A stretch of 64,000 nt of DNA from Rhina ancylostomus (Eukaryota). A program made the position numbers and the translations under genes. Location of the stretch: NCBI GenBank assembly GCA_030265395.1, contig JARFYF010000022.1:30646561-30710560 (forward strand). Reading direction: 5' to 3'. Under the pieces are notes generated by a model. That model did not search any database. It was given only the letters and a program-made list of their open reading frames with translations, and was not told the DNA's origin. Positions 1-64,000 of this stretch are shown one piece after another; position 1 is the first letter of the stretch; every line of letters starts with the position of its first letter.

Positions 1-149
1 CAGTTACTGCCTGTGTTTGTCCTGAGGAAGTATCCTGACTCCAGTCTTGTATCAGTGTGCTGCATTTGGATTCTCTGAGTTTGCTCCGGATCGACATTGT
101 GACATAAAGACTAAGAGTGGGATTATTCCAGGTAGCAATTAGTGGACAG

Positions 150-1300
150 ATTTGTGAGATACATGAAGAAACTTTAGCTTGATGAACTGAAGTAAATAAA
201 GTCTTCATTGAACCACCAACAGACAATGATTGTAGTGCAAAATGACTGATGGTATATGTCTGAAGAAACTAATGAATATAGAATAAAATCATCATACAAG
301 GTTAATATCACCTAATTTAGTGGAAGCAAAGAATTTTCTAAGACCCATGGTCATTTGATCTATATCTCAAACAAAATGGAATTGGTTTACTGAGTGTGAT
401 TTCCTTCTAGCATTGATACAAAGAAACAATGGAAAACTCACAAAGGTTACAGAAGACAGATAATGGACTAAAATGTACAGTTGCTGAGAGGTCCGAGAGC
501 TCACCATCATAAAGCTGATTATAAAAATCCCAGACAGCAGTAATACAGAAGTTGCAGGCAAGATAATGTTGGCTCAGCATACTTTATACTGATTAAGGTT
601 CCAGATATGATGTACAGATTTTTAAAAAAAATAAGCAGTAAAATGATGGACATAACTGATCTGAAATGTAACACTAGGTACGAAACCAAGAGAACATCAA
701 CCAATGAGACTAGTGTAGGTTCAGTTACTTTGTATGCACAGTTAGAAGGGGCAGAAGAGTGAAAGCAGCAATTGGATCAAGTAAAGGAAGCAAAGGAATT
801 TCAAAGACTCACAGTCACTTGATCTATAGTGTCAAACAAAGTGGAAATGCTTTACAGATTGTGATTTCTTTCCACGAAGAGGTAGTTTTGGCAAGTAGTC
901 GAGTGCTCATGGGATCAGAGGTGGGTGTAAAGGCTGATTGATAAGTTATTCAAGGTCATTCAGGAGAACAAAGGATTTAGAATTAGTGTTAGCCTGATCA
1001 GCAGCTGAACATCACCATTGGAGCAATTATTGAGTGAAAACTGAAGTCAGCAAGAATGGTATTTTCAGCAGTGTTGATAGATTTGATCCTGCTTGATACA
1101 GGGTTGAAAGATTTGAGAAAGTTATCAAGATCTGGAGAGTGATAGAGAAAACAGATAAAATGAATGAGGTGAGGGAGAGTATTTTTAGTTGTGGAAGCTA
1201 AATGTTGGATGATTGAAATGAGCTAACAGCTAAAACAGCTGAATCATCAGATTGTGAAAGGATATGCATGGATTGTGCATTAACTCTGCCTTTAGTCGGG
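150..1300 (-). mobile_element. Ancient, heavily decayed L2-type LINE reverse transcriptase fragment
   Basis: Minus-strand translation gives degenerate RT motifs in the expected order: LSTLLK (~1060-1080), LLDPIAAF (761-784; cf. LLDLSAAFD), VSYL (~675-690; cf. WFxSYL), QQLYI (472-486; cf. YADDTQLY), WWFNEDF (~200-220; cf. WMxxNxL). Many stops and frameshifts. Confidence 0.65.
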
Positions 1301-2599
1301 AAGGTGTAAGAAGAGAATTAAAGTCAGATACAAATGAAACAAGGTACTAATATTAAACAAATAAAAAGAGAGTGATTGACAGAATTGAAATCTGAGTGGA
1401 TGCTACAATGTCTGCAGAAGTACAAGTCAAGGAAGTATGAGGAAACTGAATATACAGGTTTCCAAAGTGGTTATAAGATACAAATGTTTATGTTGTTTGT
1501 GATATTATTGGGAAAAAGGATAAAAAAAACAAGTCCCATTGGAACAATAAGCAATGCACCCATGACACTTCAGGAGAATATTGTGACACTGAGGCTGCAC
1601 AGACATCAGTGATATATATAAAAACAGAGAGCATGAGTTGGCATCATTTGTTCAAACTTTTTCCTAACCTAGGAAGGTTATAATTACACTGCTTCTGCAT
1701 TTGAATGAGATAGTTTGCTCTTTCAAACCAGCAGTCAAATTGTGTACTTATTTCCCTACAATATAGAACTGCAAGTAAATCATTTGGTAAATTAAACCAG
1801 AATAGTCCAAATGATCCATGACAATCAGGTTAAGGTGAGAACCATCAATCTTCACAAAAATTATTATTATCCTCCTCTATTCAAACAGTAATATTATACT
1901 CCACTTGTTCATGGTCATTGCTGCTAAATATCAAAATTCAATTGATTCTTGAAAGGCAGTCTTTGCAAATGCGAAAACTTCCATTTATCATTCACAAACT
2001 GCCTTTCCAAACTGAACAGAATGTTTAAAAATTAGAATTGAATAAGTAAAACACACAGGCTGCAGCAGAAAGGATTTATGACCTCTTCTGTGTACATATG
2101 CTTTATTTTATTTCTCCGAAAGACTTTCTGGAAAGGTACAAGGTGATCTATAGGCTTTATAGAGCAAACCTTTTTCTAACCTTCATTTTGAAAGATTGCT
2201 CCACCTTTGGTCCCCATAGAGTAACTGAGTCACATAAACCTGAAAAATCCCACATTCCATTCAAATCCACTCTAAATTAGTTTATTGCCAATACACAGGT
2301 ACATAATACATTTGTCTCAATAACCCTGACCTAAGTACTGAAAAAATTAGCTGGGACTCCTGCTCCAAATTAAGCACTGATATACTCCCACAGTCAATTA
2401 ACCACTCACTTCAAATTCACCTCAGGGAGGTACCAGGAGTTTACCAGTGTCTATGAATTTATACCAGTACAAGTCAGCACCTTCAAATAAGTCATTTGTG
2501 ATACTGATAGAGGAAAAAGGAATGTCTTTGTAGTGACTATATGTGTGTTTAACTTTATAAATGATTTGAAAATCTTCTGTCTTTGTTCTCATAAAATGT

Positions 2600-4740
2600 T
2601 GTAGATTTACATTTCAGTCTGAAAATTTCAGCATTTGCTATGGCTCGTGGAAATAAAGGTGGAGATAACAAACTCAATTCACACATATGCCTGAATATTT
2701 CAACCCAGTATTTTCTGCACCAAATTAGGAAAGAGACTTACTAGCTCTTCCATTGACCAAAAGAAAGAAAACAGTAAAAACAGGAATTTCATGTGTGAAA
2801 TAAAATTCCCTTTATTCCTGAAGCAACATGCTACTTGAATGTGACTACAGGTCAGATAGTTAACCCAACATAAATGGTTATCTTTCAATGAATGTGCATC
2901 AACTGTGGCTAGTGTTTGCCCTGGGGCTACCAGTTGCACTGTAATTATGTGCAGAATCCATAAATCCTTAACATTTCCTGTCTGTTTCCAGCTTATCCAT
3001 CACAGACTTCAAAACATCAGATCCCTGTCCCATTTTCAGTTTCTCCAGATCCTTTAAGAACACATTGAGAGTGGAAATTATGCAGTTTTGATCCAACATG
3101 ATGGAAAGTGCAGCAAAGCTGAAAAAGAAACAGTTTTGAACATCACCCTGTGGGTCATATTCTGATCGTTTACTTGGGCTGTAACTGAAAGAACAAATTA
3201 AATTAGGGAAAAAAATGAATGGTACATTATCCAAACACTATCCAAATGGTATAAATAGCTTTCTCAGCAAAGTGTTTCTGGACCAAAAGTGTCATTCTTT
3301 CCTGACACATTAGACTGAAAAGGGCTTGATGGCAAGGCTGGAGCAAGTTTATATGAACTGTGTAGGTGGTTGATCCTTTGCTGCCAAGAAGACCAACGTA
3401 TCTTTTCAGCTCATTTGTCATGAATAACACAGCATTTTTCCAACGAAAATGACTGAGATTACCTGTACCAAAGCAAGCTCACAGATTCTAACATTTCTAG
3501 AGCTTGGGTGAGAAAATAATCTTGATCCGCCTAAGCAAATCTCTCGACAATAAGCAAAGAATTTCACTGGTTCCAGTTTCACCTTTACCCTCCACAAACA
3601 TCTAGATCTGAATGCTGACAAGTGCAACACAAATATAAGAAGTATGCACTTAACAATGGCTAAAAGGTAAAAACTATTTTGCAAGATTCCATTCATGATC
3701 TGAAGCCTCACTAGATAGTACTTGTCCCTGGAATATCTGAACCCTATCTTTGAACTGCATTCTCATGTAGTTAGACTCGGTATTCCATACTGGAAGCAGA
3801 ATCTCACAGAAGTACTCCAATAAAATATATTGAGACAAGGCTGTATAAATCATTATGGGGGATCAATAGCACAGGATTGGTATTGGCCCAAGCTAAATGT
3901 TTTGATTTGAGGAATAGACTTTAAAAGAAACAGGTCAAGCAAGCATGAGGATGGATTTTAAATGTGTTACTCTGATAAGAGTACCACTGGGGATATAATA
4001 GCAGGACCCTGTAATGATTGGAGAGTTCTATGTTCCCCTCCACTGTGCTCTCCACATTCATTCATTACCCCCAAAAAAGTACTCCAATTCCCTTGTTTCT
4101 TTTAATTTAAATGTTATTGCCCTGATATTACTTTCACTTCAGATCAAAGCAATCTGAAATGCTGAAATTCAAAATTCAAAGTTTGTCTCAATGTCCTTCA
4201 CCACTGAAAGAATCTTAACTCAAAACATAGGTAATTTAGACCTTGAATGATGGTGTAAAACAGGCAATACCAAAGGAAGTGATAAGTTGATGGCTGAATC
4301 CATATTGCATATGGTAAACAGTCACAAAGCTCAAACCAACCCAATATTCAAATAATGCAAATGCAAGAGATTGCCGATGAAAAAAGCATTCAAACCATCA
4401 AGGTCATTCTATCCACAGAAAATGCAGTTTATTAGAGGTACAACTCCAACCATTTCATCTGCTGATGAATGTTGTTGCAAAATTCATCACCATCTCAATA
4501 ATGTAAAATAATATTCATTAAAAAAACCATCTACATTACATCAGGTACACTAGTTGCCTTTCTGGCTGCAGTAAATTCATAGTCAGTTTAGTGAGGAGCT
4601 GACATAATTCACAAAACCAAATAATGTAGTTTATCAGTATTATCTCACAAACAATACTGAAAGACATAGTCTGCCCAAACTTCCAAAATATTTTATAACA
4701 ACGAATGCTTGAGTGCTGCAAACAAAGCTGCAGCACTTAC
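2600..4740 (-). mobile_element. Probable ancient hAT-family (ZNF862/TTF-type) transposase fossil, interrupted
   Basis: Minus-strand ORF pieces in hAT order: WFCELC (zinc-finger-like, ORF 4536-4736), YTVHINL (cf. CxAHxLNL, ORF 3227-3430), FAALSIML...LEKLKMGQG (cf. LSxxFQ...LExLKxxxG, ORF 2968-3234), FFW...FPNL (dimerisation-domain-like, ORF 2700-2939). Motifs are degenerate. Confidence 0.4.
3850..4015 (+). mobile_element. Decayed CR1 LINE RT fragment
   Basis: aaaagaaacaggtc and agagtaccactgggg...gcaggaccctg resemble CR1 RKQRV and SGVPQGSVLGP coding sequence. Confidence 0.45.
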
Positions 4741-5329
4741 AGATATAGAAAGAACTCCAAAGATTACATTTTCATGGCATTCTGTTGTATCAGAGGTANN
4801 NNNNNNNNNNNNNNNNNNNNNNNNNNGGCTTTAATGGCAATTGAAAGCCTTTAGTTAAATATTTGACTCAATTGTCTTTACCATTTAACAGCTGCTCTAT
4901 CTGAATGGTTCTGTTTGCTGCCAAGCTGCTTCTTTATAGGAAACAAATGTAGGGCCCGCTCACTGTGCACTGACATAATTGAGTTTAACGCTCTCATCCA
5001 AAAACTATGCTCTTTGAATTGTAGAGGTCAAATTACCTCTCCAATCAGGCAATCAATATGTTGAGAAAGTAGAAGAAGCTGCCAGGATCTGTTAGAAGTA
5101 AATTTGATTACCAAACACAGACTGCTCTCTTCCCAATATCATGGGATACATTACTGGTACAGCTTCACCACACACTGAAAATTCAAGCTTGCATGTGACA
5201 GCAACAGTTTTTTACCCAAATCAATTTTCAGCTGTCCTCCTGAAAGCATGTATTTTGCTAGCACCTCATCAAAGTAACCATTGTTCATTGTAAACCTAAT
5301 CAATGAGAATTGTAAGCTATTAAACCATA

Positions 5330-5580
5330 AAATATGGTAGGGATACTCACAACTGAGCCTAACCATTTTTCTCACCCGTGTCCCCACATTCATATTTTGC
5401 AGCAGAAGTCAATCATGAGTGGATACTGGCTGATTTTCATCTTCCCTCCTTCAACCAATAGTACTGACATTAATTATTCAATTTAACACTTACTACAGTC
5501 AAAATGACTAATTTAGACCAGGACAGGCAAAATCCTGGGTTCTTAATCTATGTGGGTCAGTATCATATCAGACAGTCACA
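5330..5580 (-). mobile_element. Diverged tRNA-derived SINE-like element (same family as 10470-10760 and 53760-54010)
   Basis: The reverse complement shares blocks such as aaaatcagccag..atcc and tgac(c/t)(c/t)ctgctg with the plus-strand copies. Confidence 0.45.
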
Positions 5581-5596
5581 GCGGTGGTTTAAAGAG

Positions 5597-6525
5597 TCAA
5601 CTAATGATTCCTGGATGAGACATAATTTACTGAGTTACACAAGTTTTATATCACAACTAAGACACTGATTCATGGTTAATATATGTGTCCCTATTGAAAT
5701 GTAGTGGGATCTCAAATGACAATCGCATTGTAATTAAAAATAGAAAATGCTGGAAATACTCAACAGATCAAGCAGTATCTATGCAGAGAAAAACAGAGCG
5801 GATATTCCACAGAATTATCATTCCAATGATATTACAGTTTGCCATGCTGGCATTTTCTGCTCCTATTTCAGATTTCCAGCATCTGTCATATTTTGCTTTC
5901 CTATTATAATATAATGGGGTCATTAACCTTTCCAAAGAAAATCAGGAAAACTACGAACTGAAATGAGCCAATAGTAATGCACTCTGGGCAGCAAGATCAT
6001 GTGAAAGATGCAGCATAAAAGAACACCACATGTAAGAGCTGAACGATGCCTAATGGACCTTCAGTGGCATGATTTATGCAGGTTAAGCAAAAGAAGAACA
6101 GATTGCTTGGAAACTGTTTTCACATATCAGAATCTTTTCCATCCAGAAGTCGCTGTTTCTTTCAAGCTTTTGCCTCATTGAGCAGAATTTCAAACTTGAA
6201 TTTGGTAAATTTGATACTGGCTGCAGGATAGCTTTTCTTCAAAACAAGAAAAATAACAACTTGCAGAATCAGACAAACAAGGCTCATGGACTAGGTTAAT
6301 GCTCTAGTTTCCTGCAGAAAAATCTTGAGTGCTTTGCTATGTAATGCTGAATCCACAATGATACACAGGTTAAAGAGTGCAATTCAACAAGCTTGACTTC
6401 ACAGGAAATTTTCAAGCATCTTCCTGTGACCAAACTTTCAGAGCCAAATCTATCATTTTTCCAAATGAACAGCATGTTAATTGCAGGTCAATTCCTGGAA
6501 TTCAACTAATGATTCCTGGATGAGA
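5597..6525 (+). repeat. 24-bp exact direct repeat pair (5597-5620 and 6502-6525)
   Basis: tcaactaatgattcctggatgaga occurs at both positions, followed by cataat and tgtaat respectively. Confidence 0.9.
5735..5902. mobile_element. Penelope-like terminal-repeat palindrome, decayed (copy 1)
   Basis: Left arm gaaaatgctggaaatactcaacagatcaagcagtatctatgcagagaaaaacagag; right arm gcattttctg...tttcagatttccagcatctg. The centre is deleted. Confidence 0.75.
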
Positions 6526-7409
6526 TGTAATCTCTGTATTATTAAACTTGAATTAAGATTAGGGGGCTCTGAAAAATAAATTATCTCCTTAGGAGAGTAA
6601 TAAATTAAGCTAGTTAGTGAGAAATGGTAGTATTTGGAGAAATGCTACACCAAACTGGAAGCCAATAAGTGCATGGGAGCTGCTGGCATGAGTAAGCTGC
6701 TTTGGTTCTCATCACATGATTTATTTTCCTCTCTATTGCTCCTCCCAAATTATCTTCTGTTTATATCATTTGAGGTTTCTTACTTAATTTCTTTTTTGGA
6801 ATCAGTAGTCCACTCATCTATTCCAGAACATGTGGAATCATTGAAAATTCATAAACAAGAACAAATGTATGTATTTTCCTTGCAGAAATACACACAAAAG
6901 GTTGTTTGTTACCTGCAGAAGTTCCTCAAAGGTTCAACAATAAATGATGGATACTTAACTATATGATAAAATTGGAAATTTTTATATTCCACAAGTACAA
7001 AAATGATTCTGGTAGTTAGTTACAGAACCAGTTTAGTCAGAATTTCTTTATAATGCTTGGCTTCAGCTCCATTTCTCTGTCTGTTATAGTCAGACCTCAT
7101 CACTTTTTGACAACGTACTGGCGTTAAATTGCACAGAGTGCCAAACCCAAGTGACATGAGCCTGCATTCTCTGGAGCTGTCTAATTGCTCGCTCCAGAGT
7201 CAGTAAATGGACTCCATGTGCAGAGCAATGATATTATTTAATGGTGAATCTAGCTCACAGGCTGAATGGCTTGCTCCTGATCTTACATCAGTCATCCTTT
7301 TGTTTTATTATTGTATTCGTTCATTACCTAGACATTGAAAGTGACATTATCGAGGTTACTCCCAAATGCCTTTTGGATAATTCGATTTCATTCATTACGT
7401 ACTTATGAT

Positions 7410-7610
7410 GCACATGTTCTCAGCCTACATTTTTCAAGGTTGAATTTCAATTGCAATTTGTCTCTCTGATTATGTAACCAGTCTAAATCCTTCTGCCGGA
7501 CTTTTGTTACATTATCTCCTTCAATACATTCCCTAGATTTGTGCCTTCAGCAAATCTGGCAATTTGTACTGGTGTCAATATCCAAGTTGTTAAGAAACAA
7601 TAGAAATCCA
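7410..7610 (-). mobile_element. Decayed CR1 LINE RT fragment
   Basis: Minus strand ccagatttgctgaaggcaca reads RFAEGT (cf. KFADDT). Downstream ttgaaattcaaccttgaaaaatgt resembles MxFNxxKC. Confidence 0.6.
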
Positions 7611-7907
7611 CTTCCCCCATATTATATTACATATCTCTGGGTTAATTTTAACCCAGGGTTATAATATAAAATGAATATTGGATTAGCCATCAGTTGTAAA
7701 TCTTTGCCTAATTTCTATTTCCTCTATCTTCAAATCAGGAGAGGTGTATAATGATTGACCACAGTTATCTGCAATCTTAAATGATGTCATTTTCAATATT
7801 AGTGTTTTAGAAGATATTATCACAAAATATATTTTATGTAACCTGATACTGTTGTCATTTAAAATTAATTTCATTGTACAATATTGAAAGATATTTTTTC
7901 AGATATA

Positions 7908-8088
7908 AAACAAAAAATGTTGGTGATACCCAACAGGTCAGGTAGCATCTGTGAAGCAAGAAATAAAGTTAACATTTCAGGTTAGTGAACTTTCATTAGA
8001 AAATTAACCCTGTTTCTCTCTCCATACATGCTGAGTATCAACACCATTTTCTGTTTTTAGTTCAGTATCTGGATTTTTTTTGCCTTAC
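7908..8088. mobile_element. Penelope-like terminal-repeat palindrome with TSD (copy 2)
   Basis: Inverted arms caggtcaggtagcatctgtgaagcaagaaataaagttaac / ttaaccctgtttctctctccatacatgctg. Flanked by attttttcagatata (7893-7907) and attttctcaaatata (8089-8103), 13/15 identical. Confidence 0.8.
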
Positions 8089-8999
8089 ATTTTCTCAAAT
8101 ATATTACATAGATACTGTATCTGAAATATAGCTTTTCTCACCTCTTTCACACAATAGGAGCAGATTAGACAAGGCAGCCTTCGCAAGATTATTTTACGCA
8201 ATGCTTAAAGTTTAACTCTTGATTTGTTAGAACAGTAATCTGCGCTCAGTAGTGCATTTGATAAGGAATTAAAGGCAGTAAATTTATATTCACAAGAACT
8301 ATAACAGAAGTTAATTAATAATTGCAATGCCCTATATTTACAGTAAACCAAAGTACATTTGATTGCTGCAAATCCTATGGATCCTCACCTTTGCCCCAAG
8401 AGATTTCTTTGTGGTTGTAGACAGTGACGTGCATTATTTCCTTAAGAACCTCAGACTATGGGTGATTTTGCACATTCTCTTCATTGCCTTCAACATCTTT
8501 GATTTATCAAGCATTTCTTACTATATGACTTGAAAATCCTTAGTGATGTAAAGAAAGAGGATACTTCCTTGCCTGTAGCCCTTTCATTGTTACAAACATA
8601 CATCTGATTTCCAACAGATGTGTCCAGATGGCATAAAGATGTTTTGTTCAATTGCAATTCATATATTGCACAAAATCCATATTCATGGTGTCGAGCCCCC
8701 AACACGCAAACAGCTAAGGCCCAGAAGTAAGCTTTCTGCAATTTGTTAAGATTGATATCCAGGAAGATCTAGGAAAGATGGATCATTCCAATTGCAAGAT
8801 TCCTTTCATGTTGCTACATGATACCTGTATACAGGAAGCCCGCAGCACAAGCATAGGCCTTACCACAATATAAAAACAGCTGTTATGTGGTAGCTTCCTA
8901 ATGATGATAGGATACAATGTGAAGCTTTATACAAGAGTGGTTTATGTACAAGAGGAGCATCTAAATATTTTTGTTGTTTTTAAAAGTAGAAATTATGCA

Positions 9000-9700
9000 C
9001 AAGATCACTGAATTTTACAGCATTGAAGGACAACAGCAACGTTAATTTATAGGGTGGTAAAACTTCAAAGTGCTAGTCGCAAAAGGAGATATTAATGCAG
9101 ATGACCGAAAGCTAGATCAATGAGACAGACTTTGGAGCATCTTAAAAGGGGAAAGAGAGTTAGAGATGTGTAAGGAGTGAATTCCAAAGCAAGGTTTGAC
9201 AGCTGAAAGCATGTTCCAAAGGTCAGACCTGGAGAAAGACTGACATCTTGGGGAGTAGAGGTCATGACAGAGGTTGGAAAGCAAACTTGAAAACAAAAAT
9301 GAGAACTTTAAATTTAAAGTCAGTTAGCTCGGGATGATGGATGAATGAAAGTTGGTGAGTTTCAAGAATGGTCAAGCAGAATTTTGAAAGACCTCAAGTT
9401 TATGGAACAAGGAAGGCCAGTCAGGTGTGTGATAGAATAGTCAAGTCTAGAAATAACAATGTCATGGATGAGGTTTTAGGCAGAAGATGAGATGGGATTG
9501 GGGTGGGACAAGATGATACAATGAAGCTGGGATTAGACATCCTTGAGAACGAGATAGAAATGTGGTCCAAAGCTCATTTTATGGTCAAATATAATCCCAA
9601 AATAGCAAACGGTCTGATTCAGCCTCATTCATGTACTCAAGAATGAATCTCATGGTGAGGGAAAAAAGCTTGTAATAAGGTCCAAATACAATAGCTTCAA
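9000..9700 (-). mobile_element. Decayed L2 LINE 3' region
   Basis: Purine-rich plus strand typical of an antisense L2 3' end (gagcatcttaaaagggg..., gaattccaaagc...cagctgaaagca, gaatagtcaagtctaga...tggatgaggttt). Similar to 50697-51670. Confidence 0.65.
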
Positions 9701-10469
9701 TAGCCTTAGTCAATTCTATTTAGCCATGCCTCTATTCCTATGACCCTATTCCAATTTTGAAAACTAATGGACTGGAATTAACATTTTGCTTAGTCCCCTC
9801 TCTCCCCCTCCCCCCCCCCAGCCTCCCTATTTTCTCCAACCATGTCTGGCGTTAGGTCTATTTAAATTCTTCCACATCCCGCTCCCTGAACATTATTTTA
9901 CAAATCATCATTTTCAAGTCATTATTTTTCATGGGAAGCACTAGATAAATGCATGGGCTTTTTTTTTTACATGCTTGACACAGCAATAAGATTGGGCATA
10001 CACAATATGCTAACTTGGTGTCCAAAAAGTTTTTACACATCATCATATGAAAGCAAGGTTTCAGGGGAATTTACAGTGGGTGTCACTTTGGCCTATCTGT
10101 TCATGTAGATTGCTACAGGACTGGGAAGAGTAATCTTTTTTAAGTAGCAGACACTATGGTACACTTCAGATCATGGTAGCATGAGGTAACTATTATCATT
10201 TGTGAGAGCTCGACAGGTGGGTCACATGAAAGGTCACTACAATTTGGCTCACAGGACTAGACACAAGGTTTTCATTATTTTCAAGTCAAACAAGAGCAGT
10301 GTTTTGAGAAAATAACATTACTCAGTAATAGCTACCAATGAGATTATAAATCGCGAATCACTTCAGCAGAATGTTTCATTCACTCAGCTGAGAAAGCCTT
10401 CCTGGACTTAATGCTGATGTAACAAGCCACAGCTAAAGACTTCCCCAATGCTTCAATGCCTTATGTGAA

Positions 10470-10760
10470 ATTGAGATATACAAGCATGGAAGGGTTTTAG
10501 GTTCAATCCTCATTAGCACTCAGGAAAGTGAGCAGTTATGTAGTAGTTGGGATACAAGAACTGGCCTATAGCTCCATCGGCTGGGATATGAAAATTCAAC
10601 CAGGTTTCCTCCTATAGATTGCTTTCCAATCACCCCTGCTGCCAAATACAATGATGAAAAGGAACAAAATCAGGCTTGGTTATGATGCTGTTGTTTCCCC
10701 CAACAGAACTCAATGCCAAATAGTCAGTTAATGTAATCCAAACTCACACATGAAGGAAAG
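10470..10760 (+). mobile_element. Diverged tRNA-derived SINE-like element
   Basis: B-box-like ggttcaatcct at ~10500. The body (ctggcct...ggctggg...aaaattcaaccaggtttcctcc...tccaatcacccctgctg) matches 53760-54010. Confidence 0.55.
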
Positions 10761-11559
10761 CAGCATTAAGCAAAGTACAGCAGGACAAGTGGAGTTCATC
10801 ACAAGCCACTGTGTTCCAGAGAAGAGGATGAAAAATGGAAACAAAGTTCAAAAACAAAATTAGGAAGGAGAAAAGTCTGAGAAAGTAAAGAAATGAAAGA
10901 TTCTGAGATATAAGGCAAGTGATTAAAGTGGGTGAAAAAACAAACCACAAATTCTAGATGGGGCTTAGGCCACTTGACTTTCTTGCAATCTACAGCAGGT
11001 GAGAATTCAAAACTTGCATTTGTGTCAAGAAACAGTTCTTTGGTTATCCCTTGATTTATAGACTGGTAACCTGCAGTTTTCCCAGTTTATAACTGTTGCT
11101 AGAACTATTCCAGATAAAGCATTAGTCTAATGCCTTTGGCACGTAAAAGTAGGACCTATTCTAAGCAACAGCCCTGACTGTACATAAATGCTCTGGACAA
11201 TTTGTGCTTAGCTCACTAATTCTAGGCAGCTACAGTCTGTGAAAAAATTCTCTCAATGTTGTTTCTAATGTATTAGGTTACAAGTAGAGCAAAAGGAGCA
11301 ACATGATTGCTGAAGAGCTACTGTAAAAATAATGCATTAGAGACATCATTTCATTCAGGTTCTATCCCCCTATGGGTATGCTTCAGCATTGTCAGCATTA
11401 ATGAATTCATAGAATAGACATTTTAAAATGTTTAAATTGAATGGCGGTGTCACACACTATTTCCTGATAAATACACTCACACAGTACCAAAGAGCATCAA
11501 AATTTTGGACACTAACATACAGTAATAACCATCATTGGATCTTTTACAGAGGACTGAGT

Positions 11560-12360
11560 TGCCAGCCAGTTCTTGATCACAGCAACCAAACCTACTCCAA
11601 AGTCCCACTGTATTGTTCAACTTGTGCTATATTGCTGCAAGTAGTTCACCAATCAGATAAATCTTGCACTCTTTGCACAAATTTTCAGATGAACTCAATG
11701 TCATCCCAATATCAGCAGCAATTTTCAAATTTTTTTCAAAGTTTAAAAATTTACCTAATAAATAGATATCTCACAACAAGTGGCTGTACAGTGGGACAGT
11801 ATGACACCTCCTTCTCAATATATCTCACTCTGTTTGCCAAAATATAAGCACCACCACTTTGGGAACCATTCCCAGCTTTATTGTTGTTTCAATAAGCTTC
11901 CTAACAAAATTAAGCTTAATGGAGTGCAGCAGTAAGGATAATACTAAAGTCTAAATGTAGGAGGAAACTATAACTGAAAGAATTTCAGCTGACTATAATA
12001 AAATTGCATCAGTTTCTTGCAAACTAGGCATTAGTAATGACTACTTCAATGGATACATGGTGAAAATACCAGGAAGGAGCAGGAACTCATCAGATAACAT
12101 TTTCAAAGAGGCAAGAAGAGTCAAAAGCCTCTTTTTGTGATGTGTCGTTTTATGATACTTAGATACTTATCACTATTATTTCAGACAGTACATCTGAGCC
12201 TCACAAAATTGGCACATCTAAAATAGATGGCTGGATTTTTAGTCACTCCATCAGAAACAAAACAGCAAATTCTTCACAATGCTATGAAAAATAAAACTTA
12301 AAGCCTTGAACAGTCACATTTAAAGCTACAGGGTTTGGATGATCCCATCTCTGAAGTTCA
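11560..12360 (-). mobile_element. Probable second ancient hAT transposase fossil (C-terminal half)
   Basis: Minus strand: SLQETDAILL (~12000-12030; cf. SxxLQxxxxDL), then NFEKNLKIAADIGMTLSSSENLCKEC and I*HKLNNTVG (~11600-11745; cf. FPNLxKLAxIxLTLPxSSAxCER...IKTKLRN). Confidence 0.4.
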
Positions 12361-14666
12361 GACTTCTTAAGATCTGCCCAAAGGAAGATATTAGTGTCCA
12401 GATCAAACTATTTCTGCTTCATTCTTAGCAAGCATAGATGAGCACTATAGTGCTAAGAATGGAGCAGATAAAGGTGCCCATGCTCAACGCATGTATTATG
12501 AATACATGTATCTAATGAAGTTGTCATTAGTAATGTTTAGTTTGGTAAAGAAACTGATGCAATTTTATTATAGTCAGCTAAAATTGTAATGATTTTTCCT
12601 GTACCATCTCTAGTTGAGGTTGGCAATGTTAATGCTAAGGGTATTTTGAACCTACAGGCTGAGGCTCACAATTTCATCTCCTACAAAATTCGCAGGAGAA
12701 TTTAATCTGATGATTCTGGGTCAGGTTTGAACATAAGCACAGGTATACCAACCTACTGTCCTCCACAAAAGTTCTTATTGATAATAAGTAATTGTGAGAC
12801 TTTTACTATGGTGGTCTGCTAGTGTCACAGACATTCACGCTCACCTCAGGCCAAAATAGTTGGTTATTCAGTTGATTCACGAAAAATAGAGTCAGACAGA
12901 GGAAGTGTTTTGAAAGTTATTTTACTTTTACTGGCTGCTTTCCCTGGCTGCTGCCATGACTCACTCCTCTCTATAATGTGCGCATTTCACATTGCGTTGC
13001 TAGACGCACACCCACTCCATGCATGTGTAATGATGTCTCATGTAGGAAAATGTACAGATGTTCTTGAATAATTGACTCCAGAACATTAGGCCCATTATTT
13101 TCGCATTTGCTAACTCATTGAAAACTTAGCTCATCAATATCCAACAAACTGCTTTCATGCATAATACTATGCAGCGGTTTGCAACAAAACCATTTCCCTT
13201 TGCTACAAATTCATTACCAATTCCACTTGTAGCTTCTTCACTTCTAATGTTCTTAATTGTTCTACAACCCTGAGCAGTTATTTTGTACCCAAGGTGGAAT
13301 ATTCATTGCATTTTAGTCACACAGGTTAACGTAAGTTAAAAAAAATCATTGTGCAAAACTTACTCTTGATTTCCTTGACCAATGAAGCTAGTTGGATTTT
13401 GCTGATTGGTTAATTTGCACATTCATTTCAGACAAACAAAATACTGGGATGAAAAGTTCATTTGGTATATGTTGTTTGTGTTGGGGGGGCGTGAATAGGC
13501 ATTTTGTGCATGTGAGTCTTTGTGTGGGGAAGAAGAGAGTTTAGATATTAAATTAAAAATTGGAACTTAAGTGATTTAAACAGAAGTCAGACAAAATTTT
13601 GAACCACTAAGAAATTAAGTTTCCTCTGATAGCATTCTGGTTAAGAGGTTCACATTAATTCCTTTGTGCATCATTTTAATACAATTATTAACCTACTTAT
13701 TTCTAAAATGCTTGAGAATTATGTTAAGTCTTGCACTTTCCACAAAACATGTTAACCTGTTCCCTACCAGAGGCAATTAATTCTAAAGGTTGCAGCATTG
13801 TATATTTAAAGGGCATCAAATTTGCAAGTCAATATGTATCTACAGATTGAAAGCTTCAGGGATATGGCGAAAGGACAATTAACATTTTGATTAAAATAGA
13901 TGGGCATCACAGGGCTTTTAGCTTATTCCTGCTAATTGCTGGAATGATGATCAGTGCTGAACATACTGAACAACAATGTAGCATTAGAAATATAGTATTA
14001 ACTTGAGTGAAGGTTTTGACCTACGATAATTTAAAAGGCAGCATATTATATCAGAACTACAAACAACAGTATTTGAATGTATATACCAAGGCAAGTCTTT
14101 TGCTGAGAACTGCAATGGACCTGCAGATGTACCCTCATCTGGACAATTCTGAAACAGAGGTCTTCCACACAGCAGAGCCCAAGTTGTGAGTCTTCTGCAT
14201 TGCTGGTTGAAGGAGTCTCAATGGAGCATTATTGGACAGCTCAAACCTCTGAAAATTTCCCACTAAACCCACACCAGATTAAACTAGAGCAAATGTCATG
14301 AGCCCCATGAAATTAATGGAAGAAATTGCTGGGACAAAAGTTAAGTAAAATTTTCGGGTCCTGAGTGATAATGAAAGTTTGTGAATGTCAAAGACCTTCA
14401 CATTCATTTTCAGTGGAAGGTTTAATGGCCAGCATCCAGATGACCAGAAAGACTGGAGAGGGACCTCACTGCTGTCAATAACATTTCTGTCATTGCAGCC
14501 AGTCACTTGTTTTGGGAGAGGTCCTGTGTTGTGCTGATATATTAGGAGAAAGGGTCCCGATGGAAGGCTGCAGCCTGGAACACACCAGAAAGAAAGTGTA
14601 GTCTAGATGACTGCTGACCTTGGATTAAAGAATCATCTACCCCTAGAAGCTTCTAATAAACCAAGC

Positions 14667-15199
14667 ATCAGAATCAGCTTTATTATCACTGTCATATGTT
14701 GTGAAATTTGTTGTTTTACAACAGAAGTACAGTGCAAAGACATGAAATTACTATATATTGCAAAATAAATAAATAAATGGAGCGAAATAAAAGTAATAAC
14801 GCAGTAGTGTTCATGGACCATTCAGAAATCTGATGGCGGAGGGGACGAAGCTGTTCCTAAATCATTGAGTGTGGGTCTTCAGGCTCCTGCACCACCTCCC
14901 TGAAGGTAGTAACGAGAAGAGGGCATGTCCTGGATGGTGAGAGTCCTTAGTGATGGATTCTATCCTCTTTGAGGCACCTCCTCTTGAAGATGTCCTTGGT
15001 GGGGAGGGTTGTGCCTGTGATGGAGCTGGCTGAGTCTACAACCCTCTGCAGCCTCTTGCAATCCTATGCATTGGAACCTCCATACCAGGCTGTGAAGCAA
15101 ACAGTCAGAATGCTCTTCACCGTACATCTATAGACATTTGCAAGAGTCTTTGGTGATGTACTAAATCTCCTCAAACTCTTAACGAAGTATAACTGCTGG
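14667..15199 (-). mobile_element. Rex1/Babar LINE 3' end (ORF C-terminus and 3' UTR)
   Basis: Minus strand reads QQLYFVKSLRRFSTSPKTLANVYRCTVKSILTVCFTAWYGGSNA*DCKRLQRVVDSASSITGTTLPT...HHPGHALFSLLPSGRWCRSLKTHTQ*FRNSFVPSAIRFLN and ends in a (TTCTGA)-type tail at 14667. Confidence 0.92.
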
Positions 15200-15396
15200 A
15201 GTGAGATGGATCGGCTGATTGAGTGGTGTCACAACAACAACCTTGCACTCAACATCAGCAGGACCAAGGATTTCAGGAAGGGGAGGTCGGGAGAACACAC
15301 ACCAGTCCTCATTGAGGAGTCAGCAGTGGAAAGGGTGAGCAGCTTCAAGTTCATGGCTGCCAACATCTCAGAGGATCTCTCCTGGGCCCAACCATA
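15198..15396 (+). mobile_element. Inverted 5' segment of the same Rex1/Babar LINE
   Basis: Plus strand reads SEMDRLIEWCHNNNLALNISRTKDFRKGRSGEHTPVLIEESAVERVSSFKFMAANISEDLSWAQ, the RT thumb region that normally lies directly upstream of QRLYF. Confidence 0.9.
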
Positions 15397-15408
15397 TATT
15401 CTGGATAA

Positions 15409-15640
15409 TGGAGACACAAGAGATTCTGCAGATGTTGGAATCTGGAGCAACATGCACAAAATGCTGGAGGAACTGAGCAGGTCAGGTGGCACCTATGGGG
15501 GGAAATAAACAGCTGACATTTCAGGTCGATACCCTTCATCAAAACCTGATGTAAGGTCTCGACCCAAAACATTGACTGGTTATTTCCCTCCATAGATGCT
15601 GTCTGAATTGTTGAGTTCCTCCAGCATTTTGTGCGTGTTG
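15409..15640. mobile_element. Penelope-like terminal-repeat palindrome, second subfamily (copy 3)
   Basis: Arms aaaatgctggaggaactgagcag...tttcaggtcgatacccttcatc and ctgatgtaaggtctcgacccaaaacattgactg...gagttcctccagcatttt. Both carry mutated hammerhead cores. ttctggataa occurs at 15399-15408 and 15641-15650. Confidence 0.85.
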
Positions 15641-15751
15641 TTCTGGATAAATGGGTTTCATCTGGGATCGCCCGTTGAAGAGGAACTTTGTAAAAACAAA
15701 ACACTCAGCAGGGCGGCTACCCAGATGGAAGGAGGAGTCTCTAGATATCTG

Positions 15752-16816
15752 TCTGGAGGATAGCTGAGGTTTTCCCTTTGTTCAAAATGGGATAGTAGGG
15801 ATAATACTGGAAACTGCAGGATGCTGAGTCAAACATCATTGGTAGGGAAGTTGTCGGAAAAGATTCTGAAGGACAGGATTTATGTTCATTTTGAAAGGCA
15901 GGGACTGATTAGGAGGAGTCAGTGGGGTTTTGTGTAGGGGACTTTATGTCTTACAAACTTGATTGAATTTTTTGAAGCAGTAAACAAGGAGACGGATGAA
16001 GGCAGGGCAGTAGATGTTGTCTATATGGACTTTAGTAAGGCTTTTGACAAGGTCATACAAGGTAGGTTGGTCCAGTAGATTAAGGCACAAAGGATCCAAG
16101 GGTAGAATAAATGGCAGGGAGTGTGATGTCTAGAGAGACATTGGGGTGCAAGTCCATAGCTCCCTGAAAGTGGCCACATGGGTGGATAGAGAGGTGAAAA
16201 AGGATTTTGGTACGCTTGCCTTCATAGGCAGAGGCATGGGTATAAAAGTTGGGATGTCATGTTGCAATTGTACAAAACATTGACTGGACCTCACTGAGAT
16301 TATTATGTACAGTTCTGCTTGCCACACTACAGGAAGGATGTGGTAATAACTGAGAGAGTGCAGAAGAGATTCACCAGGATGTTGCCTGGAATGGAGAGCT
16401 GTAGTTATAAGAGACAAGATAGGCTGAGTTTATTCTCACTGGAATGTCAGAGTCTGAGAGGTGACTTTATAGAGGTTTACAAAATTATGAGGGACATAGA
16501 TAGGATAGATCATGAGAGCCTTTTTCCCAGGGCAGGGTAGTCTAAAACTAGAGGACATGGGTTTAATAGGAGAAGGGAGAACTTTGAGAGGGAAGAGGGG
16601 TGGGTGTTCGTACAGAGAGTGGTGAATATTTGGAATGAGGAGGTTGTGGAGGCAGATGCAACTACAACACTTGGACAGATACTTGGATAAGAAAGGAGTT
16701 GAGGATATGGGCTTAATGCAGGCAAATGGGATTTGCATAAATAAGCCTCAGAATCAGCATGGATGAGATGGGCCGGAAGGGCCAGGATCCGTGCTGTACA
16801 TTTCTTTGATTCTATT
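15752..16816 (+). mobile_element. CR1 (HER1-like) LINE, 5'-truncated, with internal RT deletion
   Basis: WRIAEVFPLFK...LTNLIEFFEAV...AVDVVYMDFSKAFDKV...IQG joins at ~16100 to LGVQVHSSLKVA...LQLYKTL...PHYRKDV...ERVQKRFTRMLPG...LRGDFIEVYKIM...SKTRGH. The 3' tail is gggccggaagggcc...gtgctgtac...ttctatt. Confidence 0.95.
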
Positions 16817-18978
16817 CTTTTTTCTCATGGGCAAGGGGGCACCAAGGTGCAAACCACCCTGGGAGCAGAGGCAACAGGCTTGTGGAAACTATTATGAGAT
16901 TTAGATTGAATTGTTGAATTATGACACGGAGAAAAGTTTAGATTTTCTTGGTGTCCTAACCAACATCTACCTTTTACTGAGAGTAAATACTGCTTTGTCA
17001 GTTCTCTAATGTGATGCTATTCCATCTGTAGGTTGACTTCATTGAAGAGGCCCTCAGGCTTTAATGCTGAAATAATACCGTGCAAAGATTGGAATACTGA
17101 TTCAATAACAGCAGCTTTGATTTATATAATTGCAATGAATACTCTTTCAACTTAATTAAATGATTCCTCATGTTCTGGCTTGAGTTTGTTATCCAGATGT
17201 TAGTTCATTACTCAGACTGCAAAAGTATGTTTTTTTTTATAGTCATATAATACAAATTGGTTTCTTCCAGACACTGGGTGACCAAGTTTGGATTTGGTTG
17301 GTATTTAACTTCTGAATGTCTCTTTGCCCAAACTGTTCTATAAAAAATCCAGTAGTTCCTCCACTACAATCCAGTCCAGTCTTTTTTGATATTTTATTAT
17401 CAAAGGGGCGCTCAGAAATTGCAATGGAATGAGATTGCTCCTGACTAAACCCCCAGGCTTTGATGTAATAACTTTTTCTGTGTTACAAACCAACAGGAGT
17501 CATCCTAGCTGCCCCCAAAACAATCTGACTGACATCCATTTATCACCTCCTGTCCCCACTGGTACAGGTAAACTGTGATATTTACACCTATTCCTCCCTG
17601 ACTTGATCTTGGAATGTCATCTTCTCCAAAAGAGAAAATGTAATCAAAGCTAAGAATTTTTGATTAGGAAATGTAACAAAGCTGATTCTAATAATAGAAA
17701 CTTTAAACAAGAAATGGTTAAAATACAAAATAGATTTAACTGAAAACTCCTGAAAACTGCTAGAAGCTAATTAAAATATTTTTTCCTCAGCTTTCGTGTC
17801 TGTCACATCTTGGATATTTGGCAATATCAAAGGTACTATTGTTAGAATCAACAGTTCAAAATTTTACAATCTAAACACTCTCAGATTTGAATTAAGTCTC
17901 TCTTTTGAGTTGTTCGTATAATGAGGCCCAGGCTGATAAGAACAGTTATGAAACCCTGTATCTTACATCAGCATCCCAACATAAAGATGAGGAGTCAGAT
18001 GCAAAATACATCCTGAACCTCTCCAGAATCCTGTGCTGTGCCAATGGACTCAATGCTGGGTCCAGTGGTAGGCTGGGGCATCAGATCCGCCAAGCTGAAT
18101 AGCAAGTAGTGGAGGTACTAGCTATAGTTAGGTACAATCTGCTCCGTTGGCTTCATCTTCTGAAGGAGCCTTTATGTAAAAGCTATGGCATTGAATTTGC
18201 AGTGTGCAATTTAAGTGTAATAAAATAAATAAACAATATATAAAATAAAAGATACAAAAAGTATCCTCTGCCAAAATATTTGTAAATATTAAGGTATTAT
18301 TTATTAAATAAAGGATATTGTTCAATGATCAGAACCTTTTATTTATTTTAAGAAAGAGATTCTGAATTTTGCAGTTGACCCAATCACATATTACCCATCA
18401 TTCTGTTGTTCCACATTAACAACATTAAGTGTCATTTATCCTATGAGTGGTTTTCAATATGTAGCTTTACACCCACCAGAGTAATTTGGATAACTACTTT
18501 TTTACTGAAATTATTATTTATATAAATCTAAAAAAACATTTGGATTAAGTAACTGCTTAATCCTTTTAAATATGGATTTGGAACTGATTATATGGATACA
18601 GAATATTTGCAGATGACTCAGATGGATAATTATTGTAGATCCTTTTCTACAAGGATAATGGGGTTTAATTCAATATCCTTAATGTATGCAGAGATGAGAA
18701 CTGGTCATTTGCAACTCTGTGCTACCTGACATATCTGGTATTACAGTATTCAGCCAGTATGACTTGCTCTTTTCATTGGCTGTAATAACAATAGGGAGTC
18801 AATATTATAGGTGGTTAGCTCCAGATAAAACTGCTGCTAACGCTATCACTGATATGGTGCCCAGTGCGATTTACCCTACATGTGTGGTTGTGTGGTGGCC
18901 ATCCAGGAGATCGAAGGATGCTTGTAATGTCCAAAGAAAGGCAGTCTGAATTTCACACCAATCGTTTAATAATGCTCA

Positions 18979-19203
18979 AGTGAAAACAGTAAATGCTGGA
19001 AACACATAGGAGGTCAGGTAGCATTTGACAATCGGTTATTATTTCAGGTTTGATACTCTTTGTTGGAGGTCTGATGAAAGGTATTAGACCTGAAATATTA
19101 CCTGTTTCTCCTTCCACAGATCCTGCCTGACCTACTGAGATTTTCCATTTTTTTCTGCTTTCATATCATATTTCCAGCGTCTGCAGTTTTTGTTAATTTT
19201 TGC
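18979..19203. mobile_element. Penelope-like terminal-repeat palindrome with 13-bp TSD (copy 4)
   Basis: Arms aaatgctggaaacacataggaggtcaggtagcat / atcctgcctgacctactgagattttcca. Flanked by ttaataatgctca (18966-18978) and ttaataatgttca (19204-19216). Confidence 0.88.
19067..19103 (+). ncRNA. Minimal type-I hammerhead ribozyme motif (Penelope-type)
   Basis: AGGT-CTGATGA-A-AGGT-ATTAG-ACCT-GAAA-TAT-T-ACCT: stem I AGGT/ACCT, core CUGAUGA and GAAA, stem II AGGT/ACCT, palindromic loop-less stem III (ATAT), cleavage triplet AUU. Transcription and activity are not shown. Confidence 0.7.
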
Positions 19204-20949
19204 TTAATAATGTTCAGTCCTCATGTATCCACAAATCCATTGTCTTCACAATCCATGCATGTCCACATAAGATAAGCCACATTTTGTCATTCCCCTCCAT
19301 CATCAATAGTATACTATACCTTTTTTTCACTCTAAACCCAATTATGATCCATTGTTGAGGAAACCGCAACAATCTGAAAAAGTCCTTCAGCTTTTTTCAT
19401 GCTCCCTAGTTTTCTCCTGATTTTGTACTAATAATCATATTGGATCAGACAGCTCAGGTCGTAGCTCTCCAGCATTGTCCTACCAGCAGTTTTCTGGGTT
19501 GTAAGCTATTTTCATTGGAATGAAGGTCACGAGATTCCTCCATCAATAAAATCCTACATTTCCTCTTCTGCTCTCATGCAACTTTACTGATAAAAGTCTT
19601 GTTTCTTTGACAAGGAAAATTTCAGCCCTCAATTAGCTCTGCAAATAGCTGCATGTACCCGTATGCAAAAAAATTACTGCACCACCTCAGTTGGCTGGGA
19701 CCCAGTTATCTTTTACCTGGGGGATATGATGCTGAATGTCAATGTTCCTGCTTCTGAGCTTTCAGTGGAAACCAGTGTATGAACAATGGAGATGCACTAG
19801 AACAGACCAGATGTGGCTTCCCAACAGGTGTGAAAATAGAATTCATCCCAGGGGCACCATAATTTATTTCTCTGAGGTGGGGAGTTAGGTGGGCTCCCAG
19901 CCTGGTGGTTGCCTACGTGTATCTCTACTGGGACAGCTGCCCACAAATATCATTAACTAGCAAATCTTTGCCAGAACGACTGTGACCTTTGCCAGTGAGT
20001 CTGATCACAGCATTATGAAAGGGATTATGACCTGCAGATTTCAAATGCCATGTCTATTTTTAATTTTAAATTTTAGTTAGAAATTTTAACATGGAAAGCA
20101 TTCTGCATACTCTGGTGCTAATCTTAGCTCCACACTTGAAATACCCTTTTTTTCCATTTTCTTGCATCTTTGCAATACCATTTACTGTTGTTTCTCGGTG
20201 CCTTTTATTGAAACATTAAAGNNNNNNNNNNAAAGCAACTCTTCACATTCCAGGTAGCAAATCAAGGCATCTACTGGAAAATTAGGTGTTAATGTAAATT
20301 ATGCTGTAACTCGACATGACTCACATGACCTTAAACAAGTTATGACTCAGGCAGCTTTTATTTGGGTTTTCTGATATACTGATGTTGTCCTGAAAGATAT
20401 GTTTTTTTTCAAGAAACCAACACTTCTCTGAATTGCAAGCTTTCCCAGATGCCAGCCTTGGTGAACCCATATTTGCTCTGGGACTATGTGTGAGGAGCTA
20501 CAACACTAATAGGGCAAGAAACCAATTTTCATTTCTGCTGGTGGTAAAATGAAATAAAATGTTTGCTCTTGCTCACTAGTTGCATAAATTACATTGCAGG
20601 GAGTGAGAGGTCTAATAGATTTATTTTATAATTTCATTAAAGAGAAGGAAATGACAAATCTTGAAAATTAGATTTCTACAGAGTTCTATAATGAATAGCT
20701 AAAATCAGGTTTGAAAAGACCCTAATGTTTTGCAAATGATCAGGTTGTGGTCATCATTGTTGGATTCTACATGTCAATACTTGTTTCCTAAACATTGATA
20801 TAGACTCCTTCATTTAATGCTGTTGATGGCAAAACCATTTGGTGAGATCTTACACAGGAGATCTCATGTTCAACTTGAAAATGGAACCAATATATTAGCA
20901 ATCCTATATATTCCACAGCCACACCTTTGCCCTGAATCGAAAGCATTAT

Positions 20950-21125
20950 CTTGGCCAATGATGTTAATCCATCAGAAGATTGTACATTCCAATACAGGGC
21001 ATCAAATCCACACTGACATTTCAGTGTCGCATTTAGGGAATGACATGTGAGGTGTGAGATATGCTGCAATCTTGTTTTAAACCAATGGTGTCTGCCTGTT
21101 CCAGTACATGTCAAAGGCAAATGGG
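20950..21125 (+). mobile_element. Diverged DeuSINE (SacSINE1/AmnSINE-like) fragment
   Basis: tcagaagattgt...aaatccacactgacatttcagtg...agggaatg...ttaaacc...gtctgcctgttc resembles the Deu domain. Confidence 0.5.
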
Positions 21126-22859
21126 CTGCTAAGGAAAGGAAAATACCTTTTCCTTAACCAAAGCTGATTAACCTGTTACTTAGCCTTGTTGGATCTGGTT
21201 ATTCAGGAGTCCAGGAATGAGTTGAAAACAACTTGATGCTTCGCAAAGTTTTATTGGAAAAGTTTAAAACAAAGGAACAGTCACATAGCACATGGCACTA
21301 GCTTTGATGAGCCGAGACAAAGGGACCAGGCCAGGAGGGAGGAGAGCAAGAGAGNNNNNNNNNNNNNNNNNNNNNNNNNNNNNNNNNNNNNNNNNNNNNN
21401 NNNNNNNNNNNNNNNNNNNNNNNNNNNNNNNNNNNNNNNNNNNNNNNNNNNNNNTTTGGGACTTCAATGTATTTTTTCAGCTAGCTTCCAAGCATAAGGC
21501 AGCTGCTTAAGATGACTGTGCTGTGGCACACAATCCATTAATGATTCTCTTAATGGAGCAACTCCATGTGTTGCAGCAGCAGTCTCAGCAGCTCTTTAAC
21601 ACACAATGATCCGGACTTATTTTAAGCAGATTCAGTGTCAATGATTGGTGACATGCCCTTAAAAGATCAGGTGGGAGCTACCAGCCTAAGGTAACCAGTC
21701 AATTAAGGAGGCTGAACAAAGTGTACATTCAGACTTCTGCTGCAATTGGGCACAACAGGTGGTTCAGCAGAAAGCTTTCTAATGTGAGAAATACACTCAC
21801 ATTGTGCAATTCAGAAAGAATATTTTCTTTTTATAAGACTCAATGTATTGGTATATAACATATCATATTTGCATTTAATTTCTAGGAAATGGTGATAATT
21901 CTATTCATTTTCCATTTATCACTTTACTTTTCATCCCATAGCTCCTGAAAATACCCCAGAAGAGTCTTCCATAATCACAATCACCAACCTGTTCAAAATC
22001 GCCAACCCTTTTTTCCGCCAAGAGTCAGAATCAATAGCACAGATATTAGACAGATCTGCACTCTAATTTTTACATCTGATGCATGTTTGGAATCTTGACA
22101 GATCACACAATTGTGAGGATTTGGTGATGAGCAAACCAGTCAAATTGTTAGCCTGGTAACATTTTGTCCCAGCCATTGGTATCACAAATACCTAAAGCTT
22201 GAAAGTAGTGCACTGTGAACTAGTTGGAACATGGTCACTGCACAATTACCACTGGAGGAAACACTGGCCTTCTTAATGCTAAGAAATAAGATGAAATTCT
22301 GCTCTTGTATTTAGAATAAGAATGGAATTGAGGAGAAGCATTTTATCCAATCACTTTGGACAATATATTCTCTGTGATTTATTCAACTTTTTAATCACCC
22401 ATTTTCTTTCNNNNNNNNNNNNNNNNNNNNNNNNNNNNNNNNNNNNNNNNNNNNNNNNNNNNNNNNNNNNNNNNNNNNNNNNNNNNNNNNNNNNNNNNNN
22501 NNNNNNNNNNNNNNNNNNNNNNNNNNNNNNNNNNNNNNNNNNNNNNNNNNNNNNNNNNNNNNNNNNNNNNNNNNNNNNNNNNNNNNNNNNNNNNNNNNNN
22601 NNNNNNNNNNNNNNNNNNNNNNNNNNNNNNNNNNNNNNNNNNNNNNNNNNNNNNNNNNNNNNNNNNNNNNNNNNNNNNNNNNNNNNNNNNNNNNNNNNNN
22701 NNNNNNNNNNNNNNNNNNNNNNNNNNNNNNNNNNNNNNNNNNNNNNNNNNNNNNNNNNNNNNNNNNNNNNNNNNNTCTGATTAGTAAGACCAAATGGGTT
22801 AATAGGGGCAATTAAAGTAGCATTTAGATACACATTATGTTTCTTTAGCCTTGTAATGT

Positions 22860-23092
22860 GTTGCTACTAGCAAGGCTGTGGAATATGCCCATTTGGTCTC
22901 ACCCTATGAACAACATTCCCTTGCTTTACCCATCCCTTCGCCACTTATCTGCTACCTTTTCTTTCTCAGTTCTGACAAAGTGTCCTGGACCTGAAATGTT
23001 AACTGTTTCTCTTTCCACTATGCTACCAGACCTGCTGAATGTTTCCAGCATTTTTTTAATTTCAGATTTGCAGTATCTGCAGTTTTATTGAT
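22860..23092 (+). mobile_element. Penelope-like terminal repeat, single arm with decayed hammerhead (copy 5)
   Basis: cagtt-ctgacaa-agtgtcctggacct-gaaa-tgtt-aactg (perfect CAGTT/AACTG stem I), followed by cagacctgctgaatgtttccagca...tttcagatttgcagtatctgcag. Confidence 0.8.
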
Positions 23093-23099
23093 TTTCACC

Positions 23100-23270
23100 T
23101 AACTATCTGAGCCTTGAATAACTCACTGATTCAGCATCACTGCTCACAAGGATAGAGGATTCTAAAGATTCACATATCTCTAAGGGAATAAGTTCTTCCT
23201 CCTCTCAATATTAATATGACCAACCCTATGTTCTTTAGTTCTAGATTACCCCACCCAGAGAACCTGTCTC
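23100..23270 (-). mobile_element. CR1 3' fragment
   Basis: ctatctgagccttgaat...gaggattctaaagattcac...ttcttcctcctctc...tagttctagattcccc-like antisense CR1 3' sequence. Confidence 0.65.
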
Positions 23271-24329
23271 TGAAATGAACCATTAAATTATTTATTTGGG
23301 GATGAGCATCCTTGTGAGCAATACCATTATCCCTTGAATGAATTTAAAAAATCTAGGGTTGAGATCTGGCATACAATGATCAATAGCCATTTGGGTCATC
23401 TAGCAGGATGGAAGAGGCATAAACTGCAGAACCACTTAGGGAGCACCAGGGTTGTAGAGCGGTGTATTTGGGGTAGTTGATAGATCAAATAACTTTATGT
23501 TGCCAGCCTTGCATTTTATAACACTAGATATTCTAAAAGGAAGGAAAGACTGAGCAGATAAAGAATAAGAGTAGGAAAAACATCTGTCAAAAGTCGCCGT
23601 CTATGTAAGGAGCTACAATTTCAACACATTAAGGATGTAGTGAGAAAGAGACTGTTTACATATGCCTATTGTATTTTTAATACTGTTGCTATACTTTTCA
23701 AATAGTCTTACAATCTCCATGTATTGACGGGCATTGGGGATTGATAATTATGCACAGGTCATAAACCTAATTCATTAATATACTTTCAATGTTCATGACT
23801 TCTCATAACACATAGAATCCTTCAATTTAATCCACTTCATCAACTCCTTTTGAGAAATGGGTGGGGTCGTAGAGGAGGTAAGCCACATTTTTGTATTGAT
23901 GGTGATGATTTCTCATTTGCCTTGTAGAACTACAGTGGTTCCATACAATAATTACACTGTCTCTATTATCTCCAACTGTTATTTATAGAGGTGTCAGAAG
24001 AATGCTTGAGAAATTTCTATGATCCCAAAAGTTACATAAATAGTGCTAAGCTGATTCTGTGCAATCCAGATGATTGGGGTTGAGGAGTCAGGGAAGTGGT
24101 GATAATGATTTCTGGCAACAGTTTAAAATGGGTGATTGAAAACCTACACTCCATTTTATATGTCCAGCAATTTTTATTTCCACAACTCTCTCATCACCTA
24201 TCATTATGCAGTTTCTGCTGATATTTCTTATGGCGTGATCTGCATAAGGCAAACAGACATTAGGCTGAAATTTTATCTGTGATAACACATTTTCTGTCTG
24301 GCTTTTATAAATTTTATTCTGGGTCAATA

Positions 24330-24490
24330 CAAAAACAAGATGCCATAGATACTGGAAATCTGAAAGTGTTTTCAGAAATGCAGAAATCTGAAATGCTGGA
24401 AATCTGAAATGCTGGAAACATTACGAAAGTTCAGCAGCATCTGTAGAGAAAGAAAAAAATCAACATTTAACATCAATGTCCTCTCATGAT
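24330..24490 (-). mobile_element. Penelope-like terminal repeat, single arm with 16-bp tandem duplication (copy 6)
   Basis: agatactggaaatctgaaa...aaatgctggaaaca...cagcagcatctgtagagaaagaaa. gaaatctgaaatgctg is repeated exactly at 24383-24398 and 24399-24414. Confidence 0.75.
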
Positions 24491-25212
24491 AAGTGATTGG
24501 GGAAAAAAAACTCAAGGCAAAGGTGAAGCACTTTGGTTGTTCCACAGAATATTACCAATAAGGAGACAAACGTTGGCTCAGTTCAAAATTACAAGACCAC
24601 TTTGTAACATCCACTGAAAATAGTTTGCAAAGTGTTATTTTTGCAGAAGTTATTTGATAGGAAATGTACATATTTTGAAAGCTGCAAAGGAAATGTACAA
24701 CAGTACTTTGCTGTTAGACATTAGACAAAGAGCCAGCTGCTACTTCACAGCTTTGTTTGGCTAACATTTTGAGGGTTTTTCATTCTACATTTGACAATCT
24801 GCTAGTTTAGTTCATGCATAAGTCAATGTTTTTGCCATTGTTGATGATGTTCCAAATCTGAGTATGACCAATTCTTTCCTTGTAAATATGCAAACCTTAA
24901 GGCTTTTCAATATCCACAGTACCAGAACACGAGGCTGCTAACCAAAGAACTGTTTTTTCCCCTTAAATAGTAATGCAACCACATGGAAATAAGATATAAA
25001 ATCCTCTCTCTCTCTTCTTGCTTTTCACATCATCCTGATGCAATACTTAATCAAACTGTGATGGTAACTACTATGAACACCCTAAAGACTACTTAGTTGG
25101 GCTGCCATTTTGTCTGTACTGCAACTGGAAAATAATCTTCAGAGTATAAAAAGCAACAGAGTTACGTTCCAATTCTGGAATGTTGTCAAATATCAACAGA
25201 AATGTATAATCA

Positions 25213-25600
25213 ATCATGACTGATCATTTATCTCAACACCATTTTCCCGTGCTCTCCCCAGACACATTGATGCCTTTTCCATCTAGAAATGTATCTACTT
25301 CTTAAAAAATACTCAGCAACCTGGTCTCTACGGCCCTCCGTGGAAGTGAATTTCCTAGGTTGACCACGATCTGAGTGAAAAAATGACTCCTCATCTCAGT
25401 CCTAAATCTGTTGCCCTGTAATGGAGACTGGGGCCCCTCATTTTAGGTACCCCAGCCTCAAAAACTTCCATCCTGCATCCAGTTTGTTTGGCCTGTCAGA
25501 ATTTTATGACTTTTGATTAAATCCCTTCTCATTCATCAAAACTCGAGTGAATACAAACTGTATCAACCTAATCTGCCACCCCAAGAATCAGTCTGGTAAA
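25213..25600 (-). mobile_element. CR1 (HER1-like) 3' end
   Basis: atcatgactgatc...ctcctcatctcagtcctaaat...gaattttatg...cccttctcattc...aatcagtctggtaaa is antisense CR1 ORF2 C-terminus and 3' UTR. Confidence 0.85.
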
Positions 25601-25789
25601 GAAGTCACATTGATATGATTACTTCTTCCTGAAGACCTCTTCACCCCAACATACTTGACTGTCTATTCCAAGAATTGGTGTACATCCTAAGTCTGATTAT
25701 AAAACACTGTGGCACCAATTGTAATGCATTAATGCTTTAGTTGTGTGTGCAATGCAGCATTTGTTACAGCTATAGACATTCTCAAAGAG

Positions 25790-26080
25790 AAAAATAACTA
25801 TATTTATATAATATTTTATTGCATCACTCAAAAATATCTCATTGAACCATAAAAAATCAACTGTTGCAATACTACTTTCTATTACTGAGTAGAAAAATCT
25901 AATAAGTATTTTACTTATATTAATATCCTCTTAATAATACCCATGTTATTTTTGAATGGTATAATGGGATTTTGGTTGTTCAATCTTCTCTTTAAAATCC
26001 NNNNNNNNNNATAGCACTTGCCCAGTGCTAGATTGGAATGTCTCCCTCGATTACGTGTTCAAGGTCTGAAGGTGCAGCTT
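25790..26080 (-). mobile_element. Diverged DeuSINE-like element
   Basis: The tail aactatatttatata and gcacttgcccagtgctagattggaatgtc...gattacgtgttcaag resemble the antisense Deu domain. Confidence 0.5.
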
Positions 26081-26700
26081 ATAAGACATCATTTTCACAA
26101 TTTTCATTTTGTTAGAGGATAACACTGTCAATCGAAAACAATAAGGATAAGTAGAAATTGATTTAATTGAGAGGTTTTCACACCCTTGCATCATTTCTCA
26201 GCAAAGATTCATAAATCTTCAAGCACATATTGCAACAAAAATAGTCGGTGAAGGTTACTTAAACTGCCCACCTACTTTGAAGGAATCATAAAAACTATCC
26301 ATAGCTAATCAGAAGGATAAGCACTTTGTTTCACTGCTCTATAAATTTCTCACTTAGGAAATAATATCATACTGTCAGGTACAAGCTAAGGACTTGAGAC
26401 ATAGATCTGCATTCTGAGATACAAGGAAGAGACAGGTGAGTAAATTACTCAAGAAATATGGGGTTAAGATTGATCCAAGTCCTTAATAGACTTTACTTAA
26501 CCCCATTTAGACTGAACTGCAGGAGGGTCCTGCAAAATGCACCACATTGGTGCTACAATAAGAGCAGGGAACATGCTGGACAAATATTATTCTGCAAAAA
26601 CCTTTCTGAGCTCTTGAGATCTTTTCACAAGATCACTAATGGCTACCTCCCACAAAATAATAGTGATAGTACTGTGTGGCATGCATCCTTTCCCGAGTAC

Positions 26701-26721
26701 CCACCACCACCACCACCACCA
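26701..26721 (+). repeat. (CCA)7 microsatellite
   Basis: ccaccaccaccaccaccacca. Confidence 0.95.
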
Positions 26722-27999
26722 GCATACCCCCATCCTAACCCCTTACTCTATACATTTCTAATCATGATGTGCAAGGATGTATTATTAGCTTCATCGGAAG
26801 TTTACCAGAAAACTATTTTGGAAACCTAGTCTGGAAACTACCACCAACTATGTGGAAGAATGTGAAACTAGATTGCAAATTCTGAGGTTTGAGGTTCCAT
26901 ATAGTTTTTCTGGAGCAACAATCTCTTGGGGTCCCAATCATTTCCTAGTTCAAACACATCCTCTTTCCCCCTCCTCGCATTTGTACAAGTGCCCAGTTAT
27001 TTCAAAGATACCCTTGTAAGGAAGTCTGAATTGCACCCGTTGATCTAATAGTTTTGTCTGGCATTGACGAGGAAATCTAAACATAAACTTCACAACAAGC
27101 AGAACTGAAGGCATAGCTATGCTCTCTCTGTATATTTGTTTTCTGAGAAAGGAATTTACTGCTTGAAGCAAACAAATGAGTATAACTACCACAAGCAACA
27201 GTGCTCTGAATGATAAGACTACTACTAATAGGACACTGTAGGGTGGATTTTGTGCTCATCAAGATTAGGGTTTCAGGACTGCAAATTGAAATATTTTATT
27301 CATGGTCTCAAGGCTGACATTGAGAGTTCACACATCAAATGTGAAGTTTACTTTACCCAAGCCATGCACCTTAAACCCTGTAACAAATCTTAACCCCAGC
27401 CTCAGGAAAGTAATCCTGACCATGTAAGTGTGACATTTCTAATTCCCATCTCCATGTATCAGGGCTACACCATGGATAATCCTTTACCATCTGCTGGAAA
27501 CTGGATTTATTTGGAATTCCAACATATGAACATACAAATTATTTTTCAATAACTACCCTAACGATCAGCACCAGGATAAAGGATTTTCAATCCACTCACA
27601 TATTTTGATGAAGTGGTTAGCCAAATGTACCTTCTGGGATTTTTTTTTAACAATAGCTACATGTTACCTCAATGGATATTCTGTGCTGGAAGATTTGAAC
27701 ATCCGAATGTCAGAATATTCAGGTTTTATATGATGAATAAAATCTTATTGCTGTAGCTCCTAGTGATGGTCAACTGAGATCACTTGTTAATTCACTTTTT
27801 AACTTCATTTACAATTCGCTGTCAAATCCAAGATATAATCCTATTGTAAATTAAGTGCTTATCCCCAATTTCCATTTTGAGTCTAAATTTTGAGGTTTGT
27901 GCTGTTGGCGATGTTAATGCTGAGTTCTTACATGGATTGTTAATGCAAAACATTCCAATTCTGAAGATCAAGGTGGAGCCAAACATGCGATGTGCACTT

Positions 28000-28350
28000 T
28001 TTTCTATCTCATCATCACTGTCCCTTTCTGTTCCTAATCTTTACTTCACTATCTATGACTTAGTCTGTTTTCTGTCTGAGTCCTGCTCTCTATATATCTC
28101 ATTATCTATTTCTCCATATCTTTTTCTGTCTCACTCTCTGAATCTTGTATTACTCTGCACTTCCTTCTTTCTATAGATCTGTCCTATTGTCAATATCCCT
28201 TTGCATTTTACACTGACTCACCACTTGTTCCCCTCTCCATATGCTTTTCATATTTCACAACCTGTCATATTCACTGGGTTTCTTTTTCGGTGTCTTACTG
28301 CTTGCCATGTTGACTCTCTATTTGCTTATTTTCTGTCTTTCTTACACTGT
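28000..28350 (+). repeat. Pyrimidine-rich low-complexity tract (degenerate CT/TCTG repeats)
   Basis: Dense tctc/tctg/ttct units with a strong C+T bias on the plus strand. Confidence 0.6.
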
Positions 28351-30451
28351 CTACTTCATCATTCTAAATTTCGGCATTTATTCTTTAGGCATTTCCACAT
28401 TTTTTGATAAATTTATGATAATTATTACCTACCAGTTAAAGTCAAGACCCTGTATAGCTCCGGAGATGCTCCTTTAATGCCTTAATGGTAAAACACATGG
28501 CATGCAGGGGTTGCATTGCTGTGTACTCTGGCATGAAAAAGTAAATTAAACTTTAATAACTTGTGTTCTGTAGTCACATAGAAATGTCTTATTATTTTAT
28601 GGGCACACAAATGAACTATGCATCGTCACACTAAATGTGGGAGTTCGCTAACAGGTCAGTAAATTTTACTAATGATTTTAAGGCCCCACTAGTAAAATAT
28701 TAATTTTGTTTAAAAATCAAACACCCTGAACACAAGTTAACCAGACACTTCCTTTTTGTGGAGATTTTAATGAAAAGACGCACATCTCACAGCTACTGTA
28801 CGTCACTCTGATATAATTAATGCTTCAATGTACAATTTCAGTTAACAAATATTTCAAGAGTTACAAGCTCCAAAAAAAAACAAAAGAGTTATTCTAGACA
28901 AAGAATTCCATTTTTGGCCTGACTAATGGCTGTCAGAGTGGTATACATTCCGCAGCCCTTGAATTTTGCATTCTGAATTTATATTTGTGATTTCCTGTGC
29001 ATCATGCGCTCCAAAAGCACAATAAAGCATTTTATTGTATTGGGGCTGATTTCACCAAGAAAATATTTGCAGCAAAGCTACCATCGTAAAGTTTGGGGTG
29101 GGGGGGGTGTGAATTTGGGGTGAGGGGTATGCACGAGAGTGGCCCATAAATGTAATTGCACCCTAGTCATTCCAACAATTAACATGCAAATATAGAGCAG
29201 ATCTGGGATTCAGCATGTGTGCAACATGCTGAATTAAACAAACTTCACTCTGTTTTTTTTAAATTCCTCAGACTGTGCCAAAATTTCTCGGGGGAAAAAA
29301 AAGTTGCAAAACAAATTTTCACTACAAATTTGTCATTGGGAGTCATTTATCTGAGTTATGGGAAGAATAGAACAATGCAGAAAGACTCATGTTACCTGTA
29401 ATTGTAAAATATAACTAGCTTGTCCGTGGGGTAGACTAAAAATTATGTTTGGCATAGTTGACTTTTACTAATTTTCATAACTGTTTTTATAGGCCAACGT
29501 GGAGAGCCAATCCAATCAAAACTCATTAACGCATAATGCTACAGTGCTTAACCCTAACCCTGTACAATGAACCAGTATGATTATAACAACAAATACTTTA
29601 ATAAATTTCTACTCATTAACAGGACTGCAGGCGCCCTCTGTGGGGGGTGGGGAAAGTTAGGAGGAGGGTGGAAGCGGTAAGAGATTTGGAGTCCTGTGCT
29701 TTATTTCCTCTAATGTTATTGTATTCTGCTTAGTGGCTGTTTTTGAGCTGTTTTGTAATACAATATTTGTGAGTTGCGTTCTCTACTCCATACCAACTCC
29801 TCCCCACCACACCACCACCCAGACATTAGAAACCACGAGGCTCTCGTGCAGAACAGCCTTATTTTTTATGGTCATATTGATTAGATTAAAGCTGTTATTC
29901 ATTAGGCAGTTACACGGGTTAGCAGGTTCAATGCCAGTGGAATTTTTTTTATGATCTCTGCTTTTCCTTCAAAGGCTGCTTGCCAATTTGTGGGTCAGGA
30001 AGGCCTTTGCAATGGTTTTCTCAAAGACCACCAGCTGTCATACTGTCAGGACAAGCTGGCTAATGTCAGTGCCCTCTTTCTCTGCTTTCCCCCCTTCCCA
30101 TTCATTCCACCTGAGTGAACACCTTATCTGTTGCAGAGGCTGTAGGGCTGAGAGTGACCAAAATAATTACCATATAGGCAGGTAATATTGCTGCAGCTCA
30201 TGGCTGTCCAGACAGATGTAGCCCTTTGCAATTATGAACCAAACTAGTAAAACTGAATTGTAAACTACCTCAGCACAAATGTCCTTGTCACTATTCTCCC
30301 CTCTTCTCCAAGGTGATAACTATCAGTAGTGGTAGACAACTGCATTCAGTATCAAAGGCCATTTCATTCCCATCCTCACCTATCACATCTCTTTATTTAA
30401 AGAAGCCAAGATTGATTGCTCTCCTACCTAGCATGAGGCACTGAACCTGGG

Positions 30452-30552
30452 TTAAAAACAGAAAGTGTTGGAAATACTCAACAGTTCAGGCAGAATCTGT
30501 GGAGAGAGAAGCAGAATTTTACATTTCAGGTCAATGACCTTGCATCCAAACT
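30452..30552 (-). mobile_element. Penelope-like terminal repeat, single arm (copy 7)
   Basis: gaaagtgttggaaatactcaacagttcaggcagaatctgtggagagagaagcag...catttcaggtcaatgaccttgcatcc. The minus strand keeps stem II AGGTCA/TGACCT and GAAA. Confidence 0.8.
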
Positions 30553-31794
30553 TAAGCTTGACACTTCCTGCTTTGCAACGCCTAATGTCACAGTATGAAA
30601 TGCATGTACAAACTGAAGTGATGAGCAAATTCCTACATAAGTGAACCCAAGAAAAACATAAATCAGTGTCAGCAGGGTCTGTCAGTGGAGCAAATTGTTG
30701 GGGATGCCGCTAACCACCTCCAAGAATAGTGAGGTCTCAAGTTCTGATAAAGAATCAAATCAAACTTGGTTTTAAATAAACAAATCTGATACTTTTGGCA
30801 TACTCTTGCATATAGACCAGGGAGAGATGCTTGCACCTCTTATTGTCTTGAAATAATCTCACATGACCTACATATTTGCAGAAGCTACACCATACATTTC
30901 ACAAATAAAAGCCTGACTGGAGTCTCCAAATTGTCATTCATTTACTGCAGCTGTGTAATCAACGCAATTGTTCTGGTGACTAACCCCCACAATATAATTG
31001 CCTTTTTTTATCACCATGATATAGACGTCAAAAATAATGTTCATAAAAAGTGTGTAACAAGTCATGTACAGACAGTGTAATGAAACATTATATTTGATTT
31101 AATAATATCATCAACTTTTATATTATTCTTAGAGTGTCAGTTCTCATAGAGGGACCCCCATGTCCCATCTAAATTGTTTCACATTGGCAACAAGCAAGTC
31201 CCATATTACACTGGGTTTTGCTGGCAGCTGCTGGAATTACTGATGCTGAGACACACTGAGTGAAAGATGCCAGTGCATTTGTCACTTCATTCCACTGCTT
31301 GACTCCACATGAAGTCCAACGGCGGAGCCTGTACATGCTATCCTTGTGTTGGGTCAGAAGCCCTATTCCTTTGAAAGGGGCTTTCTGACTGACCTGCAGA
31401 TTAGGAGTTGAAAGGGAAGTTAACTTTTTTTTAACTTCTTTTAATGCCTTTAATCATTTCTAAGTCTTTAATAGGCTTATAAATAATACCTTTTTAAAAA
31501 ATAGTAATATTTTTATTTTGTACTTCAATTTTAATTAATCAGTGATAATTAAAATCTGTTAAAATACTGACCATCTTCAATAGGAGGCAGGGTTCCAATC
31601 CCTAAGCTTGGCCCCTGCTGGGGGCAGGGAGCACACACCCACTGAGGCCTCAATCAGCCTCAGCGTCCAATTCTCAGGGGTAGAGAGTCAGCTTATCTGG
31701 CCCTCCACATCGGGATGATGTGAATCTGGATGGTCATGGACTGGGAGGGGTGAGCTAAATGCTGGTCATTATCTTTAGATGTCATCATGGCATT

Positions 31795-31935
31795 CGAACA
31801 AATGAACATATGATTTAGTAACTGGAATAAGCCCTCTCCACCTTTCCATAAGATCATGACTGATCTGACTGAAACCTCAACTCTGCATTACCGTCTATCC
31901 CCAGTAACCTGTCTCCTTGCTTATCAAAAATCTCT
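31795..31935 (-). mobile_element. CR1 3' tail fragment
   Basis: gaacaaatgaacatatga...ttccataagatcatgactgatctg...cctcaactctgcatt...ccccagtaacc...ttgcttatcaaaaatct. Confidence 0.7.
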
Positions 31936-33729
31936 TTGTTGTGATGTGACTAAATGCAGACTTTGTATTTTTGTAATAATGTCATAACACAGCATTGTTA
32001 TCTATTACATGCTGGCAAAAATTGTAGGTGCAGTGCACTCTGACTGATTCATACAGGGAGACCAGCAAAACTCTTTAGAATGCACTCCCAAGATCCAGTT
32101 TATAATACCAAAAGCCAAATAATTTACATCTGCTTGCTAAATTCAGCAAAGTTAGAAGACAAACTGAAATGGTCTGGAAAGGAGGAGGGTCCAACAACCA
32201 TAAGCCAACTAGAGAGGGGCTCCAGGGAATGGTTGTGAAAATCTGACTTTCTGTAGGAATTGATTGCCAATAGTTATGCCTTAGAATGGATGTCCTGCAT
32301 CTGAATGGAAAATTGGCTATCCCTTACAATATCAATAAAGGGTGTATATTTCCTAATAGAGTTTTCCTGACCTAGGGTACAACATACACTGATAAAATCC
32401 CAGGCTGAACTACTGTAGATCAGCATATGTCCCAGAGTCACACAATTCATAAAAGGGCCATGCATTTGCCATTAGTTTCAAGCATGGTGAGGTCACCGCT
32501 GATCTAGAAATAAATTTATATTTACCCTTGCACTGATTCTCGCACAAAGAACTTGAATGAACCACTTGGGCATAGGATACCCACAACAAAACTCTGCCCA
32601 CAGCCAGCAGCACCCTCAATCTGCACCATACTCCGGTAGCTGGTTTACTTATATTATGGTGTGAATTTTGTAGCTGTCAAAATTCCTTTGGAAATATTCT
32701 AAGGTACAGCTCATTTAAAACCGTTACTTTACAGTCCTTCCTCAATGGTTCCAGCAAGTCCATAAAATTATCTGTCAGTTCAGGGTAAGCATAAGTACAA
32801 CAACAAGTCACCAATACACTAATTTTGTGGGAAAAAGATGGAATAACCAGTCACACTATGATTTTGTGCTTTGCAGCACTTGTAGGTGGACCTATCATCA
32901 GCAACACATCAGTTATATAAATGGTCCTTTAAATTACACCATTCTAAGGCTATCACCACCTGCTTAAGAAGCAAAGCACTATAGATCCTAATTCCTCAAT
33001 TTATATGTTAAATATTCATTTGGATTTCTCTAATACATATAAATAAATGAAAATTGTCTGCTTGCTCTGGAACAAAAAAAAATCAGGATCAAAACTCTGA
33101 CTCACTCCCACCCTTGGTTAATCATGTATATTTCATTCCATGCCTGATAACTTCTAGCAGAAATCGGGACAAACACAGGACTGCCCTGCAAGTCGATCTT
33201 TGATGTCAAAGCATAATGGCTCCTGAAAGAACAGCACTAATACTTAATGTAACATGAAACCAGGGCCCAGCAGAGGGGCTGTCTGCTGTCAGGAACAAAC
33301 TGCTTCTCTGCTCCTCTCTGGAACTGACAAGAGCAAGGGCTGGCAGGGCAGCCGTGCTGTCACTACTCCAGCAGCCAGCACCGTGATTAGTGCAAATCGT
33401 TCGGTTTTTTTCCACATCAGTGTCATAAACGTGCAGCGATCTTTAACCTCACTGATGATAGCACTACTCCATGTGCAGTGCTGAGACAGTCAGCTCCTCT
33501 CATGTGCATAATCAAATATTATCCATCTAAGGAAATAACATCTATACTTCTCAGATCACTAGGATGTGTTGTCATTATCCTTGGAAAGGATCATTTGCAG
33601 TGCTATGGGAGAGGGCAGTGGACGGAGCCTAACTGGATATTACTATGTATGTGTGATATTATCAGAAAATTCAGACTGAAATATGAAATGAATGAAACTG
33701 ATTATTATTTTGACAACATATTATTTGCT

Positions 33730-34150
33730 AATAATCATGTTGTGGGCAGGTGCCACGAACCTGTGCTCCAGTGCTCATTACTCTAACAGGTTGTGCGGTC
33801 ATCTCTCCATAATCATACTTCTAATCAGACCTTCTCATAGGCCACTCCTACCATTCCAGTTTAGACTTCATGCAACTTCTTCCCCAAAGAGACCTTTCCA
33901 TTGCTTGTAGTGGGTGATCCTCAGCCATTTAGTACAGATACCTTGCAACATTCTCGCTCTGTGGTGTCAGTGCACCCTGTACACGCCTTCTCATTACTTC
34001 TGTTGATTGCTCAATCCTACCAGCTGCTACCCAACATCATTTTCAAACCACACGCTCCGAAAGTATCCAGTCTCGACTCATGTGCCTACATCAGGGTCCA
34101 GCTCTCAGCACTAAACTGAAGCATCAACAGACCCTCGTCTAGTACGTTCT
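33730..34150 (-). mobile_element. RTE-clade LINE 3' ORF fragment
   Basis: Minus strand MLQFSAESWTLM*AHESRLDTFGACGLKMMLGSSW*D*AIN (from 34124) resembles RTE LLYGAExW...ExRLxxFxxxCLRxILGIxWxDxVxN. Confidence 0.75.
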
Positions 34151-36324
34151 CTTACACACCACTTTCCCACTGTGTAGCACATAAGTTAATTAGCACACAG
34201 TGATAATAGCTGACAAATGCTTAGTGTATTTAAATGAAATTATACTGTCCATTATATTTATAGACATCTTAAGCAATTTAAGATAACCAGGTTATTGGCT
34301 TCAACAAAATAGACAAAGTCAATTCATACAAACACACATGCTAATATCACACTGTGTCATTTCCAGGCCATAGAGAATAACAGATGGCTGGGAGTGTGTT
34401 ACACAGCTGTCAGCACAATCATGGTGCTAGGTGGCAAAAGTATGATCGGGAACCTTGCACTGCTTATCCTGTTATCTAAACCCCTTGAATGAATCTGAAA
34501 ATCTCTGAGATACATAATTCTGATCTTTAATATTCATTATGTACATCTATAAGTTCAACATTTTTACTGTTTGAGAGTCATTCCGCTTTTGCTTATTTTT
34601 TTCACTTGATTTTACACTGTAGAAAGAGATTGACGAAAAATAATCAGCATTGTGATGCTGGTGTTTTCTCTTTTATAAGTGATAAAACTAAAGGACTAAT
34701 GAACAAGAGGGTACTGCTTATTAAGGTCTGATACTACATTTGATCATAATATATTTCATATTTTTCTCCTAAGATTCCCCACCTTATAAGCATGTCAAAA
34801 AAGACCTGACTATAAAACTTCCTAAGGGTGAGTTAAAGGGAGTGATTTTGCAATAATTTCATTGGGAATCCTCAACTGAATCACAATCCTGTCAGTCACT
34901 TCAGGTATCTGTTAATCATCCTGTCATTCTCTGAGCACTCCTATAACTCACTCTATAGTTCATTCCTTCTTGTCTATGTTTCCATTGTTATTCGTTACTT
35001 GACCCTCAAAATCATTTTTGCTCATTCTAACACGGGAATGCTTTATTCTATGTTTTAGACTGTCAATCAGTTCTCAGGTGCTCATATTTTACTTTGTTGT
35101 TTTCAGTGCCATTCACTCCACAGCTCTCTGTTGTACTCTGACACTTGCACCCTAATACTGCTCCATTTATCTCCTTACCCCTGCTCCCCTTGAGGGGTCG
35201 ACTTGTGATAAGGTGCAATACTAAATGGACAATAAAAAGTATTACTTCAAAGACAGGGAGGATCTGTCATTGTGTTCCTAAATCCACTCACCAGATACCT
35301 AGGAAACCACATAAATAAAACAAATGAACAATTCTTACTAAGTGCAAGTGACTTTATTCAAGCTTTACTCAAGACATTTTCACATTTCATTTTATACTTT
35401 ATATGACCAGATCTAAATACTGTCAGCATAGAGTAACTACAAATTATAAAAGAAATTGAAGGGATATTTGTTTATTAGATTCAAACCAGCCTGAGATTCA
35501 ACCCTCTCTTTAAACATTGCTGCATGTGCTTGTGTGAGTAGACAGCACTTTTGCACCATCTGTATTTTATTTTAACTAATAAAGTGGCTTCATAACAGCA
35601 GCCTCTACACGTGTCGCTCTAATGTATTCCACGGGTGTGGAGGATTATTTCACTATGAGAGAGATAATTTTTCTGCAGCAAGCTTTTAAATGTCAACCTC
35701 TGTGGTGAAATAACATTCAAAATTTCAATTCCAGACCATGTCCAGTAATCAACGCAACCTCAGTAAAATCGATGTAGACTAGTTGGTAATGCATGGGCCT
35801 GTACAATACTGAGTTGTAAAAAAAATGGCTAGCTTTGATCTCAGTTCTGTACTGAATTAGTTGGGATGACAGTAAGAATGCCACTACTGGCCTCAGCACA
35901 GCTAAGTTAAGAAGGAGAAAGATGAGGCAGGGTCCTTGCTGTAGTTTGTTCACTAATAAATCACTAGAAATGTGTACAAATGGACACTAGGAAAGGGTAG
36001 GATTGGGCCTACACTGGTGCCATGCATTGCCAGCTACTCCACTAATAGTCATAACAGAAATGCACTCATGTAGAATGGTGAGGTTTTGCAACTTATCATG
36101 AGTCAGCCTCTAAAGAGAGCAGTGATAAGGAGATAAATAGGGCTATATTAATTCCCTTTTAAGATTTTTTTATTTGTTAGTAACAAACCACATTTTCAAC
36201 AAAAGGCATTATCAGTTGAAAATCTATTTCTGTCTTAGACAACTGCCACCTGCTTCTTGAGTTTATTTGTTTCATATTCTGCAGTCTAATGGAAGGTTCG
36301 CCATACAATATTTCCATATTTCCT

Positions 36325-36623
36325 TGGAAAGAGGCCATTTGGCCCATCAAGTCTATGTTGGCTCATGGAGCAATTCCATTCTACCACTAATTTTCTCAAC
36401 AGTCTTTTCTCCCTACTTTCCCTGAGATTCTATCACTGCACACTAGGAGCAATTTTCAGTGGCTGATTAACCTACCAACCCACACACCTTTGGGGTGTGG
36501 AGGAAACTGGAGTACCCAGGGAAAACTCACACATGCAAAGTCCTTGCAGGCAGCTCTGAAGATCAGGACTGAACCCATATGACTGGAGTTGTGAGGCAGC
36601 AGCTCTACCAGCTGCACCAGTGT
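36325..36623 (-). mobile_element. V-SINE (HE1-like), older copy
   Basis: Antisense V-domain (gtgtggaggaaactggagtacccagggaaaactcac...catgcaaa), antisense tRNA head (gaaccc...gtgaggcagcagctctaccagctgcacca) and CR1-type tail (gaggccatttggcccatc). Confidence 0.88.
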
Positions 36624-39600
36624 ATCACATTCCTTAGTCTAATAAATGTGAATATTGGCTTTGTAAATATTGTTATAATGATGTGCACCATGCCACTTTT
36701 AATGTACTGGAGTACGTAAGGTAACGAAGCTTCTTGCAGCTGTCAAAGGTCATTTTCATGGGCCTGGATATTTATGGAGAACCTTATTGGCAAATAAGAA
36801 TATTATCTTAATACCATTTCTGAAAAGCAACAATTGGAATAAGTTGCATGTCTAAGAATATAAATGCTTAAGGGGAAATCCACGCAAGCCATCATTTTGT
36901 ACACAATTCTTACTTTTACAAAGGTATAATTGATCTCTGATGTAGCATGCTATATTTTTGTGTCAGTGCCATTTTTATCTAAATCATGTATTTAAACAAT
37001 TGAATGAGTTTCCATCAGCACATCTGGATTGTAAGGCTGTACTTACAACTGTGGAGCTCTTCATGTCCCTTCATATCACATTTTAAGGAATTCGTATTTC
37101 AAATTTCATATATTCAATAAAGAAATTGAAAACATTTGCAAATTTCTCATACCTTTTAAAGAGGGATTTGCAACATAGCTCTTTAAACAAAAAGTTACAT
37201 CAGGACTCTTAAAATCACTTTTAAAGATAGATTGTCTGAGTCAGGGTCTGTTAAGAATCAGTCTCATTTTTTTGCCCTTTATAAGAGTCACCAAAAAGAG
37301 AAATCTATGATAGCATTTACTGTTCATTTCTGAAATTCCTTCAGCTAATTTTATGACCAGAGATAGAAACCCCCAAGTTGTAATATAATCTCAGTGTTGC
37401 TCATTTTGATTCAACGTTAATTAAATCTCCTACACCCCCTTATTGTTGATTAGAGATGGGCAAATTCCAATGCAGTGTATTTTCAACTTTTAGGAGTTTT
37501 GGATTGCTTTAATCTTTTTATTTAAAAAAATACAAAGAAAGGTTTTAAGGTAATCTTGCCATAAATACTATCACCTTTGAAAAGTATGCAACACCTATCA
37601 CTATTAGTCAGACCTTATTACAACTTGGATCAATATTTAAGAATTCAGAACTCTCATATTGCAAGCTAAAGCTAGCCCTTGAAATATTGAAAGTGTAAGA
37701 GCAGAAAATTCTAAAAAATGGGGCCGCTAGAATCCCCTGGAAGCTACACATTGGAAACAGAGTATTGTTTCCACATATTGATACCAAGGAATCATAGAAA
37801 CCCAATTACCATTCAGCTTTTCAAACTACAGACTCACCCATGCACACTTATACACTGCTGGCTCACATACATACATACACAAAAAGATTTAACCAAAAGA
37901 AATTTCTGGCAGTAATCTCACTGATATAAATGGTATCAAATCGCAGTGTTGTTCGTCACACAGTCAGCACTTATCTAGGCAGACCCATAATATTCAAGTC
38001 TGGTTTTATGCAACTTTTTCCTTTTTGTCAATCCTGACCTATTGCACATAAGAGGATTCTACTGTACATGTAATTGCTTTCACTTGTAACTGTTCACCAC
38101 AATGACAATGTGGCGCCTTGTTGATTACTGGAATATATCCCGTTCTGTCTGTAATTGAAAACATCAATGAAAATTCAAAGTTTCAGAATAATAAGCTGCA
38201 GATCACTGAATTACAAACAACACAAAATGATCTAAGCAGTCACTCCCTGCGTATGATGAATGTGCTCCCATCTGTGTTTTGGACTGGACAGTTCAAAATT
38301 GCATACCCAGAAATTTCTAAAGTGGAAAACAGGATACAACACCCTAAATTTTAAGATTAAAATTTTTCCTTCCAATCACATCATCACCTCATATTTTGTC
38401 TCACTATTATGCTCTGAAGGTTCAAATTATTAAGACGATCTTTTTATTTTCAATTAATTCTCAGCAGTAAAACAATCAAAAGTTTTTCCCTGAATCATAC
38501 TCTCTCTTCTTTAGTCTGCTTCATCTCCAGTATTTGACTTGGCAAAAGAAGGAATGAAGCCTAATTTTAGACACTTCTAAATGATATGCAATCTAATCTT
38601 AGATTGATCCAATCAGTCACGTATTTGGGTGTGTTGTCGTTGCGGGTGCTGGACTGAACTCCAGACTATTGTGAAAGAGAATGCTGTTGCAAATTGGAAA
38701 AAGTGACAGATGTATCAACACAATATGCCACAACAAAAGGACACTACTTTCACACTAATACTTCCAAACTATATGAAGTCAACTCATCAACTAAACTGAC
38801 CTAATAACTTTCAAAAACAATGAAAATAGTGCTCTTAACTAAATTTTAAAACTCAGATAACCCAGCCATGACCTTGAAATTCCCTTTGGGAAAGTATCCA
38901 TTTGTGCAAAATTCCTTTCCCCATTTTAGTAGAGGCACCAATTAATTTATTTTAAATATGTTAGTACTAAGTTAAGAAGCATAGAAGGAATTTCATATGA
39001 TCGAGTTAATCATTTCCACAGTAGTGTGCCATGCATAATTTCATGGCCAATAGTTTTAAACATTCAAATTGCAGAAGATTAAGATAGCACACAGCACCAT
39101 GCAATATATCCAGATACAGGGCAATCTATTCATTGCGTACATCCAATATGAGTAACAGGCCAGGATTTTGCACATCGCCGTACAGTGCCAAGCTGCTGTT
39201 CCAACGATATCCTGTCAAACATTGCTTTTCACTGGTGGGAGAAAATAGGGACAACCTGAGATTCTACTCATTGGACATCTTGAAATTGTAAAGGCAATAG
39301 TTAATGTGAAGACAAAAAAAGAAATTTACCGAAACTGCCACACAGTATAAATCCAATAGCATTACACTGGATAACTCTGTCTTTCAGCAGNNNNNGGGCA
39401 TAAATCATGCTGCTTTTAATATCCTAATTTAGTAGCAATATTTTTTGCTTATCAAAACTTTTTCCATGTGTTACAAAGATTCCATTCAAATGCACTAAAA
39501 GAACACGGTTTAATCTATGTGACTAAATAGAGGGTGGTACTTATTTAAAGTGGTCCAGCACATATCCTCACTGGGACTGCTGACGTTTGCCTGGACTAAA

Positions 39601-41009
39601 AAAGTAAAAAAAAACAATGGCCTAGGAATTCAGTCGCATGGCAATGTTTTTCCATTGCTATGGATCTGAAGATCATGCCTCCAGAGTGAAAAGTGATTAG
39701 AACCATTTCCAGCCATTTCAGAAATTTGTCGAGGCAATATCAGTGAAAGTCTGACTTTCTTTTTTATATATAGGAGAATTTGCACAGTGACGTTGTTGTT
39801 CAAAGTGTTTGCATACAAACTAACTAAGTAGTCATTTGACCTATCTGTAATCCAGTTCCTAAGGCCACAATTTTCAATGGCTACAAGAGCTATGAATTGC
39901 AACCCCTGTAAATGTTTAATTCTAACTCCATACCCAAACAATACAAGCTTGTGACAACAAATATGATAGGTGTGCTATCACATCTCACCACAAAGTTGGT
40001 GCAGCTGGCTATATGCTAACAGAAATATATTACTTATTTAAGAGGGAGGAAAAAGCTAATTATATTAAACACTCTCAGAAGGTAGGAATACAAGCGTTTA
40101 AATTATTCTTTTTTTATTATTATTATTACTCCTGTTATAGAGTGTGCCGTTACTAATGTTTCCCCCATGTATTTGCAAGGCTGTTGGNNNNNNNNNNNNN
40201 NNNNNNNNNNNNNNNNNNNNNNNNNNNNNNNNNNNNNNNNNNNNNNNNNNNNNNNNNNNNNNNNNNNNNNNNNNNNNNNNNNNNNNNNNNNNNNNNNNNN
40301 NNNNNNNNNNNNNNNNNNNNNNNNNNNNNNNNNNNNNNNNNNNNNNNNNNNNNNNNNNNNNNNNNNNNNNNNNNNNNNNNNNNNNNNNNNNNNNNNNNNN
40401 NNNNNNNNNNNNNNNNNNNNNNNNNNNNNNNNNNNNNNNNNNNNNNNNNNNNNNNNNNNNNNNNNNNNNNNNNNNNNNNNNNNNNNNNNNNNNNNNNNNN
40501 NNNNNNNNNNNNNNNNNNNNNNNNNNNNNNNNNNNNNNNNNNNNNNNNNNNNNNNNNNNNNNNNNNNNNNNNNNNNNNNNNNNNNNNNNNNNNNNNNNNN
40601 NNNNNNNNNNNNNNNNNNNNNNNNNNNNNNNNNNNNCAGATAGTGATAAGTTTCTTTCAACATTCAGTCTTTTCAAGTGTTGGGTTGGGGGAGATTCCCA
40701 GACCACTTTTGGTTCAGCCAGTTTTCTTGCTTCTTCTCTTGAATGTTCATGCATATGCTGGGCACAATTTCACAAAGAATTTAGCTTTTTACTAATTTGT
40801 TTGCATTAATTTCACGTGCATTGGTACTTAGCAATTGGACTACTGATGCATGGAACAGGGAGACTTACATTTAATATCAACTCCTAACTATTAACTTTAT
40901 CACAATATTAACACTCCCAGAGCCACCATTCACTACAAAATACAGAAAACGTTTATGAGTTTCAATATGGACTGCTTTGCCTTGATCTCCACAGGCATCC
41001 ATTTTTTGG

Positions 41010-42180
41010 TTCATTCCTATTTTGCCTAGCAATGGACCTTCCTCCTCCCAAACAACCAGCTTACAAATACTGCTCAGGTTCTCCTTTACTCCTCCTTTTC
41101 CCATTTACAGGTTGCCCCTTGATGACATTACCTAAAGATTTATAGTTAACTCTGACATGTATGCTGACAACATGCACTTCCCACCAAAGCCAATTACCAC
41201 TGAGCTCTGAAATACTTGTCTGATATCAAATCAATAATGTTCCAGAATTCTCTCCAAATCCACAAAGGCAAATCCAGATCCATTCCGATTGTGTTTTTTT
41301 CCCAAAACATCTGTAACCTTGTGACCAAGCCTATCCTCCACATCAATACTTACTCAGGTTCAGGTTGATCCCAAAGATTCAAAACACAATGTACATTCCT
41401 GTTCTGAGTTTCAAATTCTATATGACCAAAGCTATTTAGTTTCACCTCCACAAATTAATTCCTCCTGCCATTATCTTATCCTGTTGTGTTGTTATGTTAT
41501 GTTATATTATGTTATTTTATCCACTTTAAGAGGACAGTGTATAGTTTGGTAATATGTAGAGTAGCTAGCGTGAGGCAATAGAGGAACAGCATATTGTCTC
41601 AATTTTACCAAGCCATAATGTGTGTGTTTAATCACTAATAAGAGGCTAAGTCATCAAGAGTTTACAACTCCTACTCTAATCCTTATTCACACTTTCATTA
41701 CCTTCACATTCTCCCCATAGGCCTCCAAAGTTCCATGGTACATGAATTCCAACTCATCAAGAACTCTAAAACCTACGNNNNNNNNNNNNNNNNNNNNNNN
41801 NNNNNNNNNNNNNNNNNNNNNNNNNNNNNNNNNNNNNNNNNNNNNNNNNNNNNNNNNNNNNNNNNNNNNNNNNNNNNNNNNNNNNNNNNNNNNNNNNNNN
41901 NNNNNNNNNNNNNNNNNNNNNNNNNNNNNNNNNNNNNNNNNNNNNNNNNNNNNNNNNNNNNNNNNNNNNNNNNCTCTGCTCCAGCTTCAATAAAATAACT
42001 TTCAATTACCTTTGATCCATACTTTGGATGCATCCCACAAAATTCATCCACCACTATTTCCACTACCAAAGCCCTGTTCTTCAAACATGCTCTCAGTTAT
42101 CTCTCCTTTTACTGCTTGGCATTTGTATTTCCTCAGTGGATGCATCTACTTTGTTAAAAATGATATTTAAGGAAATAAAT
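41010..42180 (+). mobile_element. Decayed L2 LINE (RT core to 3' end), interrupted by a gap and a (TGTTA)n tract
   Basis: LPLDDI...MYADNMH with YADN at 41160-41171. The sequence downstream is pyrimidine-rich and L2 3'-like. Confidence 0.7.
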
Positions 42181-43019
42181 CTAACTTCTCTTTCATAGAT
42201 GGGAAAATATGAGATCAGGTTAACAAAACTCCTTCTGTCCCCAATCTTTGGTATACTCTACTGCTTAAATAAACTTGTAACACACAGATAATACAGACAG
42301 GTTTACAAAAGTCCCTAAACAGCATCATCAAGCTCGGTAAACCCAAGTAAGGAAACATCACATGCCTCTCACAATAGGCCATTTCAGTCAAGCCAGGAAG
42401 CACATCAACAGGAGACACATGATAATACTGAGGATCTGCAGTATTTACCATTATATGTTACAGTGACATAATATTGTTTTTTTTATTGAATCTTTTCACA
42501 TCAGGGAATTGGAATTAGTTCAAGAAATAACATTCATAAGACACATGGAAAAGGAGCTATCTCTTGGAAGGGGCATTTTGTTACAATTATCACACACATT
42601 CCAACCATGGATAGAGTCAAAATGTTTCCACTTCTTGTGAGTGGATCGTTAATTGGAATTTTCTCCCTCTGCTTTTCACTCTGATGAATGTTAATCCTGG
42701 GAAGTGAACTTTCTTCCAATTCAGACACTGCTGTCAGCTTCAAGAACCCCTAGTATAGCCACAGATGAAGACTAAACCATTTCACTGTGTTTATACACAC
42801 TGCATAAGCATTTCATTTCTAGATTAAGTGACCTATATTTGTCCTCCAATTAATGTCAAGCCTCTTCTTTAGTTTTTCCATATTACTCACTCTAAAGGCA
42901 AACACTTGAGTAGATTTTACACAAGTACAACTTATGTGCATTTCTACTTATTTGCATTTAATTAAGAAATAATTCTGGTTCATTAAAGGTATTTATTATT
43001 TATGTACAATTTTAGATAA

Positions 43020-43560
43020 TTGCAAGAACAACTGGTCACATTTTTAAGCACATCCCATGTTAAAGCATTACAGAGAGCTTCACAAGGCAAAGGAAAAATG
43101 ATGGACACTGAAGCATGCAAAAATAAAGAAATAAAACTGCACCAGAAACCTGACAACGCAAGCCAAAGTAAAAGATTCAGAGAAGTTTTATAAACGAGGA
43201 GATAAGTGGCAAGGATTAAAGGAGGAACTGCCCAACAGTAGCTAAAAGAAGGTCAACCATGATGGAGAAATGGGAATGAGAAAGAAGCTTAACATATGGA
43301 TGGTGAAAACATGATGGTAAAGTAAATCAAGTCTGTGGAAGTGTTTGAATATTAAGACAAGGTTCTTGAAAATAATTTGTTAATAATATGCTGGAGCATA
43401 AAGATTGCAGCTGCCTCATGGGCATCAACTATGAGAACTAGGAGCAGCAGTTCTTGACATGAATTAAATTCCTCTGCTGATTATAACATGAAATCAGATG
43501 GGGAGCACATTGTAATAAGAGACATAAAATAAAAGTTTATAAAAGGGTGGCAAGGTAGTA
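43020..43560 (-). mobile_element. Decayed L2 LINE 3' region
   Basis: Purine-rich antisense L2-like blocks similar to 9000-9700 and 50697-51670. Confidence 0.5.
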
Positions 43561-43565
43561 TCAAA

Positions 43566-43780
43566 GGGCCGCACGGTAGTGTAGCAGTTAGTGGAACTCT
43601 GTTACATCACTAGTGATCGGGGTTCAATTCCCGCTGCTGTCTGTAAAGAGTTTGTATGTTCTCCGGGTGCTCCGGTTTCCTCCCACATTCCAAAGGCATA
43701 CAGGTTAGTAGGTTAACAAGGGTGTCATTGGGCGGTGTGAGCTTATTGGGTCGGAAGGGCCTGTTACCGTGCTGTATAAA
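43566..43780 (+). mobile_element. V-SINE (HE1-like), younger copy
   Basis: tRNA-derived head (A-box-like ggtagtgtagcagttag; B-box ggttcaattccc at 43621-43632), V-domain gagtttgtatgttctccgggtgctccggtttcctcccacattccaaag, and CR1-type tail gggtcggaagggcctgttaccgtgctgtat. Confidence 0.93.
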
Positions 43781-44479
43781 TGAAGTTTTAAAGTGTTAAA
43801 GAGTTTCTTAAGCACTTAGAAAACATTTGTTTTGTAGATTTTTAATGCAACTTGATGAGATAAGTGCATCAGAGTGAATATTTTGGTCTTAAGAAGCATT
43901 AATTGCCTTAAATGGTTTCCAAACTTAATGAAAAATAAATGCAGGATGAATGCAGGAAATTATTTCTATACTAATATGTATATAGTCAGTCTTATTTATT
44001 TATTTTGAAACCTCAGCACAGTCAGTGCCCTTCAACCGATCTACTTTATGCCACTAAACACAACATTTAGATCCTCTCTTTAAAAAGTAACGAAGAACTG
44101 ATTTCCTTCATCCAGTGAGTCTGACATAGACTGTTTATAATAGCAATGATATCAGACCATACACCAGTAACAGTAATTGGATAACACCCGGGTACTTTCT
44201 AAATGGGGAAGGGGAATTAGAGGGGACTAAATCAAGTGAAAAGAAACAACCCTTTCAATACAAACAGAAAACGGTCTCATCTTCAATTTAGCTGAAGGAA
44301 ATACAAACAAGCAGAATAAAAATAGTCAATGCACAAACCCACAATGAGAGGGTTGATAGGGAAAAATACTTTCAACTCTGAATGGTTTTGGATTGTAAGC
44401 AAGCCAGCCACAGAAGAGTGTGGACTGGGATTAATGTTTGTAGAAAATTATAAGTGTATTTGGAGAAAAATGCGGCAAA

Positions 44480-44850
44480 GTAACCGCTTGCATACTGCAC
44501 TCACTTTCAACAACACTCTGCCTCAATGCCAGTACAGACAGCCCAAACCACTGCATTTTAATTACTGTACTGCCGTGCACATGCAGCCCTTTGATATGGA
44601 AATGTTTTCCATCCCGAACAGTACCCTCCCACAACTTTAAGTATGGCAATCCTTATCAGCTTCTTAAAATTGAGACCAGAATTGCAAATCAATGCCTGGT
44701 CACCAAACTTGGGAGTCGACTGATGTGCAGGAACTGTCCTTGCTCATTAAGTTTGTCAACCAATGGACACACTTGGTGCTGATGTCCATGTCTTGAGCAG
44801 GAATTACATATGTACATCTCTTTCCCTGACAATAACATTTGCTTTAGTGA
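44480..44850 (-). mobile_element. CCHC zinc knuckle plus protease-like remnant; possible Gypsy/LTR gag-pro fossil
   Basis: Minus strand 44808-44764 encodes CNSCSRHGHQHQVCP (C-x2-C-x4-H-x4-C). Downstream in other frames are ALICNSG and HIKGLHVHG. Confidence 0.4.
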
Positions 44851-46235
44851 TCTTCAATAGATTTTTTTTCTTATTTTGTATGTTNNNNNNNNNNNNNNNN
44901 NNNNNNNNNNNNNNNNNNNNNNNNNNNNNNNNNNNNNNNNNNNNNNNNNNNNNNNNNNNNNNNNNNNNNNNNNNNNNNNNNNNNNNNNNNNNNNNNNNNN
45001 NNNNNNNNNNNNNNNNNNNNNNNNNNNNNNNNNNNNNNNNGGGAGTCATGTATTCAGAGATTGGCAATATATTTACTACTACAAATAAAAGGAAATAAAG
45101 GAGCCCTAAGTATCATCACATGCAGTTCAGAAGAATGATCTTGTCCAATGGCTGGATATTGGCAGTGGATATATCGTATGACATTCCCACCATCTTCAGC
45201 CTGGCTGACATGCAGCAATAAGTACAGAGCACCAATTATTGGCCCATCCTTGCCACCCTCAAGCAAGATAACTGCTGAAGAGTCAAAGGAACAAATACGT
45301 TTTTGCACCAATTAGGAACTTGCAAGTTCCTTAGAGGCACAGGTTTCTAGTGCTACCAAATCTTGCTTGAAGTCAAAAGCGGCTAATTCAGCAACCAACT
45401 GTCAGGTTGTGATCTACCTCACAAATGCACATCAGCCTTGACACTTTTGAAAGTGAAGGAATTACCTTGTTGACATATGGACTCAAGAAAGCTCTACTCT
45501 TAAAACATGTACAAGTGGAGTCGGGTCTGAAACACCTATTGCCGTCTTGGAAACGGGAAAAATCCGAGCTGCAGCAGACATTATATCAACCACAGCAGAA
45601 ACATTTATAATGCCTCTGTCACATTATGTCAATGCTGGAGAATGGAAAATTTTGCACTCTAGACATTTCACGCACCAATGACAGCATCAAATGGTCCCAG
45701 ATCTGCTGTAAGGCAAAGACAGAGGGAACTTCTCCTACTGAGTAATATATATAAACTAAAACAAATAAAAAAACACCCAGTTCACAGATAGAAGTTTCAA
45801 GGCAATGATCTCATTACATTGCCAATCAAGTCATTAGAACCTACTTTAAAAATACCACAATCTTGAGCAAGGCCGTTTAAGGAAATAGTGTTCTGTAAGT
45901 CAACCTAGACAGAGAGGGAAAGTATAAATGTTGGCATTTTGGACAGAGGTAGACCCGAGGATTCAGTAGATTAGTGCACTTCGTGAAAAGAAATCGTGAC
46001 TTAGATCACTTGTCTTCACTCTTCTTCCTTATGAATCTGTTTTCAATAAGTTCTCTGGATGTGGGCGACTTTAACTGCAACCCCTCAGGTTGTGCTGAGG
46101 GGATTAAAAATCAGCTACATCACTTAAGACTTTGCTGAAGTCATAATGGTATTTGCCAGTAACTTTTGAGGCATTTATTCCTTTGGTCTGCTACCAATTA
46201 CCAGGTTGAGCAAAATATGTTTCATACATTGTCAT

Positions 46236-46668
46236 AACAAAATAGAAAATGCGAGAATTACTTGGAAAAACACAGCAGATCAGGCAGCTTCTGTGGCAAG
46301 AGAAACAGAGGTAATTTTTCAGGTCAGTGAACTTTTGTGAGAATTGGGGATAGTGAGAGATAAGTGAATTATAAGATTCAGAGAATTTGGGGAGGGAAAG
46401 AGAGAACACAGGAAAATCTTTCAGCAAGTGGAAGGCAGAAGAGATTAAATGATAAACAGTCACAGTGCAAAGTAACAAAATTCTAGAAGGGATGTTAATG
46501 AAAAAATAATTATCCAAAATTGTCAGGGTGGAATATGACCAACCATAAGCACAATGTTCTAAATGCCAGAAATATGAAAAAAGCAGAAAATGCATAGCAG
46601 TTCTGACAGCATCTGGGGGAAAGGAACAGAGTGAACATTTCAGTTCAATAACCTTTCTTTAGAACTAG
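46236..46668 (-). mobile_element. Tandem pair of Penelope-like terminal repeats with decayed hammerheads (copies 8 and 9)
   Basis: Two direct copies of ...cagc(a/t)tctg.gg...ga(a)acagag...tttcag.tca.t.a.cttt...agaa. The GAAA motifs (tttc on plus) are at 46317-46320 and 46638-46641. The spacer resembles the reverse complement of 22880-22960. Confidence 0.75.
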
Positions 46669-49600
46669 TGACGTCTTGATTGATAGTTCAGTAGCTATCA
46701 TGTTGGTCCAGATTAAATAAAAAATCTGCAAGGATTCCCACTTTGATAAGCATCTAATGACTCCTGTTGAAACTTTAGAGATTTCAGGTTATATTAGTAT
46801 TCAGTTCAGTACTAAAAATGTAATTTATTAAATAACCTGAGGATCATTGGGGTTGACAAGGGAAGCAGGTTAGAAGAGGAAATGGACAGTTGTGGATTGC
46901 CTACCTTGAATAAATTTTTCACAGTTTTGTTTTCCACTGAAAGTCAAACCATGCAGGATGTATAATAAAGGATTGATCAACAAGTATCAGTTGTCCACGC
47001 CTACTAAATATTGAAATAGGGTCCACTGTGTGGAATTATATATCAAATATAAAAAGTAACTATAAGTCTGCTTGTGCTTGAGCATGTATCTAAATGTGAA
47101 TTACTGCCATCCACAAAAATGGGAGGAAATGGTAAAAATGGATGGAAGTTGATTTCCATTGATCTGCTGTAAATGTAATGCCTTTGATTTTTTTTAGGTT
47201 CTCTGGGAAATCAGCTGCACCAGTCTTGGAGGAGTTAATTAAGAATATGCACTCTTAATTATCTGCTAATCATAAACCAGCAGTCAAAATTTGGCTGGAA
47301 AACAGAATTTCTATATTTTTGATTAAAACTTTTCATTTCACTTGTAGACCCAGTGGGCAAAATATTTGGCTTGGCACAACAATGCTAATACTGTTTGCGC
47401 CAACGCAGTTTGACCTGATTGCTGACACAAGTGCAGATTCTGCACCAGCAGCTGTGGCGGTGGCATTTTCAACCCTTCCTGTCCAGACACTAGGAAGTTA
47501 GCGTTGCAGGTGTGTGTGGGTGGGGGAATGTCAAGAGGTACACTTTGCTTCCATTTGAGTCACCTGATTTTTTATTTTATCCCCATTGCTTCATTTCTCA
47601 AGCTGAAGGAGATGTTGGATCATACAAAATATTTAAAATCAGAAAATTACTACTCTGGGTGAATTTAACTAATTCCAGAAGGATAGAAAGAAGTAAGTAT
47701 GGAGCACAGTCCATTAATGAACGTCCCTAAATGTAAAGTGAAATATATCAAAAGCCCTTCTCTTGTACAGATTTGTTGGGCAACAGTGGTCAGCATTAAA
47801 GACAAAAGTAGAATTTTCCTCCCTAGTTTTTTTTTGTTTTGCAATAGAAATAGCACTGCTGTAAATTAAAGGTGAGAATTTATCCCAGCTTTGGTTCCAA
47901 TCTAAATAGTCTGAATTTAAACCAGATTTTGCAAAGCCTCAGTGAAATAGTGTTGGTTCTTTACATATCATCTGAAAAATTCAAATCAAAAATTAGTGTT
48001 ATGGAATCATGAAGACCAATACCTACTAGATTAAATATGTTGCAATGAATATAAATGCAAATTATTATGATATATAAAAGCTTCCAGTATTCAGCTAAAA
48101 ATATATAACTTTTCTGGTTGTTTTTCAAAAGAAGATACAGCCAATTATTTTGTAGCATTAAAAGTGTAGTTTGAACAGAAGCTATTAGAAGCTCCGGACA
48201 TGCTGGCATTAAGAACAGAAACTGTCCTCCCAATAATATTGTAAAGCCCAAGTGACGGTCCNNNNNNNNNNCACAATCACTCAAATGTGCATGTGAAAAA
48301 GACCTTATTTTCTTTTTGCAGTATCACATTCAAATAGATTAGGATCCTGAGCCACGTTATCCTTCTCAGCTTTAAACTAATGAGATACACATAATCTCCC
48401 AATACTGTATCTGTGTAATATCATCCCTAGTGTCTGCCTCTGCCTGATTTGATGTTCTGAAATGTTAACTACTACAATATATTTCTACCATTAACCTCGT
48501 TATAGTGTTTGGAGACAATTGCCTCTTCACATGAGTTTACACAAGGACTAACCCCATGCACTTTTTTTTTTGTAAAACTATTTTACTCTGAAAAATATAC
48601 ACATGGCATTTAATATGCAACATCATACCAAAAAATGCAAGACAGTCTAAAAAAAATTGCAAATGAAAGTGCTTGCTATTTTCATACGTCTTCATTCTGT
48701 AATAAACATTAGTTATGAAACTTTCTTTTAAAAATCACAACATATTTAATTAATCAAAATTAAAATGTTTACATTTTATTGTATTGTATTTTGGGGGAAT
48801 GTGGAAGGAACAGGCAGAACCTGTGGATGCAAGACTCTATCAAATCAGGGTTCCCAGTAAAGTCATCCCTGTTATCCTACTAAACTATCTGCAAATATAA
48901 TTATTTGAAAGTGTGCTGGGTGGAAGGCCATGAAGATGGAAAGTGCATTTTACACTATTAAAAAAACCTTATTGCTGAAGGAATTTATTAGCTTCTAGAT
49001 GCAAAAAGATATGCAGATTAGATACAGTACATCACTTAGTCACGTGGCTAAAACTCCAACAGGCATAATTATATTTTTAGATAGGATTTATGATGAAAAT
49101 GGGTCTGTTTTTATTATTTTAGCATTACAGCTAGCTCTTATGTTAAATTTAATAAAACAAATAGCATTCCAGTGCTTCCAAACGCTGAATTCTACTCCTT
49201 TCAAAAGACAAGGACAGGATAAAATACCGCTGTTAAGCTTTGCCTTTTTAAGGTGTGAAGTGTTGGTCTGCACAATTTTTAACATACCAGACCTAAACAT
49301 TTTTTTTAAGCTATGCAAACTGATACAGAGCATAGTCGACTGCAGATAAACACATACCTGATACAAGAATACCAGGGCACCAAATCACTGCTCTTTTAAC
49401 ATTAAAATGCAGTTCACAAAACTTTAATAAATTGGCCGTGTGTATATCAGAACTCAGCTGTAATAACTATCACCAAATACCTTCAGTGTCCTAAAATTAC
49501 AACTTACAACAAGTAAAAGGAGAAAGAGTGAAAATAATAAAACCACAAATAGTGTTTCCACAAGGTTGAATTCTAGACTGAAAGCTGGGCCTTTACTGTA

Positions 49601-50529
49601 GAAAAAGGGAAGCATTTAAACTTCATTTTACAGCTGAATTGTGTATTGATAAATTAGCCCCCACCAATGCCAAGGAGGCAAGGTCTGCCTCTGTGGAACA
49701 CTGTGAGCTTTAGAAAAACGTAGCTGTGAAATAAATCACTGACACATTCAGCACTGGTACTTAGAACAATGTCTGTTAGCCTTCGCCCGCTGTTTACACT
49801 TGTGGTTGCACTCTAGGACAGCTTAGTATTGCTTTTTTTTTATGGTGTGGTTAAAGTTGACATGGAAGTTGTACTCAAACAAAGGACCCGAGACCAATGA
49901 GCAATGTATTCCCAGTCCGGACTCTCACTGTGCTTCATATTTGGAGATCCAGCAAGGATTACACTGGGTTTTACACCGTCTCTAATGGCAGCTTTGGTGA
50001 AGTATGAGCATTTGGTTTACAGACTCCACAAGAGCTGTGTAGTTTAGATTCTTTATATTGACTGGTGGGAAGAGCACAACCTGGATATTGCCAGTGGTAA
50101 ATTGTCCTGGGGACACTATGTAAACATGCTCCAAGTGATTACACAATCTCTACTCCAATTAGGTTCAATGTCAGACTGTCACACCATCACACAAATTGGA
50201 TTTCTTAATGTATCTTGTAGTGTTACAAACTAGAACACTTTCTGTTCAATTTTGTATATAAAAGTTCTATTTTCCCTTCTAACATGTTTCAATATGAAAC
50301 CAATACTTACATTGAAGAATGAAGGATCAACTATTATAAATTATAATGGCAATTGCACATTGTTCTCTAATCAGAAAAAAAATGAAAATAGCTATCTGCT
50401 TGTATGCCAATGTGTGAATATAGCTGCATATATCTGCATTCTAAAACGTATCACATTTTATTGTTAGGGAAGAGCAAGTGGGAGAAACTACTCTATTACC
50501 ATTGAAATGCTTAGAACTAAAGAGAAAAA

Positions 50530-51741
50530 GACTTACAATTGTGATTTATGATTCATCTTTCACGAGCTCAGCATATCACAAAGTGTCAACTTTTATATCT
50601 ACCTGAGAGTGCATATAAGCCCTTCATTTAAGATCTCATCTGAAAGTGGGCAACTACAACAATGAAAGCACCATTTGTGCTGCATTGTGATGTGGACAAC
50701 GTCAATGTGTATTTATATAGTACGTTCAATGTACCCAAGTGCTTCATATCAGCATTATCAAATGAAATTTGGCAGTAGCCACATAAGATATTAGAGCAGA
50801 TGATCAATTGGTCAACTGTAAATATTTTAAGAGAAGTCTTACAGGAAGAAAGCTGGAAAGGTAAAGGGAGAGAAAGCTTAAAATATTTGCAGCTGTAGTC
50901 ATAGTTGTCAATGCAAGAGCAATTAAATATGTCTTGGACATATTCAAGAAGTCAGAATGAGAGACACACAGTTATTTAAAATCATACATTTATAAAATTG
51001 TTAAGGCATAGAAGGCGGCAATTTAGCCCATCATGTCAATGCTGGCTCCCAGCAGAGCAAATCTATTAGTCCTATTCTCCTGCTCTTCAGGAAGAGATTA
51101 CAGATATATGAAAAGACAAGACAATGGAGGGATTTGAAAACAAGAGCAATAATTTAGAACTTGCATTGGAGCTTCACCAGAATTCAACTCAGTCACTCAG
51201 CACTGAGGTGATAGATGTACAAGGCATGGTGAAGACTAGGACATGTGCAACAGCATGAGATAAAGTATACAAAGGGTACAATGAGAGACAATAGCCAGTA
51301 GTATATTAGAACAGCCATATATAGAGGGAGAAAGATTGTGGATGAAGGTTTCATCAGCAGATGAACTGTGGAGGTGAGGGTGGGATTGGGAGAGGATAGG
51401 TGATGTAATGGAAGTGGTAGTTGTCAATCTTGGTGATCCTACGCTCAACTGAGGTAATTCAATGTTGTGAACAACAGTTCTATTTTGGATAGCTGCTGGG
51501 AACAGGGTGGGGGGGGGGTGGGGTACGTGGTGGTGAGAATCAGAGGGTGATGATTGGTGTTTATAACAGGAACCAAGACAAAGGCGATGGTCTTCCCAAT
51601 GAGACATTTCTGCACATCTAATACTGGATTTTTTTTTGAATTTAGAGACAGTGATCAATCTTGACTTGTGCATGATTCTCTGAAGTGAGACTTCAGTCTA
51701 AAAGCTTCCAACATAGATACAAGAGTGCAACTGTCAAGCCA
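50530..51741 (-). mobile_element. Nested insertion: DeuSINE-like element split by L2, itself interrupted by a CR1-type tail
   Basis: SINE tail and Deu domain at 50530-50696 (tttaagatctcatctgaaag...gcacc...tgcattg), L2 3' end from ~50697 (tgtatttatatagtac), CR1 tail at 50980-51088 (gcatagaaggcggcaatttagcccatcatgtc), SINE head remnant at 51680-51741 (gagacttcag...gagtgcaactg). Confidence 0.6.
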
Positions 51742-53759
51742 CCTTCATTAATTTCAAAATATGCTCAGGTGGTCCAGTGAGATTCACATTAACACAAAAG
51801 ATGTAGAGCAATAAAATGGGCCTATTAAATTTGTTCAAATCAATAATATGGAGCTGACTAAAGGCCTTGCTATTGAATAAGAAATGGCTGGAAAGCTGGC
51901 AGGAATCAGCCACTATTAAATGAAACAATGTTTAATGTCACTTTATTCTAACTGAATTGATAATATACATGCTTAGATGTATCACAATGCTCTGCTAAAT
52001 TTTAAATATTCTGGTGGACAGAACTCCCAAAGTACATGTTAAAAATACTTTGTAGTAAGTTTTTATAGAGCCTGGAGATCTACTGCCTGAGTGCTTTTTA
52101 AACCTGCCATATCACTGCACTACCGTTCTGTTCCATTTAATGTCAAGCATAAGTGTTTTCAGGTGACCTCCCTGAGAGGGTCTCAGTGCTGCAATGTATA
52201 ATCAGATCACAGACTGACTCCAAAATTATAATGTCTAACTTTAAGACTGTAAATAGTCACATAGCTCTTGCCCCCACCCACCCTCACCTCCACAGCTCAT
52301 GTAAGTCCATACTCTTGCTCCCTCTATATATGCCTGTTCAGTTGTAATGGTCCAGATGTGATTAGTGCATGGATCACTTCACTACTCAGTGCAATAATGC
52401 TCAGGTGACTGAAGATGCCTTCTCCAAACTTAGGTTAAACCTTAAGGAAATGTTTTAAGTATCAATATATTTTAAGTAAAAACTGCTCTGCACAAACCTA
52501 AAACTATTATAAATAATAGATTTAAATGATCAATAAGTCCTTAGCACAAAATGAATAAAATTATACAGTTGAAGTTGTATAGTGAGATCTTGGTGTATAT
52601 TAGTGCTGATGAAACACACAAAATGATTTAATGACACCACTAAAACAGAAGACCAAAGAATTTCATACCAATTTGTGAAGCATTCACACTCTAACCTCAG
52701 ACAGCACAGATTTTATTCTTAGGGCTATATTTTAAGACTTTACAGTTTCTCATAGAAATGACTGAGCATTTGGCCAGAGGTGTTAAGCCTTTAGGTGAAG
52801 TGGAAACCTGAAGCTGTGTGCAAATTTTTTTGCACTTTTTGCACAGCTGAAGCCTGGACCTTCTTTGCAAGTACATTTTAACAGTCAGTACAGCCACTTC
52901 TTTTTTTAAAGAATAACCTGTTGTAGTTAATAGGCAAAATATCTATCTGATCTATGTTACCTGCCTAATAACAGCCTAAATGTGTGTAGAAGCATTTAGA
53001 GGTTCAATGGAAGTCAAGGGGTCCTCTCTGTACAACGAAGATACTCAGACATCTCAATCCTACGGTTTCCAATCACAGAATTGTTAAATTGTATTCTTAA
53101 TATTGATAAAGGTATTTTCTTTTGCAATATCTAGTTTTTTTTAAATTCTAAGATTCATTGCAACTGAATGTCAAGATGGCAAGCATTTCAATGGATGCAC
53201 AAGAAGCTACATTATCTCGAGGGATCTCACTGTCATGGGGTACCTCAAATGCTAAAAGAATGGCAAATAATCCATTAACTGTGCTCCTAATACATCCTAA
53301 TGTGAATTACAGGGACAAGGCCTTAACCAAGTCCTGTCAACCATGTCACAGCAACTTTCTACATGACTATGACCTAATAGGTCAATTCAGTCTGTTGAAA
53401 ATAGAATGGAATTGTTTCAAATGCAGCAATACATGTTTAGTCAATGATTTACAATGATGTGGGATGTTACATCAAGTATATTGGTTAATTAAAAATTTAT
53501 GTTATCCAATAATCTGTGTGTACAGATTAAGCTCAAACAAGGGGTTGACTGCTGCCTTCAAATTGTTCCTAAATATCTATTATTTCACTTCCTGCATGTA
53601 TAACAGCATTCAAAAGTGTTCTTACTTAATCTGAAAGATTTTTAACTACCAGTCTCTCCACAATTAGATTCACACTGAATGTATAATGATTGTGACAATA
53701 CTACTGCAGGTTTATAATTCTTAGCTCCCTAATGCCACAGGGTAAATGTACTATAGACT

Positions 53760-54010
53760 ACCATATTGAGCCAGACAAGAAGCGTCCTAAATTAAATCCC
53801 TGGTCTGCCTGGATTAATCTGCTCTCAACTCGGACAATACCATGAGCTAGGGATGTTAAGGAAAAGCTCTTGCTTCTCACCTCTGATTCCTATCCAATGA
53901 CCCCTGCTGGACAATGCACATCTAAGCACTGTATAAAAATCAGTTTCAGTTGAGTTTCTCTTCATGATCAAACTACCTGCCACCAGTCATATATTTGGAT
54001 AGATAATGGA
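53760..54010 (+). mobile_element. Diverged tRNA-derived SINE-like element
   Basis: aatccctggtctg...gctaggga...ctgattcctatccaatgacccctgctgga, homologous to 10470-10760. Confidence 0.55.
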
Positions 54011-56854
54011 AAGTGTCCAAAAGCTGTAAAGTCATACTCCATCAGGAAAGGTCTTTGACATCAGAAAATATTGTAAAAATATGTAATCACTCAACTAGGT
54101 TGGGCTACAGCCAGAAAATGTGAGAAAGTGCCCGGAGTCCAGTCCGTGCCTCATGTATTCCAGTGACCATCATTTACTCACAACTTTGTTGTTTTAGAGA
54201 TATCAAGCCTAGTCATTTGAGAGATGTAAATTATGATCCCTGGATGACATAACAAGAATTATGTTTTTAATGACAGGTGAGTTTTCAAGCATGAAATACA
54301 TCTGGTATATATCACCCATGTTGTCACTCATTTATTTGATGCCAATATGCAGAAAAGAGAATTAGGCTTAAGCTGAAAGAAAGTAATGTTGTGGCAATAT
54401 GCATTTTGTGTGATATACTGAATTCCTGAAATTGTTCTCAGTTGTTGGCTTGTAACAATTCAAACTTCACATTAGATTTCTAAAGCTCCATTTCTTTCTT
54501 ACCAAGTGTAAGCCATGATGGCAGTTCATAATTATTGCATTTCACAGTTCAAATGGAAATACTGCAAAATGCCTTTGCACTCACAATTATGTTTTTATTT
54601 ATATCTTAGTGATAGCAATAAACTTATTCTACTAACTCTAGGATTATAACTCTAATCAGATTGGATGAAGATTTATTCCTTTATGGGGGAAAAACTATAT
54701 TGTTGTCTTTTAATCAGTGTCAACAAGCAACTGTCTGCAGTGGATGACTTCCGTGAACAAAAGAACAGAGGCTATAAGCCACAGAATTGGCATAGCATAG
54801 AGCCTTTATCAGTCAAATGGATTTCCAGTTTAAAATAAGTATTCAGTCCAGTTGATAGTGACCACAACTTTCAGTCTATAAACTAAACCTTTGGCCCATA
54901 GGTCACAGAATTGACCTCTATTGTGCAATAATACTCTCAGCCTTCGATTTTGGGTATTATAACTCAATTAATCACTCTGCAACTCTGCAGTCAATAGTTT
55001 ACTGCTGTAGATCTCAAATAGTCAATATCTGGATAAAATATATCTTGCATCTTGACGAACTCAATATATTCTATTGGATTACAGATTAAATAAAGCATAA
55101 GAGTTAAGTGCTACTTAAACACTGCAGTTTTTTAAAATGCAGCTGTATGACTGTGCACAAGGTGCAGCCTTGGGATCTGTTAATTACAATTGAACTCTCT
55201 GAGGATTATAGAAGCATATTTGCATCATGTCAAGAATACATACACATATAAAATCAACTTCAGGAATGGGCACTTTCTCCCTAGGGTGTAAATAATTAAA
55301 CATTATTCCGTTTGTATACCTAATGTTTTGCTTATGATTAGTCTCCTGTTACAAACTTGAGTATTGCATGTTTAATAAGAAATATGATTTGTCAGCAAAT
55401 AATTACTTCGACATGTTAATGAAGTCAAGGTTGCCTCAATTGTTTTTCAAATATTCAGCGAAAAAAGTCCAACGATTAAATATAATAGAGGCAACTTAGA
55501 TTCCATAAAACTGACGATTGTTTTCCATTACGTCCTTGGAATAAGTCTTGAGGGCTTGATCATGGTGTTAGGGATCAGAGTGCATAAGATGGGAAAGTCT
55601 AAGAAAATGTTCAGAGTTTGAGTTCTATTTCTCACTTTTGCAAAATAGACTAACACTATTTAAAATTGGGTGAACGTCCATATGCAGACGATATACGGGC
55701 CCCATACAGACTATAAACTACTCCGTATGTTTTCTCAATAAGAATTGTTCCTATATATCTGCAGCTGTTGGCACACATTTTCAAATACATTGTTGAAAAC
55801 TCCAAAATGTTTGCTCTTTGGACAGGGTGAGCTTGAATTCACGACAATACCGTATGTGTACTTTTCCAAACTTTATGACCTGCTCTGGAGAAGCCAGAGA
55901 AATGGATAGTTCCCTTGACTCTCTCCCTAACACACGGCCAGTTGGAGAGTACGGTTCGTGGTTCTACTGCATGCTACTATTGACTACTGCTGCTGGTGGT
56001 GCTTTGGTCTCCGGAGCCTGCAGAATGAACGGATCTGTGGCTGGAACCGTTTGCAGAAGAATGAATCTTGCAAAAATCACATCCTGAGTGTTCGCCAAGC
56101 CTAGAGGGAGAAATCGCCAAAGATTCACCAACTCCGAGCTGCTCCGCGAACAAAATCACACACAACTGAGCACTACACAACTGTGCTTGTTAAACTAATC
56201 AAACTAAAAGCCGTTCGCAAACAACATCTATTTCTCTAATGGGATGAGGGGGCATTCAATCCAGTATCGCNNNNNNNNNNNNNNNNNNNNNNNNNNNNNN
56301 NNNNNNNNNNNNNNNNNNNNNNNNNNNNNNNNNNNNNNNNNNNNNNNNNNNNNNNNNNNNNNNNNNNNNNATCCAGTATCGCGTCAAGTAATTTTAAGTA
56401 TATATGATGGGACCTTTAGTTGCGCATATCTGTGCTGCATGTTCACATCTTGCAGGGCTAAATTGCAGTGAATTACGTTAGGATGAATTGAATAGCCCCG
56501 GCACCACAATGTCCTTTCAGACCTACTCGCTCTGCTGCTTTGACTTGTGCCCGCTGTGATGGGAAATCTGAGCCTCTGTCAGCCAGCCCCGACCTTAACC
56601 CTGTTTGACAGCCCACACTCCTCTCCCGGTCACTGGCAATCTCCTTTTAATCTTTTCACAGTTGCCTTTCCATTACAACTGAAATGTTTGTGTCAAGTAG
56701 AAGTGTTTTCTCGATCATTGTTTCCCCTTCGCGGTACTCTGTTCTTTTCAACATTCGTGAACATTTGCTCTCGAGTGTCTCTGGTTCCTGTTGGCCACCA
56801 ATATGTTGGTTCACCTTTTTATCCTCTTCATTCTGTCTGTTCCCTTTTGTCCCT

Positions 56855-57035
56855 CCTCCCCCCCCCCCCGCCCCCGCTTCTCTGTCTATCACCCTTCTCT
56901 CCCCTTTTGCGCTGGTACAGATTCTCTGTCCAGTCCAAACGTCAAGGATAAGGAGCAAGCATTATTTGAACGGACGCGCCATATAAAGGTGCTCAGGATA
57001 CACATAGGCGGGGCTACTTTCCCTCCCAGGGGAAC
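56855..57035 (+). promoter_or_regulatory. Motif cluster: GC boxes, TATA/CArG-like element, EBF/COE site
   Basis: ccccgcccccgc (~56866-56877), ccatataaagg (56979-56989), ggcggggc (57007-57014), tcccagggga (57024-57033). Confidence 0.35.
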
Positions 57036-60000
57036 ATAAACTAGGTCTGCAGCACCTGCAATATTTAAAGCTGGATATGGTGATATCTGAAGTCTCGGGT
57101 TTGTTTTAAGGGGGAATCCATCTGCGCTCTGAGTGGAATCTGGAGGAGGAGGTGGGATGGTGGATGGAGTCGGTGGGAAGAACCATAGGCTCCGATTGTA
57201 CACCTCAGGTGAAATATTTCAAACTGCAAAAATATTTTAAAAGTAAACACAGTAAAAGCAACTTTCAAACCTATTAGTTTGACCTGAAATAACTGAAGTA
57301 AAATGAACCTACAATAACCTGGATTATGTCCGTCCCGGTCTATTTTCGAGTGGTGCAGAAAGTCAATTAACCCTAGAAATGCTAGCGTGCATCAGGGAGC
57401 TGAAGAGTTCAGCTCAACAGTGATATTTGAATAGCACGTTAAACAAACATTTCCCCCAATCCCTGTAAAATAAAATGTACAATTTACATCTTTTGATTTA
57501 AAAGCTTTAAGATCTATTGGATCGTCATCAGATGACATTAATTCTTTGGAATGCATTTTATTTTAACCAAGTGAAACTTTCGCCGTATGACAGTCAGCAG
57601 AAGTATTTACTTTCCATTGCAATAACTAATCAAACTGTTAGTTGGAGCGATACATGCTCACTTCGAAGAAGCAACTCCTTTTTTTTCAAGGCAGGTTTTA
57701 GTAAATGTACATTTTCAACTTTAATTATTCCAGGGGCTCTGCGCAATTAGGTGATATACAAACTACAAACCAGCAAATGATCGCATTGATATGCTCAAGG
57801 ACATCAAAAACAAAGGGAATTTATTTTATATCATACTAGTTTAAAATGCCTTTAGAATTTTGACTTTTACTTTAAACTTCTGAAGGGTGCTGTCCATTTA
57901 GCTCCCACCACCTCTAAATTATTCAGAATTTCATTTAATGGAAAATATGACGAGAACGTTGAATTGCAAGTTGCTGATGGTCCCTTTCCAATTTTGCCTT
58001 TGATTCATATTCTCATTAAGTTCAATTTGTGCTTTAAATTAGACGCGTTTCTTGGACAAACAATAATGATGTCGTTGCAGTTTAACTCATTCCAAATGCA
58101 TTCCGCTTAGTTTGTGAATATGCAAAGACTCTAGTTTAGTTGAGGGTTGAAATGTAACCGATACTGAACCTTAGGTTGATTTGCAAATGATCACAGGTCA
58201 AATAACTAATCTGAAGAAACACATGTTAAAATGATAGGGGAAACCAGATTATTGCTTTAAAAATTGCCTTGATTGAACAGGCCGGTAGTCAGCAGCAATC
58301 AATAAACGGAACAGTCCATTAGGAGAAGTAAAATTACTACAAAATTGTTCTTTGTTTATTTTAGTTTAGTGGCTATGCCTGAATCTCTTTACTATTATTA
58401 TCTAACTTTGCCTTTAATTTTTATTAGATATGTTAATATCCAGCGTATATTCCACCCGTCTTACAAAATGCCAGTTTACAAACTACTAGAAATTCACTAT
58501 AAAATAGAAACATGCACTTTTAAAAGCGTCAAAAATTCAAAATATATGAGCGCCGTTTTTAATTTACTTTTTATCATAATGTAAATATGATAAAAAAATA
58601 CCTGAGCTATAGAATATTGGATATGAACTAAACTAATGGCATATCGCGATTGCAGAGTCTATATCTGTCAACAATTTAAATATCACACCCCTGCTGTTGA
58701 CTCCAAACTTTAGCCTTGTAGCTCCTCGGTAGGTGTTTATTATGTGAAATATATACTGCCTTAATCAAGTGTCCCTGCTGTTCACGGCTGTAGAGGTTGA
58801 AGAATGTGAAAAGAGAATAACCCAAGACTCAGTGGAGTCTCTTTTTAAGACGCCTCTATTGAGATCCCAGACATTGCAGTTTAGCTCTGTAGTATGGGCA
58901 CAATCTGCTGAATTTGCAATCTAATTATAAATGTGCCATTTGGACCTCCTTTCAGCTTCAGTGCCACCATACCTTATGAGGGAAGTTACTTTAACAGCAA
59001 GCAACAAGTCAGACAGCTGTTCAAAACAAAATGCCATTAGCAGATCAACTTTTCCCTAACACTGGGACTAGCCAGGGTATTGTTTTACAAACAGTCTTAC
59101 AGCATTAGTTGCATTATGTATATCGAAGAATGGTTATAAAATGAAGTGCATCTAAATAACCTATAAGAACGGTCAATAAAATCTATCTTGATGTTCGTTT
59201 GCTGTGCAGAGAAATCACATGAAAGCAAATCGACACATCGTTTTTACAGACTGCTGTTAACATCAGAGGATTTGTTTAGTACATACACCATGCAAATGCC
59301 TTCCTGCGAGACTCTCATTATATATGGTTATTCAGAATAAATTCTCGATTAGTCGTTACACCAGTAGAAAAACTGAAGTATTGTGTTTTCTACATGTGTC
59401 TATCAGATGAAATTTCTAATGAACAGTTTCAATGTAGTTAACAATTCATCAATAGTGTCTAATCGAGATGTTTACCTTTAGGTTTACTATTTAATTATGC
59501 CTATTTAATAATACCTATTTATGAATGACACATGCACATCACAAAGAGAAAAAAGGCTACATTTAAACTATGTACAGAAAGGTATAGCTGTGTGACACAG
59601 ACCGTTTTCATAACTACATTTTAAAATCAGTCGAAGATGACAATTCTTGAGCATATTAGCATCAATTCGGAAAGTGATGTGTGCGTCATGCTAATAAAAT
59701 GGGAGAGATGTAATATTGCAAATGACTTCCAAAACCTTACAATAAACAGATGTGATGTGGTTAAACACGCTGCTTATCTGCGCTGAACATGCGAGTTCTT
59801 TTTTATTTCTGGTGAAAGTTTTGACTCAGTATTTTGGGAAACACCCCTGACCCAAATGTCAGAAAGAGCTAATCTCTTCTCCCCAGACAACTTTCACATT
59901 CACTCTCTCCTCCCCACACCGCCCCCACCTTCCCGTCACCAAGGGAAAACAATAACTGGCACGACAATAATTGTCTTTTTAAAAATTTCTCTCTCGTTCT

Positions 60001-61982
60001 CCTTCTCCAACCAAAAAAGTGTGAATAAAGGAAGGTCAGCTATCAAATCGATAACATCAGGGTTTCTAACTGGTAAACAGGCATTGTCCCATTTAGAGAT
60101 ACCATTTAACGCTTTCCTTCTTTCAAGCAATGGGTGGAACAGTTATTGCAATATTTCACAGAAAAAAATACCTTATTCGGATTTCAAACAGCACGTCACC
60201 GATGGGGCCACAGAAAGAAATACCCCAAATTACTTTAAAGAAGCGTGTATTTGTTAAGAAAGTGTGTCGATGCATTCAATATTAAAATTAAAAGCAGATT
60301 TAAAGATGAGCTCCACGCCAAACAAAACATAAATATTCTGATTTTTTGAATAAGGAAACTGGGTGCATGAATATAAAACTGTATAAAACTTCCTAAACAA
60401 TACAGTTATTGTTATCCGATCGATATCCATACAGTTTGGGGGAAATTGTGTAGTTCTGCATTTCATTATTGTTCGAAAATAATGTTATCAGTGGTGTTTC
60501 AAAGTAAATTTTACGACTCACGTTTGGCCCCTGTAGTTGACAGAAGTGCGTGATCGCGCCAATGAACTGCTATATGGAAAGGTTGGGTATTGTCTCCTTA
60601 TGAGTCGGTCTTTGGATGTCTGTTTTATTTTAATTTACGTGCTTGTGCATTCTTCTCAGGTCAATTTGCATGACCCTCCCCGGCAGAACTAACTAAAAAA
60701 ATTTATCTCAGACAAAGGCAAGAATGGGTAAACTCGCAGAAATGCCTGCGTTATAAATTCTTTTTTTTAAAAAAAATAGTTTAATACAAACATCAGACAG
60801 CATCTTAAGCGTCCAGATTGCAACTTTATAATTCTGTAATCAGAGGCTTTCCACAGGCGGTACTTAACATCTAGTACCGCGGTGTGGACAGAGTCGAAAT
60901 TGCCGCCTGCCTGTATCAGGGAACTGTTGCTAATTGTTTCTATACTACACGGGTGACCAGTGCAACATGAACTAAACTTCGCGTTATTAATTCAAGGTGC
61001 TGCGACACTATCATTTTCAAAACGAAATCACAGCTTTTCCGAAAATCTTATCTCCCTACTTGTATTCGGAAACGCCGGGGTCTGGATTCCTTCCTCTTTC
61101 CCACCCCAGATTGCTTGGTGAAACTCCGATTCCCAGTGTACGGGATGATCGCCTTCCAAAGCGTGCGGTTTGGCGTAAAGAGCAGCTCGTGAAAGGAAAG
61201 AATAGGGGTTGCTGGGGGGGGGGGGGGGAGAGAGACTTCTTTCATGTTTGTGGGGAGCACAAAGATTTCAATTTTTAATAACTCGCGAGGATTTTTAGAT
61301 TATAGATGACTAAATGAAGTTGGGGGGGGGGGTGGCGGTTTNNNNNNNNNNNNNNNNNNNNNNNNNNNNNNNNNNNNNNNNNNNNNNNNNNNNNNNNNNN
61401 NNNNNNNNNNNNNNNNNNNNNNNNNNNNNNNNNNNNNNNNNNNNNNNNNNNNNNNNNNNNNNNNNNNNNNNNNNNNNNNNNNNNNNNNNNNNNNNNNNNN
61501 NNNNNNNNNNNNNNNNNNNNNNNNNNNNNNNNNNNNNNNNNNNNNNNNNNNNNNNNNNNNNNNNNNNNNNNNNNNNNNNNNNNNNNNNNNNNNNNNNNNN
61601 NNNNNNNNNNNNNNNNNNNNNNNNNNNNNNNNNNNNNNNNNNNNNNNNNNNNNNNNNNNNNNNNNNNNNNNNNNNNNNNNNNNNNNNNNNNNNNNNNNNN
61701 NNNNNNNNNNNNNNNNNNNNNNNNNNNNNNNNNNNNNNNNNNNNGGCCGAATCGCTGGCAGAAGGTGCCGATGGGCTGCCGAAAAATAATATTGCTATTC
61801 TCTGTGGAACAAGTGAAGGCGATGGTTAGTGCTGTCAATCTTGGCGATCAATTCCAGCGGCCATGTCGCAAGTATTCAAAGCATTTCCCGTCGTGCAACA
61901 TCAGAAAGTGAATGGCCAGGGCATTGATCTTATGGCTCCCCCCTCGCAACCAGCCTTGATGTCTACTGCTCCCAAGACCAGC

Positions 61983-62022
61983 GAGAGAGAGAGGGAGAGA
62001 GAGAGAGAGGAGAGAGAGTGAG
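61983..62022 (+). repeat. Imperfect (GA)n microsatellite
   Basis: gagagagagagggagagagagagagaggagagagagtgag. Confidence 0.95.
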
Positions 62023-63557
62023 GGTCTGAGGCAAGAGGGGAAGAGATCGGCCAGTCACCGGGCCAACTCATGCTACATGCAACACAGCCAGCTATTTACA
62101 TCCACACGCTGGTCAGAGATTGCTGAACTTCGCAAACGCGAACTAATGTAACACATCAAAACTGAAAGAAAACCCAACTTCCCCTCGCTCTCTCGCCGAT
62201 CAGCACACAGACCACAGCCTCTACCGTTCCCACGCATTTCAGAAAATCTGCCAATTTCCGCGTTAATGTTCCTGAACTTTTTTTGTTTAAAAAGCCAGTA
62301 TTTTAATTAAAGAAACCGNNNNNNNNNNNNNNNNNNNNNNNNNNNNNNNNNNNNNNNNNNNNNNNNNNNNNNNNNNNNNNNNNNNNNNNNNNNNNNNNNN
62401 NNNNNNNNNNNNNNNNNNNNNNNNNNNNNNNNNNNNNNNNNNNNNNNNNNNNNNNNNNNNNNNNNNNNNNNNNNNNNNNNNNNNNNNNNNNNNNNNNNNN
62501 NNNNNNNNNNNNNNNNNNNNNNNNNNNNNNNNNNNNNNNNNNNNNNNNNNNNNNNNNNNNNNNNNNNNNNNNNNNNNNNNNNNNNNNNNNNNNNNNNNNN
62601 NNNNNNNNNNNNNNNNNNNNNNNNNNNNNNNNNNNNNNNNNNNNNNNNNNNNNNNNNNNNNNNNNNNNNNNNNNNNNNNNNNNNNNNNNNNNNNNNNNNN
62701 NNNNNNNNNNNNNNNNNNNNNNNNNNNNNNNNNNNNNNNNNNNNNNNNNNNNNNNNNNNNNNNNNNNNNNNNNNNNNNNNNNNNNNNNNNNNNNNNNNNN
62801 NNNNNNNNNNNNNNNNNNNNNNNNNNNNTTTGCAACCTTGTCTTTTTTAAAATCTGGAACTTCGCTGCCCAATTTGATTATGTCACTAAAGTTAAACCTA
62901 TTAATGTCAGCCGGTATGAAGATGTAACAGATCGCTGTACCTGGAATCAACGGCAACATCAATGAAACTGACACCTAGCTAGTAATGTGATCAATCTGTA
63001 TTATATTACAACGCAGCAGCCATAAGGGTACATAGGTTATATGTACAACCAGCAACCCCCCCCCCAAACTGAAATCACANNNNNNNNNNACACAACAAAA
63101 TGACCCCTGCTCACCCTTGCCTGGCAGCTGTTATCAATACAGATAAACTTCCAGCTCTCCGTTAAAATGATACCGAATTACAAAAGCTTTACTATCTACT
63201 GCTGTCGGTAAGTGTTCACTGAAGCAGCTTATTCTATTATCAGGCGAAGTGAAAAGGAAAGCAAGCTAGTAAACGCGTAACAGGTACCGTCACGAAAACT
63301 ACCACGCCGATCAGTAATCTGCATATTCCACATTTCATAATTATATTGCCCGCACACAGAATAAAATTCAGATTCAAGGATATCTTCATACCCACAATGT
63401 TGAATATAACCCAAATATGTATTAGTGTCACAATTATTAAAATGTAACAGTGTGCGAATCGTTCAGCAGATTGTATATTTCAGGTAGCTGTTTAACAGCG
63501 GAATCTTGATCGTAATCTTAACCAGACATATACGGATGAAGGCTGCTGTACTCCAGG

Positions 63558-63559
<2 letters not shown>

Positions 63560-63588
<29 letters not shown>
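63560..63588 (+). repeat. (CA)14 microsatellite
   Basis: Perfect CA run. Confidence 0.97.
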
Positions 63589-63590
<2 letters not shown>

Positions 63591-64000
63591 TATCACTACA
63601 CGCAGTGGAGGGTTTTAATTTACAATAAAGTATAGTGTGTCTGGAACTTAAAAGGATCTTACAAGCAACATTTCTACCGATTCTGGGAACTATATTGAAA
63701 TTTTAAACATCAAGTAAGTGATTTTCCCTTGACTAATATTATTTTCATATTAATATTTATTGTGTGCATTAAGCATAGATCCAACAGGTAATGAAATGTG
63801 ACTAGGGATTGCACGCAGTTCGAGACTATGCACACGGGTGCCTCCATGGCTATGCTTTATATATTGATACAACTTCAATGCAAACTCGTCAATCATATTA
63901 ACTCCGACCTCCGTATAAACTGTCACCTATCGCTACCTTATCAAATAGGAGTTTCTTCTCCAAAGCCGCTCCTATTATGATGCCGTCCTGCTGGTGGTTA

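What the first reader, a model, noticed from the sequence alone, without database searches (positions are those of the whole stretch)
19067..19103. Complete minimal hammerhead ribozyme core inside a palindromic insertion
Seen: AGGT-CTGATGA-A-AGGT(ATTAG)ACCT-GAAA-TAT-T/ACCT. Every canonical core nucleotide is present (C3 U4 G5 A6 G8 A9, G12 A13 A14 A15.1, U16.1, H17), with a 4-bp stem I, a 4-bp stem II and one extra A after A9. Stem III is the loop-less palindrome ATAT, so it can only form between two motifs. Stem I here is AGGT/ACCT, whereas copy 22968-23004 has AGTT/AACT, a compensatory pair change. Established: Penelope-like elements carry minimal type-I hammerheads with tiny palindromic stem III, proposed to act as dimers. 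Inference: the rest of this copy is clearly diverged but the core is intact, so it may still self-cleave, and could affect a host transcript if the region is intronic.
Basis: partly seen in the sequence, partly recalled or inferred. Interest (0 to 1): 0.75.

Follow-up and report, generated by a model that had tools for sequence, protein, structure and literature searches.

The report
Decayed Penelope fold-back hammerhead copy
The hammerhead ribozyme letters are really there, on one arm of a 225-base hairpin-shaped insert of a very abundant repeat that is likely the tail end of a Penelope-like jumping gene; this copy likely kept its core by chance and is predicted to misfold, so it is probably an ordinary, inactive relic of a known kind.

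Summary
The motif is as described. It is the only full minimal-hammerhead match in the window, against 0 in 300 null windows. It lies on the right arm of a 225-bp fold-back insertion (18979-19203) with a 13-bp target-site duplication and a one-sided 38-nt tail, the published marks of Penelope-like elements. The family has 13 arms in the window and 672-4050 contigs per run in four other organisms.

The intact core needs no selection. With arms about 20% diverged, at least one of 10 would keep all 11 core letters with probability 0.56-0.78. The ATAT palindrome likely reflects CpG decay. Orthologues in three organisms diverge over the element like the flanks, but their core letters were hidden, so that test is inconclusive. 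No host gene was found. Verdict: a known kind, likely a dead copy.

The parts
18966..18978 (+). left target-site duplication (13 bp, 1 mismatch to the right copy)
   Evidence: 0 of 400 random zone pairs score as high
18979..19066 (-). inverted left arm; it starts at the C3-equivalent of its own hammerhead, which is broken (U4, G5, G8, U16.1 changed), and has a 7-nt internal deletion
   Evidence: over the 33-nt hammerhead part the arms differ by 9 transitions and 2 transversions
19067..19070 (+). stem I 5' strand AGGT, also the loop of the genomic hairpin; G19069 is likely derived (T in 7 of 7 sibling arms that have their own 5' strand)
   Evidence: 12 of 15 listed paralogous contig pieces that reach this end start at 19070-71 (table 8)
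19071..19078 (+). core box CUGAUGA plus the extra A typical of Penelope minimal hammerheads
   Evidence: published consensus
19079..19091 (+). stem II, 4 bp (A10.1-U11.1, not G-C), 5-nt loop; the family has a fifth pair (C at 19083 in 70-86% of depth)
19092..19099 (+). GAAA, loop-less palindromic link TA (likely decayed CG), U16.1 and H17; cleavage would be after 19099
19100..19103 (+). stem I 3' strand ACCT; the family has A at 19101 (88-90% of depth)
19104..19165 (+). body of the right arm, 19% diverged from the sibling majority (10 of 53 sites scored in 19104-19160)
19166..19203 (+). 38-nt tail present on this arm only
   Evidence: arm pairing ends at 18981/19163; tail shared with 5853-5895 and 22968 copy; feature described in PMC8557442
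19204..19216 (+). right target-site duplication

Best explanation
This is one arm of a 225-bp fold-back insertion with a target-site duplication and a one-sided tail, likely made of two 5'-truncated, head-to-head copies of the end repeat of a Penelope-like retroelement, whose inherited minimal hammerhead likely kept its core letters by chance and is predicted to misfold rather than cut. Steps. SHOWN: repeat family, hairpin anatomy, TSD, tail, all core letters, presence at the same site in three other organisms. INFERRED from published Penelope biology: reverse transcriptase and GIY-YIG endonuclease of an autonomous element copied the 3' end of its RNA twice in inverted orientation at an AT-rich site, and in the active element the hammerhead cut the precursor RNA weakly, as a dimer or with protein help. 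INFERRED from rates: after insertion the copy decayed neutrally (CpG to TA, loss of one stem II pair, two stem I transversions). PREDICTED: if transcribed on the + strand, the RNA forms the long arm-to-arm hairpin or a local 10-bp hairpin that buries CUGAUGA. No effect on a host gene is needed.
For: Family: 13 arms in the window; 2434, 672, 3193 and 4050 contigs laid in four other organisms, almost all on the arms. Anatomy matches PMC8557442 passages (inverted 5'-truncated copy, 30-40 bp one-sided tail), and PMC4209133 reports opposite-strand pairs and mostly single truncated motifs. Same hammerhead layout sits at the 3' end of GIY-YIG ORFs in 3 of 19 metagenome ORFs scanned (L028, L042, L063). 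Neutrality: core mismatches 18 of 110 (0.16) against body 0.21; P(at least 1 intact arm of 10) 0.56-0.78. Element against flank divergence in orthologues: 4.9 vs 5.2%, 7.7 vs 7.2%, 6.2 vs 7.2%, Fisher p 0.84-1.0 (tallied). Folding: 37-mer MFE is the misfolded hairpin, -11.3 kcal/mol, 77%; hammerhead fold +5.4 (37-mer), +11.9 (19040-19130), +19.4 kcal/mol (whole insert). Putting the family letters in lowers the penalty to about 2 kcal/mol. Only 1 of 60 distinct metagenome motifs has a penalty as large as this copy (5.1 vs median 1.7).
Against: The stem I double change is two transversions, and A>C was seen in 0 of 66 body A sites; the chance of any transversion-only compensatory pair is 0.03 per arm (0.29 for 10 arms), and of that together with an intact core about 0.3-0.5% per arm. 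Core divergence (0.16; 0.18 without the focal arm) is slightly below body divergence (0.21). The orthologues' letters inside the core were hidden under paralogue depth, so local conservation is not excluded. Nearest-neighbour energies leave out the non-canonical core contacts and any protein help, and even the family-majority dimer scores 14 kcal/mol above its cofold minimum (this copy 20). No RT/GIY-YIG sequence was linked to this family here (tblastn of 8 metagenome ORFs against the window, best E 0.2). U-A links occur in published motifs (Latimeria, C. remanei), so TA is not itself damage.
Confidence: 0.84

Rival explanations
1. Same origin, but this copy can still cut itself at a low rate, as a dimer with another copy's RNA or with help from a Penelope protein, with no selected role for the host.
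For: All 11 invariant core letters, a palindromic link and 4-bp stems are present. The Anolis Penelope hammerhead cleaves only when the element's protein is added (PMC11167929 passages), so naked-RNA folding can mislead.
Against: Predicted hairpins bury the core by 5-19 kcal/mol. A dimer partner needs a matching palindrome: this copy has TA and most siblings TG; the other arm is on the opposite strand and broken; the nearest same-strand arms are 3.5 and 3.9 kb away and lack core letters. Published dimers cleave weakly, and 8 of 9 Xenopus retrozyme dimers did not cleave (bioRxiv 10.64898/2026.07.22.740005).
Confidence: 0.1
2. The copy was domesticated: selection keeps its core and restored stem I by a compensatory change, and it cuts or regulates a host transcript.
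For: Intact core plus a double-transversion compensatory pair (joint chance about 0.3-0.5% per arm); insertion shared by four organisms; precedent of conserved intronic hammerheads in amniotes (PMC6155905 passage).
Against: The element as a whole diverges like its flanks. The G that completes the new stem I pair also creates the misfold (penalty 5.4 falls to 2.2 kcal/mol with the family T). One stem II pair is lost. With thousands of copies, many such combinations are expected by chance. No host exon was found.
Confidence: 0.04
3. The insert is some other hairpin element (MITE- or SINE-like) and the hammerhead likeness of its family is incidental.
For: No Penelope ORF was linked by sequence to this family here; similarity to the metagenome Penelope loci is limited to the hammerhead (at most 11.7 bits).
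Against: The family majority reproduces the whole published layout: boxes, bulged A, palindromic link, both stems. The arms are unequal, with a one-sided tail and solo arms truncated at different points, unlike terminal inverted repeats. No tRNA gene in the window.
Confidence: 0.02

Closest known systems
Minimal hammerheads (min-HHR) of metazoan Penelope-like elements (Cervera and De la Pena 2014, PMC4209133; parts 1-2 of 4 of the text and part 2 of 3 of supplement file 2 read)
   Same: CUGANGA-H, stem II, GAAA, palindromic loop-less link, U-H, short stem I; dispersed single motifs and opposite-strand pairs from truncated elements.
   Different: A10.1-U11.1 instead of the consensus G-C; stem II only 4 bp; predicted to misfold; no cartilaginous fish in the alignment part read, and 0 hits for shark, skate, Callorhinchus or Leucoraja in the supplement files searched (file 1 could not be searched).
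Inverted, 5'-truncated Penelope-like element insertions with one-sided tail (Craig et al. 2021, PMC8557442; passages read)
   Same: Head-to-head truncated copies, 30-40 bp tail at one end only, hammerhead near the 3' end.
   Different: Only 225 bp, no coding part; the parent ORF was not seen here.
Poseidon element of Anolis carolinensis (Frangieh et al. 2024, PMC11167929; passages read)
   Same: Vertebrate Penelope with a minimal hammerhead, AT-rich targets and a tail explained by internal start of reverse transcription.
   Different: That element is intact and active in vitro; its hammerhead needs the protein and is not needed for insertion.
Animal non-LTR retrozymes (PMC7229834, listing only; bioRxiv 10.64898/2026.07.22.740005, parts 1 and 3 of 5 and passages read)
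   Same: Short non-coding hammerhead-bearing repeats tied to Penelope ends; reported in one chondrichthyan genome.
   Different: Retrozymes are head-to-tail tandem arrays; this is a single head-to-head insertion.
Domesticated intronic hammerheads of amniotes, such as RECK (PMC6155905, passages read)
   Same: A retroelement-derived type I hammerhead in non-coding DNA.
   Different: Those are highly conserved and intronic; here the element diverges at flank rate and no host gene was found.

Membership tests
Minimal hammerhead of metazoan PLEs | CUGANGA and GAAA boxes, U16.1, H17 | tested here: met
   11 of 11 invariant letters
Minimal hammerhead of metazoan PLEs | [quoted passage not shown] | tested here: met
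   A19078; feature listed
Minimal hammerhead of metazoan PLEs | palindromic 15.2-16.2 with no loop 3 | tested here: met
   T19096-A19097; likely decayed CG
Minimal hammerhead of metazoan PLEs | G10.1-C11.1 pair | tested here: not met
   A19079-U19091; the family carries G at 19079 in 47-61% of depth and A in 7 of 10 window arms, so both states are common. For this reason it is filed as a decayed descendant of the motif, not as a consensus member.
Minimal hammerhead of metazoan PLEs | stems I and II can form as the preferred fold | tested here: not met
   prediction only: hammerhead fold 5.4-19.4 kcal/mol above the ensemble
Minimal hammerhead of metazoan PLEs | self-cleavage as a dimer or with protein | not testable with these tools
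   needs in vitro transcription
Penelope-like element (EN+) | RT plus GIY-YIG ORF upstream of the end repeat | tested here: inconclusive
   no remnant in the window (tblastn); no genome held; same hammerhead layout follows GIY-YIG ORFs in 3 of 19 metagenome ORFs, but those are other families
Penelope-like element (EN+) | inverted 5'-truncated copy adjoining the 5' end | tested here: met
   4 such pairs among 13 arms in the window
Penelope-like element (EN+) | 30-40 bp tail at one end only | tested here: met
   19166-19203, 38 nt
Non-LTR retrozyme | head-to-tail tandem units, each with a hammerhead | tested here: not met
   single head-to-head insertion; same-strand arms lie kilobases apart
Domesticated intronic hammerhead | core conserved above neutral rate across species | tested here: inconclusive
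   orthologue letters in the core hidden by paralogue depth; whole element at flank rate
Domesticated intronic hammerhead | lies on the sense strand of a host intron or UTR | tested here: inconclusive
   no exon identified; only 30 candidate frames were scanned with Pfam, of 878 of 35 aa or more

The most novel reading that the evidence does not exclude
A Penelope relic domesticated in cartilaginous fish as a switchable ribozyme: selection kept the core and a compensatory stem I pair at a site shared by at least four organisms, and the competing hairpin keeps it off until a protein, RNA editing or a partner RNA opens it and it cuts a host transcript.
Probability: 0.04. Interest if true: 0.65.

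Novelty: new member of a known kind. Interest (0 to 1): 0.1.

Why it matters
As it stands it matters little: minimal hammerheads in Penelope end repeats are published, and this is one decayed copy among thousands. It is a useful caution for scans. In such families an intact core is expected in about 8-14% of old copies, CpG decay keeps the stem III palindrome for free, and an apparent compensatory change can be the very change that misfolds the RNA. It would matter if the core proved conserved across species and transcribed, because that would be a domesticated minimal hammerhead outside amniotes.

Tried and rejected
Rfam scan at E<=1: no hammerhead family matched. Whole genome: none held, so no copy count and no search for longer copies. 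Viral contigs pattern scan: 0 matches. Metagenome-contig scan: 116 loci from a scan that stopped at 42 of 64 parts; they share the hammerhead layout but not the family body, so they serve only as an analogy and a folding benchmark, and they were selected by a pattern that requires stem II. Sequencing runs: no RNA holder listed, which says nothing on expression. Run X3 gave no single-copy piece over the site; only 4 of 12 listed runs were laid. Core-versus-flank test: attempted, but paralogues swamped 18964-19028 and 19054-19200; the tallies assign unlisted differences to the element by subtraction. The first core count (0.236) used a shifted alignment for two arms with a shorter loop II and was replaced by anchored counts (0.164); three arms with no alignable hammerhead were left out of both (10 of 13 used). 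Depth ratios of about 5900-7400 are not a copy number and are not used as one. Host gene: rough exon scoring, one protein search of the best candidate and Pfam on 30 frames found nothing. Dimer energies are crude and only weakly separate this copy from the family. Lunse et al. 2017 is not held and is known only through the review PMC6765202 (passages). Paper searches: 'Penelope + shark genome + palindrom' 0 papers; 'hammerhead ribozyme + shark' 22 papers, none by title or abstract on shark genomic ribozymes; 'Penelope + Chondrichthyes + transposable element' 12. Repbase, Dfam, subscription papers and bioRxiv supplements were not visible and may already hold this family.

Full report
OBSERVATION. 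The bare boxes are within chance (1 seen, 2.0 expected). The full descriptor matches only here, against 0 matches in 300 simulated windows. Rfam reports no hammerhead. Copy 22968 has AGTT/AACT but has lost G8.

THE INSERTION. The motif opens the right arm of a fold-back element. The left arm runs on the minus strand from 19066 to 18979 and the right arm from 19067 to about 19165, followed by a 38-nt tail with no partner on the left. The unit is flanked by a 13-bp duplication with one mismatch (18966-78, 19204-16), a score not reached in 400 random zone pairs. The left arm's hammerhead has lost four core letters; over 33 nt the arms differ by 9 transitions and 2 transversions, so they are homologous. 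A profile finds 13 arms in the window, in four inverted pairs and five solo arms. In runs of four other organisms 2434, 672, 3193 and 4050 contigs lay on a 521-base stretch, nearly all on the arms. That the host is a shark or ray rests on my recall of such repeats and on unchecked earlier notes, not on a call.

WHAT IT IS. Cervera and De la Pena (PMC4209133) define this motif in Penelope-like elements, mostly as single truncated copies and sometimes as opposite-strand pairs. Craig et al. (PMC8557442 passages) describe the adjoining inverted truncated copy and the one-sided 30-40 bp tail. A pattern scan of metagenomes gave 116 loci with the same hammerhead layout. Six hold matches on both strands, head to head (two of the six, L059 and L110, look like the same sequence), and 3 of 19 long ORFs scanned carry a GIY-YIG domain on the same strand just upstream of the motif or overlapping it. 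These are other families, alike only in the hammerhead. No Penelope coding remnant lies in this window and no genome is held, so the link of this family to an ORF is inferred from anatomy.

IS THE INTACT CORE SURPRISING? Ten arms have an alignable hammerhead. They differ from the sibling majority at 21% of body sites and at 18 of 110 core sites (16%). At those rates an arm keeps all 11 letters with probability 0.08-0.14, and at least one of ten does so with probability 0.56-0.78. The link is TG in 6 arms, CA in 1, TA in 2 and AA in 1, and 32-40% of family depth has C at 19096. CG decayed on both strands gives TA, so the palindrome survives without selection, though U-A links also occur in published motifs.

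THE COMPENSATORY PAIR. The family state is AGTT/AACT: T in 7 of 7 sibling 5' strands, A at 19101 in 88-90% of depth, and the left arm of this same insertion reads AACT in all three organisms that cover it (A at 19034). AGGT/ACCT is therefore likely derived in this arm, or comes from a minor variant; arm 46342 has ACCT without the G. The chance of some compensatory double change in 9 stem pairs is 0.16 per arm, and of a transversion-only one 0.03. A>C was seen at 0 of 66 body sites, so this pair is the best point for selection. It was picked after the fact, in a family of thousands.

FOLDING. The G at 19069 lets the 5' end pair with the 3' side of stem II in a 10-bp hairpin (-11.3 kcal/mol, 77% of the ensemble). 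The hammerhead fold lies 5.4 kcal/mol higher in the 37-mer, 11.9 higher in 19040-19130 and 19.4 higher in the whole insert, where the arms pair. With the family T at 19069, or the family C at 19083, the gap is about 2 kcal/mol, and the family-majority motif folds with stem II and a palindrome-flanking helix. One of 60 distinct metagenome motifs has a penalty as large. These are predictions that ignore core contacts and proteins; the Anolis element's hammerhead cleaves only with its protein (PMC11167929 passages).

ORTHOLOGUES. Contigs at single-copy depth span the hammerhead in organisms B, D and E (records 9, 25 and 1), so the insertion predates their split. Over the element they differ by 4.9, 7.7 and 6.2%, and over flanks by 5.2, 7.2 and 7.2%. 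Their letters inside the core are hidden under paralogue depth, and an 11-nt deletion in D and E lies somewhere in the swamped parts. The decisive core test is therefore open.

CONTEXT. No host exon was identified (30 of 878 candidate frames scanned). The second arm cannot serve as dimer partner because it is antisense and broken; the nearest same-strand arms lie 3.5 and 3.9 kb away and lack core letters.

VERDICT. It is built like a Penelope minimal hammerhead and descends from one. It fails the G10.1-C11.1 consensus pair and the predicted fold, so I file it as a decayed copy of a known kind. Dead relic 0.84; weakly cleavable but without role 0.10; domesticated 0.04; other element 0.02. Earlier AI notes of this scan reached the same reading in other genomes; they are not independent evidence. 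Supplement file 1 of PMC4209133, bioRxiv supplements and repeat databases were not visible and may already list this family. Interest 0.1.

Noticed in passing
window 15399-15650: Second fold-back insertion of a related subfamily with a perfect 10-bp TSD (15399-408 / 15641-50) and a one-sided tail. As at 19067, the two hammerheads meet head to head with only 3-4 nt between their C3 positions, so the fold-back junction may favour the 5' edge of the ribozyme. The other two pairs in the window break elsewhere, and metagenome pairs have 31-310 nt spacers.
   Followed up: partly
window 18964-19028 or 19054-19116: Orthologous contigs of organisms D and E lack 11 letters somewhere in these parts (table 8); the place is hidden and could lie in the hammerhead.
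   Followed up: partly
window 19104-19122 and 19150-19185: The family carries pyrimidine tracts ending in CAG just 3' of the hammerhead and again in the tail, and often just 5' of stem I (22950-22970); they look like splice acceptors.
   Followed up: no
window 56001-64000: CpG observed/expected rises from about 0.15 to 0.6-0.8, as near a promoter; no exon identified.
   Followed up: partly
window 14950-16900: Broken reading frames that resemble LINE reverse transcriptase pieces (recalled likeness; no Pfam match at E<=0.05).
   Followed up: partly
window 11981-12018 and 12548-12585: 38-bp inverted repeat, 97% complementary, 529 nt apart; looks like a young MITE.
   Followed up: no
window 51309-51342 and 52306-52339: 34-bp inverted repeat, 88% complementary, 963 nt apart.
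   Followed up: no
L048, L082, L085, L101: Hammerhead-like matches with a CTGAGGA box in more GC-rich contigs, unlike the animal-type loci.
   Followed up: no
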